From IMG/VR virus record IMGVR_UViG_3300020576_002722, positions 1 to 64,000 of that record: a stretch of DNA of 64,000 nt. One strand, written 5' to 3'. The notes beneath the pieces were generated by a model. It ran no database searches. It worked only from the letters and a program-made list of their open reading frames with translations, and was not told the origin of the DNA. Both the position numbers and the translations under genes were made by a program. This document shows, piece after piece, positions 1-64,000 of the stretch; the first letter of the stretch is position 1; each line of letters starts with the position of its first letter. The stretch is from a virus (lineage: Duplodnaviria > Heunggongvirae > Uroviricota > Caudoviricetes).

Positions 1-3000
1 ACGGCCTTCACCAAGAAGATCGTCAAGAACATCGATGGTAATGAGGTGCCTGACGGGTACTTCAATCCGAAGGTGTCGGCGACCATGATGAAGTACATGA
101 GCGGAGAGAAGTATGGGTTCGGCATCTTGCCGTGGACCGGGTCTCTCGGACGAGCCCCGGTGGTCGAGCTTGCCCAGTCGTTCCAGTTCCCGAACAGGCG
201 CGACGTAAAGGGTGCCGCAGGTCAGTACGGACAAGAGAGTCTCGACTACTCCGATGACGCGTGCTATGCCGCAGACGTGAACAACGTTGTCGGGGAGACG
301 TTCGAGTGCATGACACAGGGATCCGTGGCAAAGGACCCTGATGGTGGCCCGATCAACTTCATTCCCAACTACGGATCGTACTCGCCGTGGCGTCCGAACG
401 ATGTACCCGGTTCGGCAGCCGATAGCTACGGCATCTCGCCAGTATTCACACGACTTCTGAGTGAGTCGGGAATTGCTCCTGCAAACATCCAGACGAATAC
501 GGGTGCCGCATTCGCTCCAACGTATCATTCGCTCGGCGTGCTCGTTGGGCCTGTGACGAACATACCCGAGTGGGTGAAGGCTATTACGGTTGTTCGTACC
601 GCTCCCGCTGAGACGGTAATCTGTGAGGGCGTAGGCGTGTACAACATTCGGAGCTTTGGGTTTGGAGGAGTAGCCGGAAAGGATAAGAACTCCCTGGTGT
701 GCAACTTCCCAGACATGGACAAGGGTATCGTTCCGCTGGCTACGCAGAACGACATCATACAGAATCCAGGACTGTACAAGGTAAGGTTCGTGTCGCCGCA
801 AGGGATATACACGGAGCCGTACGCGTTCTCCGGCGAACAGATCACCATCAATGAGCTTGGAGGGCACTCGGACGCACCGAGCAACACGACCGTTCCCTGG
901 CTCCAGCTCAACCTTGTATCGAGTGGGCTGACCGGAACGTCGGCCGCCTGGTGTCTCGACATGATCTCTTACGCCAGGGTAATGCACGACTCTGGTGATG
1001 TGAATGTTGGGGATACCGGTGTTCACGGGTTCCAGCCAGCATTCGGAGTTCCAGCGGCAGCGAACCAGACAGGGTATGCCGCATGGAGGAACAACGGAGC
1101 TACGTTGAATGGCATACCAACAGATGGGGATGACTACTCATTCTGGCTTCAGGGTGGAAACAACGGTAACACGTTGCTCGACATCGATTCATTCACACCG
1201 AGGACGAGCGAACAGCGCGGTCAGTCGTGGGTGCTGAAGACGGCGCAGGATATCTACTACAATAACGGTCAGATCACGGCCAACAGGACAGCGTTCACGG
1301 ATCCACTGGTAAAGAAGTTCCACCAGCCCGTGTACATGATCCAGCTGATCAAGACGGGTGCCGTAATTCATGACAGCAACACTCAGCCGTACATCAATAC
1401 CGGCGCAACGGTTCTGATGGATTCGTGCATCGGCATCTATAACGGTGTCGACACGCAGTTCGAGTTGATCGATGAAAGGTGGGAGGACTGCTCCAATTAT
1501 CTTCCATCCGACTTCAGGTACATCTACATTGTCGAGCCAGGTGGTGCGAAGAAGATCTACGTGGCACTCAACGGGAACGTGTACTTCACCTTCCCAGCCA
1601 ACCTGACGAACGCGCTGAACAACATAGCCGCCAACGGATTCTGGGTGGCCCCAGACGGAACACAGGTGAACGGATTCTATCAGACGTCGACGACTGGAGA
1701 CAGCCACTTCGTGAACATTGGAGTGTTCGGATTCCTTCCGGCTGTCGGATCCAGGATCAGTGTCCGGTACGATCCAGATGCCCCGATCCGTGCGTTCGGC
1801 GGCGACACCACGATCGCGCCATCGACGTTCGCGCCTATCGACAGGTATACGTCCAGGGATCTCGTGAACATCCTGGACGACGGAAATAAGGGGCTCGCGA
1901 TCGGTGGACTACCTCTGCCGTACGCTGGGTTCGGCATGAACCCAAACTACTTCATGCCAGAGAACGGATCACAGATCGAGGCGATACCTGTGGCCGACTG
2001 GGTGCCGGCGATCCGCCAGTGGGTGATCATGTCTGACTGCGAGACCAGACAGAACCAGGCGTTCGCTGTAACAGAGAACTCGACGACAGAGGCGCTTGAC
2101 AACGCGCAGACGTTCCCGGCCATCCACTACATCAACAGGTCGTTCCATGTAGACTCGACGTACACGACCGCCGTGCAGTACGGGTGGTACAACAACTACG
2201 ACAACGACTACCCCGGAGAGGTGGCGATATGGAGGCTCGGCGGACTCAGGTTCATACCGGAGATCAACTACGACTACCCTAAGAAGCAGGACCCGAACTA
2301 TGTTGGCATCCCGCAGAGCGGATACGTCGAGAGGACCGACTGGTGTACATCGATCGCCGCATCCAACAAGTTCGATCCGTCGCAGCAGGATGTCCCGAAC
2401 CTGAGGACGTTCACCTTCATCAATGTGAAGGATCTGTCTGAGGAGACCGGAGAGATCAAGGTGATCAAGAGTGGTCGTGGACCAGATGCGAACTACATCT
2501 ACGCGTGGACGCAGGATGGAGTGTGCAAGATCCCGACCGACAGGTCCGTGATCAGCAACGTGGACGGAACCGTTCTCGGGACACAGGTCGTTGACGGGTA
2601 CTGGGGCCAGGAGCAGTGGCTCACAAGGAACATCGGGCTTCCTGACGAGATGTGGAGGCTGTGGACGTTCGGGCCCACGCCACCTACATACCAGGACAGC
2701 TTCCTGTGGCCCAACCGGGAGGGATTCTTCATCATGACCGGAGACCAGATCAGGGACATAACCAGGAATCGCATCCTGTCGAGGGTGCGCCCGATCCTTT
2801 CGGTGTCGTCCATTGGCACCGGATACGATGAAAGGCTGGCGTCGGTGTACGATCCCAAGTACAACGAGGTGCTGTTCTCGATCAACCCCAAGGGTGACTC
2901 CGGGCAGTCTAGGACGGTCCTGGTGTACAACGCCCTGAATGGGGAGTGGACGGCCGAGTATACGTACCAGTTCGATGAGTATCTTTGCCACGATAGCAGT

Positions 3001-3396
3001 CTGCTGGGAATGAGGAACTTGACTACATACACGCTGGACGCCGGAACCACCATAGGTGGTAACCTGGTCACCGGGTACGTGGAGGTTCCGATGACCGACG
3101 GATCCGGCGACTACCAGGAGTTCTGTCGCTTCAAGGTGTACGGAGACAAGCCGCACGCCGTGGACATCCTGGACCAGAACGGCATCGTCATGTGCCACAT
3201 GGACCAGACCAACTACGGGATCAACTGGGTCAAGGACTACAACGGCTGGGAGAACTGGGTGGCCAGGTGTGACTTCAATTACGACGTGAACAACCGACTC
3301 GTCCAGGACAACCTGTTCTTCATGAGGATCTACTTCCGTGGAGGAAACAGGACCACGTTCAAGTTCGCTGCCGGTCAACTCAAAAAGATCAAGTGA
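1..3396 (+). CDS. large virion structural protein, 5'-truncated by the window edge (possibly a tail-tube/nozzle-type protein)
   Basis: Frame 1 is open from nt 1, and the track ORF 46..3396 only begins at an internal GTG. The product is over 1,116 aa. It heads a co-directional block followed by two mid-size proteins, a giant protein and a tail fibre, which matches the tail-tubular / internal-core / fibre order of T7-like podoviruses. The product call rests on position only. Confidence 0.55.
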   Translation, partial: TAFTKKIVKNIDGNEVPDGYFNPKVSATMMKYMSGEKYGFGILPWTGSLGRAPVVELAQSFQFPNRRDVKGAAGQYGQESLDYSDDACYAADVNNVVGETFECMTQGSVAKDPDGGPINFIPNYGSYSPWRPNDVPGSAADSYGISPVFTRLLSESGIAPANIQTNTGAAFAPTYHSLGVLVGPVTNIPEWVKAITVVRTAPAETVICEGVGVYNIRSFGFGGVAGKDKNSLVCNFPDMDKGIVPLATQNDIIQNPGLYKVRFVSPQGIYTEPYAFSGEQITINELGGHSDAPSNTTVPWLQLNLVSSGLTGTSAAWCLDMISYARVMHDSGDVNVGDTGVHGFQPAFGVPAAANQTGYAAWRNNGATLNGIPTDGDDYSFWLQGGNNGNTLLDIDSFTPRTSEQRGQSWVLKTAQDIYYNNGQITANRTAFTDPLVKKFHQPVYMIQLIKTGAVIHDSNTQPYINTGATVLMDSCIGIYNGVDTQFELIDERWEDCSNYLPSDFRYIYIVEPGGAKKIYVALNGNVYFTFPANLTNALNNIAANGFWVAPDGTQVNGFYQTSTTGDSHFVNIGVFGFLPAVGSRISVRYDPDAPIRAFGGDTTIAPSTFAPIDRYTSRDLVNILDDGNKGLAIGGLPLPYAGFGMNPNYFMPENGSQIEAIPVADWVPAIRQWVIMSDCETRQNQAFAVTENSTTEALDNAQTFPAIHYINRSFHVDSTYTTAVQYGWYNNYDNDYPGEVAIWRLGGLRFIPEINYDYPKKQDPNYVGIPQSGYVERTDWCTSIAASNKFDPSQQDVPNLRTFTFINVKDLSEETGEIKVIKSGRGPDANYIYAWTQDGVCKIPTDRSVISNVDGTVLGTQVVDGYWGQEQWLTRNIGLPDEMWRLWTFGPTPPTYQDSFLWPNREGFFIMTGDQIRDITRNRILSRVRPILSVSSIGTGYDERLASVYDPKYNEVLFSINPKGDSGQSRTVLVYNALNGEWTAEYTYQFDEYLCHDSSLLGMRNLTTYTLDAGTTIGGNLVTGYVEVPMTDGSGDYQEFCRFKVYGDKPHAVDILDQNGIVMCHMDQTNYGINWVKDYNGWENWVARCDFNYDVNNRLVQDNLFFMRIYFRGGNRTTFKFAAGQLKKIK

Positions 3397-3397
3397 T

Positions 3398-4159
3398 ATG
3401 GCATTCTCAGACCTTCTGATGCACTCGCTGCCGGCCGTAGGGCAGATCGCCGGCGGACCTGTTGGTGGTGCCGTCGGTACACTGGCCGCAGGAGTACTCG
3501 GGCAGTTCGCGGCTGACGGTCAGCAAAAGGCGGCCGACGCCGCTGTGAACGCCATCCCGATGTACGACCCGAAGCAGCTGTCGTACATGAACGACGTGCA
3601 GCGTACCGAGCGTGCGTTCCGTGCAGGCACCGATCCCAATACCACTAACGCTATCAGGCAGGCGGTTCAGGCTGGCGGCCAGGTAGGTGCCAACCTTGTT
3701 CGTGCCGGTGGTACGGACGTGTTCAGCAACCTCCTTCGTGGCCAGGCAGCTACGCAGCAGGCGATCGGAAGGTACTCTGCTGCCGCAGGCGCGGAGGCCA
3801 ACAACGTCATGAACATGCGTGGTCGTCTGGTGGACAACATGGCCGGGAGGGTCTACTCCCAGCAAAGGATGAGGGCCGACGATCTGATGGCTAAGGTTGC
3901 CAGGACGCGCCAAGACGCGAACAACAACATGCTCGCAGCGGTCCCACTTCTTCCGCAGGTTGGACTCAAGAAGAGCACTACTCCGTTTCAGGACATCTTC
4001 GGGCAGCCGGATGGTGCTCTTGGTGGGTCGTGGCGTTCTGAGGGAACCAATGGAGCGATCCCTTCTTCTCCGACAGAAGCAATACAATACCCAATGATCG
4101 ACGGATCGGTGCAATCACCCACATCCGGCTACGACATGGGGCAACAAGTGATAATCTGA
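3398..4159 (+). CDS. virion internal-protein-like protein (Gly/Ala-rich hydrophobic N-terminus)
   Basis: ATG (MAFSDLL...) lies 2 nt after the upstream stop. The N-terminus AVGQIAGGPVGGAVGTLAAGVLG looks membrane-active. The function is inferred from position. Confidence 0.6.
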   Translation: MAFSDLLMHSLPAVGQIAGGPVGGAVGTLAAGVLGQFAADGQQKAADAAVNAIPMYDPKQLSYMNDVQRTERAFRAGTDPNTTNAIRQAVQAGGQVGANLVRAGGTDVFSNLLRGQAATQQAIGRYSAAAGAEANNVMNMRGRLVDNMAGRVYSQQRMRADDLMAKVARTRQDANNNMLAAVPLLPQVGLKKSTTPFQDIFGQPDGALGGSWRSEGTNGAIPSSPTEAIQYPMIDGSVQSPTSGYDMGQQVII

Positions 4160-5823
4160 TGGCAACTGGAGGACCAGAGACACCGCTGGCTACTGGCCAG
4201 CCTGACATTGAGTCGGCCATCTCTGGTGCGGCGGCAACGTCAGTTGCGCCAACCCCAGAGGTTCCGGCGGCCGTAGATCCGTCCGCTGTTGATGCTGCCA
4301 ATGCGCAGGCGCAACAGGGTAGTGGCATCAGGCCGACACTCAAGGAGCCCACGATGCCGAACGCCCGTCTCGGCCCTCTGCGTCTCACCCAGGCGGACTT
4401 CTACGGGCAGCCGAACCCGGATACGATCCAGACCAGGACTGGCCCAACCACTGTGGCCAGCTTCGGTCAGGTGCCGCTCGCTATCTCCGGTATGCAGCTG
4501 GCCGAGATCCAGAAGCAGAGGGCCGAGACGCAGAAGGCCATCAAGGACTTCGACATCAACTCCGGAATCGGTAACGCCCCGAGCCCGTATCAGCGGAACT
4601 TCAAGAACCTGGCCATGACCGACATGGATACCTTCCTTCAGAAGGCGATCCAGCTGCACGGTGGCAACAAGGCAGAGGCCGTGAAGGAGCTGATGGACCC
4701 GACCAGCGAACTGAACGCTGCATGGCGGAAGAGGTCTACCCAATGGGAGGCCATCGGCCAGCAGGCGCAGTTCAAGTTCAAGCAGGCCAGCGACCTGTTG
4801 GATGCGGCCAAGACCGGAAAGATCCAGGTATCCCCGGATGCGATGAAGGTGGCCCAGGAGGCGCTCAATGGTATCGGTGAGTTCGGCGGCCCCAAAGGAG
4901 GCGACGTCATGGAGCTGACAGATACGCTGAAGCGCTTCGATCAGATCATGTCCCGCGAGGCGTACATCCAGGACTTCGCAATTCCCGGAATTGAAGCCCA
5001 CATGGCCGAGAAAGGAATCGCGCCCAAGACCACGCGCAACAAGTACGGCCAGCTGATCACTACCTACGGAAAGGAGAAAGACCTGTCTTTGTTCAGGGAG
5101 CAGGCAGCGAAAGACATGGCGTGGCGCGGCATCGGAGAGGGGAACACGATGGAGGAGCGCATCAAGAACAACAAGAAGGCTCTCGATGCTGCTCTTCCGA
5201 GCGACCAAGAGGTTCAGATCGCGATCACCAACCCTCACGCACCGTCCAGTTCCTCTTCGTCCGCAGACGTAAGGCCGAAGCCGGCCATCAGCACAGGCAT
5301 GTCTCCTGCGTCCAGGTACGACCTTGGCAATACAGGATCGGCTGGACAGGGTGTTCCGTCGACGATGGTTCCAACGCTATCCTTCTCAGAGAAGGTCGGC
5401 GACAAGATGGTCCCTATGGCCCCTCGTGAGTTTGACGGACCAAGTGGCCAGGTCAAGATACAGGCACCCGAGTTCAAGTACATCAGTGGCCACTGGCGGA
5501 TCGTTGGACGCGGTACCGGTACCACCAACGAGGCCAGGGACGTTGTTGGCGCAGCACCGACAAGGGGTTCCATCAGTAGCGCTAAGGGCCGGTCGAACGG
5601 CTCGACCGAGTACGAGGTTACCAAGCAGCGCGAGGGACGAATGGAGTTCCTCGACTACGAAAAGAACATACCCAGGGTAAAGAGTTACTTTGGCGAGGAT
5701 TTCGATATCTGGAATGTCGTCAAGGAGAAGGCGCAACAGAAGGGCCAGGCATGGGATCAGGCCGCATTCGATGCGCTTCCTAACGGTACCCGCCAGAAGG
5801 TAATGGACTACCTGTTCCAATGA
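4159..5823 (+). CDS. hypothetical virion protein (554 aa)
   Basis: Long ORF. Its start overlaps the upstream stop (TGATG) and its stop overlaps the next start (ATGA). I did not recognise any motif. Confidence 0.7.
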   Translation: MATGGPETPLATGQPDIESAISGAAATSVAPTPEVPAAVDPSAVDAANAQAQQGSGIRPTLKEPTMPNARLGPLRLTQADFYGQPNPDTIQTRTGPTTVASFGQVPLAISGMQLAEIQKQRAETQKAIKDFDINSGIGNAPSPYQRNFKNLAMTDMDTFLQKAIQLHGGNKAEAVKELMDPTSELNAAWRKRSTQWEAIGQQAQFKFKQASDLLDAAKTGKIQVSPDAMKVAQEALNGIGEFGGPKGGDVMELTDTLKRFDQIMSREAYIQDFAIPGIEAHMAEKGIAPKTTRNKYGQLITTYGKEKDLSLFREQAAKDMAWRGIGEGNTMEERIKNNKKALDAALPSDQEVQIAITNPHAPSSSSSSADVRPKPAISTGMSPASRYDLGNTGSAGQGVPSTMVPTLSFSEKVGDKMVPMAPREFDGPSGQVKIQAPEFKYISGHWRIVGRGTGTTNEARDVVGAAPTRGSISSAKGRSNGSTEYEVTKQREGRMEFLDYEKNIPRVKSYFGEDFDIWNVVKEKAQQKGQAWDQAAFDALPNGTRQKVMDYLFQ

Positions 5824-8800
5824 GCACACAGACACCTCCAACATTCGCCGACCTGGTAAAGGCGGCGACATCTTCCGATGCGCCACAGGTTCCGCCTGCC
5901 GGCAACCCTGCGTCGTCCGGATCTTTCGATGACCTGGTAAAGGCTGCCACCTCCCCAAAGGAGTCGACCCAGTCTCCCGAGAAAGCTCCGGTAGTCGGGG
6001 CGGAGGCTGGGCTTACTGGATCGGGTACGCGGTCGGATCTGCCAGCGCAGCGGCCGCCAGGTATGCCCGAACTTGTGCGGCCGGATATGCCGCAGGCAAG
6101 CACGCCCGAGCAAGACGCGGCGCTTGATAACATCGGAGGTCCGCCGCAGGAAGGCCAGCAGATCGGAGGTGTATCGCTTATCCAGCAGCCAAAACGCGGG
6201 ATGCGAATGACGCTCCCTACGTACACGATAGGCCAAGACCTGAAGGTGCGAGAAGTGCGTAAGCCATCAATGGCCGAGGACTCATTTGTCCGCACACAGC
6301 AGCGGGAGAGTGAGCGCGCAAAGGAGGCGATGGCCAAAGAACAGGCGGCGAGTGAATGGCGCAGGCAGCTTGATCCGACCAAGGAGGATGACCCGCAGGT
6401 GCGCGATCGCATCATGGGCGAGAAGCAGGCCCTTGATGAGCAGCTATCGCTTGCCAACCAGTATGATCCGGTCGCCCCTGATCAGCGGGGAGTCTTTGCC
6501 GGGTATTTTGAGCAGCCACAGCCGCACGATATGGGGGGCTATGTCTTTGACCAGCGGGACGACAAGATCCTGAAGGATTACGTGCAGCACTTGCAAATGC
6601 ACGGAGATGGCCAATACAAGACCTCGACGACACTCGGTGCATTGCAGGCCGGAAGAGAATCGGCCATCGACCGCTTTGCGGATTACTACAAAGACGCACT
6701 TCAGACCCAGACGGATGCGCTCAACGGCCGCGTGACGCGATTGTACCAGATGCGCGAGCGGGGTGCCGACCCACAAATGCTTCAGCAGGAGGCTGCCGAC
6801 ATTGAGGCCGGATACGAGTTCGTGCAGGCGCGCATGGACGACTGGGTGAAGAATGCGCCGAAGAGCGAAGTGCGCAAGGCTATTGAGCAGCGGCAGAAGG
6901 AGACGAATGAGGAGTATGACCGCATCAAGGATGACTGGTTCACGCCATTGTATGCCACAAAGAAGGGATTGCATGCGGCGCAGCTTGGATGGAATGAGAT
7001 GCTCTTCGGGTCGGCGGCAGGCATAGCTCGCGCCTTCGGAGACAAGGAGAACTACGATTGGTCGGATGACGTGTCCGACTACGTGGATCGCGCCACCAAG
7101 ATGAACGAATCGGCGCTGCCTACCGAATGGCAACAACCGTTTTCGCGAACGGTGAAGAGCCCGATCAGCGGTAAGGAGACGACCAAATACAACATCTTGC
7201 CGAGCCTGATTCGTGGCGGCGGCGGCATGGCCGCACTGATGGCTACGGGCAATCTTGCGGCGGCTGGTGGTCGTGCGCTCGGTATGGCACTGGGACGCGG
7301 AGTAGTCGGGGCTGCCGGAGGTGGCGCGAACGTAGCGCTATCCGAAGCCACCATGACGGGAGTGGGCCGAGCGTCCGCCCTGGCAGGAGAGCTTCCTGGA
7401 TATGGACAGAATGCAGGCTTCACCGCAGGCATGTTCTTTCCGGAATACGAGAGCTATGTGCGACAGGCAATGGATGGTGGCGTACCCGAGAAACTCGCCT
7501 CGGATGCTGGCCTGTTCTATGCCCTTGGATCCGCGTACATCGAACGCCTGAACCCACAGTTGTATGTAGGCGGAAAAAAGGCATTCCGCACCGCATTTAC
7601 GCAGGCTATCAGGGATGGGAAAGGTCCGAAGGCCGCGCTCGGTGATGGGCTGCGGCAAATCGGGATACAGGGCGGGAAGGAGGGAACTGAGGAGTTGATG
7701 CAAGGTGAGTTGATGCGCAAGACGAACCTTGCCGTGAATATGCTGACGGGGGCGGACCTCGAATCAGCGACCACACTTCGCGAGAAGATGAACGAGTTCG
7801 GTACCGGTGCCATCCTCGGCAGCATCGCCGCACTACCCAGCAATGGCGTTGCGCGACAGAAGCGCACGTTGGCGGAGAAGGAATCGCTCGCCTTTGCTGC
7901 GGAGTATCCCGAGTTCGCCGCTGAAGTCATCCGCAGGGACGTTCCTGAGGCGCAGCAGAAGGAGTTCCTCGACAAGCTGGAGAAGCTGAATAAGCTGTAC
8001 GTTGGCAATGGACTGACGGACCTTCCTGTCGATAATGCCGATCGCGTTGCTCAGGCGCTTGCCAAGAAGAAGGATCTACAGGAGCAGATCAAGAAGGCTC
8101 CTATCGCTGATGCGCTGCGTTCAGCCAAGGGTGACCCAAGGGAGGTTGAGGTCAACAAGTTGAATGTTGATGTGCTCCGTGAAATGAATGTTCCAGAGGA
8201 TGACATCGCACTGGTCTTGGCGAGCGAAGGTGTGATAAACCTTCCTGACGGAGCCAAGGTCACAAAGGGTGCTGACGGCAAGCTGACCCTTGACATAAAG
8301 GAGCCCAAGGAGGGAGAGCCGGCCGTCAGTAAGGAGGACGTTCTGTCGGGCCTGGTGAAGCAGGTTCATGGTATCGCTGGAGAGAGGACGACTGCTGCCG
8401 CCAAAGAAGCCAAGAAAGCTCCTGACAAAGATCCTGACGAAGAGGTAGAGATCGCACCGGTTGGTGACGCCACTGATCTGGATGCCGCGCTAGCATCGGT
8501 TACCCCAGGAATGAACAAGGCCCTTGACTCCGAAGTGGAGGCCGCAGCCAAGTCGCTATCCGGGGTTGGCGTCAAGGTTGTTGTGCATGATGACATCAAG
8601 TCATTCGCTTCTGCATTCGAGCAGGCCGGCGGATCGAAGTCGGTCGACCACCTGAACCACGAGGGATTCTACGATCGAGGTGGCCGTACTATCCACATCA
8701 ATCGCACCAATAACAGGTCTGGACTTGCCGCTCACGAGGGTGTTCACGCCCTGTTCATGGGCGCACTGTCGGATGTTGCTAACGGCAGGCAGATCATTGC

Positions 8801-11800
8801 GGAGGCCGCCAGGCAGGTAATGAACGAGTCGCCAGAAACGAGGTCATCTATTGCCAGGTTCCTTGAGTCGTACGGTGGGGCCATTCGTAAAGAGGATGGA
8901 TCGATCGATATCGAGGCTACCGTAGCGGACCCGAAACTGGCGCACGAGATATACGCAGAGTTCGTTTCCAGCGTGGCCAATGGTACCATCAAGCTGAACG
9001 GTGGACTTCGCACCTGGCTCAAGGACATGTACAACAAGATCATGGCCACGCTCGGTGTGTCCATGAAGTTCGACCCGAAGAGCGACGACGACTACATCAA
9101 GCTGGCTGCTGATCTTGCGAGCGCCATGAAGACCGGTCGCGTGATCAGGGCTGCGGAGAATGTTGCGGAGAATACAGCACCGGCACTCAGCGTACGTCGT
9201 GCATCAGACCTCGCCCAGCAACTAAACATCGCATCCACCGGGGCCGAGAAGGAGTTCTTCGGGAAGACGTGGCCTGGCTTGCTCAGGCAAGTAGGCAATG
9301 TATTCAAGCCTACCAAGGCTGGGTTTGAGGCTGCTGCCGATCTGGCCGTGAAGGACGTTGAAGAGTTCACCAGGGAGAATCCGAAGTACCAGGACTTCTA
9401 CAACAAGGATTGGGCACTTGCTGTGGCTATGCTCAATGATGCGTTCCCGATAACCAAGGAGCAGCCTGATCTGGTTCTTGCGTTCAGGGCTATGTCCGGA
9501 CTTACGAGTCCACAGACGTCACTTGGCCAGAATATGGTTGAAGCTGTATCTGCATTCGATCACTGGCTGAATAACGGAAGCTTCGATGCTGTAAAAGTAG
9601 TACCAACAGAGAAGGGTAATTTCTCACTCAAGAAATCACCGTTCAGTCTTGGTGGAAAGACAGCAACGAACAAGGCCAGGTCCCTCAAGGGTCTCGGCAA
9701 GCTGATAGATGAGAACGGAGTTGGAAAGGCTATTGAGATACTGAAGGAGCCTGTGTCCGCAAAGGAACTCAATGAGTTCAACGGGAGCCTTGGGTACAAG
9801 AGCGCTGTCGGAGGCATGAAGGCCGTGAAGAACGTGGTCTTGTCTGCTACTGGGCAGAGCGATAAGGTGCCAAGGATGTTCGTGTTCGGACCAAAGCTCG
9901 GTGCCTACACACTGAACTCGCTTGGTGATGGAAGGTTTACGACTATCGACATCTGGGAGAGCAGGTTTATTCGTTCATACTTCCCGAGGATGTTCGCGAG
10001 CGCCGGAGGAAAGATCCTTAACAACAGCACTGATAGCGATATCTTTACCGAGTTCATAGAACAATTCGCAAAGGCTTTCAGGGAAAGGAACGGATTTGAC
10101 CTTGACCCGTCGGCGTATCAAGCGATGCGCTGGTACACTATGATCGACGCTGCCCAGAAGGCAGGGTACACAAAAGCACTCACAGATGGAACAGTCTCAG
10201 ACTACACAGCAGAGGCCCTCGGAAGGGTTAAAGGACACGTTGTTCCTGGATATGCTGGCCGAGGTGGCTTCGACAGCTATCAAAGCAATGATCCAGAAGC
10301 AGAAAACTATGTACCATTCAGTATCCGCCGAGGATCTCCCGGTGGCGACACAGGAGGGAGGGCCGAGCCAGGAAAGAACCTGATACCTAAGGATATCAGG
10401 AAAAACCTCACCAGCGATGGCGACGGTAGCTACTTGTTCTACCATTACGGTGAAGACCTGAATGGCGGACGCATCAATCCAAAGTATGCTGGAACCGGGG
10501 CTGATAAAGGTACCAGGAACGAAGGAAGGAACAACAATGTATCCATGTACTACACGAAGCCTGACGAGCGGGAGTCGATGGTATCTGGAGATGTTCACGT
10601 TGTCAAGGTTCCCGAATACAAGGTGTATCCGTTCAATACCGATCCACTTGGCCTGTACGACAAGGCAGAGAGGATGTTCAGGAAGGACTACGGAGACTAC
10701 ATCGACTTCAGCCCCGTGAAGCAGGCTGACTACATGGGCCCGCTGGCTGCGAAGGCCGGATTCGACATGATGGTGGCCCAGTGGTCAAAGTTCCCGTTGC
10801 GCGGTGAGACGACCAAGGCGCTCAAGTGGGATCGCGAAGCTACCGACAAGGCGCGTGATCCAGCGTTGTCCACCGGATCACAGAAGTTCAACGACATCGC
10901 CCGCGCACTGATCGCTGCCGGCCACAACACCAAGGCCAAGGCCAAGGCGTATCTGAAATCGAAGGGGCAGGACGGGATCATTGATGCTGTCATCGAAGAG
11001 ATGGGGCGCATCCTTGAGGCGCAGCGCGAGATCCGCAAACGCAATGCGGCCGACAATAAACTGTCTGGAGAAACGACCACTCCGTTGCAGAAGCAGATCA
11101 TCGACGACTCTGGACCCGGACAGAACAGGTCTATGATCACTGTCGATGAGCGTATGCTGCTGAAGGACCGCATCAAGCGTGAGGCGCAGCTCGCTGCACA
11201 GTCAGCCCGCAAGGCAGCGACGGCCGCTCGCAATGCAGCCGACCTGGCGCAGACGCACACCGATCAAGGGTACAGGCAGGGCCTCGCCGAGGGTCAGCTT
11301 GCCGGCGAGATATCGGGCAAGGCTCAGGGTCGCAAGGAGGGTGCCCGTGAGGGAGCGGCAGAGGCCGCCCGTCAGCGTGACCTGTTCGTGAAGAGCGTAC
11401 GCGCCCATCTATCGGAGCTTGGCACCAAGTTTACGGAGGCCAAGACGAAGGCCATCATGACCAGGGCCGTGTCGGTGAACCCGACAAACAGGAACCAGGT
11501 CGAAAGATTCTTGGCCTATCTGGATGCGAAGATCGACGAGGCCAACGAGGCGGCACTCGGCAGCGCCGTGGACAGGATCATCGAGCTGACCAACCCGTCA
11601 CGGTACAAGCAGACCAACGAGTCTGGCATCCTGAAGGGGAAGATCGATGACCGCGTTCGCAAGCTGCTCGGGGTGATCCACTCGGCAGTCAAGGGAATGA
11701 CGCTCGAAGAGGTGTCCGACAAGATCGACGCCATCGACGCAGCGCTTTTCTCTCCAGACGCTGATGTGGCCCTTCTGGAGGACCAGCTGGAGGCGTATCG

Positions 11801-14081
11801 GATCGCCCACGGTGCCCTGTCCGGTGATCCGGAAGGCGTGGCCGGTGCGGAGGAGGCAGTGAAGCAGATCATCGCAGAGGGTCGCAGCAAGTTCCGCGAG
11901 GTGCTGGCCGCCAAGCACGAGCGTTACGTGGCCATGAGGCAGGATGCCATCTCGGCCATCACTGGCGACAAGGGTATCAAGTCAGGGTTCGAGGAAGTGA
12001 AGCTGGAGGAGAAGAAGCGCAACTTCCTAAATCACATGCTCGACGGGATCGGATCGTACCTCGACATGAACGAGGGACTCCGTACGCTGCTCGACAAGAT
12101 CGACAAGTCAGCTAGGGGCGGAGATCCTTGGAGCGGCAAGCTGGACCAGTTCTATCGCAAGGTGGCCAACAGCCGCAACACGATGAACACCAGGGCCATC
12201 TCCACGCTCGACGAGATGCGTGCGAAGCTGGAGGACATCTACGGCGGGAAGAAGGAGGTTGCTCGCGCCGTGAACGAGAACTCAAAAGTGAAGTCTCTCG
12301 GGAACTTCACCGACCTGAATGGCAACAACGTGGAGATGCTGCTGTCACAGAACAGGGCATACTACCTGTACAACCTGATGAAGAGCCCGGAGAACGAGGC
12401 TACATTCAGGGAGATGGGATTCACGGACGAGATGAAGAACGCCGTCGTTGACTTCATGACACCGGAAGTGAAAGAGTGGGCCGACTGGCAGACCGACGTG
12501 TTCTACAAGAACATGTACAATGATGTCAATGAGGTGTACAAGGGACTCAACTACATTGATCTACCGAAGAACAAGTACTTCACGCCTATCAGGCGCGTTG
12601 GCGTTGATGACTCTGCACCTGTTGAGGTGGGAAAGTTCCAGCGCAGCGCTGCCGGTGTAGTGAACGGATCACTGAAAGAGAGGACCGGATCCACGAAGCC
12701 GTTCGATCTGACGACGGATGGAGACAGCGTACTGTACCAGTACGTCGCTGCGATGAATCACTACATCGCATTCGCTGAGACTGTGCGCGATCTTAACGCA
12801 ACGTTCGGATCATCTGATGTGCGCAAGGCTATCTCGCAGAACGCCAACTCCAAGGATAACGATATAATCTCAGGGTTCATTGACGCGCTTGCGAATGACG
12901 GAAGGAATAGGGCGCTGTCGATAGGATTCTGGCAGAAGATACGCGGACTGCACGCAACAGCAAAGCTGTCACTGAACATGGTGGTCGCACTGAAGCAGCT
13001 GTCAGCGATGCCGGCGTACATGACCGATCTGTCGCCGAAGGACTTCGCTGTCGGCCTGATGGACTTCATGCGCCACCCGATCGAGGCGTCCAATATCCTG
13101 ATGGAGAGTTCGTACATCCAGGAGCGATACAAGAGCGGGTTCGATCGCGACATGGCCATAGCTATGGCTCGCGACTACCAGAAGGCGTTCTCTGGAAAGA
13201 GCACCCTGATGGACAAGCTGATGTTCAACGTGCGCTGGGGCGACAAGGCCGCAGTGTTCTCCGGCGGATGGGCGGTGTACAAGTACCATCACGATAAGGA
13301 GATCAAGGCTGGAAAGAGTGAGGCAGAGGCCAAGCGCATAGGTCTGTCCGAAATGGACGAGGCCACCAAGATGTCGCAGCAGTCTACCGGCACCGAGGAC
13401 TTGAGCGCATTTCAGAGGGCTGGAGAGGCATTCAAGTGGTTCACGATGTACAAGACGAACCCTATGGCTTTCTTCCGCCAAGAGCGCAAGGGCGTCAGGG
13501 ATATGGTTCGCGGTCTCAAGTCCGGTGACAAGACGCTGGCCGGAGATGGGTTCCGAAGGTTTATCGTGTACCACTTCGTACTCCCGGCCGTATTCCAGTT
13601 CGTGGTCAATGCACTTCCAGGCGTACTTACGTCTTCGGACGATGACGACGACAAGGATATGCTCAGGGCCCTAGCTCTTGGATCCATGAATGGATTGTTC
13701 ATAATGGGAGACTTCATGGAATGGATAGGCGATCGACTAACTGGTAAGCCGTGGGCTACCCACAAGGGGTCGCAGGCGGTGGAGGTTCCTATCTTCAAGT
13801 CCATGTCAGACATGATAGCGTCCATAGGCGATGTCATTGAGAGTTGGAAGAATGACGACGATGAATTGACCAAGAACATCATGGAGACGCTTCTTGAGGC
13901 TGGCGATGCGTCAGGCATACCAGCCAAGAGGGCGGCCAAGATGATGGAGAATGGAAGGTTCACGATGGAGTACTGGGACCAGTTGACGCCTGGCGAGCGT
14001 GCGGCCCTGATTTCGGGGTACGATCCACGGGAGATGGGCGACGGATACGGAGGACACCTGCAAAACCCTGAGAATCAGTAA
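5820..14081 (+). CDS. giant (2,753 aa) virion-associated multidomain protein with a zincin HExxH motif, coiled coil and C-terminal TM segments (ejection / polyvalent-type protein)
   Basis: Uninterrupted 8.26-kb ORF. HEGVH lies at nt 8733-8747 (aa 972-976, context LAAHEGVHALF). There is an N-terminal tandem peptide repeat F(A/D)DLVKAATS, a long Ala/Gln/Arg coiled coil near nt 11150-11400, and hydrophobic segments (FIVYHFVLPAVFQFVVNALPGVL, LALGSMNGLFIMG) near the C-terminus. The gene sits between tail genes and the fibre gene. Confidence 0.85.
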   Translation: MSTQTPPTFADLVKAATSSDAPQVPPAGNPASSGSFDDLVKAATSPKESTQSPEKAPVVGAEAGLTGSGTRSDLPAQRPPGMPELVRPDMPQASTPEQDAALDNIGGPPQEGQQIGGVSLIQQPKRGMRMTLPTYTIGQDLKVREVRKPSMAEDSFVRTQQRESERAKEAMAKEQAASEWRRQLDPTKEDDPQVRDRIMGEKQALDEQLSLANQYDPVAPDQRGVFAGYFEQPQPHDMGGYVFDQRDDKILKDYVQHLQMHGDGQYKTSTTLGALQAGRESAIDRFADYYKDALQTQTDALNGRVTRLYQMRERGADPQMLQQEAADIEAGYEFVQARMDDWVKNAPKSEVRKAIEQRQKETNEEYDRIKDDWFTPLYATKKGLHAAQLGWNEMLFGSAAGIARAFGDKENYDWSDDVSDYVDRATKMNESALPTEWQQPFSRTVKSPISGKETTKYNILPSLIRGGGGMAALMATGNLAAAGGRALGMALGRGVVGAAGGGANVALSEATMTGVGRASALAGELPGYGQNAGFTAGMFFPEYESYVRQAMDGGVPEKLASDAGLFYALGSAYIERLNPQLYVGGKKAFRTAFTQAIRDGKGPKAALGDGLRQIGIQGGKEGTEELMQGELMRKTNLAVNMLTGADLESATTLREKMNEFGTGAILGSIAALPSNGVARQKRTLAEKESLAFAAEYPEFAAEVIRRDVPEAQQKEFLDKLEKLNKLYVGNGLTDLPVDNADRVAQALAKKKDLQEQIKKAPIADALRSAKGDPREVEVNKLNVDVLREMNVPEDDIALVLASEGVINLPDGAKVTKGADGKLTLDIKEPKEGEPAVSKEDVLSGLVKQVHGIAGERTTAAAKEAKKAPDKDPDEEVEIAPVGDATDLDAALASVTPGMNKALDSEVEAAAKSLSGVGVKVVVHDDIKSFASAFEQAGGSKSVDHLNHEGFYDRGGRTIHINRTNNRSGLAAHEGVHALFMGALSDVANGRQIIAEAARQVMNESPETRSSIARFLESYGGAIRKEDGSIDIEATVADPKLAHEIYAEFVSSVANGTIKLNGGLRTWLKDMYNKIMATLGVSMKFDPKSDDDYIKLAADLASAMKTGRVIRAAENVAENTAPALSVRRASDLAQQLNIASTGAEKEFFGKTWPGLLRQVGNVFKPTKAGFEAAADLAVKDVEEFTRENPKYQDFYNKDWALAVAMLNDAFPITKEQPDLVLAFRAMSGLTSPQTSLGQNMVEAVSAFDHWLNNGSFDAVKVVPTEKGNFSLKKSPFSLGGKTATNKARSLKGLGKLIDENGVGKAIEILKEPVSAKELNEFNGSLGYKSAVGGMKAVKNVVLSATGQSDKVPRMFVFGPKLGAYTLNSLGDGRFTTIDIWESRFIRSYFPRMFASAGGKILNNSTDSDIFTEFIEQFAKAFRERNGFDLDPSAYQAMRWYTMIDAAQKAGYTKALTDGTVSDYTAEALGRVKGHVVPGYAGRGGFDSYQSNDPEAENYVPFSIRRGSPGGDTGGRAEPGKNLIPKDIRKNLTSDGDGSYLFYHYGEDLNGGRINPKYAGTGADKGTRNEGRNNNVSMYYTKPDERESMVSGDVHVVKVPEYKVYPFNTDPLGLYDKAERMFRKDYGDYIDFSPVKQADYMGPLAAKAGFDMMVAQWSKFPLRGETTKALKWDREATDKARDPALSTGSQKFNDIARALIAAGHNTKAKAKAYLKSKGQDGIIDAVIEEMGRILEAQREIRKRNAADNKLSGETTTPLQKQIIDDSGPGQNRSMITVDERMLLKDRIKREAQLAAQSARKAATAARNAADLAQTHTDQGYRQGLAEGQLAGEISGKAQGRKEGAREGAAEAARQRDLFVKSVRAHLSELGTKFTEAKTKAIMTRAVSVNPTNRNQVERFLAYLDAKIDEANEAALGSAVDRIIELTNPSRYKQTNESGILKGKIDDRVRKLLGVIHSAVKGMTLEEVSDKIDAIDAALFSPDADVALLEDQLEAYRIAHGALSGDPEGVAGAEEAVKQIIAEGRSKFREVLAAKHERYVAMRQDAISAITGDKGIKSGFEEVKLEEKKRNFLNHMLDGIGSYLDMNEGLRTLLDKIDKSARGGDPWSGKLDQFYRKVANSRNTMNTRAISTLDEMRAKLEDIYGGKKEVARAVNENSKVKSLGNFTDLNGNNVEMLLSQNRAYYLYNLMKSPENEATFREMGFTDEMKNAVVDFMTPEVKEWADWQTDVFYKNMYNDVNEVYKGLNYIDLPKNKYFTPIRRVGVDDSAPVEVGKFQRSAAGVVNGSLKERTGSTKPFDLTTDGDSVLYQYVAAMNHYIAFAETVRDLNATFGSSDVRKAISQNANSKDNDIISGFIDALANDGRNRALSIGFWQKIRGLHATAKLSLNMVVALKQLSAMPAYMTDLSPKDFAVGLMDFMRHPIEASNILMESSYIQERYKSGFDRDMAIAMARDYQKAFSGKSTLMDKLMFNVRWGDKAAVFSGGWAVYKYHHDKEIKAGKSEAEAKRIGLSEMDEATKMSQQSTGTEDLSAFQRAGEAFKWFTMYKTNPMAFFRQERKGVRDMVRGLKSGDKTLAGDGFRRFIVYHFVLPAVFQFVVNALPGVLTSSDDDDDKDMLRALALGSMNGLFIMGDFMEWIGDRLTGKPWATHKGSQAVEVPIFKSMSDMIASIGDVIESWKNDDDELTKNIMETLLEAGDASGIPAKRAAKMMENGRFTMEYWDQLTPGERAALISGYDPREMGDGYGGHLQNPENQ

Positions 14082-14088
14082 CTTCGCA
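14079..14088 (+). promoter_or_regulatory. -7-box-like promoter motif TAACTTCGCA (class II), 5 nt before the ATG
   Basis: One of four near-identical TA(A/C)CTTCGCA decamers (14079, 20102, 25539, 58585), each just upstream of a + strand start codon. It is a variant of the Bacteroidota TAnnTTTG -7 box. Confidence 0.45.
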
Positions 14089-14093
14089 CCCAC

Positions 14094-17000
14094 ATGTTCG
14101 CCCTCAACGTATCCCTCTGCGGATCCTGTAACCAGCTATCGTTCGAGGATTCGACCGGGCTCTTCTCCATTGACAACTCTGGAGGCTACAACTCCGGGGA
14201 CGCCGACACCCCGCAGTCGCCCAGCGACTTCGACACGTATGTGCTGACCATCTGGAAGCCTGGTGCCGACCTGGATGGGCCACCGACATACACTCTGGAC
14301 CTACTGGCCAACGTGCCGAACCCGGACTCTGACTACCACTTCACCTGGACCATTACGGCGTCTGCCCTGGGGATCGATCCGATCGTGTCCGGCATCTGGA
14401 ACGCCCACGTTGAGGCGGCCTACGATCAGGTGACCTATACGGCCGACTACGCCGGCTTGATCGACAGCGATATCCTGGACAAGCTGGACGTGGAGATCAT
14501 GCGTGCCGGTCCCGTTCGTGGCCACCTGACCAAGTGCCAGATCAAGCTCATGAACCTCAAGTCCCTCCTGTGCGCAGCGCACTCCGCTGCTGGCTGCAAC
14601 AAAGCCGACATCGCTCAGGAGATCATCAATTACCTGTATCAAAACTTCCGTCGCTGCTGCGGCTGGCCGAGGGCCGGTAACAACTGTGCATCTGCGCCGT
14701 GTGGATGCGGTAGTCGCGCGCTCCCCGCTGGCCGTCCCCGTCGCAACGGATCGGTGTGGTATTCTGGTATCGGAGCACCGTCTGCTTCCCTCGGCTCTAC
14801 CAGCGACTGGTACGTCGACACCGAGCACAACGCCGACACGCCCGTTGGGTTCGACACCTTCTACCAGAAGGTGGCCGGCGTGTGGACGCTCAAGTTCGTC
14901 ATCGAAGACGGTGCCCCAGGTAATGATGGACCTGCCGGGGCTGATGGCGCTCCTGGGTTCACTACTCTCCTGGCCAGCTCACTAAATCCGGCTATCGGGT
15001 TTACGCAGCCAGCAGCTGATGGATTCAGCTATACACTCGCCAACGTAGCTGACAATAGCTGGATCGCCATCGGTGCCCCGCTATTCATTGGTAACGGCGG
15101 CCAGTACATCGTGGTCGGGAAGGCCGGTGCCAACCAGATCTCGATCGTCAACCTCCAGAACACCGCCATCATCGGATCGTATCCAGGAAACGTTCCTCCC
15201 GGAAGTACGGTCCCTATCGGAGCTATCGTGGCCGCAAGTGGATTCCAGGGCCCAGCTGGTCCAGGATCTTCCTTCAGCGGAGCCTACTCCGATCTGACCG
15301 GAATCCCGTCCAGCTTCAACCCGTCCGCTCACGCTCCAACGCACACCGCAGGAGGCAGCGATCAGATCACCGTTGTCGAGTCGATGATGTCCCTGTCGGA
15401 CAACACGCTCAACAACGCAAGCACGACCAAGCATGGCTTCCTTCCGAAGCTGTCCGGCAATGCAGCGCAGGCGCTTCTCGGTAACGGAACCTGGGGCGCG
15501 AGCGCAGGGTATACGGACGAGCAGGCGCAGGACGCTGTCGGAAACAACATGTTGGACACCAGCACGGTGGATGCTGTGTATACCGACGGTGCTCCATCGA
15601 ACCAGTTCAGCTGGAACGTGAAGCCTGCCGGGATCGCGCTCGACACCCTGGGCAGTCCGACCGACAACACGAACCTGAACGCGACCACCACGTACCACGG
15701 CCTCCTGCCCAAGCTGAATGGATCCACCGGTCAGTATCTGCGCGGCGACGGTACATGGGGTACCCCGGCCGGCAGCGGGTCGGTGACCAACTACCCGGAC
15801 CTGGCTGACGTGGAGGCGATCGCCACTGCGTACAATGAGACGATCCAGGTGAACGGAGATGGCACCGGACTGGTGAACCGCTTGGTCAGCAACCCGACGA
15901 TCGATCTCGGTGCGATGTTCAACATCCGCCCGAAGACGTACGCCAACATGAACAACATCGATCAGTGTGGCCCGGACCTGGGCATGGTGATCGCCGACTT
16001 CATCGACCTGTTCCCGAACTACTACGACGTGCTCAGTGTTGAGCTTGGGTGGTCCGATGCGGACATCCTCAGGCTGACCTACTTCACGGCCGCCTTCAAT
16101 GAGATCGGATTCCTCGCATGGAACGGCGGATCCGGCTACGCGTACACGCGCTACAAGATCGCCCTCCCCGCTGGCAAGCTCTGGTACAACTCCGAGCTTC
16201 GCATGGGGCAGAACATCGTAGAGGGACAGGGTTCCTTCTACTACGGCGGATACGGCAACACGGAGGTGGCCTGCACGCACACCGACTGGAAGAGCCTGTA
16301 CGGATCACAGAACGACGGCACATACCTCGGATTCTGCCCGTGGACCTACGCCGGTGAAGAGGGCGCATCGATCGATCCGGTGGCCACACTCGGTGGATCC
16401 AGCTGGTGCCACAGCACCATGATCAAGGATCTCTGCATGTCTGGCACATGCACCGACTTCAACGACTACCGCTATCGCGAGGCCGGGTTCAACTATTGGG
16501 GTCCTGGTGAGAACTCCGGTGCGGAGAACTGCCTGTTCGTACACTTCAATGACTCGGGCATCGTAGTCAGGGCCCAGTGCGCCTATGCGTACGCCAACCA
16601 CTGCTCCTTCTTCTCGAACGGGGTCAGCGGCTACGGCATCGGTGGTATCTCTCGCGCTACGTTGAGTCTTAGCGCTTCGGGTGACCTGAACCCGTTCATG
16701 TACTACACCTATCGTTGCGGAGAGACGAACACGGCACCCAACGCAAGGGCTGCCGTCACTGCGACGACAGCGAACTTCATTCAGCCGGCCGTATCCGGAA
16801 CGGTGGCAGTTGCCGTAGCGGATACTGGAACCCTGCGTATCGGGCAGCCGTTCTATGTGACCGGTGGAGGATACTATGAGATCACCAACATCGTTGGACT
16901 CACGCTGACGCTGGAGAACACTGGTGACTACCAGAACGCAGCTCCTGGTGCATCGATCCTGTCCGGAGCAGTGTGCAACTTCCCATACTGGCCCAACACG

Positions 17001-17573
17001 TTGTCCGGAAACCCTGGTGGGAACATCACGGTCCCATACCTGAAGCTGGAGTCGTTCGCCTGCGGCACCCTGATCGGAACGTACAGCCCATGCCCGAATG
17101 GCGCAGAGGGCAAGGGTCAGATGCTGGCCCGCCTGACCGGTCGATTCCACTTCGCTGTACTTGGCGGAACAGCCACGTCGGAGGGCGGAAAGTGCGACAG
17201 CCTGATCCGCGTGGAGAACGATGGCGATACCGGCGGAACGATCCCACTGTCGAACTCGTCCGTGTACGTGGCCAACCTCGGCTCCATCAGCTGGGCCCAC
17301 TGGCTGCACGACGTGAAGAACGACACCAAGTACGTGGCCAACGTGGTCGACGACGACACCCACGGAAGCGGGATCATGTGGACCTATGGGTATCCGTCAG
17401 CTCCTGCTGACGCGTTCGACCCACTGAAGGTTGGCGTTACGCTATCGACCATCACCGCCACCTACAAGGGCATCCAGCCGTTCATCAACGACGCCGATCC
17501 TATCGTGTGGAACCAGTCTACTGGTCCATCTGCCGGAGATGGATGGGACGCTGTAACCGGAATCCTGAACTGA
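14094..17573 (+). CDS. tail fibre protein
   Basis: 1,159 aa. It has a short collagen-like stretch GAPGNDGPAGADGAPG and the repeated fibre motifs TTKHGFLPKLSGNAAQALLGNGTWG / TTYHGLLPKLNGSTGQYLRGDGTWG. The C-terminal half is Gly/Asn/Thr-rich and beta-rich. Confidence 0.8.
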   Translation: MFALNVSLCGSCNQLSFEDSTGLFSIDNSGGYNSGDADTPQSPSDFDTYVLTIWKPGADLDGPPTYTLDLLANVPNPDSDYHFTWTITASALGIDPIVSGIWNAHVEAAYDQVTYTADYAGLIDSDILDKLDVEIMRAGPVRGHLTKCQIKLMNLKSLLCAAHSAAGCNKADIAQEIINYLYQNFRRCCGWPRAGNNCASAPCGCGSRALPAGRPRRNGSVWYSGIGAPSASLGSTSDWYVDTEHNADTPVGFDTFYQKVAGVWTLKFVIEDGAPGNDGPAGADGAPGFTTLLASSLNPAIGFTQPAADGFSYTLANVADNSWIAIGAPLFIGNGGQYIVVGKAGANQISIVNLQNTAIIGSYPGNVPPGSTVPIGAIVAASGFQGPAGPGSSFSGAYSDLTGIPSSFNPSAHAPTHTAGGSDQITVVESMMSLSDNTLNNASTTKHGFLPKLSGNAAQALLGNGTWGASAGYTDEQAQDAVGNNMLDTSTVDAVYTDGAPSNQFSWNVKPAGIALDTLGSPTDNTNLNATTTYHGLLPKLNGSTGQYLRGDGTWGTPAGSGSVTNYPDLADVEAIATAYNETIQVNGDGTGLVNRLVSNPTIDLGAMFNIRPKTYANMNNIDQCGPDLGMVIADFIDLFPNYYDVLSVELGWSDADILRLTYFTAAFNEIGFLAWNGGSGYAYTRYKIALPAGKLWYNSELRMGQNIVEGQGSFYYGGYGNTEVACTHTDWKSLYGSQNDGTYLGFCPWTYAGEEGASIDPVATLGGSSWCHSTMIKDLCMSGTCTDFNDYRYREAGFNYWGPGENSGAENCLFVHFNDSGIVVRAQCAYAYANHCSFFSNGVSGYGIGGISRATLSLSASGDLNPFMYYTYRCGETNTAPNARAAVTATTANFIQPAVSGTVAVAVADTGTLRIGQPFYVTGGGYYEITNIVGLTLTLENTGDYQNAAPGASILSGAVCNFPYWPNTLSGNPGGNITVPYLKLESFACGTLIGTYSPCPNGAEGKGQMLARLTGRFHFAVLGGTATSEGGKCDSLIRVENDGDTGGTIPLSNSSVYVANLGSISWAHWLHDVKNDTKYVANVVDDDTHGSGIMWTYGYPSAPADAFDPLKVGVTLSTITATYKGIQPFINDADPIVWNQSTGPSAGDGWDAVTGILN

Positions 17574-17575
17574 CC

Positions 17576-17794
17576 ATGAGCATCAACAACAAGATCCCAG
17601 GAAAGCAAGACTTCATCCGTGCCGGCATCAGCTGGGACCGGGTGGAGCTTGCACGTAAGGCGGTAGCCGAGTCCGAGGCGAAGCTCGCCGAAGTGAGGGC
17701 CGACGACAAGCTGTCCAAGGAAGAGAAGACGGCCAAGATCAAGGCCATCAAAGACGCCCACACCGAGTACATCCTTTCGATCCGGAACAAGTGA
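17576..17794 (+). CDS. small coiled-coil protein (72 aa)
   Basis: ATG (MSINNKIPGK...) lies 2 nt after the fibre stop. The rest of the track ORF upstream overlaps the fibre gene. Confidence 0.55.
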   Translation: MSINNKIPGKQDFIRAGISWDRVELARKAVAESEAKLAEVRADDKLSKEEKTAKIKAIKDAHTEYILSIRNK

Positions 17795-19095
17795 GCATCG
17801 TTATCCCCGACAACGCGATCCTTTCCCGCAGGATCAACTACTCCTGCTGTGTAGCCGACCTGGCGCACCAGTTCATCGTGGCCGACCGCTACGGTGAGGC
17901 GTGCGCAGAGGAGCTTCTTTACAAGATGGAGTGGATGCAGAACGCGCTCGGGGTAATGAACCGCACGCCAACGTCCACGGAGGAAGGGTGCGTGACGCAC
18001 GCATACGCGTGCAAGATCATGCAGTGGGCCGACCCAATGTGCGGACACTGCGAATGCTGCCCTCCGTTCTACCAGCAGGACCCGTGCGCCACACTGCCGT
18101 TCATGCAGGTAGCCTCGGCCGAGGACGCCGGACAGCAGAACGCGCTGGTCGGCAACACCGGTATGCAGTACCTGATCGTGAGCAACAGCCCTCCCGCCGG
18201 AAACGAATGGGCCTCTCATGTTGGCGACATCGCAACGACCAACGGTACCACCTGGTCCTATGTGACGCCTCCGGCCGGATCATTGATCCTGTCGATCAAC
18301 GGTTCAAGCTACTGGATCACCTACTCCGGCGGTGCAGGTACCCAGTACCCTGTCGTTGATGGACAGCTCGCCGGTGCATCCATCTTCCTGTCGTCCGTAT
18401 TCCCGCAAGTGAACGCTATCGCTGCCAGGAACGTAGTCGTACAGGTCAGCAATAACAGCACTGACTGGGTCACCGTATTCGTAGGATCCGAGTCTGCCCT
18501 ATCTACGATCCTGATCGTGGACGCCATCGTACTGGATGCCACGTACATCAGGTCGTACTACTACGTCAACGAGTGCCAGTATGGCCCATCGAACGGAACC
18601 GTTCAGCCTGACGCGTGCGCCGTTGCCCGCACCATCGCCTACGGGGCCGACGCGTCCGAACAGGGAACACTGCCGAACACGCTGGGCATCGAATACCTGA
18701 TCATCTCGGATGAGACAGGTGCCGGAAACGCCTGGGCTTCACAGGTGGGTGACATCGCTACCGGTGACGGCGTCGGCGGGTGGACATACACTACGCCGGC
18801 CGATCTGTCCACCAGCCGTACTACCACGGACTTCTTCGGAGGATCGAACGTCATCTGGATCACATCTGGTGGCGGAACCATCACCCCGTACTTCCCGCCA
18901 TTGTTGGCCAATGTTCTCTGGAACACGGCCACGATCACGACGGACTGGACCCCGAGCGGACACGACATCATCACTCGTCCGGTAACGATCGAGCAGAGCA
19001 ATGACGGCGGAACAACGTGGACGACCGCGTTGGACCAGAGTCGGACCTTGGGGACTCGCTCGACATCACGATCATCCCAGGCGTGGATCCGCTGA
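17791..19095 (+). CDS. hypothetical tail/baseplate-associated protein (434 aa)
   Basis: The GTG start overlaps the upstream stop (GTGA). It contains an internal duplicated segment (...GNEWASHVGDIATTNGTTWSY... / ...GNAWASQVGDIATGDGVGGWTY...). Confidence 0.6.
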   Translation: MSIVIPDNAILSRRINYSCCVADLAHQFIVADRYGEACAEELLYKMEWMQNALGVMNRTPTSTEEGCVTHAYACKIMQWADPMCGHCECCPPFYQQDPCATLPFMQVASAEDAGQQNALVGNTGMQYLIVSNSPPAGNEWASHVGDIATTNGTTWSYVTPPAGSLILSINGSSYWITYSGGAGTQYPVVDGQLAGASIFLSSVFPQVNAIAARNVVVQVSNNSTDWVTVFVGSESALSTILIVDAIVLDATYIRSYYYVNECQYGPSNGTVQPDACAVARTIAYGADASEQGTLPNTLGIEYLIISDETGAGNAWASQVGDIATGDGVGGWTYTTPADLSTSRTTTDFFGGSNVIWITSGGGTITPYFPPLLANVLWNTATITTDWTPSGHDIITRPVTIEQSNDGGTTWTTALDQSRTLGTRSTSRSSQAWIR

Positions 19096-20075
19096 TGCGT
19101 GTATTGTACGGTGGCCTCTGCCCAGGACAGTCCACTGTGATGGTGTCCGTGGTACCGGCAAGGTCGCTCAGGATATCGTCAGGTGCCCAGATGTCGTACG
19201 GTTCCCCTACCGTCGGGTTGATAGTCCCGGTGCGTCAGCAGACATTCACGTTCGGAACGTACATGAAGGCAGCTGGCGCTCTTGATGTGAACGCGTTCTA
19301 CTTCGACTACACCGTGAGCCGAAGCAATGGATACGTATCCGTTCGTGCCGCCCCCGGCCCCCCGGCATCCCCTCCGGCGCTTCCCGAAAACTATCAGCCG
19401 ATCATCATTTCACTGATCAAGGATAGTACCGATCCTCGCTGGCTTGGTAACCACAACATCATACTGAGCTGTTCTTGCCGTAGCAATGTGCAGCCACTTG
19501 ACTACGACGTATACAGCAGGGCGTACGAGATACCTGGATTGCGTGCGCTTTTGGAGGATGGAAACTGGCACAGCATTGATATCGTCAGGTCCACGGTCAC
19601 TGTGAACAGCTTCGACTTCGCCGACTGGAAGGTTTACGTTGACGGGTCTCCAGTCGTGTTGAACGAGATCTACACGGTAGGGTCTGTCGACCTTCTGGTA
19701 GGATATACTAATGTTGCCGGAAACTTCGCCCCTAAACTCACGGCAGATGGACTCACCGGTGGACGCGATCTCCTATGGAAGAACACCTATTGGTGTACCG
19801 GTGCCTTGACACAGTCGCAGATCACCAACGTGGCCAGGACCGGATCTTGGAGCGGAGCGATAGTTGGCCTTCAGGCCATGTTCGGGTACGATCTTCCGGC
19901 AACATGCAGCTGGCCGCCCACGCTGCCGTACATGGGAGAGCGGTACAACCCGGCCATACCGAACGATCCGGCCGGAGGCGGCCTGATTCCAGGAGGAATG
20001 ACCCTGGTTCGATCTGGCCCGACCGGTAACGGGGAGTTCGTGAACGATGTTCCGTCAACCCTCCTGTTCCCGTAG
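19095..20075 (+). CDS. hypothetical structural protein, possibly a LamG/jelly-roll-like domain
   Basis: ATG (MRVLYGG...) overlaps the upstream stop (TGATG). The 5' extension in the track overlaps the previous gene. The domain guess is weak. Confidence 0.5.
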   Translation: MRVLYGGLCPGQSTVMVSVVPARSLRISSGAQMSYGSPTVGLIVPVRQQTFTFGTYMKAAGALDVNAFYFDYTVSRSNGYVSVRAAPGPPASPPALPENYQPIIISLIKDSTDPRWLGNHNIILSCSCRSNVQPLDYDVYSRAYEIPGLRALLEDGNWHSIDIVRSTVTVNSFDFADWKVYVDGSPVVLNEIYTVGSVDLLVGYTNVAGNFAPKLTADGLTGGRDLLWKNTYWCTGALTQSQITNVARTGSWSGAIVGLQAMFGYDLPATCSWPPTLPYMGERYNPAIPNDPAGGGLIPGGMTLVRSGPTGNGEFVNDVPSTLLFP

Positions 20076-20101
20076 AACATGTACAACCGGATGACAATCA
20101 G

Positions 20102-20111
20102 TACCTTCGCA
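20102..20111 (+). promoter_or_regulatory. -7-box-like promoter motif TACCTTCGCA (class II), 2 nt before the ATG
   Basis: The context AATCAGTACCTTCGCA matches AATCAGTAACTTCGCA at 14073-14088. Confidence 0.45.
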
Positions 20112-20113
20112 TA

Positions 20114-20407
20114 ATGGAAGTCACCGTAAGCACAGGCTACCTGACCGTCGATCAGAACCCAGGGGTGACAGCTCCTGTCGTGCTGAACGGGGGCACCATC
20201 ATAAGGTTCACTCCGGTCAACAGCAAGAAGTTCGGGGTCAGCCTTTCCGGGTACACATCAGTTGACGACTGGGAGATCGTGATATCCCCCAACGATCTGG
20301 CCATCGACAAGATCCGCCTCGGGGACGTGACGAACCAGGCTGGATGGACCAATGACCTTGCCGGCGCACAGCAGGCTGCCGCAGACCTTTCAGTAGCACT
20401 TCAATGA
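20114..20407 (+). CDS. small tail-associated protein, paralogous to the N-terminus of the next gene
   Basis: The 97-aa product aligns by eye with aa 1-110 of ORF 20409..21521 (MEVTVSTG.../MEVVVTTG..., ...GWTNDLAGAQQAAADLSVALQ / ...DWTNDLAGTIQAATDLSVAFQ). Confidence 0.6.
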   Translation: MEVTVSTGYLTVDQNPGVTAPVVLNGGTIIRFTPVNSKKFGVSLSGYTSVDDWEIVISPNDLAIDKIRLGDVTNQAGWTNDLAGAQQAAADLSVALQ

Positions 20408-20408
20408 C

Positions 20409-21521
20409 ATGGAAGTAGTAGTAACGACAGGCCAGGTAGCCATCTACGAGGACACGGTAGCGACCAGCGCACCGGTGATCCTGAACGGGAAGTGCATCAT
20501 CCGCATCGAGTCGATCGACGGGAACAAGTACCAGAACGGTGCGTCCGTTTCCGATCCAGCGCTTCCGTACGACGGAGCGCCGTATACCAGCAACCCGCAA
20601 TGGGTCATCGTGCTCGTGCAGAACGATCGCGCCATCGAGAAGCTGGAGATGGGCAAGATTACCAACCACCTGGGCGACTGGACCAACGACCTGGCTGGCA
20701 CCATTCAGGCAGCCACTGATCTCTCTGTCGCGTTCCAGTCCCCTGGAGGAGGTGGTGGCGGCATCGATACAATAGACGGTGGAACCACTGGATACTCATT
20801 CTCGGCTGGTCCAAACAGCGTTATGACCGGGTCTCCGGTCGTACCAATACCGTACGGACGAACGATATTCGTTGACAACGAATTAGGGTCTGATACCACT
20901 GGGACGCCATACCGATTCGACCTGCCTTATGCTACATTCGCAGCCGCCATCGAGGACGCCTCAAATGGTGACACTGTCGTTCTGCGCCCATCATGCTCGG
21001 ACACGATAGCTGACTCTGTTTCGTCTCCAGGAAGCCTCCATATCGTTATAGAACCAGGGATACATAACAGCTCCATCATCGTGGCTATCACAGAGAGTGC
21101 TACCACGTGGAGCATATACGGTCCAGGTTGTACGATAAACACTGTGACCATCAATGGAGGTTCGAGACTGATAATGACCGTCAGGGGCACGAGCAATGTT
21201 ACTATCCTGGGCTCGTCTATACTTGATCTATACGGAAACGTGGATGGGTACGTTGTCGTATCTGGAACGGTAACCCTGAACAATGGAGTAGCCGGTTCGG
21301 CTATCCAAATAAATGACGGGTCTACCACTACTTTGACCAACTACCACGCAGCGGGTGGCATCGACTGCCCCGGCATAGGCGTTAACGTAGATGCTCGTTC
21401 ATCCAGTACCACAGCCATCACTGGACCTGTCTCTATCAATGGCGACATGTTCACCATAGCATCAGGTGGGGCTGGCTCTGTGGCCACGCAGTCGGCTGAC
21501 GGAAGTTGGACTTGGGTATAA
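20409..21521 (+). CDS. tailspike-like protein (adaptor N-domain, Gly linker, right-handed beta-helix-like C-domain)
   Basis: A GGGGGG linker is followed by IFVDNELGSDTTGTPYRFDLPYATFAAAIEDASNGDTVVLRP, which is typical of the start of pectate-lyase-fold tailspikes. Repetitive short beta-strand motifs follow. Confidence 0.6.
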   Translation: MEVVVTTGQVAIYEDTVATSAPVILNGKCIIRIESIDGNKYQNGASVSDPALPYDGAPYTSNPQWVIVLVQNDRAIEKLEMGKITNHLGDWTNDLAGTIQAATDLSVAFQSPGGGGGGIDTIDGGTTGYSFSAGPNSVMTGSPVVPIPYGRTIFVDNELGSDTTGTPYRFDLPYATFAAAIEDASNGDTVVLRPSCSDTIADSVSSPGSLHIVIEPGIHNSSIIVAITESATTWSIYGPGCTINTVTINGGSRLIMTVRGTSNVTILGSSILDLYGNVDGYVVVSGTVTLNNGVAGSAIQINDGSTTTLTNYHAAGGIDCPGIGVNVDARSSSTTAITGPVSINGDMFTIASGGAGSVATQSADGSWTWV

Positions 21522-21543
21522 TTACAGCACCATCTATCGCAAC

Positions 21544-22017
21544 ATGAGCGTACGACGCATTGAACAGGTCATGATGCAGGTGTTTTCCTTTGGGGACAAC
21601 ACTGTATCCAAGGTGATCACTGTGATCCTGTCGGCGGCAGCTGGATTCATCGCCCCCATCTGGCCTTTCCTGGCCCTGTCGTTCGTGCTTTCCGGATTCG
21701 ACCTGTACACTGGTTGGCGCAAGAGTAAGAAGCTGACCGGATCATCAGTAACATCCAAGGGGCTCGGAGGAACAGTAGAGAAGATTGTCCTGTACAGTCT
21801 GGCCATCCTGCTGGCCGAGGGCGTGCGAGTGGTGTTCGGCCTGGATGACATTTGGGGTCTCAATAAGATGACCTACGTGGTGGCTGGACTGATCGCGTGG
21901 CGTGAGCTTCTGAGTTGTTTTGAGAACATCTCCATAGTGATAGGTTGGGACCTTGTCGGTGAGTTCAAGGAGGCTATAAGGAATGGCGTGGCATCCATCT
22001 TCAGGAGCAAGTCTTAG
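21544..22017 (+). CDS. holin (LL-H/holin_4-like)
   Basis: The start MSVRRIEQV is chosen after the upstream stop. There are several TM segments and the motif GFDLYTGWRKSKKLTGSSVTSKGLGGTVEKIVLY, which resembles the DxxTG...S...G..KK core of this holin family. Confidence 0.65.
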   Translation: MSVRRIEQVMMQVFSFGDNTVSKVITVILSAAAGFIAPIWPFLALSFVLSGFDLYTGWRKSKKLTGSSVTSKGLGGTVEKIVLYSLAILLAEGVRVVFGLDDIWGLNKMTYVVAGLIAWRELLSCFENISIVIGWDLVGEFKEAIRNGVASIFRSKS

Positions 22018-22543
22018 CGAACTCTTTGTGTAGCCTTTTGGCTGCATCAACGTATGCCTCATGAGCCTTTTGTGGATCGTCAAACACGCCCAGGTAGTAG
22101 TGCTTTTTGTTGGCTCCTATCTGGGCGACCCATTTGTTGCACTCCTTACTCCACGACACCCCTTTGAATCCGCTCTTGTTCCTGGAGTCCATGCTTCGAT
22201 TCATGTTGTTTTGACTCCTAGTAGCGAGCCTGAGATTGGACAGGGAGTTATTCCAGGGGTTATTGTCGATGTGATCAATGACCATTCCTTTGGGGATCAC
22301 CCTCCCCAGCATGGACCAGATGACATGATGCGCCGCCATCCTTTTGTAGTCAACACATACGGTTACCTGAAGGGCGGATCCATCTGGTTTTGTGCTTTTG
22401 CTTCCGGCCACCTTTCCGAGGTCGCGAACAAGGAACGTGTTGTAAGCCTGATTGCTTCCAAAGGACTCTCTTGGGCGCATCTTGAACGTAAGGTCCCCAG
22501 AGATGGGATCATAGTTGAATCGGTCAGAAAGGTTGGTGGTCAT
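22001..22543 (-). CDS. HNH-AP2 homing endonuclease
   Basis: Only the C-terminal 180 aa of track ORF 22001..23650 are credible. They carry IDHIDNNPWNNSLSNLRLATRSQN (HNH_3) followed by GFKGVSWSKECNKWVAQIGANKKHYYLGVFDDPQKAHEAYVDAAKRLHKEFA (AP2). The locus has lower GC and is convergent with the holin gene, overlapping its last 17 nt. Confidence 0.85.
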   Translation of the reverse strand: MTTNLSDRFNYDPISGDLTFKMRPRESFGSNQAYNTFLVRDLGKVAGSKSTKPDGSALQVTVCVDYKRMAAHHVIWSMLGRVIPKGMVIDHIDNNPWNNSLSNLRLATRSQNNMNRSMDSRNKSGFKGVSWSKECNKWVAQIGANKKHYYLGVFDDPQKAHEAYVDAAKRLHKEFAKTCS

Positions 22544-22565
22544 GCTTGTTTGTAATTGCAATATG

Positions 22566-22573
22566 CAAACATA
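22566..22573 (-). promoter_or_regulatory. TAnnTTTG -7 box (TATGTTTG) for the HNH-AP2 gene
   Basis: The sense strand reads CGTATGTTTGCATATTGCAATTACAAACAAGC-ATG, with 22 nt to the start codon. Confidence 0.45.
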
Positions 22574-22765
22574 CGACAAAGTCTTGACGCCACCCCAGCA
22601 AGAAGGCTTGATTTGCATGTTCCGGAAATCGTTGTACATTCGCCGCCGTGGAGCGTAGGTCTGTCTACCATCCCGAGGGGAGAAAGTCTTCGTCAGCCCT
22701 GTCGGTAGGTCTTCGGCAGTACCACCACATCGAGCCCGCTCCCATTCCAACGAAACCACCCACAC

Positions 22766-23770
22766 ATGGCAGGAAAGCAAAGCGTTGCAGGGCAGATCGT
22801 AGAGCAGTATTGCAAGGACTTCCCGAAGATCAACAACGGAAGGCTGGCAAGAAAGATCGCAGAGGAACACCCACAGCTGGGGACCAGTGAGAAGATCCGA
22901 TGGCAGGTAAGGTTCTACCGTCTCCAGGCCGGGAAGACGCACCGCGACACCAGGAAGAAGAACGGTCACGCTCACATGGAGAAGGAGTCCGCTTCGAGCA
23001 ATGTGTACGAGCTTCCTGAGCCACGCATCATTGAGCGGGTCCCGTTCAAGATGCCAAGCTCGATCCGCAAGCTGCTTGTGTTCTCGGACATCCACGTACC
23101 GTACCACGACATGGACGTGGTCAAGCGTGGCATCGAGTTCGGCAAGAGCGAGGGGTGCGATGGGATTCTGCTGAACGGCGACACAATGGATATGTGTGGG
23201 CCATCGTCGCATGATCCGGATCCACGCAGCCTGGACCTTCCGTCCGAGCTGGAGGATGGACGCCAGTTCCTCAGGCACCTGAGGAATAAGTTCCCTAACA
23301 TCCCCATCTACTTCAAGGACGGGAATCACGAGAATAGGCTGGAGCGATATCTGATCAAGCAGGCACCCGTCCTGCTTGGCGTGGATGATTTCGAGCTGCG
23401 CAGCCTGCTCCGCATGGGCGAAGTGGGCATCCAGTGGATCGGCGACAAGCGCCTGTTCCTGGCCGGCAAGCTGGTCATCATACATGGCCACGAGTACAAG
23501 GGCGCGGGTGGTGTCAATCCGGCCAGGTGGCTCTCGCTGCGCACGTCCGGATCGATCATGTGTGGTCACTTCCACCGAAGCTCCTCGCACTTCTCCAAGT
23601 CCATCATGGACGAGATCTCTGGTGCCTGGTCTACCGGATGCATGTGCCACATGAGTCCCGACTACTCACCGTACAACCAGTGGAACCACGGGTTCGCGAT
23701 GGTCCACGTCAACAAGGACAAGACCTTCGAGGTTGAGAACAAGATGATGATCGGTGGCAAGGTACGATGA
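22766..23770 (+). CDS. calcineurin-like metallophosphoesterase
   Basis: The motifs appear in canonical order: FSDIHVPYHD, NGDTMD, GNHENR, IIHGHE, GHFH. Confidence 0.85.
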   Translation: MAGKQSVAGQIVEQYCKDFPKINNGRLARKIAEEHPQLGTSEKIRWQVRFYRLQAGKTHRDTRKKNGHAHMEKESASSNVYELPEPRIIERVPFKMPSSIRKLLVFSDIHVPYHDMDVVKRGIEFGKSEGCDGILLNGDTMDMCGPSSHDPDPRSLDLPSELEDGRQFLRHLRNKFPNIPIYFKDGNHENRLERYLIKQAPVLLGVDDFELRSLLRMGEVGIQWIGDKRLFLAGKLVIIHGHEYKGAGGVNPARWLSLRTSGSIMCGHFHRSSSHFSKSIMDEISGAWSTGCMCHMSPDYSPYNQWNHGFAMVHVNKDKTFEVENKMMIGGKVR

Positions 23771-24294
23771 TCGAGAAGCTGCTGGAGATGGCCGTCGAGT
23801 TCGCCGAGAGGCTGACGCCTGTGTACTTCGTCAAGGAGTACCAGCGAGGGGTCATGTTCCGTGGCGGCAGGTTTAAGGGAGAGATCACGCCAGGCACCCA
23901 CTTCAAGTGGCCGATATTCGATGACATCGAAGTGTTCCTGGTGGCCACTACAACGATGGCTCTTCCAGCGCAGAGCGTCACCACCCGTGACGGCCGCAAT
24001 GTAGTGATCAAGTCCAGGATCAAGTACAGGGTAAGCAACGTCAAGGTGTTCGGTGTCGAGGTGGCCGACGCGCTCGATGCACTCAGCGACATGGTGTGCG
24101 GGATCCAGTTCGACCTGATCCGATCGATGACATGGGAGGAGTCGTGCCTGGCCAACCTGGACGAGGTGATCACAGCCGACGCCAAGAAGGAGGCCAAGAA
24201 GTGGGGCATCACCATCGAGAAGGTGACCGTGACCGACTACTCCGAGATGCGATCGATACGCCTGTTCAACGAGGGCGGCAAGGTGACCGACTAA
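23767..24294 (+). CDS. SPFH/band-7 (prohibitin/HflK-like) domain protein
   Basis: ATGA overlap with the upstream gene. The sequence VKEYQRGVMFRGGRF...PGTHFKWPIFDDIEVF...TRDGRNVVIKSRIKYRV is the typical SPFH core. Confidence 0.8.
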   Translation: MIEKLLEMAVEFAERLTPVYFVKEYQRGVMFRGGRFKGEITPGTHFKWPIFDDIEVFLVATTTMALPAQSVTTRDGRNVVIKSRIKYRVSNVKVFGVEVADALDALSDMVCGIQFDLIRSMTWEESCLANLDEVITADAKKEAKKWGITIEKVTVTDYSEMRSIRLFNEGGKVTD

Positions 24295-24334
24295 CGATTC
24301 GTCACAAAGTACTTGACGTATCAGGAATCTCTCT

Positions 24335-24342
24335 TACATTTG
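24335..24342 (+). promoter_or_regulatory. class I -7 box TACATTTG (context CTTACATTTGGGGC) upstream of the tRNA cluster
   Basis: The same extended motif TTAC(A/C)TTTG(C/G)GG occurs at 45075(-), 50895(-), 51567(+), 52061(+) and 54108(+). This copy lies 37 nt before the first tRNA-like gene. Confidence 0.5.
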
Positions 24343-24378
24343 GGGCGTCATTGTCAATGGGGGTTGGGTTTTGATGGA

Positions 24379-24448
24379 GGCCGTGTAGCTCAGTTGGTAG
24401 AGCAGCCCCGACCGGGGTTGGTCGCAGGTTCGAGTCCTGCCACGGGTT
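24379..24448 (+). tRNA. tRNA-like gene with a defective anticodon arm (pseudo-tRNA or anticodon-less tRNA mimic)
   Basis: Parse: GGCCGTG-TA-GCTC-AGTTGGTA-GAGC-A-GCCCC-GACC-GGGGT-TGGTC-GCAGG-TTCGAGT-CCTGC-CACGGGT-T. The D- and T-arms are canonical. The anticodon arm is 3 nt short (4-nt or at best 6-nt loop), so no 7-nt anticodon loop can be drawn. There is a G2:G71 mismatch. Confidence 0.45.
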
Positions 24449-24570
24449 CAGGGAGTTCTTTTCTTCATGGTAGCAAAGGCGGGGTGATCACCGCCGAACT
24501 GGTAGTCGGAAGGCCGCAAGCCGGAGACGTTGTACCACATACGGCCTGTTATAGGACTTGGGGCCGTGCC

Positions 24571-24642
24571 GGACGGGTAGCTCAGATGGTAGAGCAGCCG
24601 CCTGAAAAGCGGTGGCCGGTCGTTCGAGTCGACCCCTGTCCA
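24571..24642 (+). tRNA. tRNA-Phe: tRNA-Phe (anticodon GAA)
   Basis: Cloverleaf drawn by hand: GGACGGG-TA-GCTC-AGATGGTA-GAGC-A-GCCGC-CTGAAAA-GCGGT-GGCC-GGTCG-TTCGAGT-CGACC-CCTGTCC-A. No encoded CCA. Confidence 0.9.
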
Positions 24643-24757
24643 CTATATGGCGGCGTAGCTAACCGCAAAGCTGGCAGATGTTGGGATGAACGCATATACT
24701 CCCGGCCCACGTTCAGAGATGCCACACAGCGCTGCTTTATTGACTCGGGCGCGAAAT

Positions 24758-24829
24758 TGGACAGTAGCACAGCGGTAGTGCAGCTCCCTGTTAAGGAGCA
24801 GGTCGGTGGTTCGATCCCATCCTGTTCAG
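24758..24829 (+). tRNA. tRNA-Asn: tRNA-Asn (anticodon GTT)
   Basis: TGGACAG-TA-GCAC-AGCGGTA-GTGC-A-GCTCC-CTGTTAA-GGAGC-AGGTC-GGTGG-TTCGATC-CCATC-CTGTTCA-G. Confidence 0.9.
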
Positions 24830-25069
24830 CAAACAAGCGTGTGCCCTGGCAAGGGTTTTGCTCCACGCCCGAAGTCACACACCCTTCAAGTGTGGCCTAT
24901 GTTTATGGGTGACGCGCCGGAGAGACGGCACCATTAGTAGCCAATGGTCCTGACGGGTAAAGCCGTGGGTAAAGCTACCATCCCGTGGGTGGAAACACGT
25001 GCAATGTGAACCGGCACATGACAGTGTATAAAACAACGGTGACTTGGTGCTTCAGAGAAAGTACCGCCT

Positions 25070-25141
25070 GCGCGGATGGTGTAATTGGTAGCATGTCAGC
25101 CTTCCAAGCTGAGGGTGCGGGTTCAAGTCCCGCTCTGCGCT
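25070..25141 (+). tRNA. tRNA-Gly: tRNA-Gly (anticodon TCC)
   Basis: GCGCGGA-TG-GTGT-AATTGGTA-GCAT-G-TCAGC-CTTCCAA-GCTGA-GGGT-GCGGG-TTCAAGT-CCCGC-TCTGCGC-T. The discriminator T at 25141 is followed by C, then the ATG of the next gene at 25143. Confidence 0.9.
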
Positions 25142-25142
25142 C

Positions 25143-25535
25143 ATGGTGCGAATCGTATCCCATACCAGGATCAAGAAGCTCAGTGGCAAGGGCTACTGGA
25201 TATCGAAGATCTGTGTGCTCGATGAGCGCGGAAACACCGTGTTCGATTGCTACGCCCTGGAGGATGCGGCTGAGTGCCCTCCGGTAGGTACATGGGAGCT
25301 TGTCCTGGAGTACTCGCCCAAGTTCGGCAGGAAGCTGTACGAGATGAAGGGGATACCTGGCAGGGCCGAGATCAAGTACCACGTCGGAAACACCTTGGCC
25401 GACACCGACGGGTGCCCGCTACTCGGAGCCAACTACATCGGCAACACTGTCAATGGATCACGCCTAGCGCTTGATCGATTCATGAGGGCCATGCGTGGCG
25501 TCGACTGCACGACGGTCACCATATCGATCCAATAG
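25143..25535 (+). CDS. DUF5675-family protein (possible YkuD-like cell-wall enzyme)
   Basis: 130 aa. The sequence GTWELVLEYSPKFGRKLYEMKGIPGRAEIKYHVGNTLADTDGCPLLG matches my memory of the DUF5675 signature. Its H-x-G-N...D-G-C spacing resembles the H...GC catalytic motif of L,D-transpeptidase folds, which is inference. Confidence 0.7.
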   Translation: MVRIVSHTRIKKLSGKGYWISKICVLDERGNTVFDCYALEDAAECPPVGTWELVLEYSPKFGRKLYEMKGIPGRAEIKYHVGNTLADTDGCPLLGANYIGNTVNGSRLALDRFMRAMRGVDCTTVTISIQ

Positions 25536-25538
25536 TCG

Positions 25539-25548
25539 TACCTTCGCA
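25539..25548 (+). promoter_or_regulatory. class II motif TACCTTCGCA
   Basis: Third copy of the decamer. It lies 3 nt after the DUF5675 stop and 24 nt before the hairpin at 25572. Confidence 0.35.
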
Positions 25549-25571
25549 CTCGTGTTCATGTGTGGTCAAGG

Positions 25572-25604
25572 CTCCAGGTCTGAAAGGATCTGGAGTTCTT
25601 GTTT
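25572..25604 (+). terminator. stem-loop plus T-tract (rho-independent terminator or 5'-UTR hairpin)
   Basis: CTCCAGGTC-TGAAAG-GATCTGGAG (9 bp including one G.T) is followed by TTCTTGTTT. The role is ambiguous because a promoter-like decamer lies just upstream. Confidence 0.5.
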
Positions 25605-26354
25605 ATGTGGGCACCAATGCCTATGTTTGACACCCCTATGAGGATCCTGTTCGCTGCCCTGATGCTCGTATCCTTGTTGGTACGCGGGCAATCCACATGC
25701 TCGACGGCAGCTCAGTTCTCGTACGGATGCGAGAACTTCCCACCACTGTATCCGGTTCAGGTGACCAGGTGCTACACCTTCCAGACGGGAGGATCGTCGG
25801 CCTACTACAACTTCTTGGTCACGGCCAACTGCTCCAACGACGTCATCTATTCCTTGTACAACCAAGAGTGCGATGTGCTGATCGACCAGAACATCTCCGG
25901 CGTCTTCAGCCTGATTCCGAATCAGGTGTACGTCGTGTGTGTGGACGTGGCCTGTACCAGCTCGGGCGGTATCAGGGCCATCTGTCCGTACGAGGAGTTC
26001 ACTCTTCCGATCGAGCTGCTCCGCTTCGATGCGCGTGCTGCGCAGGACGGTGTATCGGTGTCGTGGTCCACGGCCACCGAGCAGAACTCCTGGTACTTCA
26101 CCCTGTCCAGGTCCAATGACACGGAGCATTGGAGCCAAGAGGCCCAGATCCAGGCGGCCGGCAACAGCCAGAACACCATCAGGTACCAGTTCGTTGACCA
26201 TGAGCCCGCACTCGGCATCAGCTACTACAAGCTGGAGAGCGTTGACATCGACGGCAGCGCCCGCTTCATCGGCGTGGCCTCGGCCATCATGGTGTCGGGT
26301 GGAATTACATCATCCATTGATCCATACGACCTGATCGGTCGCCAAGTGAAATGA
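25605..26354 (+). CDS. secreted protein with signal peptide and a Bacteroidota-type C-terminal beta-sandwich/sorting-like domain
   Basis: The signal peptide MRILFAALMLVSLLVRGQS suggests the more likely start at 25638. The C-terminal region ELLRFDARAAQDGVSVSWSTATEQNSWYFTLSRSNDTEHW...GNSQNTIRYQFVDHEPALGISYYKLESVDIDG resembles a domain common in secreted Bacteroidota proteins. Confidence 0.65.
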   Translation: MWAPMPMFDTPMRILFAALMLVSLLVRGQSTCSTAAQFSYGCENFPPLYPVQVTRCYTFQTGGSSAYYNFLVTANCSNDVIYSLYNQECDVLIDQNISGVFSLIPNQVYVVCVDVACTSSGGIRAICPYEEFTLPIELLRFDARAAQDGVSVSWSTATEQNSWYFTLSRSNDTEHWSQEAQIQAAGNSQNTIRYQFVDHEPALGISYYKLESVDIDGSARFIGVASAIMVSGGITSSIDPYDLIGRQVK

Positions 26355-26824
26355 AGAACGACCTATTCCCAATGCCCAAGTGGTTCTTTCCGATACTCGT
26401 CACTGCGCTCATTGTGGTGCTGTCCGGGCTTCTCACTTCCTGCTCCCCAGAGAAGAAGCTGAACAGGCTTCTGATGAAGTACCCCGAGCTGCGCACCACC
26501 GACACGATCCATGACACCGTCGAGGCGATCGTGTCGTACGTACACACGGACACCGTATTCAAGCCGACCACGGGTGACACCGTTCGCCTGAGCGATGGCC
26601 GCCTGCGCGTGAAGTACGTGCGGATGCCGGGTGACACCGTATACCTGGCCGGAGAGTGCCTGGCTGACACCGTGCGCGTTCCGGTGGAGACCATCGTCGA
26701 ACGCGTGGCCCCCAAGGAGTTCGTAGACCGGACCCCCTGGTGGATCTGGCTGATCATCGCTGTGCTCGCCGCATTGGTAGCGCTGCCAAGGGTAACACAA
26801 TCGATCGCTATCCTGAGGAAGTGA
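26351..26824 (+). CDS. lipoprotein with C-terminal TM anchor (unimolecular-spanin-like architecture)
   Basis: ATGA overlap with the upstream gene. It has an N-terminal signal plus lipobox (VLSGLLTSC), a beta-rich middle region, and a C-terminal TM segment (WWIWLIIAVLAALVALP). This is the same topology as the T1 gp11-type u-spanin. Confidence 0.6.
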   Translation: MKNDLFPMPKWFFPILVTALIVVLSGLLTSCSPEKKLNRLLMKYPELRTTDTIHDTVEAIVSYVHTDTVFKPTTGDTVRLSDGRLRVKYVRMPGDTVYLAGECLADTVRVPVETIVERVAPKEFVDRTPWWIWLIIAVLAALVALPRVTQSIAILRK

Positions 26825-26914
26825 GAGGATACGTAGCGCGGATACAGTACACGGTATCCGAACGGATGGGCGAGTTCCCTCCACTGGACAAACAAGAACC
26901 ATACACATACGAAC

Positions 26915-27133
26915 ATGGCAAGACCAAGGCAGGAGGCATCGACATCACAGTCGAGCCGGGAGAAGATGGACAGGAGCATGACGCTCGTGTTCAGGAACGG
27001 AGCGAGGCATGTAGTCCACCCGACCAAGGCGTTCGAGGGTGACTGGAGGGGCCTGGCCGACTACATCGCCGGTGGCGAGCCGTACCAGATCGAGCGCCAA
27101 GTGAAACACGAAACACCTGAACCGAAGCAATGA
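26915..27133 (+). CDS. hypothetical protein (start uncertain)
   Basis: The frame is fixed by the ATGA overlap with the next gene at 27130. Alternative starts are at 26966 and 26978. Confidence 0.4.
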   Translation: MARPRQEASTSQSSREKMDRSMTLVFRNGARHVVHPTKAFEGDWRGLADYIAGGEPYQIERQVKHETPEPKQ

Positions 27134-27474
27134 GCACACAGATGGAGTTCCCTGGAGAGGGGCAATTCAAGGCCGAAATTCCCAAGGACTTCGACCCCAA
27201 GCAGATGATCGCTGACGCGGTCGATAAGCTGGAGGAGGAGATCCAACTCCCAAGGTCATTCCCAGGGATCCTGATGGTGGACCACAAGTTCACCGATGAC
27301 CCGGCCGTCAAGTACGAGCGTGCTCACGAGAAGAGGCGACTGAAGGCGTACCTCAAGGGACACCAGCGGTTCCAGCACGGGTGGCAGCCGGCCTATCCGA
27401 TCGGCCGCAGGCCCATCATGTTCCCCATGTACGAGGGACCCAAGAACGACAAACCAACACAAGCAAAAGCATGA
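27130..27474 (+). CDS. hypothetical protein (114 aa)
   Basis: ORF with ATGA coupling at both ends. Confidence 0.65.
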   Translation: MSTQMEFPGEGQFKAEIPKDFDPKQMIADAVDKLEEEIQLPRSFPGILMVDHKFTDDPAVKYERAHEKRRLKAYLKGHQRFQHGWQPAYPIGRRPIMFPMYEGPKNDKPTQAKA

Positions 27475-27692
27475 GAGAGCTGACCATTGGAGAGAAGCGG
27501 GTTCGCATTGAGTTCAACCCGAGCAACCAGGATAATGTCTTCCGGGTGAAGACCAAGATCGCAGAGCTGATCAATGAAGCAGAGGCCATCAAGGCTACGG
27601 TAACTGATCCTGAGGCAAAGCGTCTCGCAGCTCTCGCCTCCACTGATCTTGAGAACGCGGCCATGTGGCTGGTGAAAGCACTTACGGCATGA
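27471..27692 (+). CDS. small helical phage protein (73 aa)
   Basis: The start MRELTIGEKR overlaps the upstream stop (ATGA). The C-terminus LENAAMWLVKALTA resembles a widespread small phage protein family of unknown function, recalled from memory only. Confidence 0.55.
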   Translation: MRELTIGEKRVRIEFNPSNQDNVFRVKTKIAELINEAEAIKATVTDPEAKRLAALASTDLENAAMWLVKALTA

Positions 27693-28117
27693 GCAACGGA
27701 AGGATCATCGCCATCGATTTCGATGGCACATGCGTAACGCATGAGTACCCGAAGGTCGGAAAGGACATCGGCGCTGTGCCCGTCCTGAAGGCGCTGGTAG
27801 AGGCTGGACATGCCCTGATCCTGTACACGATGCGATCAGGTCAGACGCTCAATGATGCAGCCGACTGGTTCCGAAGGAACGGGATAGGGCTGACGGCCGT
27901 AAACGTGAACCCGTTCCAGTCTACCTGGTCCAGCTCGCCCAAGGTGTACGCTCAGTTGTACATCGATGACGCAGGGTTCGGGGCACCACTGGTGCTTCCG
28001 GATGGAGAACAGCGTCCGCACATTGATTGGGCGTTGGCTGAGAACTGGCTACGCCTGGCCGGGTACCTTCCCCAAGTCAAGGAAGCCAAGCAAGAAGAAC
28101 AAACCACCGAAGTATGA
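27689..28117 (+). CDS. HAD-superfamily phosphatase
   Basis: The start MSNGRIIAIDFDGTCV carries HAD motif I (DxDGT). ATGA coupling at both ends. Confidence 0.7.
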   Translation: MSNGRIIAIDFDGTCVTHEYPKVGKDIGAVPVLKALVEAGHALILYTMRSGQTLNDAADWFRRNGIGLTAVNVNPFQSTWSSSPKVYAQLYIDDAGFGAPLVLPDGEQRPHIDWALAENWLRLAGYLPQVKEAKQEEQTTEV

Positions 28118-30618
28118 TGAAGAAACTGTTACTGATCCTGTCACTGCTGGTCACCTCACTGTGCCCCGCCCAATACCCGGCGCAGACCGCGTCGGTACCC
28201 ATCTCTGCGGTGGCCAACGTGAGTCCCGCCAAGATCACGTTGACGTGGACCGCGTTCTCCGGGACGACCGGGTTCACCCTGTACCGCAAGACCAAGGCGC
28301 AGACCACCTGGACCCAGATCGCTACCCCGGCCAGCAATGCCACTACGTATGAGGACGCCACCGCAGTGGTCGGCACCTATTACGAGTACAAGCTGGTACG
28401 AACGGCGTCGGCCGGTACGGGTTACGGTTACATCGCCGCCGGGATCACGCTTCCTGTGGTCGACAGCCGTGGCAAGATGGTTCTCCTGGTGGCCGACAAC
28501 ATGACCACGCCGTTGGCAACTCCGCTATCGCAGCTTGTCGCTGACCTTCGCGGTGACGGATGGGTGGTACTGAGGCACGACGTCAGCACGAGCGCGTCAC
28601 CAACCACGATCAAGGCCGTGATCCAGTCCGACTACAACGCGGATCCAACGAACGTGAAGGCGGTGTTCATCTTCGGGCACGTCCCGGTACCCTACTCCGG
28701 CAACATCAACCCGGACGGGCACGGCAACCACCAGGGCGCTTGGCCCTGCGACGGCTACTACGGTGACATGGATGGAGTGTGGACCGACAGCACGGTCAAC
28801 AACACGTCGTCCAGCGCTGACGGAACCAGGAACGACAATGTACCGGGTGACGGCAAGTTCGATCAGAGCAGCTACCCGAGCGCACTTGAACTCCAGGTGG
28901 GTCGCGTTGACCTGTACAACATGGAGTCGTTCTCGTTCTACGCTGGACTCAGCGAGACGCAGCTGCTGACCAACTACCTGACCAAGCTGCACAACTTCAA
29001 GATCAAGCAGTTCACTCCGACGTTCAGGGGTGGCGTGTTCGACAACTTCGAGGACGTGTCGCAGCCATTGCTAGCTGGCGGATACCGCAGTGTGTTCTCC
29101 AATGTGGGCCCATCCAATACCACCGACTGGAACGGTAACGGTTCACCGTACAGCTCCTACATCAACGGGCAGAGCTACCTGTGGACGGCGACCGCCGGCG
29201 GTGGACAGTTCACCAGCTCGCAGAACGTGACCAGCACAGGTGAGCTGGCTCAGTCGGTGGTCAACGGTGCCATCTTCAACCAGATGATCGGCAGCTACTT
29301 CGGCGACTGGGACTGCATGAACAACTTCCTCAGGGCACCCTTGTGCAGCGGCAACGGTCTCACCAACTGCTACAACGGGCTCCCGGCCTTCTTCTGGTTA
29401 CACCACATGGGCATGGGCGACAATATCGGGTACGGTACCCTGGTCTCCATGAACAACGTGGCCACTACTGGGACCTATCAGCCACAGGGACCAGCCTACC
29501 AGGGGGTGAGCGCCGGCAATAACCGGGTGAACATGGGCCTCATGGGGGACCCCAGCCTCCGCCAGATCTCCGTGGCACCACCTTCCAACCTGGCCATCAC
29601 CAACTCAGGAGGGTTCGCCTCGTGGTCTTGGACGGCGGCAAGCGGATCACCGCTCGGCTACCACGTATACGACCTGGGTACCGGATCTACTGCACCGGTG
29701 AGGCTTACGACGGATCCAGTGAATGCCACCAGCTGGAGCCCTGGCACCGTCCCTTTCGTCGCGGCCCGTCAGTACATGGTACGAGCGGTCGTCCTCACGA
29801 CCGGGGCCACCGGCACTTACTACAACATGTCCCTGGGGGCACTGGGGACATCGGCATCTACTCCGACCATCCTTGTCAGCCCGCGTGCATTCCTGGAGGG
29901 ACCATACGTCAGCGGCGTAGGCACAATGTCCGACGGGCTCCGCACCCTGTCCACGTTTCCCCTCAGCGATCCATATCCAGCGCTCGGCTACGTACACGTT
30001 GGGACCGGCGCTACTGGAACCATCAACGCTTCGGCTCTCACTGTTACCGGCAACAACGCCATCGTTGACTGGGTTGTCGTTGAGATACGATCCAACGCTT
30101 CCCCGTATGCTGTCGTTGCAAGCAAGAGTGTCCTCGTCCAGCGCGACGGTGACGTTGTGGATCGGGATGGTACCTCGGCGGTATCGTTCCAGGTCGCGGC
30201 GGCTACATATCGGGTTGCGGTGAGGCATCGGAACCACCTGGGTATCATGTCTGGTGCCGGTATCGCGCTCACCACGACGACCACTGCCGTCAACTTCACG
30301 TCGACCAACACATCGATGTATGGAACCAGCCCGCGCAAGCAGATCATTGGATCATTCACCACCTGGGTCATGTACGCCGGCGATGTGAACTTCAACCGCC
30401 AGATCAAGTACGTGGGATCGGCCAACGACAACGACCCGATCCTCGTGGCCGTGGGTGGAACCACACCGAACAACACGATCACCAACACGTACAGCGGTGC
30501 CGACACGAACATGGACGGCCTGATCAAGTACACGGGCAGCCTGAACGATCGCGACATCGTCCTGGTGAACGTTGGCGGAACGACACCGAACGCAGTGCGT
30601 AACGCGCAGTTACCGTAA
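28114..30618 (+). CDS. large secreted protein with an FN3-like domain and C-terminal Asp-rich (calcium-binding/dockerin-like) repeats
   Basis: Signal peptide MMKKLLLILSLLVTSLCPAQ. The FN3-like segment is PAKITLTWTAFSGTTGFTLYRKTKAQTTW...YYEYKLVR. The C-terminal repeats are GDVNFNRQIKYVGSANDNDPILVAVGGTTPNN and GADTNMDGLIKYTGSLNDRDIVLVNVGGTTPNA. Confidence 0.8.
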   Translation: MMKKLLLILSLLVTSLCPAQYPAQTASVPISAVANVSPAKITLTWTAFSGTTGFTLYRKTKAQTTWTQIATPASNATTYEDATAVVGTYYEYKLVRTASAGTGYGYIAAGITLPVVDSRGKMVLLVADNMTTPLATPLSQLVADLRGDGWVVLRHDVSTSASPTTIKAVIQSDYNADPTNVKAVFIFGHVPVPYSGNINPDGHGNHQGAWPCDGYYGDMDGVWTDSTVNNTSSSADGTRNDNVPGDGKFDQSSYPSALELQVGRVDLYNMESFSFYAGLSETQLLTNYLTKLHNFKIKQFTPTFRGGVFDNFEDVSQPLLAGGYRSVFSNVGPSNTTDWNGNGSPYSSYINGQSYLWTATAGGGQFTSSQNVTSTGELAQSVVNGAIFNQMIGSYFGDWDCMNNFLRAPLCSGNGLTNCYNGLPAFFWLHHMGMGDNIGYGTLVSMNNVATTGTYQPQGPAYQGVSAGNNRVNMGLMGDPSLRQISVAPPSNLAITNSGGFASWSWTAASGSPLGYHVYDLGTGSTAPVRLTTDPVNATSWSPGTVPFVAARQYMVRAVVLTTGATGTYYNMSLGALGTSASTPTILVSPRAFLEGPYVSGVGTMSDGLRTLSTFPLSDPYPALGYVHVGTGATGTINASALTVTGNNAIVDWVVVEIRSNASPYAVVASKSVLVQRDGDVVDRDGTSAVSFQVAAATYRVAVRHRNHLGIMSGAGIALTTTTTAVNFTSTNTSMYGTSPRKQIIGSFTTWVMYAGDVNFNRQIKYVGSANDNDPILVAVGGTTPNNTITNTYSGADTNMDGLIKYTGSLNDRDIVLVNVGGTTPNAVRNAQLP

Positions 30619-30640
30619 CCAGATAGGAGGCCGGTCAATG

Positions 30641-30676
30641 AAAGGGGCTAAGGAGGTTGCACTCCGAGGCCCCTTT
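30641..30676. terminator. long-loop hairpin AAAGGGGC...GCCCCTTT after the secreted-protein gene
   Basis: 8-bp stem with a 20-nt loop, followed by CGATTT. A weak terminator candidate. Confidence 0.35.
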
Positions 30677-30694
30677 CGATTTACCTGGAATACG

Positions 30695-30702
30695 TATCTT
30701 TG
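30695..30702 (+). promoter_or_regulatory. TAnnTTTG -7 box (TATCTTTG) for the HNH gene
   Basis: It lies 7 nt upstream of the ATG at 30710, in a low-GC patch. Confidence 0.4.
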
Positions 30703-30709
30703 ATTCCAA

Positions 30710-31105
30710 ATGGATATCAACTGTACTAAGTGTGGTTCCCTGATCAGGGCCGACAACAGAAGGTCAAAGAGTCGCTGGTGCAAGGAGTGTCACAAGGAGT
30801 ACGACAGAGCCAGGTATGCGCAGAACGCAGACTCAAGAAAGGCAGCGATCAAGGCACAACGCATATCTGTTCAAGAGTTTGTAGACGAGATCAAGAGAAC
30901 GTCTCCATGCACTGACTGCGGGGGATATTTTCATCCGGCCGTAATGGAATACGATCATCTGCCAGGAAGCAAGAAGACGGAGACTCCGTCAAACCTTGCC
31001 AGGACAGGAAGGAAGAACAGGTTCATTGAAGAGATCAAGGGGTGCGAACTGGTGTGCGCAAACTGCCACAGGATGAGGACCGTTCTACGCAGGAGGAAGC
31101 GCTAG
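30710..31105 (+). CDS. HNH endonuclease (free-standing)
   Basis: There are Cys pairs at the N-terminus (CTKCG...CKECH) and the motifs YDHLPGSKK...ELVCANCH. Local GC is lower. Confidence 0.8.
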   Translation: MDINCTKCGSLIRADNRRSKSRWCKECHKEYDRARYAQNADSRKAAIKAQRISVQEFVDEIKRTSPCTDCGGYFHPAVMEYDHLPGSKKTETPSNLARTGRKNRFIEEIKGCELVCANCHRMRTVLRRRKR

Positions 31106-31581
31106 AGCTTCAGTCCGGCCAGGTCGAAGATACCGATGCACTCCAGTAGCATCTGGTGCCCTCTGGTAGTGAGCGAGCAGTCGGACACGTCGCCGTTGTG
31201 CTCGATGAATCCTTCGCGATCGAGCATGGCCAGGATCGTATCCAGGTGGCCGGATGGGAACATCCTTCGGAGCACGCCGTCCCACTTGATCCAGTGACAG
31301 AACCCCTGCTGGGGGTCGTCGCGCTCGTCGATGATGTAGAGGGCTGACGCGATGTGCGACAGGACTACCATAGAGGAGTCGCCGGCCGCCATACCCATCA
31401 GCCTGATCATGGCCAGCGGCTCATTGATGAACTGGTCAGACTCGTTGCCGTACAGCTCGATCTGTTCAGACAAGGTCCACAGGTCCGGATAGAGCGGATG
31501 CGGGATGATCAGCGGCTGCGACTCGATCTCTATGATGTTGAGCTGGTCCTCAAGCAGGGATACGGTATCTGACATGGCCAT
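31102..31581 (-). CDS. hypothetical protein (159 aa)
   Basis: Clean ORF. Its stop overlaps the convergent HNH stop (CTAG). Confidence 0.6.
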   Translation of the reverse strand: MAMSDTVSLLEDQLNIIEIESQPLIIPHPLYPDLWTLSEQIELYGNESDQFINEPLAMIRLMGMAAGDSSMVVLSHIASALYIIDERDDPQQGFCHWIKWDGVLRRMFPSGHLDTILAMLDREGFIEHNGDVSDCSLTTRGHQMLLECIGIFDLAGLKL

Positions 31582-31606
31582 CTATTCGATACAGCTAAGG
31601 TACGGA

Positions 31607-31990
31607 TCAGCGCCCGGATCGAGGGTAGAAGACCCCTTTCATGTAGTCGTTCACGTCTGTCATGAACTCCTCTAGGGAGCGGCATTCATAGACTATCCAT
31701 CCAGCCTCTGAGAACCTGATCTGCATCTCTTTCTGTGACTCGGATAGCTTGCCTTTGTCAGACTTCATCTCGATGGCCATGCCGCAGACGTGCGTATCTC
31801 CATACGTCCTGGGATGGCACACCAGGATATCAGGGACTCCGGCCAGTACCCCCATGTCCTTCCACAATTTCCCCATGTGTGGACTCCCGGCATCTCTGCC
31901 ATTGGGAGGGTGGAACGCCAGGACGTTAGGGTACTGTAACCGGAGCCACTTGATACACGCCTTCTGGAGCGCTTGTTCTGGACGCTTCAT
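31607..31990 (-). CDS. VRR-NUC (PD-(D/E)xK) nuclease
   Basis: The start MKRPEQALQKACIKWL has an ATGA overlap with the RNA ligase stop. The catalytic motifs are GVPDILV ... GMAIEMKSDKGKLSESQ. Confidence 0.8.
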   Translation of the reverse strand: MKRPEQALQKACIKWLRLQYPNVLAFHPPNGRDAGSPHMGKLWKDMGVLAGVPDILVCHPRTYGDTHVCGMAIEMKSDKGKLSESQKEMQIRFSEAGWIVYECRSLEEFMTDVNDYMKGVFYPRSGR

Positions 31991-33063
31991 TCCTCGTACT
32001 TGAGAAGGAACTGAGGATTGATCGCCTTGAACGATATGCGTCCACGGGTCACCGTCTTGCCGGTGATGAAGGTCTCGGTCATCTCTTCCAGGCTGCGCAC
32101 CACGATCCCCTCGGCCCATACGTCGGGGTTGATGGCGCTCTTGCGGGTGGCGAAACCAACCAGCTCGTCAACACTGAGGGCACCAAGGGTGAGGCAGTCG
32201 ATGTACGGGACCATCTTCAGGTCCATCGATCCGAATGCGACTGCGGCATCGCTAGGCAGGTACGGCTTGCCGGCATCGATGTCGAACACGTTGAAGAAGA
32301 GAACCTTGCGGCCGGTCAGCTTGTACTTGTTGCCCTGGATCCCTTCGCCGATCAGCTCGCCCTGGATGGCGATGTTCTTGCCGTAGTCGCGGAGCTTCTG
32401 CTCGACGTTCATCTCTCGGGCGTACTGCCAGAACGCATTCCTTTCGTCCTCCTTCAGCTCCAGGTTGCGCGAGCAGACCCCGAACTCCCCGTTGTACAGG
32501 TAGAAGGTAGCGCTGCTGCCGTCCATCTTCTCGCGGATCTCCACCTGCGCTGCGGCGTACTTGTCCAGGATGCCTGGCATGTTCTGGATCCGCTCCTCGT
32601 CCGTCTTGTGGATGAAGGATGGGAAGTAGCCGCGCACGGTACCGCCCAGGCAGGCCGGGATGGCGGGCTCGTACTTGATGATGCCGAGCAGCTCTGTCAC
32701 ATCGTACCCTTCTGCTGACAAGCCCAAGGCTGCGAACAGCTCGTGCTCGGCCGTGATAACATCGGCAAGGATCGACACCGGCATCATCAGGCCCTGGGAT
32801 ACCTGTCCCTTGAGTTTGATGGTGCGCACACGCATGTGGCGTGGCTTCATGAACTCGAACTCTGGTCGGTCAGGAAGGATGCTGTCCGGCTCTATGAATA
32901 CGATCGAATCGCCAATTCTGTGTCCGGCATCGTTCCTGATCACGCACTTCCACCCCAATACGCTGGCTACGGACACTTCGTCGGCTCCGGGTATTGGCTG
33001 GATGTCAGAGATCGTCTGTATGCTTGCAAGTTTTCTGCTCATGATTTTGTGTTTGAGAGCCAT
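31987..33063 (-). CDS. ATP-dependent RNA ligase (DRB0094/Rnl5-like)
   Basis: The N-terminal module is RKLASIQTISDIQPIPGADEVSVASVLGWKCVIR. Nucleotidyl-transferase motif I is EKMDGSS (KxDG). Downstream motifs are EGIVVR and ISFKAINPQF. Confidence 0.85.
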   Translation of the reverse strand: MALKHKIMSRKLASIQTISDIQPIPGADEVSVASVLGWKCVIRNDAGHRIGDSIVFIEPDSILPDRPEFEFMKPRHMRVRTIKLKGQVSQGLMMPVSILADVITAEHELFAALGLSAEGYDVTELLGIIKYEPAIPACLGGTVRGYFPSFIHKTDEERIQNMPGILDKYAAAQVEIREKMDGSSATFYLYNGEFGVCSRNLELKEDERNAFWQYAREMNVEQKLRDYGKNIAIQGELIGEGIQGNKYKLTGRKVLFFNVFDIDAGKPYLPSDAAVAFGSMDLKMVPYIDCLTLGALSVDELVGFATRKSAINPDVWAEGIVVRSLEEMTETFITGKTVTRGRISFKAINPQFLLKYEE

Positions 33064-33458
33064 TCGATCGCTGATCGTAGGCGGTTAACGTCATCTTTCA
33101 AGTGGCCTATTCCCTTATTACAGGCAGAGCACAGGAGTCCCCTGACCCTACCGGTCTTGTGGTCGTGATCTACTGTCACTGTATCCATTGCTTGACCCTT
33201 GGTCTTTGTGGGCATCTTCATCTTGCACTTGCATATACCACACTCTCCGCGAAACGCCATCCACATGGCGTCAAACTCGCCCGGATCAAGCCCATACTTC
33301 TTGCTCAGGTGCCAGTTCCTGCGATATATGGATATGTCTGCATGTATGCGTCTATGCGATCCATTGCATTTGTAACAACGGACTGACTTATTTCCAGCCG
33401 TACCGGTTCCGCAGTCAATGCAGTGGCCTCTGATCCTACGCGTCTTGACTAACTCCAT
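33039..33458 (-). CDS. recombination endonuclease VII-like protein
   Basis: The sequence CGICKCKM...VDHDHKTGRVRGLLCSACNKGIG is the endo VII signature. Confidence 0.85.
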   Translation of the reverse strand: MELVKTRRIRGHCIDCGTGTAGNKSVRCYKCNGSHRRIHADISIYRRNWHLSKKYGLDPGEFDAMWMAFRGECGICKCKMKMPTKTKGQAMDTVTVDHDHKTGRVRGLLCSACNKGIGHLKDDVNRLRSAIEWLSNTKS

Positions 33459-33906
33459 TTGCTTCGTTGCGTAATGTATCCCTTCTCATGAACATGATGA
33501 TCCACGACTCCTGATCACCGTGCTTGCCAGATTCAAGATCCTCCCGGTTATTGTCATGCCAAGACTGGTGACAATGGCCGCAAACGATGCGGATATTCCG
33601 AGGATCCGTCTTGTAGTTCCTATACGTTCCCCTCTCAAGGAGGTGGGAGAAGTTGATCGGCTGCGGTGGATCGGATATTGGAATGCCGCATACCTCACAG
33701 CAGTGTTCCCGTAGGCCAAGATCATCACCGGTCTCCCAGATCTCCAGGGCTGCTTTCCACCAGCCCTTGTTTGATGGTGCCCTCTTCCGAAGTGGCTTCC
33801 TCTTGCTCTCCAGCTTCGACGCCTTCGTCACCAGGCCCCTCTTCATCATCTCCGTCAACGATGGCTTGGTGAACGGCTTCCTTGCGAGCTGCTTTTTCCT
33901 GAGCAT
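33436..33906 (-). CDS. HNH/NinG-like nuclease (start uncertain)
   Basis: It carries CCEVCG...HLLERGTYRNYKTDPRNIRIVCGHCH. Its 5' 180 nt overlaps the 3' end of the upstream ORF in another frame. Confidence 0.6.
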   Translation of the reverse strand: MLRKKQLARKPFTKPSLTEMMKRGLVTKASKLESKRKPLRKRAPSNKGWWKAALEIWETGDDLGLREHCCEVCGIPISDPPQPINFSHLLERGTYRNYKTDPRNIRIVCGHCHQSWHDNNREDLESGKHGDQESWIIMFMRRDTLRNEANGVSQDA

Positions 33907-34183
33907 TGGTGGTGAGTTCGTTGAACAGTGTGTCGGCGGACTCCTGGTCCATGCGGATCCAGGCGATCTGGCCGACCATCTCGTTGGACCAGAGCCGTTC
34001 GCCGGCCGGGATCACGTTGCCTGCGATTGTTCCGCCTTTGTCGCGGTGGATGTAGCCAACCTCGAAGGCTACCTGCCTTCCCTTGTCGCGCTGGATGAAC
34101 ATGGCGACATGCTCGTTGCGCTTGACCAGGTCGTAGTCGTACCCGTTCTTGCGGTAGTGTTCCTTGAGTGGGTTCATGATCAT
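33725..34183 (-). CDS. hypothetical protein with acidic C-terminal tail
   Basis: ATGA overlap with the upstream gene. The tail is DGDDEEGPGDEGVEAGEQEEATSEE. Confidence 0.55.
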   Translation of the reverse strand: MIMNPLKEHYRKNGYDYDLVKRNEHVAMFIQRDKGRQVAFEVGYIHRDKGGTIAGNVIPAGERLWSNEMVGQIAWIRMDQESADTLFNELTTNAQEKAARKEAVHQAIVDGDDEEGPGDEGVEAGEQEEATSEEGTIKQGLVESSPGDLGDR

Positions 34184-34488
34184 GCGTCTACGAGTTGAAG
34201 TTCATCTTCGTTCACTGTGTCCTTGTCGAGTACCTTGTCGGTGGGCGCGAACAGCTGCTCCAGGATCCAGGTCTGCGGATCATTGTGCCGCTCCATGCCG
34301 CAGATACATCGGCCGGCCGGCCTCATTCCTGGTGGCACCTGTTGTGTCACGCCGACATCAACGGACATCGTGCCGCAGTTGAGGCATCTGGTCTGGTCGA
34401 TCACATGGTAGTGTTTGCCTACCTGTACCAGGTTCTGGGAGTGCCGCTTGATGCAGACCACCTCCGATCCGATGTGTATCCCGCTCAT
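34180..34488 (-). CDS. hypothetical Cys-containing protein (102 aa)
   Basis: The ORF carries CLNCG...CICG, a possible zinc ribbon. Confidence 0.55.
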   Translation of the reverse strand: MSGIHIGSEVVCIKRHSQNLVQVGKHYHVIDQTRCLNCGTMSVDVGVTQQVPPGMRPAGRCICGMERHNDPQTWILEQLFAPTDKVLDKDTVNEDELQLVDA

Positions 34489-34661
34489 AGCACAGACAGT
34501 ACTGGTGACAGTATTGCGGCGATGATCGCGATCATGATCACCCTGGCTACAAGCGACACGACGACGGGCTTATCGGCGTGCGATCTCCTTGCCCTCCTGG
34601 CATCCGATGCACCATGATGTACCTTGATGGATGCGTGCCTGGTAACGTTGTTCGTCTTCAT
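34485..34661 (-). CDS. small membrane protein (58 aa, below the ORF-track cutoff)
   Basis: Hand translation: MKTNNVTRHASIKVHHGASDARRARRSHADKPVVVSLVARVIMIAIIAAILSPVLSVL. The stop forms an ATGA overlap with the next start at 34488. Confidence 0.4.
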   Translation of the reverse strand: MKTNNVTRHASIKVHHGASDARRARRSHADKPVVVSLVARVIMIAIIAAILSPVLSVL

Positions 34662-34673
34662 GAGGCTGCAATG

Positions 34674-35057
34674 TTACTCACCGTTAGGGTTCCATCCAAG
34701 TCCTTGTGACGGAACGTTGGGCTTAGGCTCCTCGTCCGGGAACAAGCCTGGGATCTCGGGTGGCTTCTGCATGGTCGGCTGCCTCTTGATAGACTTCTTC
34801 CGGTCGATCATGTCGCACGCCTCTTGGATGGTGATCGGGTCTCCGCTGGCCGACCTGCACACGATGCGCTTGATTCCGCTCTCTGTGCCGACGACCTGCT
34901 TCCTGCCGGCCTTCTTGTCGTTCTCGTCACGGGGTACCTCGTCCCGGCCCGTGGTCCTCCACGCCTCGAACGACCCGTCAGGGTGCCGGTACACCGCGTA
35001 CCCGTTCCAGTGCATCACGTACTCAGGCTGACTTGGTGGGATCGATAATTGGTTCAT
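34674..35057 (-). CDS. hypothetical protein (127 aa)
   Basis: ORF of coding-like composition. Confidence 0.55.
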   Translation of the reverse strand: MNQLSIPPSQPEYVMHWNGYAVYRHPDGSFEAWRTTGRDEVPRDENDKKAGRKQVVGTESGIKRIVCRSASGDPITIQEACDMIDRKKSIKRQPTMQKPPEIPGLFPDEEPKPNVPSQGLGWNPNGE

Positions 35058-35244
35058 TGATGAAGTGGTCTTTTGCTGTGTTGACTGCGCTTACGAACAG
35101 GGTGGCCTCGTGCAGTGATCGGCCAGGCATCACCTTGACGTTGAACTTCTTCTTGGCCAGGATGTACTGCTCGATCAGCCAGATGCCTTCCGGGATGGAT
35201 GTCTCGGCCTTGTGCGCCATCTCCTTGGCCATGAAGTTGGTCAT
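35023..35244 (-). CDS. hypothetical protein (73 aa)
   Basis: The start MTNFMAKEMAHK has an ATGA overlap with the primase stop. Confidence 0.5.
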   Translation of the reverse strand: MTNFMAKEMAHKAETSIPEGIWLIEQYILAKKKFNVKVMPGRSLHEATLFVSAVNTAKDHFINEPIIDPTKSA

Positions 35245-36410
35245 GATATGGTGATGTTGTTGACGTCCAGGTCCAGTTCCTTGATCATGTGATCGATGGC
35301 TGGATTGATCTCGATCAGCTTGTCGATGGCCGGTATCCCGCAATTATCCCCCACATTCTGCGGGATGAGCGTGGGCTTGATCATCTCCTTGGCCTCTGGC
35401 GTCACCTCGATCCCTTCCATCTCACCCTTGAGGATGAGCGTCGGAGTGCCACTATTTGGCTTCGGGTCCTCGAACTCGTCATCGATGGCGTGGCCCTCGA
35501 TCAGAAGGTCAGCAATGTCGATCCCGATCTCGCGCTCGGCGTCACTGGCCACCGTCTCCACGTAGGAGCTGACGTGCATCGACAGGAACAGTGGCTCATA
35601 CTGGTCGGCCAGCTTGTTCCACTCGACGAACCCCTTGCCGGCGTCCGGGAAGATGTACACCCTGCGCCCGTTGAGCGGAAGCATCTTGCGTCCCGACATG
35701 TTTCCGCTGCCGCCCGTGGCTACCCATACGATGTCCGGGTAGAAGAAGCGACCGACCAGTGCGGTCTTCTCGCTCTCTACCAGGGCCACCTTGGCGTCGG
35801 GGTACGCGGCCAACAGGTGCTCACCGAAGAGGCATTGGATAGCCCCGATCTCGCTCCCCTTCTTGCCAGTGATGATGCGGCTGATCCAGGTAGGGGTCAC
35901 ATCCTTGTCCCGGCGGAACCCCTTGTACTGCATCAGCTTGCCGTTGAGCAGTTCGCCTTTGGCATTGAACTGCCAGAACACGGTGGCGTTCTCCCACTTC
36001 TCGCTGCCCTTGATCTTGGGGAAGGTGCCGACACAGTACTCGGACCAGATGGGCTCGATCGCCTCTCCGAACTTCGCCCGCAGATCCCTCCACAGGGGGT
36101 TCATCCCGTGGCTGCGGGTCTTCTCGTACTTACCAGCCGGCACCCTCCAGTCGTCGCGCACCGGCTCCGGTGGCGGCAGAGGCTTCCGTTCAACCTGGCC
36201 GAAGCCACCCTTCGATCTTATGTAGTCCATCGCTGTGTACAGGTATCCGCAACTGTTCTCCCGATCGCACACACCCACCTCTTCGGGAAGAAGCTCTCCA
36301 GACACCGTGTCCATGTACCGGCGGAACCTCTTTCGACCACACTGTGGACACTGGGTCTTCTCTGTTCCGTGGGCCAGTCGGTAGCGTGCGGCCGGGTTCT
36401 TCAGACTCAT
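35241..36410 (-). CDS. DNA primase (zinc finger plus Toprim)
   Basis: The start MSLKNPAARY has an ATGA overlap with the helicase stop. The zinc finger is CPQCGRKRF...CDRENSCGY. The Toprim glutamate is VALVESEKTAL and the acidic motif is YIFPDAG. Confidence 0.8.
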   Translation of the reverse strand: MSLKNPAARYRLAHGTEKTQCPQCGRKRFRRYMDTVSGELLPEEVGVCDRENSCGYLYTAMDYIRSKGGFGQVERKPLPPPEPVRDDWRVPAGKYEKTRSHGMNPLWRDLRAKFGEAIEPIWSEYCVGTFPKIKGSEKWENATVFWQFNAKGELLNGKLMQYKGFRRDKDVTPTWISRIITGKKGSEIGAIQCLFGEHLLAAYPDAKVALVESEKTALVGRFFYPDIVWVATGGSGNMSGRKMLPLNGRRVYIFPDAGKGFVEWNKLADQYEPLFLSMHVSSYVETVASDAEREIGIDIADLLIEGHAIDDEFEDPKPNSGTPTLILKGEMEGIEVTPEAKEMIKPTLIPQNVGDNCGIPAIDKLIEINPAIDHMIKELDLDVNNITIS

Positions 36411-37642
36411 TCCTGCCAGATGATTCGTTGGGTAGGGAGATCGTAGTGGAGCTGTCCCTCGTACCGGTCCCCGTACCTGTTCTTCCACATGGTGAAGTCG
36501 ATCAAGTACTTGTTATCAGGGTTGGTCAGGATGGATAGTCCGGAGGTGGCGTCGTTGGCCGGCACAGAGGACCCGTATACGTCGTCAGCCTCTGGCATGG
36601 ACGTCGGGGTCTCCAGCTTGCGCGGCTGCGCCAGTGCCATGATGGCCACGTCGCAAGCCAAAGAGATCCTGGTTATCTCATTGGAGACAGCCTCGATCCG
36701 ATCCACGGTAGACATCTGAGTGGCCGTCCGGACCCGTTGCAGATAGTCGATCACGATGAACTGTACGCCGTGCTCCTGTACCATCTCGCGGATGATCGGG
36801 TGCAGCATCTCCAGGTACAGGGAGTGGCCAGGTTGCCAGTGGATCTTGCCCCAGTGATCAGGCTTCGGTGTCCTCTTGTGCTTGTCCACGGTCTCCCGTT
36901 CCAGGTGGGACATGCGGCCGCTCTTGATGTGATTCCCGTTCACGCCGGTGTCCATCGAGATCAGCCTGTTCATGAGATCCTCTACCCGCATCTCGAACGA
37001 GAGGAACCCGCTCGATATGCCCTGCATTCGTAGGTTCCTCACGGCGTTCAGGGCGATGGCCGTCTTGCCCTGGCCCCTCTTGCCCATGACGATGTTCATG
37101 GTGCCCGGATAGTGCTCCCACACGTCGTCAAGGGGGCCGAACCCGAGCCTCAGTCCAGGCTTGTCGACCTTCCCGATCGATGCGGCCATGTCGAAGTCGT
37201 AGTCGGTCATCAGGTGACCGGACAGGTTGCTGTGCTTGGCGGCGAACGAGGTGATCGCCAGGATGGCAGGAGAGATATCGCCCGGCCTGGACGAGAGGAT
37301 CAATGTCTCCTCCAGCTTCTTCTGGAAGTCCTTCCGCAGCTTGATCCTGGCCACTACCGATACGGTGTGCTCCAGGTTCAATGCATCGGGAACCTCCATG
37401 ATAGCGGCAACAATCCTGTCGGCGTGCTCGTCGCTCCAAGCCTGTGCCCGGAACTCCTCACGCAGGGTGTCGACCGTGACATCGAACGACTCCCGATAGA
37501 TGCAGTCGCCCATGTCGAAGGCAAGCCGCATGTATGGATCCTCGAAGTGATCAGAGGTGACCGACCTGACGACGTATCCTGCCCTGCCGGTGACCATCGC
37601 CTTGATGATCTGTGCCTCGGCAACTACTGGTTCGTAGCTCAA
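36407..37642 (-). CDS. dnaB: replicative DNA helicase (DnaB family)
   Basis: It has an N-terminal DnaB-like domain, Walker A GKRGQGKTAIAL, the segment LSFEMRVEDLMNRL, and Walker B IVIDYLQRV. Confidence 0.9.
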   Translation of the reverse strand: MSYEPVVAEAQIIKAMVTGRAGYVVRSVTSDHFEDPYMRLAFDMGDCIYRESFDVTVDTLREEFRAQAWSDEHADRIVAAIMEVPDALNLEHTVSVVARIKLRKDFQKKLEETLILSSRPGDISPAILAITSFAAKHSNLSGHLMTDYDFDMAASIGKVDKPGLRLGFGPLDDVWEHYPGTMNIVMGKRGQGKTAIALNAVRNLRMQGISSGFLSFEMRVEDLMNRLISMDTGVNGNHIKSGRMSHLERETVDKHKRTPKPDHWGKIHWQPGHSLYLEMLHPIIREMVQEHGVQFIVIDYLQRVRTATQMSTVDRIEAVSNEITRISLACDVAIMALAQPRKLETPTSMPEADDVYGSSVPANDATSGLSILTNPDNKYLIDFTMWKNRYGDRYEGQLHYDLPTQRIIWQE

Positions 37643-37941
37643 AGTTTTCTGAGCCCAGGGCTCGTGTTGTTCGGGTCAAACATACCCTTTTTAGGCTCCG
37701 GTACAAAGAACTTTTTCTCCTGGAAGATGCCGTTCCAGTTCTGCGACATCGAGTACTCGATCGCGGCGATCACGTCAGCCTCGCTGGTGAAGTCCCTGAA
37801 CAGGCGCTTGATCAGCATGTGTTCTCCGATCGGCTTGTATGCCTGCTTCTTCTCCTTCTTGTAGGCGATCCACAGGTCGAATGCGTCCCAGAATGCATTC
37901 GTCACCCACAGTGGATTAGGTACTGGCTTCAGCTCTTTCAT
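37639..37941 (-). CDS. hypothetical protein (100 aa), possible replication accessory factor
   Basis: ATGA overlap with the helicase start. The function is guessed from position only. Confidence 0.55.
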   Translation of the reverse strand: MKELKPVPNPLWVTNAFWDAFDLWIAYKKEKKQAYKPIGEHMLIKRLFRDFTSEADVIAAIEYSMSQNWNGIFQEKKFFVPEPKKGMFDPNNTSPGLRKL

Positions 37942-37946
37942 GGCGG

Positions 37947-38687
37947 CTATCCGTTGTATGATCGACCGACATCTTGCGATGAGTCGTCTGACCTTGTGGG
38001 TATGTATTGGCCTCCGTCCGACTTGATGGACCCCTTCACGGTTCCATTGGTCTTCATGAAGTGCCTGAATCGTTCCCTATCTTCGGGCTTCCAGTCCATC
38101 TCCGGCTTGACCGGCCCCAGGTCATCCTCCATCTTCAGATCCTCCACATACTCCTCCAGTTGCTTGGGTTTCGCTGCAACGAAGGAGAACCAGTCGGGCT
38201 TCTCGTACTTGTTGGAGCCCTTCATGCCGGCGTTGATAGAGCTGGCTGCCATGAGCCACTTGATGTCGTCGTATACCTCGGAGGATGTCTGTATCCTGCG
38301 CACGCCATAGATGATCGTAGCGTGGTCCCTGCTGTACGCTGCGGCGATCGATACATAGGTCAGCCCCATCTTGCGCAGCAGCCACCAGGCCACCATGCGT
38401 GCATTGGCCGCCGTGGCATTGTACCTGAGACCGGATCGCATGATCTCGTCGGTCAGCCCGTGGCACAGTACCTCGCTCATGGCCGACAGTACAGCCTCGT
38501 TCGCCTTGGTAACGAACTCGGGCGAAGACATCGATTGCGACATCTTCTGTGAGGCACGCAGCTGCTTGTCCCGAAGGATGCAACCTGCCACGACTCCATC
38601 GATGTCCTTTGTCCCGAGGGACGCCCTCTGTCTGATGTACTTGGCCAGGTGGCCAGGTACCGTGATCGTCATCATCTCTGCTTCCAT
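37947..38687 (-). CDS. DnaA C-terminal (domain IV) HTH-like protein, putative replication initiator
   Basis: The sequence NARMVAWWLLRKMGLTYVSIAAAYSRDHATIIYGVRRIQ matches the DnaA domain IV pattern (R..A.YL.R..T..S...IG..F.RDH.TV.H....I). The ATG lies 1 nt after the tRNA-Arg discriminator. Confidence 0.65.
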   Translation of the reverse strand: MEAEMMTITVPGHLAKYIRQRASLGTKDIDGVVAGCILRDKQLRASQKMSQSMSSPEFVTKANEAVLSAMSEVLCHGLTDEIMRSGLRYNATAANARMVAWWLLRKMGLTYVSIAAAYSRDHATIIYGVRRIQTSSEVYDDIKWLMAASSINAGMKGSNKYEKPDWFSFVAAKPKQLEEYVEDLKMEDDLGPVKPEMDWKPEDRERFRHFMKTNGTVKGSIKSDGGQYIPTRSDDSSQDVGRSYNG

Positions 38688-38688
38688 G

Positions 38689-38760
38689 AGGCCCCGCCAG
38701 GAGTCGAACCTGGATCTAGCGTTTAGGAAACGCTCGTTCTGTCCATTGAACTATGAGGCC
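38689..38760 (-). tRNA. tRNA-Arg: tRNA-Arg (anticodon CCT)
   Basis: Sense strand: GGCCTCA-TA-GTTC-AATGGACA-GAAC-G-AGCGT-TTCCTAA-ACGCT-AGAT-CCAGG-TTCGACT-CCTGG-CGGGGCC-T. It is followed by C, then ATG (38687). Confidence 0.9.
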
Positions 38761-38764
38761 AAGT

Positions 38765-38841
38765 GGTGTCGGGTGTGAAACAGGATACCTGTCGTCGAAC
38801 CAGGTAAACGCCCCTGCGTTGCCTTCGGGGCACCCGACACC
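38765..38841 (-). ncRNA. structured element (11-bp closing stem, internal hairpin, T-arm-like hairpin) between a stop codon and tRNA-Arg
   Basis: Sense strand: GGTGTCGGGTG-[GCCCC GAAGGCAACGCA GGGGC]-GTTT-[ACCTG GTTCGACGA CAGGT]-ATCCTGTTTCA-CACCCGACACC. It starts 4 nt after the TAG at 38846 and ends 4 nt before tRNA-Arg. Confidence 0.45.
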
Positions 38842-38845
38842 GGGA

Positions 38846-39238
38846 CTACTTCTCTTTCTTGTCCAGGTCGTCCAGATCCTGGAGCTTGTCCTTGAGCTGC
38901 TTGTTCAGCATGTCCATACGCCACGCGTAGTAGTCCTTGAAGCTCTGGAATCCACTGGGCTGCTTCTCCCAGGTGCGGTACAGGATGTTCTTCATCCGCT
39001 TGCTCTTGCTTACCGGGTTGTCGTTCAGATCCGTGTCGAGGGCATCCAGCTCACTCTTCTCGGCCTGGGTCAATTCGGTCTCGGCCTTGAAGTACATGTA
39101 GCCGAAGGTGTCGATCATCCCGTGGATCTTGGCGATGTCCTCGGGAGTCATCTCCTGGGTCACGAACTTCAGCATCACGGTCCTGTCCTTCCGGTTGCTG
39201 TAACCGTCGAACTGTGCTGGTAGAAGGATCTTGCCCAT
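38846..39238 (-). CDS. hypothetical protein (130 aa)
   Basis: Clean ORF with a Lys/Asp-rich C-terminal coiled coil. Confidence 0.65.
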   Translation of the reverse strand: MGKILLPAQFDGYSNRKDRTVMLKFVTQEMTPEDIAKIHGMIDTFGYMYFKAETELTQAEKSELDALDTDLNDNPVSKSKRMKNILYRTWEKQPSGFQSFKDYYAWRMDMLNKQLKDKLQDLDDLDKKEK

Positions 39239-39241
39239 CGA

Positions 39242-39967
39242 TCAGAAGGCTTCATCTTCTTCACCGATCCCTGATCCCGGCACATTGCGTACGCCTTCAG
39301 CCACCTCCGCTGTTACGGGAGCCGTTCCGCCTGCCGCGATCAGCCGCTCCTTGGCCTGGGCCAGCACCACGTCACGCAGGAACTCGTTGCGCTCCAGGAA
39401 GGTCCACTCCATCTTCCCGGTCTTCGGGTTCTTGGCCTGGGTCGCCTCTGGCAGCCCATCGATATTCCCGGCCATCACCTTCTCGTCGTCCTGGTAGATG
39501 GCGATACCCTGCTTCAACGACGTCTTCCCTGTCTCCTTGTTGGTGGCCTCGAAGGAGTATGGGCTCAACTTGACGTCCTTTGTGAAGTCGATACCAGGTG
39601 AACGCATCAGGAAGTTCTCCCAGTGGCGCTTGAACTCAGGCAGGTCGACCCGGTACTTGGTACCATCAGCAGCCGTCAGGTGTACCGACAGGAACACGGT
39701 CTCCTCTCCATCGTACAGCTGTGCCTTGCGCTCGCTGAACGAGGTGATCCGTCCTTCCAGATTCTCGTGCTCGGTTCGGTACTTGTGGTTGCCATCCTTG
39801 TCGGTGGCCGGTTCGTCATGGTTCTTGCCCTTCATGACCTGCACCGCTCCTGGCGCTCCCTTCTCTGCCGGCAGCGTGAATACTCCGCCGCTGACCCCTA
39901 CCCACGTCTCGTTTCCCTTGCGACCTTCGTCGCCTCCTGTGCCTTTCGGCTTGCTCAATCCGCTCAT
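39242..39967 (-). CDS. putative single-stranded DNA-binding protein (T7 gp2.5-like)
   Basis: 241 aa, sitting in the replication block. The acidic C-terminal tip ends in an aromatic residue (GIGEEDEAF), as in gp2.5/SSB tails. This is inference; no strong motif was found. Confidence 0.5.
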   Translation of the reverse strand: MSGLSKPKGTGGDEGRKGNETWVGVSGGVFTLPAEKGAPGAVQVMKGKNHDEPATDKDGNHKYRTEHENLEGRITSFSERKAQLYDGEETVFLSVHLTAADGTKYRVDLPEFKRHWENFLMRSPGIDFTKDVKLSPYSFEATNKETGKTSLKQGIAIYQDDEKVMAGNIDGLPEATQAKNPKTGKMEWTFLERNEFLRDVVLAQAKERLIAAGGTAPVTAEVAEGVRNVPGSGIGEEDEAF

Positions 39968-39982
39968 GTTGTTGGTTGTTGT

Positions 39983-40357
39983 TTACTTGGTTCGTGTGAC
40001 CCACTCGTAGATCGAGTCGGCGTAGTCCTTGAAGTTGTCGAAGCTGGCTCCCAGAGCTGCCGCCGAGTTGACGCAGGCCATCCTGGTGATCCGCTCCTCG
40101 CGATCGAACTCGGCCACATCGAAGGGGCGGATCTTGGTCTCTTTGCCCTCGGCCTCGATCACAATGAAAGCGCAGTGCTTTCCGACCGTGAACGGTGGCG
40201 GGAACTGGCTTCCTTTTTCGTCCTGGTCCGGGGTCCAAGTGAGCCCCTGTGAACCGTCCGTGAATCGGACGAACCACTTGTGCCAGATAGCGCCCCCGCT
40301 CATACGGGTCGTGCCACGGTCCTCTACCGTGAGAGGTGTCGACTTGTGGACTTGCAT
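39983..40357 (-). CDS. hypothetical protein (124 aa)
   Basis: ORF. The start overlaps the upstream stop (TGATG). Confidence 0.6.
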   Translation of the reverse strand: MQVHKSTPLTVEDRGTTRMSGGAIWHKWFVRFTDGSQGLTWTPDQDEKGSQFPPPFTVGKHCAFIVIEAEGKETKIRPFDVAEFDREERITRMACVNSAAALGASFDNFKDYADSIYEWVTRTK

Positions 40358-41010
40358 CAGCAGTCGAATTTGATGGTGGCCTCCTCTTCGAGCGTGTTCA
40401 TCTCGGCCTGCGCCTCCTTGATGCGCTTGCCCAGGTCTGCGCCCTTCTCGCGGATGTGGCGAGCCTTCGCTTTGGCCGCCAGGTTCTCCAGCGTGTCACG
40501 TTCGGCACCCCAGCGTGCGATCAGGAACCGGTCCTTCGGCTGGAATCCGATCGTGTGGCCGGCTGCGCGAACCTCTTCGATCTTCTCCGGGCTTTCGATC
40601 TCCTGCCAGTCGACCACGCCGGGGATCTTTCCACCGGTACCGTACGTGTACCGGTGCCCAACCTCTCCGATAGCCACCGGATTGGGTGCCTTGTCATCGT
40701 AGCGGATCATGATCCGGCTGAAATGGCCCCCACGAAGCGCCAGCTTGATGTGTTCCAGTGCCTCCAGCGGGATAGCTCCGGACCTGTACTCCTTCAGCTC
40801 CATCTCGCGGGGGCACAGTGTCTCGAATGTGGCCACCATCGACGGGGTCATGTGCAGGTATGGGACAGGCGACTTTTCCGGCTTGGCGATGGATCCCTGT
40901 CCGGTGAGACCCAGCTCAGCCACCGTGGAGTGCCACTTGTCGAGAGCTTCCGGGTCGGTCACCAGATCGACCAGCTCTTCCTGGAGGTACGATTCAACTT
41001 GTGTGCTCAT
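40357..41010 (-). CDS. hypothetical protein (217 aa)
   Basis: ORF preceded by a promoter-like region at 41032-41080. Confidence 0.65.
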   Translation of the reverse strand: MSTQVESYLQEELVDLVTDPEALDKWHSTVAELGLTGQGSIAKPEKSPVPYLHMTPSMVATFETLCPREMELKEYRSGAIPLEALEHIKLALRGGHFSRIMIRYDDKAPNPVAIGEVGHRYTYGTGGKIPGVVDWQEIESPEKIEEVRAAGHTIGFQPKDRFLIARWGAERDTLENLAAKAKARHIREKGADLGKRIKEAQAEMNTLEEEATIKFDC

Positions 41011-41031
41011 GTTTGTTGGTTTGAGGTTGCG

Positions 41032-41059
41032 AATCTAGTGTGCGTTGTCGACTTGTCAA
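41032..41059 (-). promoter_or_regulatory. promoter candidate TTGACA-N16-TAGATT(CG)
   Basis: Sense strand: TTGACAAGTCGACAACGCACACTAGATTCG. TAGATTCG also approximates TAnnTTTG. There are 21 nt to the ATG at 41010. Confidence 0.45.
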
Positions 41060-41060
41060 C

Positions 41061-41080
41061 ATTCGTGTGACGAATAGTTA
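41061..41080 (-). repeat. 16-nt repeat TAACTATTCGTCACAC (copy 1) forming the hairpin ATTCG-TCACA-CGAAT
   Basis: An identical 16-mer occurs at 44805-44820. Both copies lie 54-55 nt upstream of a start codon. This copy contains the TAA stop of ORF 41078..41275. Confidence 0.6.
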
Positions 41081-41275
41081 GCCCACGATCTCGGTAGACA
41101 CGATCGTTGCCCCCGTGGCCGACTCGATGAATTTCTGTGCCGTATGCTCGGCCATCTCTTCGGTCTGGTATACCGGGTAGTCGATCACCAGGCGAACGGT
41201 CCTGTACTTGGCGAAGTCTGTTGCGTTGGCCGGGTTGCGCGGATCTGTGTCGGCCCCTTCTGGTATGTTGTTCAT
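41078..41275 (-). CDS. hypothetical protein (65 aa)
   Basis: ORF. ATGA overlap with the upstream gene. Confidence 0.55.
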   Translation of the reverse strand: MNNIPEGADTDPRNPANATDFAKYRTVRLVIDYPVYQTEEMAEHTAQKFIESATGATIVSTEIVG

Positions 41276-41865
41276 GATCTTGGTTGCTGTTTTAGTTCAC
41301 CTCTAAGGGCTGACAGCGCGGCCACAAGCGCCTCAATAGCCAAGTCCCGTGCTTCGGAGGACAGGGGGGAAGGACCGTAGACCGGGAACATTCTCACAAA
41401 GTCGCGTACTTCGGAGTAGGGGAACATCGCATCGTATGGGTAGCCTTCGGGAAGTGTGTCCTCGTAGATCCACGCCACCGGGGTCTGCTCACCTATCGCC
41501 TGCGACGGACGGAGGTAGCCGTGGTCGCGGGCGTAGCGCAAACCGGCACGGAAAGAAGCCCTACCTCGCGATCCCAATCCAAGGGCATCGGTCACTCGAT
41601 CTATCTCATCATCCGTGAGCATCTTCGGAGCACTCGCTTTGGTTTTTTCGCCGCGCCATTCCATCAGGGAAGCATTGTTACGCGCCAGCGCAATGGATAC
41701 GGGATCGCGCCCGACTTCATACTCCCCTGCCTGCGCCTCCTGTGCTTCGGCTTGGGCGATGCACTGGTCGAGCATCTTGGTAATGGGGTCGTGTTCGTCG
41801 CACGCCTTTGGCACGACAGCTTCGCGCAACTCGCGCAGTCTCTGGGATAGGGTCTTGTCGCTCAT
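41272..41865 (-). CDS. hypothetical protein (197 aa)
   Basis: The start MSDKTLSQRL is chosen at the ATGA overlap with the upstream stop. Confidence 0.6.
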   Translation of the reverse strand: MSDKTLSQRLRELREAVVPKACDEHDPITKMLDQCIAQAEAQEAQAGEYEVGRDPVSIALARNNASLMEWRGEKTKASAPKMLTDDEIDRVTDALGLGSRGRASFRAGLRYARDHGYLRPSQAIGEQTPVAWIYEDTLPEGYPYDAMFPYSEVRDFVRMFPVYGPSPLSSEARDLAIEALVAALSALRGELKQQPRS

Positions 41866-42185
41866 GGGAAAAGGGTTTTGAGGCGGGCGCGGAGGTCGTC
41901 CATCGTTGCGTTCCAATTTGGATGGCCGCGATCGTATTGCCATCCGTGATCGCTGCTATGGTCGTGCATCTCTTCAATGCCTTCCTCGATGTAATCTTCG
42001 AGAAACTCCATCAACTCATCAACCGTTTCCTCCACCGTAGGGGCCACCTCCTTGGGATGGGCGTCCTGCTGGCCACGGGTGTAGCCATTGATGAATCCTT
42101 CGGCACGGAACACGTCCGGGTGGATACGGTTGTCGCCCTTGCTCTTCGGGTACTCCTCCATCGCTATCTGTTCTGCTGTGGTCAT
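41862..42185 (-). CDS. hypothetical acidic protein (107 aa)
   Basis: The start MTTAEQIAME is at the ATGA overlap with the upstream stop. Confidence 0.55.
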   Translation of the reverse strand: MTTAEQIAMEEYPKSKGDNRIHPDVFRAEGFINGYTRGQQDAHPKEVAPTVEETVDELMEFLEDYIEEGIEEMHDHSSDHGWQYDRGHPNWNATMDDLRARLKTLFP

Positions 42186-42400
42186 GGCTTGGTGAAGAAT
42201 TTGGGTTCCTTCTTTCGCAGCTCGTCTGTTGCCGGGAATACGGTACCACGGAAACGATTGGACAACGGGTCGCGCCTTCCTTGCGTAATCTGAACTTTTC
42301 GCGCCTGACACTTGGCCTTGCTCGTGAACCTGCCTTCGCTAGTGAGTTCGCGCTGGTTAACGCAGTCCCAGAGATACCACTTGTCCTTGGTCTGTTCCAT
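42182..42400 (-). CDS. hypothetical protein (72 aa)
   Basis: The start MEQTKDKWYLW lies 25 nt after the upstream stop. Confidence 0.5.
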   Translation of the reverse strand: MEQTKDKWYLWDCVNQRELTSEGRFTSKAKCQARKVQITQGRRDPLSNRFRGTVFPATDELRKKEPKFFTKP

Positions 42401-42425
42401 GTGTTCAGGGGAGTTTGATTCCGCC

Positions 42426-42944
42426 TTACCGGGGCTTCTCGAACTTGATCGAGTCCTTCTTGTAGGTCTTGATGGCCGGGATGATCTCTTCCCCATCAGC
42501 CGTCCCGGTCACCATCCCCTTGTCGGCGAGCTGGGACGCTGTCTTGGCCTTGTCCTCGATCTCCTTCATCCTGGCCTTCAGATCTGCCCACTCAGGGATG
42601 TGGTCGTACTTGTACTCGGCCGCACCCTGCTGCGCCGACACCTTCCACCCCTGCATCTCTGCTACCCTTTTCGGATACGCTTCGAGTGCGGACTCCAGTG
42701 TCGGTGTCAGCCGCTTCAGCAGATCCTCAGCATGGTCCTTCACGCTCCTGATGGCGATGGCCACCGATATGACATCAGCTTCTCCCTGCATTGCGGCGTC
42801 GAACGCCTCGTTGATGTCTCCGATATTCGTGTCTGCCATCTCTTGTGGTTTGTTGAAGTGCTTGTCTTCGAGATACCGTTGGCGTGTGGTGTCGCCGCGC
42901 AGGTCATCCTGCTGTTGTTCCCACAGTTGCTTGCTTGCTCCCAT
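42426..42944 (-). CDS. hypothetical coiled-coil protein (172 aa)
   Basis: The start MGASKQLWEQ overlaps the upstream stop (TGATG). Confidence 0.6.
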   Translation of the reverse strand: MGASKQLWEQQQDDLRGDTTRQRYLEDKHFNKPQEMADTNIGDINEAFDAAMQGEADVISVAIAIRSVKDHAEDLLKRLTPTLESALEAYPKRVAEMQGWKVSAQQGAAEYKYDHIPEWADLKARMKEIEDKAKTASQLADKGMVTGTADGEEIIPAIKTYKKDSIKFEKPR

Positions 42945-43144
42945 CACCTCTTCGGTGTCAACAGTTGAAGGGCGAAAGATAGGGCCACGATGCCACCGGC
43001 GATCCACAGGATGCTGACCAGCTTGTCGGGCGTACGCACGGACGTGAAGAACGACCACGCGCTCATGAGGGCCAACAGGACTCCGATGATGGCGGGTCCG
43101 CCGCCCTGTTGCGACGGACCCCTGGCCACAGGTACCTGGATCAT
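42944..43144 (-). CDS. small membrane protein (66 aa, two TM segments)
   Basis: The sequence is MIQVPVARGPSQQGGGPAIIGVLLALMSAWSFF...LVSILWIAGGIVALSFALQLL. ATGA overlap with the ParB-like gene stop. Confidence 0.55.
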   Translation of the reverse strand: MIQVPVARGPSQQGGGPAIIGVLLALMSAWSFFTSVRTPDKLVSILWIAGGIVALSFALQLLTPKR

Positions 43145-43941
43145 TGGGCGACCGGGAATTTCTCGCCGTCCACAGAACGCATCCTCTGGATGTTCTTCTT
43201 CCCACGGAACGCGTTCCACGTCTTGATAGTGAGACCCAGCAGCTCCCCTCGGTACATCTTCTTGCTGGAAGAGGCGTTCTGGATCAGCACCGCTTGCAGC
43301 TTCTGGAGGGCACTTCCACGGGTGATACCGGTCCCTGTCAGCAGGGACGTCATGAAGGCGTCTGCATCGCTTCGGCTGTGCCGTGAGAAGATGAAGTGGC
43401 ACGCCGCTGCGATGGATGGCTGAAGTACGGCCGTCTTGTGATTGATGGCCACGGCCACGCTCTCACGGATCTTCGGATACTTCTCCAGCCACTTTTCGTA
43501 ATCCTGGTTGGTGGCACCTTCTGCGGTCAGGCGCGACCCGTAGGAAACGTTCCCGTCATCGTACAGCTTGACGATGACCAATGCCGCCGCAAGGGCCGCG
43601 TAGTTCTTCTCTTCGCGTACGGCGAAGGTGTCGGCCGCACCACGGCGGCGTCCGCAGTCGATCGTATCGAACGCCTCGGCATCGAGACCCGTGGACACGA
43701 GCGTGTCGAACGGAACATTGGCAGCCACGCAGGCGGCCAATCGGTGCTGTCCATCGATCAGCCGGTCCTGTCCAGCGAACTTGATGGACTCACCGTTCAT
43801 CTTCCAGCGCTCTTCGGTCATATCCTTGGCGTAGAGCCCTACCTGTTTGGGGCTCAGTGGCCTGTTGCGCTTGTTCATCAGCAGCCACCTCTGTGCCATT
43901 GCGGGAGTGACCCGCATCTTCTCTGTCCTTACCTGTGCCAT
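43141..43941 (-). CDS. ParB-like nuclease domain protein
   Basis: It carries the ParB N-terminal-domain motif LIDGQHRL and the typical upstream segment RPLSPKQVGLYAKDM. Confidence 0.8.
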   Translation of the reverse strand: MAQVRTEKMRVTPAMAQRWLLMNKRNRPLSPKQVGLYAKDMTEERWKMNGESIKFAGQDRLIDGQHRLAACVAANVPFDTLVSTGLDAEAFDTIDCGRRRGAADTFAVREEKNYAALAAALVIVKLYDDGNVSYGSRLTAEGATNQDYEKWLEKYPKIRESVAVAINHKTAVLQPSIAAACHFIFSRHSRSDADAFMTSLLTGTGITRGSALQKLQAVLIQNASSSKKMYRGELLGLTIKTWNAFRGKKNIQRMRSVDGEKFPVAQ

Positions 43942-43956
43942 GTGTGTGTGTGTGTT

Positions 43957-43970
43957 GAGGATTGTACCTC
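43957..43970 (-). promoter_or_regulatory. variant hairpin GAGG-UACAAU-CCUC upstream of the ParB-like gene
   Basis: It holds the same position as the UCACAU hairpins (directly 3' of a tRNA-like element), but the loop differs. A (CA)n tract follows before the ATG. Confidence 0.35.
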
Positions 43971-43972
43971 GC

Positions 43973-44012
43973 GGGCCTCCCGGTCTCGAACCGGGAAGAC
44001 TGCCTGTGGCCC
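43973..44012 (-). ncRNA. tRNA-like element T1 (acceptor plus T-arm)
   Basis: Sense strand: GGGCC-ACAGGCAGTCTT-CCCGG-TTCGAGA-CCGGG-A-GGCCC. It starts 6 nt after the TGA at 44019. Confidence 0.5.
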
Positions 44013-44018
44013 CGTTGA

Positions 44019-44288
44019 TCAGCTGAACAGCTCGTTCTTCAGCTCTTTGAGCATGGTCAGCCCCTTCTCCAAGCTGGCCACCTCGTCGAGCGCATCAATG
44101 ATGGCCGCCCCGGACAACGGCACGGCGGACTTCAGCGTGTTCACTTTGCGCTTCGCCGATGTGAGCGCCTTTTGGGTGGCCAGGATATCGCTGTCCAGTT
44201 GCAACGCTTGCTCGGCGTCCGTCTGAGCGAACTGCTCTGCCTCCACCACCGCCTTGTCCTTTGTCAGACTTTCCAGATACTTGCCCAT
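44019..44288 (-). CDS. small coiled-coil protein (89 aa)
   Basis: The start MGKYLESLTKDK is preceded by an A/C-rich leader. The composition is coding-like. Confidence 0.55.
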   Translation of the reverse strand: MGKYLESLTKDKAVVEAEQFAQTDAEQALQLDSDILATQKALTSAKRKVNTLKSAVPLSGAAIIDALDEVASLEKGLTMLKELKNELFS

Positions 44289-44751
44289 GTTGGGTTGTTG
44301 TTTGTTTGGTGGATGCAGGTCCACCGGCCTTTATCTTCTTGAAGCGTTCGGCAAACATACGCACACCGTTGCTTATCTCTATCAGAGACGGATCTCCGTT
44401 CACTCCGACACGAATGACGATGTCCATGTGTCCGACCACAGCCCTGCTATCCCCTGACTTATCAATGACTTCCACGGTATCGCCCACCCGTATCACGTCG
44501 TCCGTCTGATGGACGCCGATGCAGAAATGGGCCAACATCTGCTCCTTGGTCACCATAGGTCTGCTGTTCTTGGCGCAGTTCTCGATGGAGTCACCAGAAA
44601 GGCCGGCTGCCCACAGCATGAATATCGGATACGTTCCATCGGCGGTAATCGAGGTCATCGATGCCCCGGCGGCCTTGATCTGTCGGATGAACTCCATCCG
44701 CTCGGCCATATCGTCGATGCGTACGGCGCATCCATCGGGTAGCTTGCTCAT
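44095..44751 (-). CDS. hypothetical protein (3' end uncertain)
   Basis: The start is MSKLPDGCAVRIDD. The frame stays open for about 190 nt into the next gene, where its translation looks non-coding (GQGGGGGRAVRSDGRR...). Confidence 0.5.
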   Translation of the reverse strand: MSKLPDGCAVRIDDMAERMEFIRQIKAAGASMTSITADGTYPIFMLWAAGLSGDSIENCAKNSRPMVTKEQMLAHFCIGVHQTDDVIRVGDTVEVIDKSGDSRAVVGHMDIVIRVGVNGDPSLIEISNGVRMFAERFKKIKAGGPASTKQTTTQHGQVSGKSDKGQGGGGGRAVRSDGRRASVATGQRYPGHPKGAHIGEAQSEHAEVRRAVVRGGHH

Positions 44752-44804
44752 GTTCCTTGTGTGTGGGCACAAAAATGGGGAACCGTTTCCGATTCCCCAA
44801 ATCT

Positions 44805-44820
44805 GTGTGACGAATAGTTA
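44805..44820 (-). repeat. 16-nt repeat TAACTATTCGTCACAC (copy 2), promoter-associated
   Basis: Identical to 41065-41080. It is followed by the hairpin GGGGAA-N10-TTCCCC and a -7-like box CATTTTTG 18 nt before the ATG at 44751. Confidence 0.55.
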
Positions 44821-44822
44821 AG

Positions 44823-45068
44823 GGCGGCCGCTCACTTCGCCCTCAGAAGGACATGCGCTTTCCGTACAGGACCAGATCGCCATTGTTGCGGATCAGGTTG
44901 CGCATGATCTCCTTCATGCGACCGGTGGGTGACTTTTTGCCATGCGTGCCAGTCCATTGTTCTACATGCCGCGCCCCGAACAGGTGCTATGACCTGTTCG
45001 CGAGCGAATGGATCCCTGACGGGGCGCGGGCTTATTGTAAGTTACGGCATTCACGAAGTACGGTCATA
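44823..45068 (-). ncRNA. candidate non-coding transcript or structured leader (about 245 nt)
   Basis: No ORF longer than 24 aa on the sense strand. It begins after the class I -7 box at 45075-45082. It contains the nested helices GCGCCCCG...[GAACAGGT-CATAGC-ACCTGTTC]-GGGGCGC (about 44952-45014) and a hairpin GCATGA-AGGAGA-TCATGC, and it ends with the hairpin GGGCG...CGCCC (44823-44843). Confidence 0.35.
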
Positions 45069-45074
45069 GCTCGG

Positions 45075-45082
45075 CAAATGTA
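45075..45082 (-). promoter_or_regulatory. class I -7 box TACATTTG
   Basis: Sense strand: TTCATACATTTGCCGAGCTATG. It lies immediately downstream of the stop at 45097. Confidence 0.45.
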
Positions 45083-45096
45083 TGAACTATTCCGAA

Positions 45097-45432
45097 TCAG
45101 TCGTTGGGGTGTTTGAACGCGTTAGGGTCCTGTCCGGGACGTGTGATCGTATTGGTGCGCAGCACGAAGGCGTACACCGCACAGCCACCCACCGGAGTAA
45201 TGATGCCGTGCGACGTTATGGTGTACCCGTGGTCGAATGCCCACCGATAGATCACATCCAGTGAGTTCTCGTCCTCCGGGGTGAACGGAACCACCTCGCT
45301 GTACTCGAACCGGGCTACCTTGATGCGGACGCGCATCCCACGGCGTTCGGTCGGCTGCATGTACGTGCCGGTGGCCACCAGTGCGTTATTCTGGTGGTTG
45401 GCCCCTCGTTGTGTCATCCTGTTCTTTCTCAT
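45097..45432 (-). CDS. hypothetical protein (111 aa)
   Basis: The start MRKNRMTQRG lies 8 nt downstream of hairpin H1. The longer track ORF runs through the RNA elements. Confidence 0.55.
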   Translation of the reverse strand: MRKNRMTQRGANHQNNALVATGTYMQPTERRGMRVRIKVARFEYSEVVPFTPEDENSLDVIYRWAFDHGYTITSHGIITPVGGCAVYAFVLRTNTITRPGQDPNAFKHPND

Positions 45433-45440
45433 TGTCGTTG

Positions 45441-45458
45441 ATGGCGATGTGACGCCAT
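45441..45458 (-). promoter_or_regulatory. conserved-loop hairpin H1 (sense AUGGCG-UCACAU-CGCCAU)
   Basis: 6-bp stem and 6-nt loop. It is one of 8 copies with an identical loop and unrelated but complementary stems. Confidence 0.7.
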
Positions 45459-45460
45459 GT

Positions 45461-45500
45461 GCGCGTCCCGGAATCGAACCGGGACGTGAACCGTTCGCGC
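45461..45500 (-). ncRNA. tRNA-like element T2
   Basis: Sense strand: GCGCG-AACGGTTCAC-GTCCCGG-TTCGATT-CCGGGAC-GCGC, then AC. It is preceded by tandem stops TAG-TAA. Confidence 0.65.
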
Positions 45501-45503
45501 TTA

Positions 45504-45752
45504 CTATTCTTCGCCCTGAGCGATGACAGGGAGTCCGTGGAACGCTATGTCGTTCCGGTATGTTTCGAGCGCCTCTGCTATCGACCTGCATTCAGCGACG
45601 ACCCCCTCGGGGGTGTGCATGATAACGCGTCGGAAGCCCCTGGTGATGGCGATGCCTCGTAGCTGGCAGGCCAGCGACAGGGTGTCCCATTTGGTCCGGC
45701 GCGGGTCCTGCTGGGACTGGTGCCGGGTCATCGAGTGGTGCGCTGTGTACAT
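45504..45752 (-). CDS. hypothetical protein (82 aa)
   Basis: The ATG overlaps the upstream stop (TGATG). Confidence 0.5.
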   Translation of the reverse strand: MYTAHHSMTRHQSQQDPRRTKWDTLSLACQLRGIAITRGFRRVIMHTPEGVVAECRSIAEALETYRNDIAFHGLPVIAQGEE

Positions 45753-45961
45753 CACTTTTCCTCGTTGTAGTGTGACTGTGCCCGTCGCAGCGCATCAGCG
45801 AAGTCCGTCTGAGCCTCATTGGTATCGCAGTAGTGCATCAGGTCGGCCAAGATGTCGCAAACCGTGTTGGCGTTGTCGTCGGCACCAAGTTCGGCCACAT
45901 ACGCATCGACCAGCTTGGCACCCATTGCCGCCCGGTCCTTGTTCGTTCTTTCGATGTCCAT
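45752..45961 (-). CDS. hypothetical acidic protein (69 aa)
   Basis: The start MDIERTNKDR follows the A/C-rich leader TCAAACCAATACCCAAAACAAC. Confidence 0.55.
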   Translation of the reverse strand: MDIERTNKDRAAMGAKLVDAYVAELGADDNANTVCDILADLMHYCDTNEAQTDFADALRRAQSHYNEEK

Positions 45962-45983
45962 GTTGTTTTGGGTATTGGTTTGA

Positions 45984-46027
45984 GCCTGCGGGCGGAATCG
46001 AACCGCCCTGAGTACTCCATTGCAGGC
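45984..46027 (-). ncRNA. tRNA-like element T3
   Basis: Sense strand: GCCTGC-AATGGAGTACTCA-GGGCGG-TTCGATT-CCGCCC-GCAGGC, then TC. It starts 8 nt after the TAG at 46036. Confidence 0.65.
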
Positions 46028-46035
46028 TGCCGGGT

Positions 46036-46461
46036 CTACGACCACTCGGTGATCAGCGCCACTTTGTCGGCGTTCAGTCCCCACGTATTCGCCCGGTCGC
46101 GGAGCCTCGACTGGACCCCTTCTACCGTGCGCGACTGTTCGTATTCCTCGCCGGGTCCATCGTGCGCCGTTTGCATGTCCACGAAGAAATTCTGCGGCAA
46201 CACCGGCAGATAGTCCTTCGCAGCTTCATACACATCATCGTTGCGTATGAATGATGTGCCGCCGGAGTTCAACATCGAATCCAGCTTGACGGCCACATTA
46301 TCCGGCAACATGCAGCCGACGGCGCAGCTTGTTCCGCCCGGTCCACGATAGGCGCACCCTGTTGCTGGTGCCATTGCCCGACGCCTCTGCTTGGCCATGT
46401 GTTCGACGATGAAGTCGAACGTTTGCTGCATGTCCATCTTCTTGATATCCTCCGTGTTCAT
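46036..46461 (-). CDS. hypothetical protein (141 aa)
   Basis: Clean ORF. The ATG lies 11 nt after hairpin H2. Confidence 0.65.
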   Translation of the reverse strand: MNTEDIKKMDMQQTFDFIVEHMAKQRRRAMAPATGCAYRGPGGTSCAVGCMLPDNVAVKLDSMLNSGGTSFIRNDDVYEAAKDYLPVLPQNFFVDMQTAHDGPGEEYEQSRTVEGVQSRLRDRANTWGLNADKVALITEWS

Positions 46462-46472
46462 TGTTCATGTGC

Positions 46473-46488
46473 GGGCAATGTGATGCCC
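46473..46488 (-). promoter_or_regulatory. conserved-loop hairpin H2 (GGGCA-UCACAU-UGCCC)
   Basis: See H1. The spacer to the ATG is GCACAUGAACA. Confidence 0.7.
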
Positions 46489-46491
46489 TGT

Positions 46492-46530
46492 GCTGCCCCC
46501 GGAATCGAACCGGGGGAGAACCATTGCAGC
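46492..46530 (-). ncRNA. tRNA-like element T4
   Basis: Sense strand: GCTGC-AATGGTTCTC-CCCCGG-TTCGATT-CCGGGG-GCAGC, then AC. It starts immediately after the TAA at 46531. Confidence 0.65.
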
Positions 46531-47022
46531 TTACAGGTCGAGTGCGTCGATGCGCCCCACCATCTTGCGGGCCTTGGCGATGTCGCCCACCGTGGCCGTG
46601 CAGTGTACCAGATGCTCGGTGAGCACCTCGATCATGTCGCGGGCCTCGCGCAGCACACCGGACACCGTCTCGAAGTCCACGGGGACATCTTCGGACTCTT
46701 CCATCCATGCCGTCTCCACATACTGCTGCTGGCCGTACGTGATCACGCCCAAGCTCACCAAGAGCTTCAGCGCGTCGTGGATGTTGTTGAAGCCCCTGAT
46801 GGCCTGCACTCGTCCATCCACGCTGCCGTACACGGTCCAGAACACGCTGTTTGCTGGCGCATCCTCTGGAGGCTCGACGCCGTTGAGCGGTTGCGTATCG
46901 GTGCCGTCATCCATGCACAGGGAAAGCTCGTACGAGTTGAATGTACCGACATTGGAGGTGTCCTTCGTGAACAGCCACCGGTCGGGGCGCTTCTCGTCGT
47001 GCATCCGTTCTACTTTGGTCAT
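46531..47022 (-). CDS. hypothetical protein (163 aa)
   Basis: The start MTKVERMHDE lies 11 nt after hairpin H3. Confidence 0.65.
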   Translation of the reverse strand: MTKVERMHDEKRPDRWLFTKDTSNVGTFNSYELSLCMDDGTDTQPLNGVEPPEDAPANSVFWTVYGSVDGRVQAIRGFNNIHDALKLLVSLGVITYGQQQYVETAWMEESEDVPVDFETVSGVLREARDMIEVLTEHLVHCTATVGDIAKARKMVGRIDALDL

Positions 47023-47033
47023 TGGTTCATGGT

Positions 47034-47051
47034 AGCGCAATGTGATGCGCT
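47034..47051 (-). promoter_or_regulatory. conserved-loop hairpin H3 (AGCGCA-UCACAU-UGCGCU)
   Basis: Identical in sequence to H8. The spacer to the ATG is ACCAUGAACCA. Confidence 0.7.
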
Positions 47052-47121
47052 GGTGGAGCCGGGGGAATCGAACCGCCCGCGAATGCGCTCTACTTGCTGC
47101 GCAAGGGTACCATAGCTCCAC
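47051..47121 (-). ncRNA. tRNA-like element T5 (69 nt, D-arm-less, encoded A-CCA end)
   Basis: Sense strand: GGAGCTA-TGGTACCCT-TGCGC-AGCAAGTAGA-GCGCA-TTCGCG-GGCGG-TTCGATT-CCCCC-GGCTCC-A-CCA. It has an extra hairpin with a 10-nt loop in place of an anticodon arm, and one C:C mismatch in the T-stem. Confidence 0.55.
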
Positions 47122-47128
47122 GCCTTCT

Positions 47129-47884
47129 TCACGATAGCCTGTTGGCGCTCGATGTTGCACCGGACACCGGCCTATTGAAATTCACATTGTCTCCAGCAGA
47201 ACGACCGGAGTTGTAGGCATCCCTGCTTCCTGCGTGTCTGCGGCTTGTCGTGGTCCGCAGCTTCACCCCAAGGTCGCCCAGATACTTCTTGTACTTCTGG
47301 ACGGTCACATTGCTCTTCACGACCATAATGGCCGTGCATGAGTTGCCCTCTGCCGCCTTTCGCTCTGCCACCATGCGACGTAGTCGTTCGGCGATACGTG
47401 ATCCCATGCCGAGCATGAACGAGGCACGCAGAGTACGACCGTGCATACTGGTACCGCCATCTCGTTTGAGGCGCTTCAATTCAGCCTGCTTCAGCTTCCA
47501 CGCCTGCTCCATAGCTCCCTGTATCATGTCGCACAGGTAGAAGGCCATCTCGGTGTCTTTGGCGGTTCCGAAGTATAGCATTTCGCCGTTGTACCACTTC
47601 GTCACCTTGGTATCGGTGAACTCGGAAATGGCAACGGAGCACGAGTTTACCACCTCAGGCCACCTGTTCATATTCACGCCCGTGGCGTACGGACGCTTTC
47701 GGGCACCGTACTGGTCACCCATGATGGACGCCTCGTCCATAGTGATGTTGTATTCGCGGATAAGGGAGTCCAACTTCTGTGCTGCCGCGATGGCCTCTGC
47801 CTCAGTGCAACCGTTGCTAACGGTACGCGCCTGAAGCTCCCGGATGATGCGGGCTATCCGCTCCCGATTAACGTTCTGTTCCAT
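47129..47884 (-). CDS. DUF2786-like protein (251 aa)
   Basis: The N-terminus ERIARIIRELQARTVSNGCTEAEAIAAAQKLDSLIREYNI resembles the DUF2786 helix pair common in phage and plasmid proteins, recalled from memory. Confidence 0.65.
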   Translation of the reverse strand: MEQNVNRERIARIIRELQARTVSNGCTEAEAIAAAQKLDSLIREYNITMDEASIMGDQYGARKRPYATGVNMNRWPEVVNSCSVAISEFTDTKVTKWYNGEMLYFGTAKDTEMAFYLCDMIQGAMEQAWKLKQAELKRLKRDGGTSMHGRTLRASFMLGMGSRIAERLRRMVAERKAAEGNSCTAIMVVKSNVTVQKYKKYLGDLGVKLRTTTSRRHAGSRDAYNSGRSAGDNVNFNRPVSGATSSANRLS

Positions 47885-47895
47885 TGTTCATGTGT

Positions 47896-47913
47896 ATACC
47901 CATGTGAGGGTAT
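47896..47913 (-). promoter_or_regulatory. conserved-loop hairpin H4 (AUACCC-UCACAU-GGGUAU)
   Basis: The spacer to the ATG is ACACAUGAACA. Confidence 0.7.
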
Positions 47914-47915
47914 TG

Positions 47916-47972
47916 GAACGGTGGATGGTGTCGATCCATCAGCACGCGTGCTCACCGGCCGGGGCACCGTTC
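47916..47972 (-). ncRNA. tRNA-like element T6 (divergent)
   Basis: Sense strand: GAACGGTG-CCCCGGCCGGTG-AGCACGCGTGCT-GATGG-ATCGACA-CCATC-CACCGTTC. It has an 8-bp closing stem, and the T-loop departs from the TTCGA consensus. Confidence 0.45.
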
Positions 47973-47977
47973 AGGTA

Positions 47978-48370
47978 TTACATTAGGCCCAGACCACGCA
48001 GGGCGCTCATATCCTTGTCGAAGCTCGCCGGCCACTTCACCGTGGACAGGTCGCGCACGAACGTCGACGCCTCCGCGTCAAGGAACAGGCACCCACCGAT
48101 GGACACCTTGAATGGGTTCGGTTGCAGCCCGTTCCACGCTGCGAACGCCAGAGGGTCACTCATGGCGCTCGGAGCCTTCTTCAGTAGCCGCATGTGCTTC
48201 TGTGGCCCGACCTTGTAGAAGGCCCTCTGGATGGCGTCCAGATGCGTCTGCGGGATGTCGCACCCGTGCTGCGCCTTGTGGATGTCCTTGGCCACGTTCT
48301 GGGCCAGTTGCAGTGCGGTCATACGTTGGACCTTGTCGGCGTGCTCTGCGTACGCCTTCGCTGTGCTCAT
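47978..48370 (-). CDS. hypothetical protein (130 aa)
   Basis: Clean ORF with the A/C-rich leader AAACCAATACAACCACAGAACA. Confidence 0.65.
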   Translation of the reverse strand: MSTAKAYAEHADKVQRMTALQLAQNVAKDIHKAQHGCDIPQTHLDAIQRAFYKVGPQKHMRLLKKAPSAMSDPLAFAAWNGLQPNPFKVSIGGCLFLDAEASTFVRDLSTVKWPASFDKDMSALRGLGLM

Positions 48371-48394
48371 TGTTCTGTGGTTGTATTGGTTTGT

Positions 48395-48434
48395 GCCCGC
48401 CGTGGAATCGAACCACGGCGTGAACCGTTCGGGC
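48395..48434 (-). ncRNA. tRNA-like element T7
   Basis: Sense strand: GCCCG-AACGGTTCAC-GCCGTGG-TTCGATT-CCACGGC-GGGC, then AC. Its first G is the G of the upstream TAG stop. The linker is identical to T2 while both stems differ by compensatory changes. Confidence 0.65.
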
Positions 48435-48538
48435 TACTGGTCGGCCAGTGTCTGGTCGTCGGGCCGCTGTTGCGACCGCTTCTGTTCAGCCTTGCGGCGT
48501 TCGTGCTCTTCGCGGAGCACCTGTGTGTAGTGCGTCAT
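48434..48538 (-). CDS. possible micro-ORF (34 aa)
   Basis: The sequence MTHYTQVLREEHERRKAEQKRSQQRPDDQTLADQ starts 2 nt after the upstream stop. The rest of track ORF 48434..48697 overlaps the previous gene. Confidence 0.3.
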   Translation of the reverse strand: MTHYTQVLREEHERRKAEQKRSQQRPDDQTLADQ

Positions 48539-48540
48539 AG

Positions 48541-48765
48541 TCAGTTCAGGGTGAGTCGTGGTACTACAACGAAGGCCCCCAGTTCCCGGTGGAACACGTA
48601 GCGTGCCCCGATAGTGGAGCACAGGCATACACGGCCCTCGGCCATCAGTACCCGTGCATAGGTGGGCACCTTGTCGATGGGGTCGAGTCGTAGGCACCCG
48701 TCTATCAGGTGCCCGTCAAGGTCGTGGGCCAGCGCTGCGGCCCGCTCTTGGTCCTTGGTATTCAT
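48541..48765 (-). CDS. hypothetical protein (74 aa)
   Basis: The ATG lies 10 nt after hairpin H5. Confidence 0.55.
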   Translation of the reverse strand: MNTKDQERAAALAHDLDGHLIDGCLRLDPIDKVPTYARVLMAEGRVCLCSTIGARYVFHRELGAFVVVPRLTLN

Positions 48766-48775
48766 TCGTCAGTGG

Positions 48776-48793
48776 ACGGCAATGTGATGCCGT
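48776..48793 (-). promoter_or_regulatory. conserved-loop hairpin H5 (ACGGCA-UCACAU-UGCCGU)
   Basis: The spacer to the ATG is CCACUGACGA. Confidence 0.7.
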
Positions 48794-48796
48794 TGT

Positions 48797-48838
48797 GCGC
48801 GGGCAGGGAGTCGAACCCCGCCCTCGGACCATCCGCGC
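48797..48838 (-). ncRNA. tRNA-like element T8
   Basis: Sense strand: GCGC-GGATGGTCCGA-GGGCGGGG-TTCGACT-CCCTGCCC-GCGC, then AC. It starts 2 nt after the TAA at 48841. Confidence 0.6.
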
Positions 48839-48840
48839 TG

Positions 48841-49122
48841 TTACTTCCACACTTCCGCCACCACCTCAGGTGGCGCATCCTCGGTCGCCCTGCACATTTC
48901 CCAACCAGTGGTGCTCAGGATGGCTTGGCCGTACTTCTCGTCGCACTTGACACTGACCACTTGCCCTTGGTGTACCGGGTTGGACCCATAGGCCGACGGA
49001 TACGCCTCAAAAGCCTCGCCATCGCGAGCTATCAGGATGGCGTGCCTCAGGCCGAACGAATTGGTGTTGGTGGACAAGATGGCCACCTTGAACTCCTTAC
49101 GGAGCATGGATGTCTGGTTCAT
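48841..49122 (-). CDS. hypothetical protein (93 aa)
   Basis: The start MNQTSMLRKEF is at the ATGA overlap with the small zinc-ribbon ORF. Confidence 0.55.
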   Translation of the reverse strand: MNQTSMLRKEFKVAILSTNTNSFGLRHAILIARDGEAFEAYPSAYGSNPVHQGQVVSVKCDEKYGQAILSTTGWEMCRATEDAPPEVVAEVWK

Positions 49123-49268
49123 CGCTTTGCTGGTGTTGGTTTCTTCTCGGTGTAGAACATCATCCCGCACTGGTAGCAGCGGAAATGGATGATGGTGCCC
49201 ATGAGTCCCATAGGCGCGTTGGTCGTGCTGCACATGGGGCAGCTACGGCGTACTCGTTGCCATGCCAT
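49119..49268 (-). CDS. small zinc-ribbon protein (49 aa, below the track cutoff)
   Basis: Hand translation: MAWQRVRRSCPMCSTTNAPMGLMGTIIHFRCYQCGMMFYTEKKPTPAKR (CPMC...CYQC). The ATG lies 10 nt after hairpin H6. Confidence 0.45.
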   Translation of the reverse strand: MAWQRVRRSCPMCSTTNAPMGLMGTIIHFRCYQCGMMFYTEKKPTPAKR

Positions 49269-49278
49269 TGTCTGTTGG

Positions 49279-49294
49279 TCGCAATGTGATGCGA
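49279..49294 (-). promoter_or_regulatory. conserved-loop hairpin H6 (UCGCA-UCACAU-UGCGA)
   Basis: The spacer to the ATG is CCAACAGACA. Confidence 0.7.
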
Positions 49295-49297
49295 TGA

Positions 49298-49342
49298 TCG
49301 CTGTCTGGACTCGAACCAGATGTCCCGCCTATCGGGCAGCGA
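49298..49342 (-). ncRNA. tRNA-like element T9 (acceptor, D-arm-like hairpin and T-arm)
   Basis: Sense strand: TCGCTG-[CCCG ATAGG CGGG]-ACA-TCTGG-TTCGAGT-CCAGA-CAGCGA, then TC. Confidence 0.55.
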
Positions 49343-49376
49343 AGGGTGCGCTACGTCCTTGGTGGCGCGGTATTGG

Positions 49377-49763
49377 TCAGCCTTGGTTCACCGGCTGAAG
49401 GTGTGCGTTCAGTGTGCGGCCATCGGGCATCAGGAAGAATTGCGGGTTGAACTCGCCCCACTTCTCAGCTTGCGGGCCAACGAGGTAGCCCTTGCCGCCC
49501 CGGTTCCAGTACACGGCGATGGCCTCTTGTCCGAGGGTTTCAGACAACCGGTGGACAAGTGTCTCTTCAACGGCATTCCACCCGGCAGCGCCAACCTCCA
49601 CTACCATCGTCGGTTCGGTGTTGCTGTTTATCGGGCCGTGAAAGGTGAGCGGAGCGTGGATGCCTGTGTCGGTCGGATACGTCCTTCGCACCGCATCCAT
49701 TACCTGTTCTACGGTATTGGTTCCGCCGTCCGGCCTGTTGAGGCCGATGTTGAGTGTGAACAT
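49377..49763 (-). CDS. hypothetical protein (128 aa)
   Basis: The start MFTLNIGLNRP is chosen 9 nt after hairpin H7, by analogy with the other units. An in-frame ATG inside the hairpin (49790) is possible. Confidence 0.6.
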   Translation of the reverse strand: MFTLNIGLNRPDGGTNTVEQVMDAVRRTYPTDTGIHAPLTFHGPINSNTEPTMVVEVGAAGWNAVEETLVHRLSETLGQEAIAVYWNRGGKGYLVGPQAEKWGEFNPQFFLMPDGRTLNAHLQPVNQG

Positions 49764-49772
49764 TGCTTGGGG

Positions 49773-49790
49773 ATGTCCATGTGAGGACAT
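49773..49790 (-). promoter_or_regulatory. conserved-loop hairpin H7 (AUGUCC-UCACAU-GGACAU)
   Basis: The spacer to the ATG is CCCCAAGCA. Confidence 0.7.
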
Positions 49791-49792
49791 TG

Positions 49793-49860
49793 TGGACCGT
49801 ACGGGAGTCGAACCCGCCGTCAAACCCCACCCGGGGCGGCCCTGTATTGCTCCACGGCTC
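49793..49860 (-). ncRNA. tRNA-like element T10 (about 68 nt, non-canonical core)
   Basis: Sense strand: GAGCCGT...CCCCGGGTGGGG...-GCGGG-TTCGACT-CCCGT-ACGGTCC-A-C. The acceptor has 7 bp with one mismatch. The D and anticodon regions cannot be drawn canonically. Confidence 0.45.
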
Positions 49861-49877
49861 AGTACGTCTTTTGAGGG

Positions 49878-50114
49878 TCAAGCTGCGTCGGGCCCTGAAG
49901 GCATTTCTACCACTTCCTCGTCCCATGTTTCTACCTCGGCCTCGGTGTCTTGGGTGAACTTACCCACGTCTGCAAGGTATTCCGCGCCTGCGGCAAGATT
50001 CTCCTTCAGTTCTTGGATGGATGCCCCGTTCATGGTGTATTCCACCTCGATAGTCAGTCTCAGTTTAGCGGTCTTCATGTTCGTGCTATGCTTAGCGCTT
50101 GTCTTGATATCCAT
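49878..50114 (-). CDS. hypothetical acidic protein (78 aa)
   Basis: The first gene of the small-gene block. The ATG lies 9 nt after hairpin H8. Confidence 0.6.
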   Translation of the reverse strand: MDIKTSAKHSTNMKTAKLRLTIEVEYTMNGASIQELKENLAAGAEYLADVGKFTQDTEAEVETWDEEVVEMPSGPDAA

Positions 50115-50123
50115 GGCCTTGAT

Positions 50124-50141
50124 AGCGCAATGTGATGCGCT
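50124..50141 (-). promoter_or_regulatory. conserved-loop hairpin H8 (AGCGCA-UCACAU-UGCGCU)
   Basis: The most upstream copy. No full tRNA-like element precedes it, only the hairpin CCGGG-AGCGATG-CCCGG at about 50148-50170. Confidence 0.7.
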
Positions 50142-50659
50142 GCCTGTCCACCGGGCATCGCTCCCGGACCTCGTTGGCGGTTAATTACTCCGCCACGTTG
50201 CGCTTCATTAGCTGAACAGGTTGTGCGATGTTTCCGTTATCGTGCATCGCCTCACTGGCCCTTTCATGAGGTGGAGCCATACCCGGTGGCGCATTACGGT
50301 GCGCTCTACCTGCGCCCCCTATCCCGCATCGAAGCGGGTGGCCACGTAGTGACGGTGGTCGCGTCCTGCTAGGGGGTATAGTTCCAAGATGTCAAAGAAC
50401 GCGCTCTAGGTCACACCGCACCGTGTTTCTCGGTACAGTCCCGTTCCCAGCGGCCTTCCTACGGGCCATCGCGGCTAGTAGTTTCGGCACCACATCATGT
50501 GGCTGCTGGTCAGTGCGTTACGTGTGAAAGAACGACGCCTAGCTTGGTGGCCCTCACGGGTGACTGTTGCCGAACGCGATGCAAGTGTAGGCTGCCGCAT
50601 GGCCACCGACCTAATTTCCAGTGACGAACGGTTGGGAACGGGACGAACGGTTGGCCAGA

Positions 50660-50890
50660 CTAGGTGGCTTGATCGCCTGGAGGCCGCGATACTGTAGGCC
50701 AGAACGACATCTTGTAGCCAAGTAGCTGCAAATAGGCTTGGAGCGTAGACATGGACGTGGTAAGCACGTTGGCTTCGAGCCTGGCCACGGTCACTGGCTT
50801 CACCCCGATGCGTTCGGCCACGTCCGCTTGTGACCACCCGAGCCGCCTGCGTTTGGCGATCACAAAGTTGTCCATCTTGCGCCTGGCCAT
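50660..50890 (-). CDS. XRE/Cro-CI-family helix-turn-helix regulator (76 aa)
   Basis: The sequence is MARRKMDNFVIAKRRRLGWSQADVAERIGVKPVTVARLEANVLTTSMSTLQAYLQLLGY. A class I -7 box lies 4 nt upstream of the ATG, which predicts a leaderless transcript. The N-terminal extension in the track is not credible. Confidence 0.75.
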   Translation of the reverse strand: MARRKMDNFVIAKRRRLGWSQADVAERIGVKPVTVARLEANVLTTSMSTLQAYLQLLGYKMSFWPTVSRPPGDQAT

Positions 50891-50894
50891 GCCC

Positions 50895-50902
50895 CAAAGG
50901 TA
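50895..50902 (-). promoter_or_regulatory. class I -7 box TACCTTTG (CTTACCTTTGGGGC-ATG)
   Basis: Four nt separate the box from the HTH gene's ATG. Confidence 0.5.
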
Positions 50903-51158
50903 AGCGGCCACGCGGATACGGTGATCACGCTGCCCATGCGATAGCGATAGGAGCGGATAGCCCGCAGCCCGAAGGGCGAGGACTATGAGCGGATAGCGCG
51001 GGCCGAAGGCATCGCCCAAAGGATGGAAGCACTCTACTACAAGAGAGAGAACATGCTGGTGATCAGGCTGTTGGACCGGTAACACGTAGACACATAGCCA
51101 TATCACTATGTGTAAGCCCTTTCTCGGGGACAATAGGTGAACGCGTGCGCGTGGTGAT

Positions 51159-51386
51159 CTGGTGGCTGATCTTGGGTAGTGGTGGCCATGTTGGGGACTA
51201 TCCCCACGCCCACGACATTAAAAGGCCCACCAGTCAAGGCTTTCCACTCAAACGCGTGCCCATACACGTACACCCCTCAAAGGGCTCACCCCTCACACAC
51301 TGGTGGCCAGAGACAAGGTGGCCAGTGATCAGGTTTGACCTGTTATTGGTGGCCCAGACTAGGATCCCTTTTCACTTTGTGGCCCC
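51159..51386. repeat. cluster of GGTGGCC(A/C) repeats in the divergent control region
   Basis: Copies lie at about 51161, 51181, 51302, 51317, 51349 and 51379 (TGTGGCC). Further copies, some inverted, lie at 50547, 50599 (ATGGCCACC), 50651 and 50664. Confidence 0.55.
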
Positions 51387-51412
51387 GATCGAGGCGACCC
51401 GTTTCCCTTTTT

Positions 51413-51442
51413 GGGAGGCCAGGGGGGAGGGCAAGGGGGGGG
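51413..51442 (+). other. G-quadruplex-type G-tract motif including a G8 homopolymer
   Basis: GGG-AGGCCA-GGGGGG-A-GGG-CAA-GGGGGGGG. Confidence 0.4.
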
Positions 51443-51566
51443 AGTCCCCCAAATTCAGATATACCGGGCACCCCTTTTCAGGCAAGCCAGGGGGTATCCG
51501 CCCCATACCGGTACCTGCTTGTATCGAATTTCATGATCAAAGCGAAACACATCCCAGGAGTTGTAT

Positions 51567-51574
51567 TACATTTG
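51567..51574 (+). promoter_or_regulatory. class I -7 box TACATTTG (TTACATTTGCGGGCAT)
   Basis: It lies 18 nt upstream of the ATG at 51593. The 16-nt context is identical to the copy at 52060-52075. Confidence 0.55.
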
Positions 51575-51592
51575 CGGGCATAAACGATACAC

Positions 51593-51820
51593 ATGACTAT
51601 AGACACACTGATCATCGCAGCCTGGGCCACCGCCTCCCTTGGTGTGTTCGCCTATGGCGTGCAGGAGATCCTCTTGGATGGGGGCGAGGATGACTTCGGG
51701 AACAAGATGAGGCACCGGATCGACATCCCTCTGCTCATGGCTACCACCTGGCCACTATGGTGCCTTGTCGTGTGGCCGGCTGAGGCTATCACATGGATCT
51801 GGAAAAAGCTGGTACGATGA
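51593..51820 (+). CDS. small membrane protein (75 aa)
   Basis: Two hydrophobic segments. Confidence 0.55.
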   Translation: MTIDTLIIAAWATASLGVFAYGVQEILLDGGEDDFGNKMRHRIDIPLLMATTWPLWCLVVWPAEAITWIWKKLVR

Positions 51821-52035
51821 GCCCAGTATCACGAGCAGCCTACCAGAGGTACCTCAGGTGGGACAAGAACCCGATCGCCAAGAGAACGGTCGGCCGCCTG
51901 TCGGTCTGCTTCATCCGTGGCCTGGATGACGAGGCCAAGAAGTTCGTGCCAGCCACCCGGTACCGGAACCTGGAGAACGAGGTGGCCACACTGAACGGAT
52001 GGAACCTCGGCCCGGTCCAACCATCCATCACTTAG
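51817..52035 (+). CDS. hypothetical protein (72 aa)
   Basis: The start MSPVSRAAYQ is at the ATGA overlap. Confidence 0.5.
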   Translation: MSPVSRAAYQRYLRWDKNPIAKRTVGRLSVCFIRGLDDEAKKFVPATRYRNLENEVATLNGWNLGPVQPSIT

Positions 52036-52060
52036 CACTTGCACTATCAGAAATGGCGCT

Positions 52061-52068
52061 TACATTTG
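52061..52068 (+). promoter_or_regulatory. class I -7 box TACATTTG (CTTACATTTGCGGGC-ATG)
   Basis: It lies 5 nt before the ATG at 52074. Confidence 0.5.
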
Positions 52069-52073
52069 CGGGC

Positions 52074-53063
52074 ATGAGTCTGAACGAGTACCTGCGACAG
52101 AAGGTCCATTACATCCGCAAACAACGGAAACAGCTTCCGAACGACGCCTGGCACATGGACGATAGCACTCGTCAACAGATGCGCGACATCATCAGTGACC
52201 TTGGGGCACTGCAAGATATTCAGGCCGGCAGGCGCAAGGTGCTTCCTGGTGTCGTCGACAGGACCAAGAGTGGACCTATTGCGCACCCGGATGAATACGG
52301 ACCCGTGATCTATCGGTACGACGGGGTCGTCTATCGCCGGAAGAACGGAGTCACCACCGCCCTTGTTGAGCTGGATGAGACGATCAAGTGCGACGGATGC
52401 AACGTCTACCCAAACCAAGAAACCAACAACACACACATGGTAAGCCAAAGCAAGATCGATGAGGCCAAGTCCAGGGGTATTGTACCTGGAGCAACGATCA
52501 AGTGCGCATCGGTTCCCGACAGGTACGGCGTGGTCATGCCCACCTCGTACTGGAGGACAACGAGTGGCGGGGCTATCGATGTCGGCCTCGACAACAAGGG
52601 CACACAACTGTTCGCCTACTCCGGAGTGTTCAACAAGTGGTCCGAAGTGATCACCCTGGCACCGCCACCCATCGGGCTCCAGCCACAGGACGCCGTGAAG
52701 GCATCAGGGGCAATGCTCGCCGCCATCGCCGACAGGGCCGCCGAACTCGGGCTTCTCGACAGGAAGTTCGCGGGTGAGAACGGATCCGACTACCTGAATA
52801 GCGTGTCGGTACACTGGGACCCGACATGCTATTGCCCACTCCAGGTCGGCCACACACACGTCAAGCATAACCTTCTGACGCCGGACGAGTTCCTCCGTCG
52901 CCTGGAGAGCACGGTGTTGCAGCCTGTCACCAAGATCACAGAGCCGCGCATTGGCCGCGATCTTGAGCACACGGTCAAGTTCAACAAGGGCTCCATCACC
53001 GTTGGACGCACGACCGTTCCCAATGAAACCGTCCGCAAGATCGCGGCAAACCTCAAGGACTGA
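52074..53063 (+). CDS. hypothetical protein (329 aa)
   Basis: The start MSLNEYLRQK is chosen downstream of the promoter box. Alternative ATGs lie at 52053 and 51999. Confidence 0.6.
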   Translation: MSLNEYLRQKVHYIRKQRKQLPNDAWHMDDSTRQQMRDIISDLGALQDIQAGRRKVLPGVVDRTKSGPIAHPDEYGPVIYRYDGVVYRRKNGVTTALVELDETIKCDGCNVYPNQETNNTHMVSQSKIDEAKSRGIVPGATIKCASVPDRYGVVMPTSYWRTTSGGAIDVGLDNKGTQLFAYSGVFNKWSEVITLAPPPIGLQPQDAVKASGAMLAAIADRAAELGLLDRKFAGENGSDYLNSVSVHWDPTCYCPLQVGHTHVKHNLLTPDEFLRRLESTVLQPVTKITEPRIGRDLEHTVKFNKGSITVGRTTVPNETVRKIAANLKD

Positions 53064-53248
53064 TGACCTACCACATCGTTCAAGCGCTTGCCCTGGCCGT
53101 GGCCCTGTGGCTATCCGGTAACTACGTCGGCAACCTGGCTGTGGCTATCAAGGAGCACAGCAATGTTGCTGTGTCAAAGGCCAATATCAGCCTGCGGCTA
53201 TCAGCCATAGCGTGGGCCATATTCTGGTACATGTCATGGGGACACTGA
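53063..53248 (+). CDS. small membrane protein (61 aa)
   Basis: TGATG overlap with the upstream stop, and two TM segments. Confidence 0.5.
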   Translation: MTYHIVQALALAVALWLSGNYVGNLAVAIKEHSNVAVSKANISLRLSAIAWAIFWYMSWGH

Positions 53249-53439
53249 GACTGTTCCTCCTGTGCGTGGCCGGGTTCTCGCTCATCCTGTGGCTGGCAGA
53301 GTCTATCGATCAGCGGGCCACTATGGGCAGGAATCGCGTATACGTAGACCGAAGTACGTACGAGCCTGCCATAATGAGACCCATCTGGTGGGCAGCGGTA
53401 GCCATTGTGTCGACCTGCGCAGCCTATGCGCTTTCATGA
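53236..53439 (+). CDS. small membrane protein (67 aa)
   Basis: MGTLRLFLLCVAGFSLILWL... and a C-terminal TM segment. Confidence 0.5.
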   Translation: MGTLRLFLLCVAGFSLILWLAESIDQRATMGRNRVYVDRSTYEPAIMRPIWWAAVAIVSTCAAYALS

Positions 53440-53731
53440 GCTGATCCTCGTGGCCCTGGCGGCTGCATCGATCGGATACCAGCTGACGGATTTCGGGATC
53501 ATGTGGGAGGACGAGTTCCACATGATCCCGCCCGCTCGTCTATTGATACACGAGCCCCGTCGAACTTCATTGCCGTTCTACCATCCAGAGGCTACCTTTG
53601 TGAGGAGGAGATCTATCAGAAGGTCTTCTGTCCGAAAAAACGAGGATGAAATACTGGATCGCGTTCATCGTTGCTCTCTTCTGCCTGGACTCGTGCGCCC
53701 AGAGGTTGATGAGGAGCCACCTGGTTGGTGA
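53426..53731 (+). CDS. possible small membrane protein (doubtful 3' part)
   Basis: MRFHELILVALAAASIGYQL looks real. The Arg-rich tail overlaps the next gene. Confidence 0.3.
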   Translation: MRFHELILVALAAASIGYQLTDFGIMWEDEFHMIPPARLLIHEPRRTSLPFYHPEATFVRRRSIRRSSVRKNEDEILDRVHRCSLLPGLVRPEVDEEPPGW

Positions 53732-54026
53732 CTCTACCTCCAAGTGCATCCTGGTGATCAGGGACATGGACTCCTATGGCGATCCGAAGGCGTACGAGTT
53801 CCGCAAGTACAACGCCTTCAACCTGAAGCCCGGTGACTACCTGATCGGGTACTTCATCGACACCGGCTTCGTACACACCGAGATCATGCACGTCTCCCAC
53901 GAGAAGAGCGTGCAGGACCAGTTCATCCTGATCCGTCCGGTTCCACTCCACAAGGTGCGCTTCGCGCCTGCTGACAACGGGGACTCCACATCGTTCTTCT
54001 TTGATCTCGATTACCTGGACCCATGA
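53646..54026 (+). CDS. lipoprotein (126 aa)
   Basis: Signal plus lipobox: MKYWIAFIVALFCLDSC. Confidence 0.6.
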   Translation: MKYWIAFIVALFCLDSCAQRLMRSHLVGDSTSKCILVIRDMDSYGDPKAYEFRKYNAFNLKPGDYLIGYFIDTGFVHTEIMHVSHEKSVQDQFILIRPVPLHKVRFAPADNGDSTSFFFDLDYLDP

Positions 54027-54107
54027 AACGAATGACCCTCTTCATCAACGAGGGGTTCGCCACTGCGGTAGCGATCCTTCTGATGGTTCTGTTCTGCTGA
54101 CAGTGGG

Positions 54108-54115
54108 TACCTTTG
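54108..54115 (+). promoter_or_regulatory. class I -7 box TACCTTTG (GGTACCTTTGCGGT-ATG)
   Basis: Four nt separate the box from the ATG at 54120. Confidence 0.5.
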
Positions 54116-54119
54116 CGGT

Positions 54120-56063
54120 ATGGCAACCCGCACCGGTACGATCTTCGTCCTGAACTTCGACCCAAGGCCAGTGCCATCGGGTGACATCTGGATCGAGGTT
54201 CCGGGTGAGTACGACCAGGCCACCAACACCCGCAGGTTCAAGTTCAAGGTCGGCACCGGGCAGACCGCTTACAAGTATCTCCCGTACGGGCTGATCGGAG
54301 AGGAGACCGCCGCGCCGGCATCGACCGGCGGCAACATGGTCGGTCCCGCGTCGAGCACCGACAACGCACTGGTCCGATGGGACGGCACCACCGGTAAGCT
54401 GACCCAGAACTCGGTCATCGTCGTCTCTGACCTGGGAGCCATCACCGGGATCCTGTCGCTGAACGGGAACACGTTCGGGCCTACCCCAGGGGTACTGATC
54501 GTCCAGGGCAACGCGCTCACCCTCCTGTCGTCCGGGGCAGCCGCCGCAGGCCAGGTGGCTACCGCCGATGGGGCCGGCAACATCACATGGGTAACACCGA
54601 CAGCTGGGACAGGAGACGTCGTTGGACCGGCATCCGCCGTAGATGGCCACATCGTACAGTTCGACGGGGTAACCGGTAAGCTGATCAAGGACGGCCTGGC
54701 GACGTCCGCCGGCGGGAACGGTACGGCCGACTCCGGGAAGGTCCCTGTGTTCGGCGCTGACGGAAGCCTGTCAGTGGCCAATACAGGAGGCTCCGGATCA
54801 GCTCTGCTGGCCACGTCCGACGTTGCCTTCTTGCCCGCCGTGAACGCACTCAGCAATGGGAGCGGGCCGGCCGGCGCATTCTACAACAGCTCCACCGGCG
54901 ACGGGGTCAACGCATCGGTGAACGACGGGTACGCCGTATTCGGACTGAACGACTCGATAACGGCACCCGCTGGCCACTTCCAGAACGTGGACCCCACGAA
55001 GACTGGGGACCTTGGGCAGTTCCACAATGCCGATGACGACGGGCTCATCATCGAGAACGACGGTGGCCTCGACTGGACGACCCCTACTGGAGCGCAGTCA
55101 ACGGCCACCAATCTGCCCGTGTTCAGTGCTCTCAAGAAGGGAGTCGTGCCGGCGGCCGGCGCAGTACCATCGGCCACCAAGTTCCTGGACGAGACCGGGG
55201 CCTGGGCAGTTCCTCCGGACACCGATACCGGGATCACCCAGCTCACTGGAGATGTCACGGCTGGGCCTGGAAGTGGATCGCAGGCAGCTACGCTCGCCTC
55301 CGTCATCACGGCTGGTGGGCCGACGGGTAGCGCTTCGGTCGTCCCGGTCATCACCTATGACGCCAAGGGGAGGTTGACCGCCGTGTCCACGGCAACCATT
55401 ACACCTGCCGCTATCGGCGCTCCGGCCGGGTCAGGTACAAGTACAGGAACGAATACCGGGGACCAGACCAACATCTCCGGGAACGCGGCAACCGTTACCA
55501 CCAACGCCAACCTCACCGGCCCGGTCACGTCGGTAGGTAACGCCACCACGATCGCGGACCCAGAGCTGGCGGCTATCGCAGCCCTGACAAGCGCAGCGGA
55601 CAAGACCATCCAGTTCACTGGATCCGGAACGGCGGCACTGGTGAACTTGAAGGAGGGTCCGGAAGCGGCCTACACTGGAACGATCACATGGACAGCCGGA
55701 GCGGCCCCGTCTGGAGCGTCGTCACTCAGGCAGTTCTATACACAGGTCGGCAACCAGGTGTCGTGGCAGATCAGCTTGACGTACGCCAACACCGGAACTA
55801 CCGTAACGAACGTAGTGTTGACCTTCCCCACTGAATTCCCGACACCCGCGATACCATCAGGCTTCACGGGTGCCAGCGTTCGCCTGTACAGTTGCGACAA
55901 CGTACGCTTGTTGAGTACGCCCACCGGCTCGCTCGCTAATGCAACGGGCTTCTTCGTGATGCGGAACGCGGCTGATACCGGGTTCGATATCAAGAGCACT
56001 GGTACGTTCGCATCCGGATCCTATCGCACGTTCATCTTCGGTGGAACATATTTCACCTCCTGA
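54120..56063 (+). CDS. second tail fibre protein
   Basis: 647 aa. The repeated motifs are MVGPASSTDNALVRWDGTTGKLTQNS and VVGPASAVDGHIVQFDGVTGKLIKDG. The sequence is Gly/Thr/Ala-rich, and the segment KKGVVPAAGAVPSATKFLDETGAWAVP is fibre-like. Confidence 0.8.
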   Translation: MATRTGTIFVLNFDPRPVPSGDIWIEVPGEYDQATNTRRFKFKVGTGQTAYKYLPYGLIGEETAAPASTGGNMVGPASSTDNALVRWDGTTGKLTQNSVIVVSDLGAITGILSLNGNTFGPTPGVLIVQGNALTLLSSGAAAAGQVATADGAGNITWVTPTAGTGDVVGPASAVDGHIVQFDGVTGKLIKDGLATSAGGNGTADSGKVPVFGADGSLSVANTGGSGSALLATSDVAFLPAVNALSNGSGPAGAFYNSSTGDGVNASVNDGYAVFGLNDSITAPAGHFQNVDPTKTGDLGQFHNADDDGLIIENDGGLDWTTPTGAQSTATNLPVFSALKKGVVPAAGAVPSATKFLDETGAWAVPPDTDTGITQLTGDVTAGPGSGSQAATLASVITAGGPTGSASVVPVITYDAKGRLTAVSTATITPAAIGAPAGSGTSTGTNTGDQTNISGNAATVTTNANLTGPVTSVGNATTIADPELAAIAALTSAADKTIQFTGSGTAALVNLKEGPEAAYTGTITWTAGAAPSGASSLRQFYTQVGNQVSWQISLTYANTGTTVTNVVLTFPTEFPTPAIPSGFTGASVRLYSCDNVRLLSTPTGSLANATGFFVMRNAADTGFDIKSTGTFASGSYRTFIFGGTYFTS

Positions 56064-56375
56064 TCACTGGTCCTCCCAGCTGATCACCTGGCCGATCGGA
56101 AGGCCGTCAGCGTACGACCTGAACTCCCAGCTTGAGTCCAGGTAGGCCACGTAGGTCTGGTCGTGCGTATAGGCAACGACGATCTGATCGGGCTCCGGAA
56201 GCTCCATGACGTGGCTGGATCGAAACGACAGCAGGTACCCGATCGCTACGCCGGCTGCCAGCGCTACGGATGCCCACACCTTCACATTGGAGATGTACTC
56301 GTCCTTGGCCTGCTTCAACTCCAGGCGATGGCGCTCAAGCGCTGCGTTCCTGGCCTCCCTTGCTGTGCTGTTCAT
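56064..56375 (-). CDS. membrane-anchored protein (103 aa)
   Basis: A central TM segment (VWASVALAAGVAIGYLL). The stop abuts the convergent fibre stop. Confidence 0.55.
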   Translation of the reverse strand: MNSTAREARNAALERHRLELKQAKDEYISNVKVWASVALAAGVAIGYLLSFRSSHVMELPEPDQIVVAYTHDQTYVAYLDSSWEFRSYADGLPIGQVISWEDQ

Positions 56376-56950
56376 ATTTTGGTCCTTGTTGATGGCATGT
56401 ACATGTTGACCGGGTATCCGTAGTCGTACTTGCGTCCATTGACATCAACCAGGTACCTGTATTCATCCTTTGCGACGATCTCCAGGTGCCTGTCGCTGTA
56501 TCCATTAGGAGCCGGCTTGATCTCCCATCCATGGTACATGATCTTTCCGCCAACGTTTCCATGATTCTTTCGCACGATACCGCGACGATCAAGCTCACTG
56601 GCGAGTTCATGGATATTCCTTGCACCCATCATGAGGTAGAAAGACTGCGGATCCAGGGCCAACGCATAGATCTTCATATCGATCGCGCTGATGATGTCGA
56701 ATGGCTTCGACTCGGCAACTCTGATCGGAAGTGGATTCCTGCTGACCAGGTCATCCACGTCACGATGTGTGCAGCTCCCGAACATCTCAGAGTACTTGTC
56801 GGCAGAGATCTTCTCCTCTGCGAACAGCTTCTTGAGCCTCTGGTCAGGTGACTCCTCTTTTTTCATTTCGCTCCAGAATGTCCGGTAATCAATATACTGT
56901 TCACTGAAAATCATCACCATCTCATCGACGGCCCTAATATGCTTTTCCAT
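56372..56950 (-). CDS. hypothetical protein (192 aa)
   Basis: ORF with an ATGA overlap downstream. Confidence 0.6.
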   Translation of the reverse strand: MEKHIRAVDEMVMIFSEQYIDYRTFWSEMKKEESPDQRLKKLFAEEKISADKYSEMFGSCTHRDVDDLVSRNPLPIRVAESKPFDIISAIDMKIYALALDPQSFYLMMGARNIHELASELDRRGIVRKNHGNVGGKIMYHGWEIKPAPNGYSDRHLEIVAKDEYRYLVDVNGRKYDYGYPVNMYMPSTRTKI

Positions 56951-57347
56951 GCTTGTGCGGCCTCGTTTCGTTGTAGGCCATCTTCAGCTCGATGTGGCGC
57001 TCCAGGTCGATACCCATCGCTCCGCACATGTCGGCGATCCTGATCACTGCATCGGCCAGCTCATCCTCGAAGGTGTCCTTGATGTGCTCAGTGAACGCCT
57101 CTTTGAAGATAGGGCTCTCAATGCGCTGCACGATCTCTCCGCGCTCATCCACCTTGAGCATGGTTGGACGTACCTCTATGTCGAAGGCACCAATAGATGC
57201 CCTCCTGTTATTCCTGTCAGCCTCCAGCGCCTCGCTCAGTTCACTGACCACGAGCATCAGGCGCTCGCCTACGTTCTGCTCGCGCTCGTAGAAGCCCTTG
57301 GCCACTGCGTTCGCGTGAGCCATCTTGATCAGATCCTTGATGTTCAT
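56934..57347 (-). CDS. mazG: MazG-like nucleoside triphosphate pyrophosphohydrolase
   Basis: The start is MNIKDLIKMAH. The motifs are ERLMLVVSELSEALEA, DELADAVIRIADMCG and KMAYNETRPHKHGKAY. Confidence 0.8.
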   Translation of the reverse strand: MNIKDLIKMAHANAVAKGFYEREQNVGERLMLVVSELSEALEADRNNRRASIGAFDIEVRPTMLKVDERGEIVQRIESPIFKEAFTEHIKDTFEDELADAVIRIADMCGAMGIDLERHIELKMAYNETRPHKHGKAY

Positions 57348-57640
57348 AGCGAAAGCGTAAGCGTGTCTCCGCACATTCTGGTATTGAATGTTGCGCTATC
57401 TACGCGCACGCATCGAACACCGGAACGATTGGCGATGAACCAGTTCCATTCCGGATACTTCCATACGTGATGATGTACGACCACGACCGGTACGTATGCG
57501 TACGAATAAGTCCTTGTGCCATCGTGACACATGTGCCCAGGTGTATACTCCTTGGCCACCAGGTATCCGTGGAACGGCTCAGGGTCACACCCCGACAGGA
57601 GCGCTGTCAGGAACAGCAGCGCCATCATCTTTCGTTTCAT
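57344..57640 (-). CDS. lipoprotein (98 aa)
   Basis: MKRKMMALLFLTALLSGC (lipobox). Confidence 0.6.
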   Translation of the reverse strand: MKRKMMALLFLTALLSGCDPEPFHGYLVAKEYTPGHMCHDGTRTYSYAYVPVVVVHHHVWKYPEWNWFIANRSGVRCVRVDSATFNTRMCGDTLTLSL

Positions 57641-57899
57641 TTGTCATGACCTGTTTTACGTACTCTTCGATCGGTACTCCTTCCGGTTTCTCCTTCATGA
57701 TGCGCTCGTTCACGGCGAGCAACTGCTTCCATTGTGCCCCGGTCATCGACTTGCCGGCGATCGGGCCGTCCTCGAATGTGTAGACGACCTTGTCGTTCAT
57801 GGCCGCTACCACCTCGCCGAACGTGTGCTTCTTCTCGATGACCCGTTTGCTCTTGCGACGGGCCGCCCTTCCTGGGCTGCGTGGGTTACTCTTGCTCAT
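57585..57899 (-). CDS. hypothetical basic protein (104 aa)
   Basis: ORF. Its 3' 56 nt overlaps the lipoprotein gene. Confidence 0.5.
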   Translation of the reverse strand: MSKSNPRSPGRAARRKSKRVIEKKHTFGEVVAAMNDKVVYTFEDGPIAGKSMTGAQWKQLLAVNERIMKEKPEGVPIEEYVKQVMTNETKDDGAAVPDSAPVGV

Positions 57900-58036
57900 C
57901 GTGACAGGTCTTTCAGGTGCTTGATCCGCTTGTGGCCTACCTCATACCTGCGATTGTGCGGGGCATCCATCAGGTAGCACAGGATCCCGTACGAGATCAC
58001 TGCAACGACCAGATGCGCTATCAGGTACGTGATCAT
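57896..58036 (-). CDS. small membrane protein (46 aa, below the track cutoff)
   Basis: Hand translation: MITYLIAHLVVAVISYGILCYLMDAPHNRRYEVGHKRIKHLKDLSR. ATGA overlaps at both ends. Confidence 0.4.
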   Translation of the reverse strand: MITYLIAHLVVAVISYGILCYLMDAPHNRRYEVGHKRIKHLKDLSR

Positions 58037-58326
58037 TGGTCGATCTTCGTCAATGCGTTCGGCTTCACGAACTGGGCGATGTCGATCCGCTCGTTCAGCT
58101 TCTTCACCTCGTCGGCCAGCGTGTCGTGCAGCGCTACGATGGCACCATCGACGGTTCCGGCCGTATTCGACAGGGTTGTGATCTGCTTCTTGATCGACCT
58201 CGACAACTCTTGCTGGGAGCCTCCCCAGTACTCGAACGCAGATTCAACGTCCTTTGCGGTCTTCTTGTCCTTGCGCAACTTCCACAGGAATGCCGCAGTG
58301 AGCAGTGTTAGCCAGATGGTGTTCAT
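58033..58326 (-). CDS. membrane-anchored coiled-coil protein (97 aa)
   Basis: The start is MNTIWLTLLTAAFLWKL. The track ORF extension upstream is not credible. Confidence 0.55.
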   Translation of the reverse strand: MNTIWLTLLTAAFLWKLRKDKKTAKDVESAFEYWGGSQQELSRSIKKQITTLSNTAGTVDGAIVALHDTLADEVKKLNERIDIAQFVKPNALTKIDQ

Positions 58327-58487
58327 GAGTTGTTGGGTTTGTACTTGCGGGTGAGGAGGACGTGGTACGTTCCATTGGGTCCAGGAAGTACGGCAATGGC
58401 GATAGTCGCCTTGCCGTGACTGGTCACAAGGCTCTCGATCAGGTCCGGTAGGCCCTGGAGGTCGGTGTCGAATTGGACTGTTTCCAT
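58323..58487 (-). CDS. small protein (54 aa, below the track cutoff)
   Basis: Hand translation: METVQFDTDLQGLPDLIESLVTSHGKATIAIAVLPGPNGTYHVLLTRKYKPNNS. ATGA overlap with the next start. Confidence 0.4.
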   Translation of the reverse strand: METVQFDTDLQGLPDLIESLVTSHGKATIAIAVLPGPNGTYHVLLTRKYKPNNS

Positions 58488-58584
58488 GATTGGAGGAGGC
58501 AAGGGTAAGAGGTATCACTGAGTAATGCAAGAGGAATTTTCGCCTCACAGGTCAACTCGCTGATACTCAGGTGGAAAATTTCCT

Positions 58585-58594
58585 ACCTTCGCAT
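58585..58594 (+). promoter_or_regulatory. class II motif TACCTTCGCA
   Basis: Fourth copy, 22 nt before the ATG of the small + strand gene. Confidence 0.45.
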
Positions 58595-58615
58595 GTTCAA
58601 ACGAGAGAACGTTAC

Positions 58616-58969
58616 ATGGAAATCACTTTCGCACCCACCGGCCAGGTCGTTGATACGGCTTTCGCCACGCCCCAGAAAGGCACCGTCATCGCCCCGGTAG
58701 GTATCCCCTATCTGAATGTCCCCGACACCGATCCTCCGACCACCCCGTACGACGGAGTGATCGTGGACGGTGGAAGCTCCCTGTACCCGATCATGGGTGG
58801 ACCGGTGTACAACCTGTCCTTCTATGGCCCCGGTGGGACCCTGAAGGTGGCCGACTTCGCTATGGAAAGCGAGGCCGCTATCGCCACCGCTCAGGCTACC
58901 ATCGCTACCGCCCTGAACGCGACTACCGCTGCCATCACGCTGAACGCGGACGGAACGCTCGGTTCCTAA
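58616..58969 (+). CDS. hypothetical protein (117 aa), a stand-alone transcription unit
   Basis: The start is MEITFAPTGQ. It is flanked by a promoter-like decamer and a terminator. The C-terminus is Ala/Thr-rich. Confidence 0.6.
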   Translation: MEITFAPTGQVVDTAFATPQKGTVIAPVGIPYLNVPDTDPPTTPYDGVIVDGGSSLYPIMGGPVYNLSFYGPGGTLKVADFAMESEAAIATAQATIATALNATTAAITLNADGTLGS

Positions 58970-58993
58970 GGATCCTGCCCGACAAGGCCGAGA

Positions 58994-60508
58994 TCAGCCC
59001 TGAGAGGGGCTTTTCTTGTTTGCCATCCTCTCTGCCACTTCTGCCCTGATCCGGTCGAACTTGGCCTTGTCCTCCTCGGCCTTCCTGTTTATGTAGGCGG
59101 CCGTACCTCTCTCCGGAGGGGACTTCATGATGATCGTATTGACCCTGTCGACCCAGTTGATATCGAGCATCTTGGCCAGATCCCTGATCACGCGGTAGTC
59201 CCCCCTGCGCCAGGGCTCCCACTCGACCGACCCAAGGTGCTGCGAATGGAAGGCGAACGAGATCCCGCTGATATCGCCGGCCACGATCTTGCCCCAATTC
59301 TCGTTTGACGGTATCAGCTTCTGTCCGGACATGGTCCTCCAGATCGTCGTCTGGTCAGGATGCAGCTCGCTGGCGATGTTGGCCAGGCCATTCGGCGCAA
59401 TGATATCGTCGTCGTCCAGGTACATGACATACCCGGATCGCACATGTCTGGCCAGCTCATTCAGGTACCTGTTGGCAGCCAGTGGTGCCGCGTAGTCTGG
59501 CCCACCTGGTGGTGCACCGACTGCGTACGGATGCACGCGCACCTTGTAGAACGGGTATTTGCAGATGAACCTGAATGTGTCGTCATCATGGTACGACGCG
59601 ATGACGTTCCAGTTGCGGTACAGCTGACCCTTCAAGCTGCTGTACAGCCTCTCGATCCCCTGCTCCCTGCGGTGGCATCGGACCAGGATGTTGATCAGCG
59701 GATCCTTGGCCACCCACTTGGAGAACACGATGGCGCACAGGTCGTCGTATGTATGTACAACCTTTATGATCGATCCACCCAGGTCCGGGTACCAGTTGTT
59801 GAAGCTGTTGATGTTGGGCCACAGCTCTCGGCACTCCTTGGAGTAGATGATGTTCTCGCCCCCGAAGTAGCTGCACAGGATCGAGTGGCCACCGTTCATG
59901 GTGATAAATCGCTCGCAGCCGGCGAACACTCGGCACTGTACCTCATTGAAGTCGCCCCCATGCGAGTCGACCAGGTCGTTCATGAACACGACCTCAGGGT
60001 ACTCCCTGGCGATCATGTCGTAGTCTCCAAGGTCCATCGAGTGGGCCGTATCCTCAAGTTCCTCGTTCCCGCGCACGTTCACGTACACGACCGTGTGGTC
60101 CGGGATCAGCATGTCGAACAACCTGCGCAGCGTCGGCAGGTCGAAGTAGTTGATCGGGCCACGACCCCACTCGCTATTGTAGCGGTTGCAGATGCATACG
60201 GTAGGCTTCTCGAACGTGATCGCGTCGGCCGAGAAGTGCTCCTTCAGCGGAGGTGGACGCCACTTGTCCTTGTCGAGGATTGGCTTATGGATCCTCATGT
60301 TGGGGATCTCCTTCACCGCCTCATTCGTGGCCTCGAAGCTGCGCTGCTTCGGATTGATCTGGTGGTCCGGCGAGAACCAGTATAGTGGCTCGCTACCTGG
60401 GCCACTGATGGTCCCCTCCAGGGTCCCGTTCAGGAAGTGGTAGTACGCGTACGGGAGCGTAGCGATCAGCTCGTACCCGAACTCAGTGTTGTGGCTGTTG
60501 ACTCTCAT
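58994..60508 (-). CDS. two-domain glycosyltransferase (C-terminal GT-A/family-2-like with a DxD motif)
   Basis: 504 aa. The C-terminal half carries INILVRCHRREQGIERLYSSL...YVMYLDDDDIIAPNG, typical of the GT2 nucleotide-binding and DxD regions. The N-terminal 250 aa form a separate alpha/beta-looking domain. Confidence 0.7.
   Translation of the reverse strand: MRVNSHNTEFGYELIATLPYAYYHFLNGTLEGTISGPGSEPLYWFSPDHQINPKQRSFEATNEAVKEIPNMRIHKPILDKDKWRPPPLKEHFSADAITFEKPTVCICNRYNSEWGRGPINYFDLPTLRRLFDMLIPDHTVVYVNVRGNEELEDTAHSMDLGDYDMIAREYPEVVFMNDLVDSHGGDFNEVQCRVFAGCERFITMNGGHSILCSYFGGENIIYSKECRELWPNINSFNNWYPDLGGSIIKVVHTYDDLCAIVFSKWVAKDPLINILVRCHRREQGIERLYSSLKGQLYRNWNVIASYHDDDTFRFICKYPFYKVRVHPYAVGAPPGGPDYAAPLAANRYLNELARHVRSGYVMYLDDDDIIAPNGLANIASELHPDQTTIWRTMSGQKLIPSNENWGKIVAGDISGISFAFHSQHLGSVEWEPWRRGDYRVIRDLAKMLDINWVDRVNTIIMKSPPERGTAAYINRKAEEDKAKFDRIRAEVAERMANKKSPSQG
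58996..59021 (+). terminator. rho-independent terminator
   Basis: AGCCC-TGAGAG-GGGCT is followed by TTTCTTGTTTG. It lies inside the 3' end of the convergent glycosyltransferase gene. Confidence 0.55.
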
Positions 60509-60749
60509 TCTCGCAAGCTATGACCTGCGTATTGTCCAGGGTCTCGCAGTGCCGGCATCCGGATGTCGTGGACTCGATCCACTCGTGGCCGTTGGTACAC
60601 TGGAACACCTTGATCGATACGGTTCGATCGTGGAAGTGATAGCCGTCGTCATCGTTGATCCTGAGGAGGGGCCCCTCTTGCTCGGTCTCCTCCATCAACT
60701 GTGGCCTGCTTCTCAGACCATCCCTCTTGCACACCGGACATTCGCTCAT
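60483..60749 (-). CDS. small zinc-ribbon protein (88 aa)
   Basis: CPVC...C..GH...CRHC. ATGA overlap with the macrodomain stop. Confidence 0.55.
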   Translation of the reverse strand: MSECPVCKRDGLRSRPQLMEETEQEGPLLRINDDDGYHFHDRTVSIKVFQCTNGHEWIESTTSGCRHCETLDNTQVIACENESQQPQH

Positions 60750-61204
60750 AGTTTCCAGAGATTCTTCTCAAAGGTATCAGGAATCCTGAAGTCGATGATC
60801 TCTCGGACCACGTTCCAGTTGAGGCCACCCAGGTGGCATCCGATCAATGGGAAGTTGATCGCAAGTGTTCCGTCGATCGCAGCCAAGACGGCTACCTGTT
60901 GCATACACGCATCCATCGCATCGTAACTCGCATACTTCCTCCCGTCCTTTCCGTAGAACTCCTGCGTGAAGCAGTTCATGACGATCGTGTTGTCGCTGCC
61001 GAACAGATGTACCTCTTGAACGTCACCAAGCAAGTGGCCTCCAGGTCTCTTGGACGCAACATGCTTCAAGTACTCAGTGAACACTTTGGGCCACTTGTTC
61101 CGGATGGCGAGCGCCACACCAGATCCCATCACGCCTTGGGTATTAACCCCGTGCAGGATGATGCCTTTCGCGGTGAGAAGGTCACCCTTGATCTCGTTGA
61201 TCAT
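60746..61204 (-). CDS. macrodomain protein (ADP-ribose-binding/hydrolase, Poa1p-like)
   Basis: The sequence is MINEIKGDLLTAKGIILHGVNTQGVMGSGVALAIRNKWP...NFPLIGCHLGGLNW. ATGA overlaps at both ends. Confidence 0.8.
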   Translation of the reverse strand: MINEIKGDLLTAKGIILHGVNTQGVMGSGVALAIRNKWPKVFTEYLKHVASKRPGGHLLGDVQEVHLFGSDNTIVMNCFTQEFYGKDGRKYASYDAMDACMQQVAVLAAIDGTLAINFPLIGCHLGGLNWNVVREIIDFRIPDTFEKNLWKL

Positions 61205-61986
61205 TTGAAGTAGGAGTCGATGCGTTCGCGGATCTCCCTCATGCTTCCAGCCCTAGTGATCACCCCGTCAGCGAACACCACATCGAAGGCGCAGTCGTGA
61301 ACATCTTCCCATGATGCCTGCTCCTGCAATAGGAACCCGTGATCGTGGTCGTGGTGTACAGCCAGGAGCCCCTTGGCGCTGTTCTTTCCACCATTGTCGG
61401 TCTTCGGCTTCTTGAAGATCTCGCGAGGCTTGTAGTTCACCACTCCGTAGGTGGCCTTGATCGCCATGCCGTAGGTGTCACGGGTCACATACTGGTACGT
61501 GTAGCTGCCGATGCCGAACACGACATTGGTGCTGGCGAACCCTTTCGCGATCAGCCTGTCGACGATCTTCTGGGCACGCTCCGGGGTGATGCTGTCTCCG
61601 TAGATGGCACCGATATGCGGGTCGAGAACCTTGAATCCCTTCTCGTTCACGGTACCTCCGAAGGTGTTCCATAGGCACTCAATGAGCCCTTTGCCCTCTG
61701 GGGTCATCTTGGTAAAGGTTCTAGTACCAGGAAGATGGTATCCGCACAGGATGTCCACCGGATCCCCGCTGTCTGGCCTGATCACCACCTTGCCTTCACG
61801 ATTCATGATCTCTGATTTCAGGGCCGGCAGATACTCGGTGACCACCTTCCAGAAGTCCCATGTGTCGCTGACGATGCTGATGATCCCGGACGGATGTACC
61901 TCAGTGATCAGGCGCTTGAAGTGGAGAAATTCCCCTCTTGTAAGTCTCTCTTCTTCAGAGAGTTTCCTTGTCCGTGTTTTCTTCAT
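61201..61986 (-). CDS. NAMPT/Namat-like phosphoribosyltransferase, C-terminal half
   Basis: FKRLITEVHPSGIISIVSDTWDFW, VVIRPDSGDP, IYGDSIT and VFGIGSYTYQ are the conserved C-terminal NAMPT motifs. The gene has its own ATG (MKKTRTRK...). Confidence 0.85.
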   Translation of the reverse strand: MKKTRTRKLSEEERLTRGEFLHFKRLITEVHPSGIISIVSDTWDFWKVVTEYLPALKSEIMNREGKVVIRPDSGDPVDILCGYHLPGTRTFTKMTPEGKGLIECLWNTFGGTVNEKGFKVLDPHIGAIYGDSITPERAQKIVDRLIAKGFASTNVVFGIGSYTYQYVTRDTYGMAIKATYGVVNYKPREIFKKPKTDNGGKNSAKGLLAVHHDHDHGFLLQEQASWEDVHDCAFDVVFADGVITRAGSMREIRERIDSYFK

Positions 61987-61993
61987 ACTTTTG
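61986..61993 (+). promoter_or_regulatory. TAnnTTTG -7 box (TACTTTTG) for the intervening HNH gene
   Basis: It lies 19 nt before the ATG at 62013 and overlaps the start codon of the NAMPT C-half on the other strand. Confidence 0.4.
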
Positions 61994-62012
61994 CTGTCGT
62001 TAACATGACCCT

Positions 62013-62675
62013 ATGATCGGGACAAAGATATGCTCCAGATGCAAGGATCGAAAGGTTCTTGACGAATTTCCAGTGAACTCCAGGTTCCCGGACGGAAGGA
62101 ACTCCAAATGCAAGCTCTGTACGAACGCACTGAACAAGGCTTACAGGGACTCCAATAAGGAGGCATTCTGCGCATCCAGGAGAAGGCACTACATAGCAAA
62201 CCTGGAGAAGATGCGATCTGGAAGGCGAAAGTACGCCGCATCCAACAAGGACAAAAAGAGCCAGTATGATGTATCGTACAGGGCTCAAAACAAATCCAAA
62301 ATAGCGGCCTACAAGAAACAGTGGGAAAGGAACCTCATGAGTGACCCTGTGTTCAGGATCAAGAGAAACCTTCGCCGCAGGATTAGTCACGTCCTTAACG
62401 GAAGACTGAAGACGGCAGATACGTTCAGCCTCGTTGGATGTACGCCGTCCGAGTTCAGGGACCACATTCAGTCCCAATGGACCGAAGGGATGTCCTGGGA
62501 TAACTACGGATACCGTGGATGGCATGTTGATCATGTGATACCGTGCTGCTCATTTGATCTGTCTACCGAGGATGGCCAGAGAAGGTGTTTTCACTTCAGC
62601 AACCAAAGGCCGCTATGGGCATTAGACAACCTTCGGAAGGGCAGGAAGATCCCTGACCCACTTCCATTGTCCTGA
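62013..62675 (+). CDS. HNH homing endonuclease, antisense between the two NAMPT halves
   Basis: The N-terminus has Cys pairs (CSRCK...CKLC). The HNH core is GWHVDHVIPCC...NQRPLWALDNLRKG. The gene has lower GC, and its 3' 54 nt overlaps the 3' end of the NAMPT N-half (convergent). Confidence 0.85.
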   Translation: MIGTKICSRCKDRKVLDEFPVNSRFPDGRNSKCKLCTNALNKAYRDSNKEAFCASRRRHYIANLEKMRSGRRKYAASNKDKKSQYDVSYRAQNKSKIAAYKKQWERNLMSDPVFRIKRNLRRRISHVLNGRLKTADTFSLVGCTPSEFRDHIQSQWTEGMSWDNYGYRGWHVDHVIPCCSFDLSTEDGQRRCFHFSNQRPLWALDNLRKGRKIPDPLPLS

Positions 62676-63452
62676 CGCCTCGTCGTACTCCTCTTCAACC
62701 TCCAGCACCTCTTCTGCATAATCTGTTGATGCAAGGCAGCAGACAGCATGTTCTGTGGCCGGCACCGAGTATCCGTCTGCACCTCCGTAGTACTCGTCAC
62801 AGAAGTCGAGCGCAGCGAACGTATCGGTCCCAAGGAACGATGTCAGGTGCGCGGCACCGCTCATGATAGCGGCCTCCACTCCGAACATCCCGCGCATCGA
62901 GAAGTCGTGGCCCTGGAACTTGACGAAGAACTTGTCGCCGCCACTCATTTCTGCGGCCCCCTCCAGGATCTGCCGGTACCGGAACGCCGTAGTTGCTGAC
63001 GTGATCATCGGCCACAGGGTGACAGACATCAGGGTCTCCAGGTAGTTCGGCAGCCAGTAGGCGCTCGGGTGCGTGTTGTAGGTCACCAGGAACGGGACCT
63101 TTGTCCGGACCTTTGATCCTTCAGGCAGCGCCATGATCGTGATCGGCAGGTATCCTAGATCATGCAGCTCTTCGATATGCTTCATCGATACCTTGTCGGG
63201 CCCAAGGTACGCGTCGATGCGCTTCTTGTAGGCAGCGACCGCGTCAGCCTTCGGAACCCCGAAGAAGGATTCATTCCACTCCTTTATCAGGTAGCGCTTG
63301 ATGTAGTACTTGAGGCCAAAGAAGATGTTGTAGTCGACACCAGGAATGCGGCTGCTCCTTGATGTCATGTTGTTGAACACGAGCGACGTTCCTTCCGGGA
63401 ACATGGGCGCATGTCCCACCTTGTATCCGTCTGTCAGGTTGAGCGCTTTCAT
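62622..63452 (-). CDS. NAMPT/Namat-like phosphoribosyltransferase, N-terminal half
   Basis: The start is MKALNLTDGYKVGH (TDSYK-type motif). It also has FQGHDFSMRGM, LGTDTFAAL and SVPATEHAV. It ends with a 30-aa tail encoded opposite the HNH 3' end. ATGA overlap with the Prs-like stop. Confidence 0.85.
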   Translation of the reverse strand: MKALNLTDGYKVGHAPMFPEGTSLVFNNMTSRSSRIPGVDYNIFFGLKYYIKRYLIKEWNESFFGVPKADAVAAYKKRIDAYLGPDKVSMKHIEELHDLGYLPITIMALPEGSKVRTKVPFLVTYNTHPSAYWLPNYLETLMSVTLWPMITSATTAFRYRQILEGAAEMSGGDKFFVKFQGHDFSMRGMFGVEAAIMSGAAHLTSFLGTDTFAALDFCDEYYGGADGYSVPATEHAVCCLASTDYAEEVLEVEEEYDEASGQWKWVRDLPALPKVV

Positions 63453-64000
63453 ATCTCTGTGCGGTTGATGCGTGATTCGTCGATACTGTCGAGCATGAAC
63501 GAGTTGGTCGTGTAGATGGCGTCGATTCCGTCGTTCAGCAATACGTCTAGGCCGTGCGTGAAGAGGCCGTGCGTGGCGCATAGGATGACCTTCTGGGCTC
63601 CGGCGTACTTCAGCTTCTTGGACAGCTCGATGAACGTCCTTCCTCCGTCGCAGATGTCGTCGACGATGATGACATCCTTATTGAGTAGGTCTGCTCCCAT
63701 GATCGCACCTGGGATCACTTTTCCGTCCTCCCTCCTCTTCGTCGTGAAGCAGATGCCATTGGTGTTGCCAACTGCGGCCGACATCAGGTCCACGCGCTTC
63801 ATGGCACCCAAGTCTGGTGCGCAGAACACAGCGTCAGGATACGCGGCCTTCGCAGCCATGACGTGGCCGACGAACCGCATGGTCGTGTAGTTGTCGATCA
63901 GCGCCGGCATCACATCGCTGTGCGGATCCAATGACATCACGCTCGTGTACCCCTGCGCATTGATCAACTTAGCCATGACCGACGCCGACAGGGCCTCCCC
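63449..64000 (-). CDS. ribose-phosphate pyrophosphokinase (Prs)-like protein, 5'-truncated by the window edge (candidate Adps)
   Basis: The frame is open to nt 64000. The PRPP-binding loop is VIIVDDICDGGRT, and the segment VILCATHGLF is typical of the Prs C-terminal domain. Confidence 0.85.
   Translation of the reverse strand, partial: GEALSASVMAKLINAQGYTSVMSLDPHSDVMPALIDNYTTMRFVGHVMAAKAAYPDAVFCAPDLGAMKRVDLMSAAVGNTNGICFTTKRREDGKVIPGAIMGADLLNKDVIIVDDICDGGRTFIELSKKLKYAGAQKVILCATHGLFTHGLDVLLNDGIDAIYTTNSFMLDSIDESRINRTEI

Follow-up and report, generated by a model that had tools for sequence, protein, structure and literature searches.

The divergent interval described here is a control region in a 64,000-nt stretch of DNA (the window) from an uncultured phage without a match to any known family. 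The fuller reading, which is favored with a confidence slightly better than even, is that the interval serves as the early control region of this phage, with a sigma-70-like leftward promoter, two hairpins (H1 and H2) in the leader of the HTH gene, plus-strand helices or a quadruplex in a G-rich block, and copies of GGTGGCC that are background. Leftward transcription would proceed from TTGTCC-17-CATAGT, and the inverted repeat that overlaps this promoter, as well as the invariant near-palindrome just upstream, would be candidate sites for a regulator. The resulting HTH mRNA leader of about 205 nt would carry the 56-nt H1 together with H2, including both copies of GAGCGGATAGC, and H1 might act in the RNA as a stabilizing element or as an element for RNase III-type processing. 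Toward the rightward operon, in its leader or farther upstream, a pyrimidine tract and a G-tract (51366-51450), both of which are conserved, would form plus-strand helices or a G-quadruplex. The coordinates of the features are collected in Table 1.

Table 1. Features of the interval, its flanks and the replication genes, in window coordinates
Feature	Position	Strand	Remarks
Zn-ribbon/DUF6371 protein gene	35241-36314	-	
DnaB-type helicase gene	36407-37642	-	
DnaA-domain-IV-like protein gene	37947-38687	-	Bac_DnaA_C, 5.6e-8
Second long non-coding gap, structured RNA region	50115-50659	-	Lies on the HTH transcript, downstream of the gene
HTH_3 (Cro/CI-type) gene, 76 aa	50660-50890	-	Pfam HTH_3, 7.3e-12; PHROG transcriptional regulator
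Divergent control region, non-coding	50891-51592		Conserved islands alternating with variable cassettes
Hairpin H1, 56 nt, ~19 bp with internal loops	50943-50998	-	Apex GCCC-UUC-GGGC (plus strand: GAA); consensus fold and covariation
Mini-hairpin H2, GCC-UUC-GGC	51002-51010	-	CCC-UUC-GGG in L013
Inverted repeat ACACATAG-N8-CTATGTGT	51091-51114		Overlaps candidate -10 and start site; ATAG-N8-CTAT alone kept in L013
Candidate sigma-70-type leftward promoter	51105-51133	-	-35 TTGTCC (51133-51128), 17-nt spacer, -10 CATAGT (51110-51105); predicted start near 51098
Invariant island GGGACAATAGGTGAACGCGTGCGCGTG	51127-51153		One base differs in L013; unique in window
Invariant island TTGGGGACTATCCCCACGCCCACGACAT	51191-51218		Kept in L013; unique in window
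CACTGGTGGCCAGAGACAAGG	51299-51322	+	Holds the 51302 copy, the sole GGTGGCC kept in L013
Variable cassette	51323-51400		Two alleles in close group, third in L013; surrounds conserved TAGGATCCCTTT (51360-51371)
Conserved G-rich block TTCCCTTTTTGGGAGGCCAGGGGGGAGGGCAAGGGGGGGGAGTCCCCC	51402-51450	+	Kept in L013; helices P1-P3 or G-quadruplex possible

Setting and conservation of the interval

The interval heads two diverging operons, a leftward one with the HTH gene, small genes and replication genes, and a rightward one of unknown genes. The HTH_3 gene is the first in the leftward operon, which extends for about 20 kb, and no other non-coding stretch at a strand switch is as large as the interval. 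An earlier interpretation made from the letters alone (the sequence-only reading) claimed that no credible ORF lies between the leftward HTH gene and the rightward genes, and both the codon model and the relatives agree. No ORF in 50912-51592 passes the codon model, and the indels among relatives within the interval are not multiples of three. The HTH reading frame is open upstream in most close relatives; it closes after 16 codons in relative L003 and after 14 in L013, where the ATG start is kept and the upstream ORF extensions are not. An N-terminal coding extension of the HTH protein across the hairpin region was therefore rejected. No Rfam family matches at E <= 1 over 49800-52000, and across the whole window tRNAs alone reach gathering scores. 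The same reading called this a control region, and the label is right given that conserved non-coding elements are present in a long strand-switch region beside a Cro/CI-type HTH gene.

Among isolated phages, megablast, blastn and tblastn find no close relative, and the best helicase matches are about 24% identical. Comparisons were made with eight close contigs (92-96% identity) and with L013 (68% identity), and counts given for nine sequences of the close group include the window. Protein searches returned four clusters for the HTH protein and three for its 128-aa neighbor, and comparative power is therefore limited to the eight close contigs and L013. The IMG/VR loci L001, L002, L014 and L015, retrieved with the HTH protein, a 336-aa neighbor and two conserved DNA islands as queries, were set aside as spurious or unrelated, and a 23-nt invariant island used as query against JGI metagenomes gave no match.

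Judged from these alignments, short islands of strong conservation alternate in the control region with cassettes that recombine between lineages, and the islands are kept in L013 despite the low overall identity. The island GGGACAATAGGTGAACGCGTGCGCGTG includes the near-palindrome ACGCG-TG-CGCGT, immediately upstream of the candidate -35, and TTGGGGACTATCCCCACGCCCACGACAT carries a GGGGA-CTA-TCCCC hairpin or palindrome along with the DnaA-box-like CTATCCCCA. The candidate protein-binding elements of the interval include ATAG-N8-CTAT, ACGCGTGCGCGT and GGGGACTATCCCC.

Proposed leader hairpins, the leftward promoter candidate and possible operators

Covariation shows that hairpin H1 exists. The H1 stem is rebuilt by three structural alleles; the alleles represent few, recombining lineages, and the H1 comparison covers five distinct sequences. 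When H1 and H2 are taken jointly, 96% of cells are paired and 6 of 22 pairs have changed on both sides with pairing kept, and in H2 pair 20-28 goes from GC to CG in L013 with pairing retained. None of 500 shuffles is as good, and slid controls give 0-2. The paired GAGCGGATAGC motifs of the sequence-only reading are real as two exact copies (50951-50961 and 50987-50997), with its coordinates one base off; rather than independent sites, they are the arms of this one covarying hairpin, one copy in each. A third copy is found at 47853(-), within a gene.

The minus strand allows 22 of the 22 H1/H2 pairs and the plus strand 21, and the minus strand is favored by a single U.G pair and by the candidate promoter upstream on that strand. 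The covariation of H1 would be matched equally well by a DNA cruciform or by a hairpin of single-stranded DNA looped as C-GAA-G, and the strand assignment of H1 depends on that one wobble pair. The view of the whole interval as one large structured RNA was rejected, as folding of the interval is barely better than that of shuffles (z = -1.8 and -1.6), and a sliding consensus fold is too noisy for helices beyond H1/H2 and the hairpins of the left gap. Structured leaders and intercistronic hairpins of early phage mRNA include the RNase III R-sites of T7 and the CUUCGG-type intercistronic hairpins of T4. H1 resembles these as an extended, imperfect helix of about 19 bp, closed by a small and very stable loop, that precedes the first early gene and shows compensatory changes. 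It differs in having a 3-nt UUC/GAA loop at its center of symmetry in place of the canonical C(UUCG)G tetraloop, and its role is a predicted one.

The promoter candidate TTGTCC-17-CATAGT is the sole site of the interval, on both strands, at 8/12 or better against consensus sigma-70, which may not be that of the host; at 8/12 it falls under the threshold of the scanner. The ortholog in L013, TTGTCC-17-TATAGT, scores 9/12 at the same position and is the sole match of the scanner there. The spacer sequence has diverged between the two while the hexamers and spacing are retained. In five of the nine close relatives the last T of the -10 is replaced by C (CATAGC). The inverted repeat ACACATAG-N8-CTATGTGT is a possible operator at this promoter. 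Given that its outer pairs break in L013, it is conserved as sequence and not as helix, and a conserved ACACATAG/CTATGTGT hairpin was discarded.

These palindromes bear on a tentative alternative modeled on lambdoid immunity regions. In it, early transcription would be set both leftward and rightward by the HTH protein, or by a different regulator of the phage, bound at several sites in the interval, and the conserved palindromes, not GGTGGCC, would be the operators. An HTH_3 gene (7.3e-12) abuts the interval, and the palindromic islands kept in L013 comprise ATAG-N8-CTAT at the candidate -10, ACGCG-TG-CGCGT by the -35, GGGGACTATCCCC and TACCGGTA. Such an array is compatible with the early control region favored here and is partly contained in it. 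However, there is no recurring half-site: no two palindromes are alike and each occurs once in the window, in contrast to the repeated operators of lambda, P22 or L5. Rather than divergent promoters with copies of one operator, one promoter-like site was found, and GGTGGCC fails as the operator word. The window is also without a second repressor or an integrase, and therefore gives no evidence of an immunity switch.

The likeness to the lambdoid cI-OR-cro region (PRM/PR) is that a small Cro/CI-type HTH gene stands at the divergent junction of early operons, with palindromes over a promoter-like site. In contrast to the roughly 80-100 nt of lambdoid early regions, the interval here spans about 700 nt, much of it hairpins and the G-rich block. 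It lacks a family of repeated operators, and the window offers neither a partner repressor nor an integrase.

The GGTGGCC word and the question of a replication origin

The sequence-only reading had reported at least six copies of GGTGGCC(A/C) and compared them to iterons or operators. There are four exact copies in the interval (51181, 51302, 51317 and 51348), and a count of six requires one-mismatch variants, such as GGTGGCT at 51161, TGTGGCC at 51378 and an inverted GGTGGGC at 51225. Further exact copies, to the left of the HTH gene, are at 50337(+), 50546(+) and 50601(-). The four exact copies compare with 0.65 expected, with four or more in 1.1% of 702-nt windows, and the scan statistic for four in 200 nt gives P=0.04. 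With one mismatch allowed, there are 11 matches versus 5.6 expected, and 6.9% of 702-nt windows reach as many.

GGTGGCC is the second commonest heptamer of the window, with 59 copies versus 13 expected from dinucleotide shuffles, and because it is common genome-wide that expectation badly overstates significance. The codon phase is xxG-GTG-GCC in 25 of 31 sense copies, and the word is not enriched under a maximal-order Markov model, where it ranks 10099. Nor are intergenic copies enriched (10 of the 59, in 19% of the sequence). The codon-phase and Markov controls abolish the signal, and the outcome for the original finding is mostly corrective.

Spacings in the interval are irregular (21, 121, 15, 31 and 30 nt), and no extended consensus was found around the word beyond its 7 nt. 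Conservation in relatives, which had been proposed as a check, goes against iterons or operators as well: one of the four exact copies is kept in L013, and those at 51317 and 51348, which belong to the cassette allele of the window, read GGTCGAC and GTGCGCC in six of the nine close-group sequences. A helix between the 51181 copy and the inverted copy at 51225 is confined to the close group, its pairing being broken in L013, and was dropped. On these grounds, the GGTGGCC copies are best described as compositional background and not as binding-site arrays.

Cluster A mycobacteriophages carry stoperators, the 13-nt sites of L5 gp71. GGTGGCC is like them in being a short, asymmetric word scattered over the genome, mostly in the direction of transcription. 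It differs in its length of 7 nt, in the lack of conserved flanks, in its codon phase inside genes, and in being enriched neither in intergenic sequence nor over the Markov expectation. A stoperator-like or Chi-like selected word was rejected on the same absence of a flanking consensus, codon phase and lack of Markov enrichment.

A replication origin, which the sequence-only reading had also considered, appears improbable. In such an origin, the hairpins and the TATCCGC words, which are degenerate and DnaA-box-like (CTATCCGCT versus TTATCCACA), would recruit the DnaA-domain-IV-like protein of the phage, helicase and primase would be loaded nearby, and the C-GAA-G hairpins would act as single-stranded DNA structures. 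The leftward DnaA-domain-IV-like, helicase and primase genes that had been called do hold up, the third as a Zn-ribbon/DUF6371 protein, and the phage thus encodes a Bac_DnaA_C protein and a DnaB helicase. TATCCGC is locally concentrated, with 4 of the 15 copies of the window in 702 nt (0.16 expected), and the scan statistic for TATCC[GC]C, a word chosen post hoc, is P ~0.0025. The size of this non-coding strand-switch stretch, the largest of its kind, would also suit an origin, as would its loops: C-G-closed GAA-loop DNA mini-hairpins, described for d(GCGAAGC), are very stable and present in some phage origins.

Against an origin, the individual TATCCGC copies are lost or mutated in close relatives (GCGAAGA in four sequences, GCGGCAT in two), and two copies are accounted for as arms of helices. 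There are no regularly spaced iterons in the interval, where TRF and a repeat finder give weak two-copy rows only, and none were found near the initiator and helicase genes, which with the third replication gene lie 12-15 kb away. Inspection of the sequence shows no AT-rich unwinding element; even where GC is lowest, it is about 40-45%. The canonical DnaA box TTWTNCACA has no match in the 64 kb, and the suggested analysis of cumulative GC skew, run over the 64-kb window, shows no turn at 51 kb. Iteron origins such as lambda ori, P1 oriR and those of iteron plasmids share with this interval short repeats in a non-coding region, here of a phage with an initiator-like HTH protein and a helicase. 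The present region differs from them in that it has no phased 17-22-bp iterons, AT-rich unwinding element or DnaA boxes, that it is neither in nor beside the initiator gene, and that its repeat word is genome-wide background.

The G-rich block and possible RNA-level control

The G-tract at 51413-51442 is exactly as the sequence-only reading described it, and it is conserved in L013. It fits a pattern of four G-runs of at least 3 separated by 1-7-nt loops. The window has two canonical G4 motifs, of which this is one; it also has the maximal G4Hunter score of the window (2.60) and its sole homopolymer of at least 7 bases. The runs are retained in all relatives but L003, and the length of the last varies from G6 to G9. 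The idea that the G8 run is a slippage site draws on one clean +1 G (L006) and one 14-nt deletion (L003); A/G substitutions account for the other differences in length.

On the plus strand, the possible helices are P1 (51366-51373/51423-51430), P2 (UUUCCC/GGGAGG) and P3 (GGGGG-AGU-CCCCC), and the folding energy around the block is about 10 kcal/mol better on the plus strand than on the minus strand in all alleles. Modeling suggests that the G-tract can pair with the conserved pyrimidine tract upstream or form a predicted G-quadruplex. Changes in the helices are one-sided, with no compensatory double changes, and are thus compatible with structure without being proof of it. The block resembles G-quadruplex elements of promoters and leaders in its four conserved, short-loop G-runs and its top G4Hunter score. 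It differs in that a duplex with the conserved pyrimidine tract is equally compatible and the quadruplex is predicted from sequence alone.

Free-standing small RNA genes, rather than mRNA leaders, are an unlikely source of this conservation; one such gene would be a plus-strand RNA across the pyrimidine tract and G-tract (~51360-51450). The strand-specific folding advantage, the conservation of the block against a background identity of 68% and the wealth of structured RNAs on the neighboring transcript would all suit it. Yet Rfam gives no match even at E = 1, no flanking pair of promoter and terminator was found, the helices lack compensatory double changes and the z-scores of the whole interval are weak. 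Nor is there support for an N4-like virion RNA polymerase working with hairpin promoters, as the giant structural ORFs, including one for a 2753-aa protein, match no PHROG, and Pfam is uninformative for those scanned, which leave out the 2753-aa protein.

The transcript of the HTH gene continues into the second non-coding gap, which folds on the minus strand with z = -3.5 and in which 50361-50540 is invariant in nine sequences. A GNRA-type hairpin in this left gap, CCC-GUGA-GGG (50551-50560), covaries from CCC/GGG to GCG/CGC with the GUGA loop kept, and it overlaps the GGTGGCC copy at 50546-50552. The 50601 copy lies in the same variable cassette as the 50546 copy and is its inverted partner (inverted repeat 50540-50552/50601-50613).

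The leftward operon is also punctuated by at least seven tRNA-like minihelices that lack an anticodon, with examples within 45440-45510 and 48380-48440. They have an acceptor stem, a GG-containing D-loop-like linker, a T-arm and ACA at the 3' end, mostly with a conserved GCAUCACAUUGC hairpin after them. A covariance model run with filters off finds none in the interval or the left gap.

Given that the HTH transcript bears these other covarying RNA elements, the left-gap hairpins and the minihelices, control at the RNA level fits the operon. Early expression might, although this is put forward tentatively, be organized mainly at the RNA level: the HTH gene would be flanked by the H1/H2 leader and the structured gap, minihelices would serve gene by gene along the next ~6 kb of small early genes as signals for processing or stabilization by RNase P/Z (or a CCA enzyme), and the interval would be the transcriptional head. 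If true, the phage operon would have a "tRNA punctuation" system like that of mitochondria. The minihelix family, just beyond the interval, is the more interesting lead; should the minihelices be processing signals, they would represent an unusual organization of polycistronic early phage mRNA.

For the interval itself, the analysis yields a map, of practical use, of the early control region of a phage whose lineage has hardly any recognizable proteins. On this map are a leader hairpin supported by covariation, a single promoter candidate that is conserved in position, several invariant islands and a unique, conserved G-rich block.

Gene map and relatives

A gene map of the window (57.6% G+C) was built with a codon model and falls into four blocks, such that the switch from leftward to rightward genes coincides exactly with the interval 50891-51592. 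The gene for an HTH_3 protein (Pfam 7.3e-12; PHROG transcriptional regulator) is bordered by two long gaps, this interval and a left gap at 50115-50659. Earlier calls of a DnaA-C-like protein, a DnaB-type helicase and a Zn-ribbon/DUF6371 protein among the leftward genes hold. A lone tRNA-Arg(CCU) (38688-38760, minus strand) directly adjoins the DnaA-C-like gene, and another T-arm-like repeat, GTCGAACCAGG, is found 91 nt off, at about 38794-38804. A tRNA cluster at 24379-25142 on the plus strand has four genes, for Phe, Asn, Gly and one without a determined anticodon. An NAD-salvage/PRPP gene set (61201-63976, minus strand) comprises NAPRTase/NAMPT-family genes, apparently two split ORFs (61201-61845 and 62622-63452) separated by a 776-nt uncalled gap, and a ribose-phosphate pyrophosphokinase-like gene (63449-63976, minus strand).

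The phage lineage is very poorly characterised, and no close relative of the window was found among isolated phages or in IMG/VR. The giant ORFs of 1116, 554, 2753, 1159 and 434 aa (46-19095, plus strand) are essentially without Pfam or PHROG matches. Searching for exact matches to the 75-aa protein encoded at 51593-51820 yielded close relative contigs (L003-L012) from several metagenomes, which are 92-96% identical to the window across 50300-52100. A distant relative, L013, was found via an HTH protein 81% identical to that of the window, and aligns to 50455-51468 at 68.5% identity. All statements on conservation rest on L003-L013, a rare lineage that limits statistical power.

Features of the window, with coordinates
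Feature	Coordinates	Strand	Remarks
Block 1	46-30618	rightward	includes giant ORFs without family
Block 2	31102-50890	leftward	
Block 3	51593-56063	rightward	
Block 4	beyond 56063	mostly leftward	
Zn-ribbon/DUF6371 gene	35241-36314	minus	
DnaB-type helicase gene	36407-37642	minus	
Bac_DnaA_C gene	37947-38687	minus	
HTH_3 gene	50660-50890	minus	
Minihelices	43970-44012, 45458-45500, 45981-46027, 46489-46530, 48392-48434, 48794-48838, 49791-49832	minus	intergenic gaps
T-arm of minihelix type	49304-49320	minus	
GCAUCACAUUGC, perfect	46475-46486, 47037-47048, 48779-48790, 49281-49292, 50127-50138	minus	
GCAUCACAUUGC, variant	45444-45455	minus	
Hairpin H1	50943-50998	minus (weak assignment)	56 nt; cap GCCC-UUC-GGGC; one GAGCGGATAGC in each arm
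Mini-hairpin H2	51002-51010	minus (weak assignment)	comes after H1
Island CCCAAAGGTAAGCGG	adjoins HTH start		
Island ATAG-N8-CTAT	51094-51109		
Island GGGACAATAGGTGNACGCGTGCGCGT	51127-51152		
Island TTGGGGACTATCCCCAC...GACAT	51191-51218		
Island TAGGATCCCTTT	51360-51371		
Island GTACCGGTACCTG	51505-51517		
Candidate promoter	51133-51128 (TTGTCC), 51110-51105 (CATAGT)	leftward	ortholog of L013 site
Candidate helix P1	51366-51373 with 51423-51430	plus	consensus fold; CCCUUUYC (conserved pyrimidine tract) with GGGGGAGGG
Candidate helix P2		plus	consensus fold; UUUCCC with GGGAGG
Candidate helix P3		plus	consensus fold; GGGGG-AGU-CCCCC

The early control region

The interval is a real phage early control region, ordinary in kind; a divergent control region is what the sequence-only reading had proposed. 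Its claim that the interval holds no credible ORF is likewise borne out, given that none scores as coding under the codon model. Gene callers on related contigs lengthened the HTH ORF to 99-119 aa. In most close relatives the upstream frame runs open for 112-114 codons. The longer ORF was rejected because in L003 that frame ends after 16 codons, in L013 after 14, and the implied peptide changes non-conservatively among relatives. The predicted, conserved HTH start is ATG 50890. Six islands, each unique in the window, are conserved in L013 against a background identity of 68%.

A consensus promoter scan of the window at 9/12 matches found none. In L013 the promoter scanner gives a single match, TTGTCC-17-TATAGT, and its ortholog in the window, TTGTCC-17-CATAGT, is the only site on either strand of the interval to score 8/12. 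The hexamers and their spacing are kept between the two while the spacer sequence has diverged; the final T of the candidate -10 is C in L003, L005, L009, L010 and L012. If real, this promoter would give an HTH mRNA leader of about 205 nt, holding H2 and H1.

Both copies of the paired GAGCGGATAGC motif are real (50951 and 50987), but they are the arms of one covarying hairpin, H1, probably located in the HTH mRNA leader. Three close-group alleles and L013 keep the helices of H1 and H2 through two-sided changes, with A-U replaced by C-G, C-G by G-C at the H1 apex and G-C by C-G in H2, and the lower stem is rebuilt as AUCCC/GGGAU in L005 and L012. Overall, 96% of cells are paired and 6 of the 22 pairs show double changes, a result equalled by none of 500 shuffles (slid controls, 0-2). 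The assignment to the minus strand is weak, because 22/22 pairs form on that strand and 21/22 on the plus strand, and H1 may instead form in DNA, with C-GAA-G as its loop. The Rfam search had no match in the interval, and folding of the whole interval is weak (z = -1.8 for the plus strand, -1.6 for the minus strand).

A replication origin may lie in the interval, as was also raised earlier, but has no specific support. Iteron arrays were found neither there nor near the initiator and helicase genes, an AT-rich element was not found, and the 64-kb window has no canonical DnaA box. Cumulative GC skew across that window has no inflection at 51 kb, and the change of sign in AT skew simply tracks transcription direction. 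The word TATCCGC (reverse complement of GCGGATA), which loosely resembles a DnaA box, has 4 of its 15 window copies in the interval, with 0.16 expected; the scan statistic for TATCC[GC]C gives P of about 0.0025 for a word chosen post hoc. Two TATCCGC copies are accounted for as helix arms, and individual copies mutate among close relatives.

GGTGGCC was proposed as an iteron or operator with at least six copies in the interval, where the exact count is four. Across the window it occurs 59 times, compared with 13 expected from dinucleotide shuffles, an excess that is compositional: GGTGGCC and GTGGCCA are the two commonest heptamers, a maximal-order Markov model ranks GGTGGCC 10099th, and 25 of the 31 sense-strand genic copies are in the phase xxG-GTG-GCC. 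Intergenic DNA makes up 19% of the sequence and holds 10 of the 59 copies, which is no enrichment, and the copies share no consensus past 7 bases. Among 702-nt windows, 1.1% hold at least four exact copies; if one mismatch is allowed, the interval has 11 copies (5.6 expected), matched by 6.9% of such windows. The scan statistic for clustering gives P = 0.04, and spacing is irregular. Relatives conserve the copies poorly, a point on which the proposal had been made to depend. In six of the nine close-group sequences 51317 and 51348, both within one cassette, read GGTCGAC and GTGCGCC; L013 retains only 51302. In the left gap, 50546 overlaps a covarying hairpin and forms an inverted repeat with 50601. 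Neither an iteron nor an operator role of the repeats is supported.

GGCC(C)AGACTAGG occurs twice, at 50655-50664 over the HTH stop codon and at 51354-51363 before TAGGATCCC, and the alternative cassette allele lacks the second of these. Both copies of AGACTAG fall at this locus, and the heptamer is one of the most Markov-over-represented in the window (2 observed, 0.2 expected).

The G-rich block

The G-tract is exactly as first described and is a conserved element, unique in the window. It has the highest G4Hunter score in the window (2.60). The 64 kb contain just one other canonical G4 motif, and no homopolymer outside the tract reaches 7 bases. L013 conserves the block (51402-51450) in full. 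L003 carries a 14-nt deletion, and every other relative keeps the four G-runs. The last run varies from G6 to G9, mostly by A/G substitutions, with a clean +1 G only in L006. Two independent, short metagenomic contigs start here, L008 at window position 51400, just ahead of the G-tract, and L011 at 51435, within it. These starts and the L003 deletion could reflect a poly-G assembly or sequencing artefact, or real instability.

In every allele, folding of this region favours the plus over the minus strand by about 10 kcal/mol. The modelled helices P1-P3 are compatible with the alignment but unproven, because their changes are one-sided only (U.G to C.G). A G-quadruplex would be an equally possible structure.

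Probable structured RNA in the leftward operon

In the left gap the transcribed strand is the better folder (z = -3.5), and covarying hairpins are present; in one of them, CCC-GUGA-GGG becomes GCG-GUGA-CGC. Within it, 180 nt of non-coding sequence (50361-50540) are invariant in all nine close-group sequences, whereas the HTH coding sequence varies at many sites. The gap reads as a structured RNA region, with the HTH gene upstream of it. The invariant stretch is bordered by a cassette (50543-50625) with three to four recombining alleles. L013 carries the "allele 2" form, and the cassette alleles are therefore older than the lineage split.

Dispersed repeats in the leftward operon are tRNA-like minihelices on the minus strand, with a 5-7-bp acceptor-type stem, a D-loop-like linker (AAYGGUUC..., about 12 nt), a perfect T-arm whose loop is UUCGANU, and a 3' acceptor strand, usually followed by ACA; there is no anticodon part. 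They are not called by ARAGORN or the Rfam tRNA model, and Rfam gives only a weak mascRNA-like match. A covariance model trained on five copies picked up two further full-length ones and none in 50115-51592. Copies are also present in relatives; L013 matches one of them at 100% identity where the background is about 70-77%. An alignment of the 10 distinct copies, fitted to the model, shows pairing in 98% of cells and two-sided changes at 8 of 10 pairs.

After most minihelices comes a conserved hairpin, GCAUCACAUUGC, with UCACAU as its loop and a stem in which GCA pairs with UGC, extended by flanking pairs. Each of the five perfect copies closely precedes a leftward gene, in most cases directly after a minihelix, and the last is 12 nt ahead of the start of gene 49878-50114. 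This arrangement suggests RNA-processing punctuation of the early operon. The minihelix family is more unusual than the interval itself, and its members may punctuate the early mRNA as RNase P/Z signals.

Follow-up and report, generated by a model that had tools for sequence, protein, structure and literature searches.

The operon lies at the end of the window (the 64,000-nt stretch of phage DNA analyzed here), with its ORFs on the minus strand at the coordinates of the first-pass annotation. The Prs-like gene runs past the window edge: its 3' 184 codons (63449..64000, minus strand) are inside, the 5' part is beyond position 64000, and the full gene (291 aa) is found at 6271-7146 of L001, a Logan contig that matches the window at 99.9% identity across 11.5 kb. 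An ATGA overlap joins it to the N-terminal half of a NAMPT-like protein (62622..63452, minus strand, 276 aa), whose C-terminal half is a separate ORF (61201..61986, minus strand, 261 aa). A macro-domain protein (60746..61204, minus strand, 152 aa), an 88-aa cysteine-rich, zinc-ribbon-like protein (60483..60749, minus strand) and a 504-aa protein (58994..60508, minus strand) complete the co-oriented block, beyond which a convergent plus-strand ORF occupies 58571-58969. The ATGA coupling described for all of these genes is also present at the C-half/macro and macro/88-aa junctions, while the 88-aa and 504-aa genes overlap by 26 nt. Tight coupling does not extend to the two NAMPT halves, which are 635 nt apart with an HNH ORF on the plus strand filling the gap; the first-pass annotation did not discuss why the protein is in two ORFs.

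The 88-aa protein has the CxxC...CxxC pattern of the proposed zinc ribbon and is conserved in a 78% relative (L177), but has no family match in Pfam, PHROG or NCBIfam. The glycosyltransferase label of the 504-aa protein is weak: a GT2-like stretch of about 37 residues scores 22.2 bits in Pfam (cut-off 23.3), and there is no PHROG match. Co-orientation is the sole tie of these two genes to the module in which they had been placed.

Profile and structure comparisons place the NAMPT-like protein on the Namat side rather than with NadV, by the SCH motif, the SCL arginine and the scores against 9W5X. In phmmer it scores 486 bits against Namat (PDB 9W5X), 402 against HdNadV and about 185 against human NAMPT. 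The best Foldseek matches are 9W5X and 9W5W (target-normalised TM-score 0.92-0.93), and its closest solved relative is the crystal structure of SpβL1 Namat. The published Namat adenine-clamp motif (selectivity-clamp helix, SCH), GSYTYQYVTRD, occurs at 61477..61509 (minus strand); the same site reads GAQTYQRNTRD in the true Nampt HdNadV and GGALLQKVDRD in Xcc Nampt. This clamp is part of the C-half, which also bears IRPDSGD (Arg306/Asp308 equivalents) and IYGDS. The N-half bears D8, Y10, R35 (the SCL arginine, aligned to Arg40' of Namat), HDFSMRG, GTDT and PATEH (catalytic His235). Among the 20 NAD+-contact residues of SpβL1 Namat, 18 are identical and the other two are conservatively exchanged (F392Y, A362S). 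The halves align to residues 10-252 and 254-488 of 9W5X (C-half, 260 bits), to positions 16-268 and 263-497 of phrog_448 (500 positions), and to positions 7-239 and 240-462 of NCBIfam NF006629 (465 positions), with a clean break at 239/240.

The Prs-like gene is probably Adps (ADPR-pyrophosphate synthetase), judging from its motifs and its neighbor. The protein matches Pfam Pribosyltran/Pribosyl_synth and, at full length, phrog_619 (226 bits), and the catalytic Lys/Arg pair (K196, R198) is invariant. PHSDV and DDICDGGRTF are common to this protein, its counterparts in ICP1 and FADO, and other Namat-linked homologues; the E. coli Prs equivalents are LHAEQ and DDMIDTGGT. Namat adjoins 97% of Adps-clade genes and rarely bacterial prs (Osterman 2024). 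None of the NCBIfam Prs equivalog models is passed. Placement in the Adps or the Prs clade appears only partly settled, because the score against the general Prs model TIGR01251 (159.7 bits; NCBIfam) exceeds both the cut-off (113) and the scores of reference Adps proteins (96-98 bits), though it is far lower than that of E. coli Prs (423 bits).

The macro-domain protein matches PF01661 (8.8e-12) and phrog_335, annotated ‘phosphatase’ (1.4e-37), with a further match to Poa1p (6LFT, 9e-5), and is probably an Adpp-type ADPR-1''-phosphate phosphatase. Adpp occurs in 15% of NARP1 operons, then termed NARP1-AP (bioRxiv 10.64898/2026.01.28.702374); its published criterion is a Macro Pfam match within two genes of NARP1, which is what we find here. 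We used the operon-embedded macro protein of Thalassavirus Athena, from the same genus as Vibrio phage Gary, as a proxy for the tested Adpp: it belongs to the PHROG of the window protein and covers the same stretch of the profile, with only 28% identity in global alignment (Athena gp176) and shared H..N....MG.G.A and P.IGC.L.G..W motifs. The first-pass annotation knew of no macrodomain in NARP1. That novelty is gone, because Osterman et al. 2026 (January preprint) demonstrated Adpp activity in NARP1-AP; the same work bears out the idea that the macrodomain could clean ADPR-1''-phosphate.

Between the Namat halves, antisense to the operon, is a gene for a free-standing HNH (EndoVII-like) homing endonuclease (62013..62675, plus strand, 220 aa), which overlaps the end of the N-half by 54 nt. 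It has an N-terminal CxxC...CxxC and a WHVDH motif (62520-62534), matches phrog_1035 (6.9e-20) and phrog_2255 (HNH), and finds annotated phage HNH endonucleases in tblastn. We found no promoter-like site for the antisense gene. Next to the break each half carries an extension that is absent from one-piece Namat: a C-terminal tail of the N-half (residues 243-276, TDYAEEVLEVEEEYDEASGQWKWVRDLPALPKVV; 62625..62726, minus strand) with a net charge of -7, and an N-terminal head of the C-half (MKKTRTRKLSEEERLTR; 61936..61986, minus strand) with a net charge of +4. The tail is conserved as VEEE[FWY][DN]E..W in about 35 of the best 120 N-half relatives, with E254 invariant and W263 at least 90% conserved (A1), and the head as M[KT].R[IK]R.L[TS]E.E[KR]L in about 25 C-half relatives. 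AF2 predicts strands at 251-257 and 262-265 of the tail, and a strand at TRTRK followed by a helix in the head (assignments from the DSSP summary of the model); these strands coincide with the conserved motifs. Sequence and model suggest that the two pieces of Namat function together, joined through these conserved peptide extensions.

The two-piece form recurs in other loci and is common to dozens of metagenomic relatives, with no one-piece allele among the close relatives of the window. An HNH gene occupies the junction in antisense in the window, L177, L015, L017 and L183 and in the same orientation in L009, L010 and L016; L007 has a split Namat without an HNH gene, and in L225 the pieces are fused. 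The window HNH protein is 44-51% identical to the HNH proteins encoded at this junction elsewhere among split-Namat loci, and the form with conserved tail and head spans lineages sharing only about 50% identity. Both halves, tail, head and endonuclease are under purifying selection: compared with L177, dN/dS is 0.056 for the N-half, 0.22 for the C-half, 0.06 for the tail and 0.10 for the intact HNH ORF (1.16 for a 183-aa ORF opposite the HNH gene), and all 17 head residues are identical although synonymous sites differ (pS 0.27).

These features bear on several other explanations of the locus. The Prs-like and NAMPT-like enzymes might instead carry out classical salvage via PRPP and NMN, with an NMNAT elsewhere in the phage or host finishing NAD+ (a NARP2-like or housekeeping role). 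The passing TIGR01251 score and the retention of YARQDR and the catalytic Lys/Arg are consistent with this, as are the extent of the window (64 kb, where the genome measures at least 78 kb) and the reported residual NAM-PRPP catalysis by SpβL1 Namat in vitro (PMC12774641). Nevertheless, we regard salvage as quite improbable, since the protein has the Namat-specific aromatic clamp and SCL arginine that true Nampt HdNadV lacks, and the Prs-like protein fails every equivalog model, shares the derived PHSDV and DGGRT motifs with Namat-linked homologues and is tightly coupled to Namat in the manner of the Adps clade. Another unlikely reading makes the macro protein an ADP-ribosyl hydrolase of the TARG1/DarG type, which would undo defensive ADP-ribosylation (e.g., by DarT on DNA) or break down ADPR-based signals, supplying ADPR to NARP1 only incidentally. 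The DarG macro domain is its top curated match (NCBIfam, 9e-18), but the 64.6 bits fall far short of the cut-off (250) and the alignment is confined to the macro fold. The Athena proxy has OARD1/TARG1 as its best PDB match, 1320 phage records contain this macro family, many of them with no NARP1 in the vicinity, and the FADO macro gene lies 24 kb from its NARP1 genes; the Poa1p homology, the ATGA overlap with the C-half, and the NARP1-embedded Gary Adpp of the same macro group, which converts ADPR-1P to ADPR and is needed against aRES (bioRxiv 10.64898/2026.01.28.702374), argue for the phosphatase.

The break in Namat could also be hidden by a self-splicing element, either a group I/II intron with an antisense endonuclease or a mini split intein, that restores a single protein. 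Removing tail, spacer and head gives the length of one-piece Namat, these parts total about 200 nt in L007 (comparable to a small group I intron), inteins are present in Namat genes elsewhere (L099, L115), and phage genes are known in which split inteins lie on either side of a free-standing endonuclease (PMC2677866). However, the Rfam intron models give no match to the window, L007, L009 or L010 at E values up to 1, and both extensions evolve as coding sequence, with substitutions that are conservative at the amino-acid level across dozens of clusters. Intein halves would have to be longer than the tail (34 aa) and the head (17 aa), inspection found no conserved Cys/Ser at intein position 1 or terminal Asn + Cys/Ser/Thr, and L225 holds the module inside one mature ORF, which together make splicing very improbable. 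That insertion of the endonuclease gene inactivated Namat and left a decaying operon is hardly credible: although Namat is physically interrupted, with a stop codon ending the N-half and close relatives offering only split alleles, catalytic and NAD+-contact residues are retained, selection on both halves is strong, and the form persists across the divergent lineages noted above, including a split allele without the endonuclease gene.

The closest precedent for the split is the nrdA-a / mobE / nrdA-b ‘genes in pieces’ arrangement of Aeromonas phage Aeh1 (Crona et al. 2011, PMC3045599). There too a free-standing HNH endonuclease gene splits an essential enzyme gene near the active site, the enzyme is dimeric with a composite active site, and the separately translated fragments have, as their sequences indicate here, unique tails of opposite charge where the gene is broken. 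The polarity is reversed in the window (acidic N-piece tail, basic C-piece head) and, unlike mobE, the endonuclease gene is antisense. Aeh1 is a single phage, whereas two-piece Namat forms a whole family that includes both endonuclease orientations, members without the endonuclease and one fusion. The ‘fractured genes’ of Dassa et al. 2009 (PMC2677866) likewise involve a phage enzyme gene in two parts that are separated by an endonuclease gene; unlike them, the window has only short extensions, without intein blocks or any sign of protein splicing.

As an operon, the locus resembles the NARP1-AP of Gary (bioRxiv 10.64898/2026.01.28.702374) in combining a Prs-like Adps, a clamp-bearing Namat and a small macro protein of PHROG 335 with Poa1p homology in one tight unit. 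The gene order differs (Adps-Namat-macro in the window, Adps-macro-Namat in Gary and Athena), and unlike in Gary, an endonuclease gene separates the two ORFs of Namat and two further co-oriented genes follow the macro gene. Adps-Namat adjacency, the SCH motif, the SCL arginine and the NAD+-contact residues are shared with NARP1 of Bacillus phages SpβL1 and FADO and coliphage Bas63 (Osterman et al. 2024; Lan et al. 2026, PDB 9W5X/9W5W). The Namats of these phages (45-47% identity for SpβL1 and FADO) are one-piece proteins of about 490 aa without the ~51-aa insertion past the catalytic His, and the FADO macro gene is outside the NARP1 operon, while that of the window is inside.

The NARP1 reading of the first-pass annotation is thus supported by the SCH motif, the SCL arginine, the proximity to 9W5X, the Adps motifs and the ATGA overlap. 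On this sequence evidence, we think it likely that the locus is an extended NARP1-AP-type operon of a poorly characterised phage, in which Namat is a ‘gene in pieces’ whose halves reassemble. The HNH gene, putatively homing, lies on the opposite strand in a loop seven residues past the catalytic His. Namat would be made as two polypeptides, each with a share of the NAD+-contact residues, and would therefore require their reassembly. The conserved acidic β-hairpin tail of the N-half (VEEEYDE...W) and the conserved basic strand of the C-half (MK.R.R.L.E.EK), which may pair with each other, probably aid this step. We infer that Adps would pyrophosphorylate ADP-ribose to ADPR-PP and that Namat would join nicotinamide to ADPR-PP, yielding NAD+, while the Adpp-like macro protein would turn ADPR-1''-phosphate into ADPR. 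NARP1-AP, macrodomain helper included, is already described; what this new member adds is the split Namat gene. The operon would serve to rebuild NAD+ once bacterial immune enzymes destroy it, and the macro step would make the products of RES-type NADases recyclable as well.

The genes on the minus strand near the right-hand end of the window were recovered as the first-pass annotation had described them. The block comprises a Prs-like ORF (63449 to beyond 64000, with 184 codons inside the window; Pfam Pribosyltran/Pribosyl_synth), a NAMPT-like protein encoded as an N-half (63452-62622, 276 aa) and a C-half (61986-61201, 261 aa) over which the Pfam NAMPT_N and NAPRTase domains are divided, a macro-domain ORF (61204-60746, 152 aa; Pfam Macro), a cysteine-rich ORF (60749-60483, 88 aa) and a 504-aa ORF (60508-58994). 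Pfam backs the Prs-like, NAMPT-like and Macro assignments, and ATGA overlaps are present at the Prs/NAMPT-N, NAMPT-C/macro and macro/88-aa junctions. The glycosyltransferase call for the 504-aa protein is weak, its GT2 match lying under the Pfam cut-off; of the proposed zinc-ribbon protein, the cysteine-rich ORF is present and matches no family. Logan contigs carry the same locus, and one of them, L001, matches the window at 99.9% identity for 11.5 kb and reaches 6.6 kb further. On this contig the Prs-like gene is complete (291 aa) and is the first gene of the block, preceded by small, divergently oriented genes.

The block had been read as NARP1, the pathway in which an ADPR-pyrophosphate synthetase (Adps, Prs-like) and a nicotinamide ADPR-transferase (Namat, NAMPT-like) rebuild NAD+, and the sequence-level tests support this interpretation overall. 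The Prs-like gene adjoins Namat, and its full-length protein has the Pfam domains Pribosyltran_N, Pribosyltran and Pribosyl_synth; Namat adjoins 97% of Adps-clade genes and rarely bacterial prs (Osterman et al. 2024). This protein has the motifs PHSDV and DDICDGGRTF, as do its homologues linked to Namat, including those of ICP1 and FADO; E. coli Prs reads LHAEQ and DDMIDTGGT instead. The catalytic Lys/Arg are kept. Comparison with Adps and Prs gave a partly divided result: the motifs are of the Adps type and the protein fails every NCBIfam Prs equivalog model, while its score against the general model TIGR01251 (160 bits) falls between those of the reference Adps proteins (96-98) and E. coli Prs (423). 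Pairwise BLAST scores (ICP1 Adps, 139 bits; E. coli Prs, 87; FADO Adps, 64-71) are too noisy for clade assignment, and PHROG 619 cannot tell Adps from Prs, given that E. coli Prs scores 193 bits. The Prs-like protein thus probably belongs to the Adps clade and is a predicted ADPR-PP synthetase. The profile phrog_12872 (547 positions), which Adps-like proteins match at 5-222 and Namat C-parts at 373-536, suggests a phage family of fused Adps-Namat proteins.

Namat is told from Nampt by a selectivity clamp, one part of which is a loop (SCL) that contributes an Arg, Lys or Tyr for stacking, which in SpβL1 Namat is Arg40' (Lan et al. 2026; PMC12774641). In the window, the clamp helix (SCH) reads GSYTYQYVTRD at C-half residues 160-170 (61477-61509), as in Namat; the corresponding residues are GAQTYQRNTRD in HdNadV, a true Nampt, and GGALLQKVDRD in Xcc Nampt. 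The SCL arginine is also present, with N-half R35 (SRSSRIPG) aligned to R40 (PRTSRVED) in an ungapped stretch. The Nampt-like core is kept (D8, Y10, HDFSMRG, GTDT, PATEH, IRPDSGD, IYGDS), and of 20 NAD+-contact residues, divided between both ORFs, 18 are identical and 2 are conservative changes. The joined halves score 486 bits against the crystal structure 9W5X, 402 against HdNadV and ~185 against human NAMPT. An AlphaFold2 model of the joined halves has a mean pLDDT of 90.9, and Foldseek ranks 9W5X and 9W5W first, both confirmed as SpβL1 Namat entries. Sequence and structure comparisons with Namat and NadV therefore agree that Namat is closest, supporting the assignment of the NAMPT-like protein as a Namat predicted to make NAD+ from ADPR-PP and nicotinamide.

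The macrodomain protein had been proposed as an undescribed partner of NARP1; this association was already published in January 2026 (bioRxiv 10.64898/2026.01.28.702374). In that study a macro-domain gene was found in 15% of 859 NARP1 operons, and Adpp of Vibrio phage Gary was shown to form ADPR from ADPR-1''-phosphate, which aRES NADases produce; the three-gene operon, NARP1-AP, requires it to overcome aRES. NARP1-AP was defined operationally by a PF01661, PF14519 or PF20016 gene no more than two genes from NARP1 (bioRxiv 10.64898/2026.01.28.702374), and the window macro gene falls within this definition (PF01661, 8.8e-12; immediately after Namat-C, which it overlaps by ATGA). We compared it with Gary Adpp through a proxy, gp176 of Vibrio phage Athena, which belongs to the same genus and whose gene, like that of Gary, is embedded between Adps and Namat. 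Both proteins fall in PHROG 335 (‘phosphatase’; Athena gp176, 1e-50; window macro protein, 1.4e-37), and they share motifs at 28% identity in a global alignment, with a BLASTP match of only 23 residues. Yeast Poa1p (6LFT) matches the window protein at 9e-5. The macro protein is probably an Adpp-type ADPR-1''-P phosphatase; less probably, it is a DarG/TARG1-like hydrolase.

We consider it likely that the locus as a whole is a NARP1-AP-type operon with its Namat in two reassembling pieces. The macro association is already known; what is new here is a Namat in two pieces, whose junction has conserved, putative assembly peptides and a homing endonuclease gene.

The gap between the Namat halves is 635 nt long, and all but 26 nt of it is filled by an ORF on the opposite strand (62013-62675, +, 220 aa) that overlaps the last 18 codons of the N-half. 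Its product is of the HNH/EndoVII type (phrog_1035, 6.9e-20, and other HNH PHROGs including phrog_2255), is ~30% identical to annotated phage HNH endonucleases, and keeps two CxxC pairs and the WHVDH...N core found across the HNH alignment. Between the window and a 78%-identical relative (L177), dN/dS is 0.10 in the HNH frame and 1.16 in the opposite, 183-aa frame, which argues that the HNH ORF is a real gene under selection. The 183-aa ORF on the operon (minus) strand (window 61983-62534; L001 8061-8612) has no family match and, given its dN/dS, is a gene-calling artefact. This spurious call replaces the endonuclease in five of the seven gap-spanning Logan loci (L001, L003-L005, L177), and the 220-aa HNH is called only in L006. 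No sigma-70 promoters were found in 58.5-64 kb, where the sigma-70 consensus may not be the host's; terminator-like matches are at chance level, and no obvious Shine-Dalgarno sequence precedes any gene inspected in this phage.

The Namat junction is polymorphic at a single site, which holds the HNH gene in either orientation or nothing. The HNH gene is antisense in the window lineage (L001-L006, L177) and in L015, L017 and L183, with L176 starting inside it. It lies on the same strand as Namat, with start and stop overlapping the tail (N-half residues 243-276) and the head (C-half residues 1-17), in L009 (the Zavarzinella formosa genome), L010/L011 and L016. In L007/L008 a 55-nt spacer without endonuclease separates the halves, and in L225 (25 to about 1300) a single ORF runs continuously through tail and head (...SEVQEYFDEELNTWVYDSKLNTNTRTRKLTTPDEK...). 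Close relatives lacking the HEG were not found; L176 (92% identical) and L177 (78% identical) also have the antisense HNH. The intact HNH core and the presence/absence polymorphism at one site identify the 220-aa ORF as a free-standing homing endonuclease gene, for which homing is predicted. Homing by homologous repair cannot invert its insert; the two orientations therefore call for either a single inversion or separate insertions, two at the least. Among the IMG/VR relatives of the window HNH, the best three adjoin Namat pieces, lying between both halves in L015 and L016 and beside the N-half in L017, where the contig ends; the other 77 listed do not. A neighbour-joining tree of the HNH proteins is unresolved at 40-50% identity and does not tell one origin of the orientations from several. 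The L225 form shows that one chain can contain the whole tail-head module; this form may be an unsplit ancestor or a re-fusion, and the module may predate the split.

Several related loci carry further insertions or rearrangements. In the wastewater relative L176, an extra HNH_3 endonuclease gene (889-1422) separates Namat-C from the macro gene and is joined in frame to a second, 60-nt copy of the latter's 5' end; the same operon has thus been invaded by a second, unrelated endonuclease. Intein-like in-frame insertions interrupt Namat in L099 (about 4925-5782) at RPD|SGDP, with Cys first and ...VCGN before Ser, and in L115 (about 1603-2379) inside the clamp at GIGSY|TYQYVTRD, with Cys first and ...SHN before Thr. 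In two IMG/VR loci (L158, L160; about 4714-4734) the N and C parts of Namat are 7 nt out of register at the junction loop, which could reflect a sequencing error, a pseudogene or another gene-breaking route. On a phage-like contig (L010, 1-9480) the split Namat resides in a dense ADP-ribose gene cluster with Macro, NADAR, Tpt1/PTS_2-RNA, metallophosphatase and PARG genes, three ADP-ribosylglycohydrolase ORFs and a nucleoside deoxyribosyltransferase-like gene.

The residues flanking the break are conserved well beyond the window lineage. Searched against 5.8 billion proteins, the N-half had many hits 270-300 aa long that aligned to 94-97% of its length, including the tail, and ~35 of the best 120 relatives end in ...ATEHSVA.L, ~10 residues and VEEE[FWY][DN]E...W....*; in a 25-sequence alignment E254 of the tail is invariant and W263 nearly so. 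The corresponding C-half search found ~25 proteins starting M[KT].R[IK]R.L[TS]E.E[KR]L..GEF. One-piece Namats (~483 aa) are without these ~51 residues. The N-half alone found no close relative in IMG/VR, and no INPHARED match exceeded 48% amino-acid identity. Between the window and L177 phages, dN/dS is 0.06 in the tail and 0.055 in the N-half core, and the 17-residue head is identical despite synonymous differences (pS 0.27), indicating that both extensions are translated and constrained. In the AlphaFold2 model, strands coincide with the conserved motifs: two in the tail, at EVEEEYD and QWKW, and one in the head, at TRTRK, after which comes a helix. Disorder is limited to the last eight tail residues. 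The tail and head strands are proposed to pair. The tail has a net charge of -7 and the head one of +4, with the same polarity in L007, L009 and L010.

Other ways of dividing a gene account less well for this junction. A group I or II intron would place an RNA element between the halves; the HNH ORF fills the gap except for 26 nt, and Rfam scans of window positions 60000-64000 and of L007, L009 and L010 (E up to 1) matched neither an intron nor any further RNA family at the junctions. These negative scans, with the coding constraint on translated extensions, disfavor an intron. A split intein (‘fractured gene’) would likewise leave a free-standing endonuclease between two coding halves, with intein parts at the break. 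At 34 and 17 aa the extensions are too short for this, have no conserved Cys/Ser at intein position 1 and, by inspection, lack a conserved terminal Asn followed by Cys/Ser/Thr. What is observed instead has the features of genes in pieces: a split by a free-standing endonuclease, retention of both pieces, and oppositely charged, conserved extensions at the break.

On balance we lean towards a widespread class of two-piece Namats, in which a ~50-aa module after the catalytic His allows splicing-free reassembly and the break is re-used by HNH genes in both orientations. The module, just past the catalytic His, would consist of an acidic β-hairpin and a basic strand plus helix, and would let two genes encode a Namat whose halves come together with no splicing of RNA or protein. 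HNH homing endonucleases would then use the break again and again, in both orientations, as a landing site. We did not find a description of this class in the literature searched, which is absence of evidence only, nor any paper linking Namat or nicotinamide phosphoribosyltransferase to homing endonucleases in a search that did not cover all journals.

The closest precedent is the nrdA gene of phage Aeh1, split by mobE; the authors of that work expected tails of this kind in further fragmented genes (PMC3045599). By analogy, the split Namat would follow the same logic. It differs from Aeh1 in that the charge polarity is reversed, the endonuclease is antisense in the window phage, the extensions are conserved family-wide, and the family shows a range of junction states.

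The phage is little characterised, and most large ORFs of the window (e.g., 46-3396, 4159-5823, 28114-30618, 54120-56063) have no PHROG match; five large ORFs (554-1116 aa) were scanned with no match at 1e-5, and the 2753-aa ORF at 5820-14081 lies outside that scan. A 549-aa HNH-bearing ORF (22001-23650, minus strand), whose C-terminal 180 residues match phrog_99 (2.7e-59), is a second endonuclease gene of the window, from a different family. An RNA ligase of 358 aa is encoded at 31987-33063 (minus strand; phrog_968, 4.3e-70), and RNA and DNA ligase genes also come after the split Namat of L007. Among species-representative bacterial genomes (GTDB), the nearest one-piece Namat homologues (L258-L337) are mostly from Bacteroidota. 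The aromatic clamp is present in 72 of the 80 nearest, and in 60 an Adps-like gene lies no more than 3 kb away. This bias, together with the missing Shine-Dalgarno and PHROG matches, hints that the phage probably has a Bacteroidota-like host. Adps-Namat pairs are thus common in Bacteroidota chromosomes among these 80 homologues, consistent with the NARP1 homologues that Lan et al. (PMC12774641) report from bacteria.

For phage defense, the locus adds a divergent member to NARP1-AP, and the macro association, predicted purely from sequence, matches what recent experiments found. Two-piece forms may be overlooked or wrongly annotated by gene callers and by NARP1 surveys built around a Namat of ~490 aa. 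For mobile elements, one gene family offers a natural series (Namat in one piece, the fused form with the module, and split forms with no endonuclease or with one in either orientation) that allows tests of how genes survive fragmentation by selfish endonucleases and of whether short charged peptides suffice to reassemble a composite active site. If the proposed class is real, it would be the first family-scale case of ‘assembly tails’, previously described for one phage RNR, and would occur in a counter-defense enzyme under strong selection.
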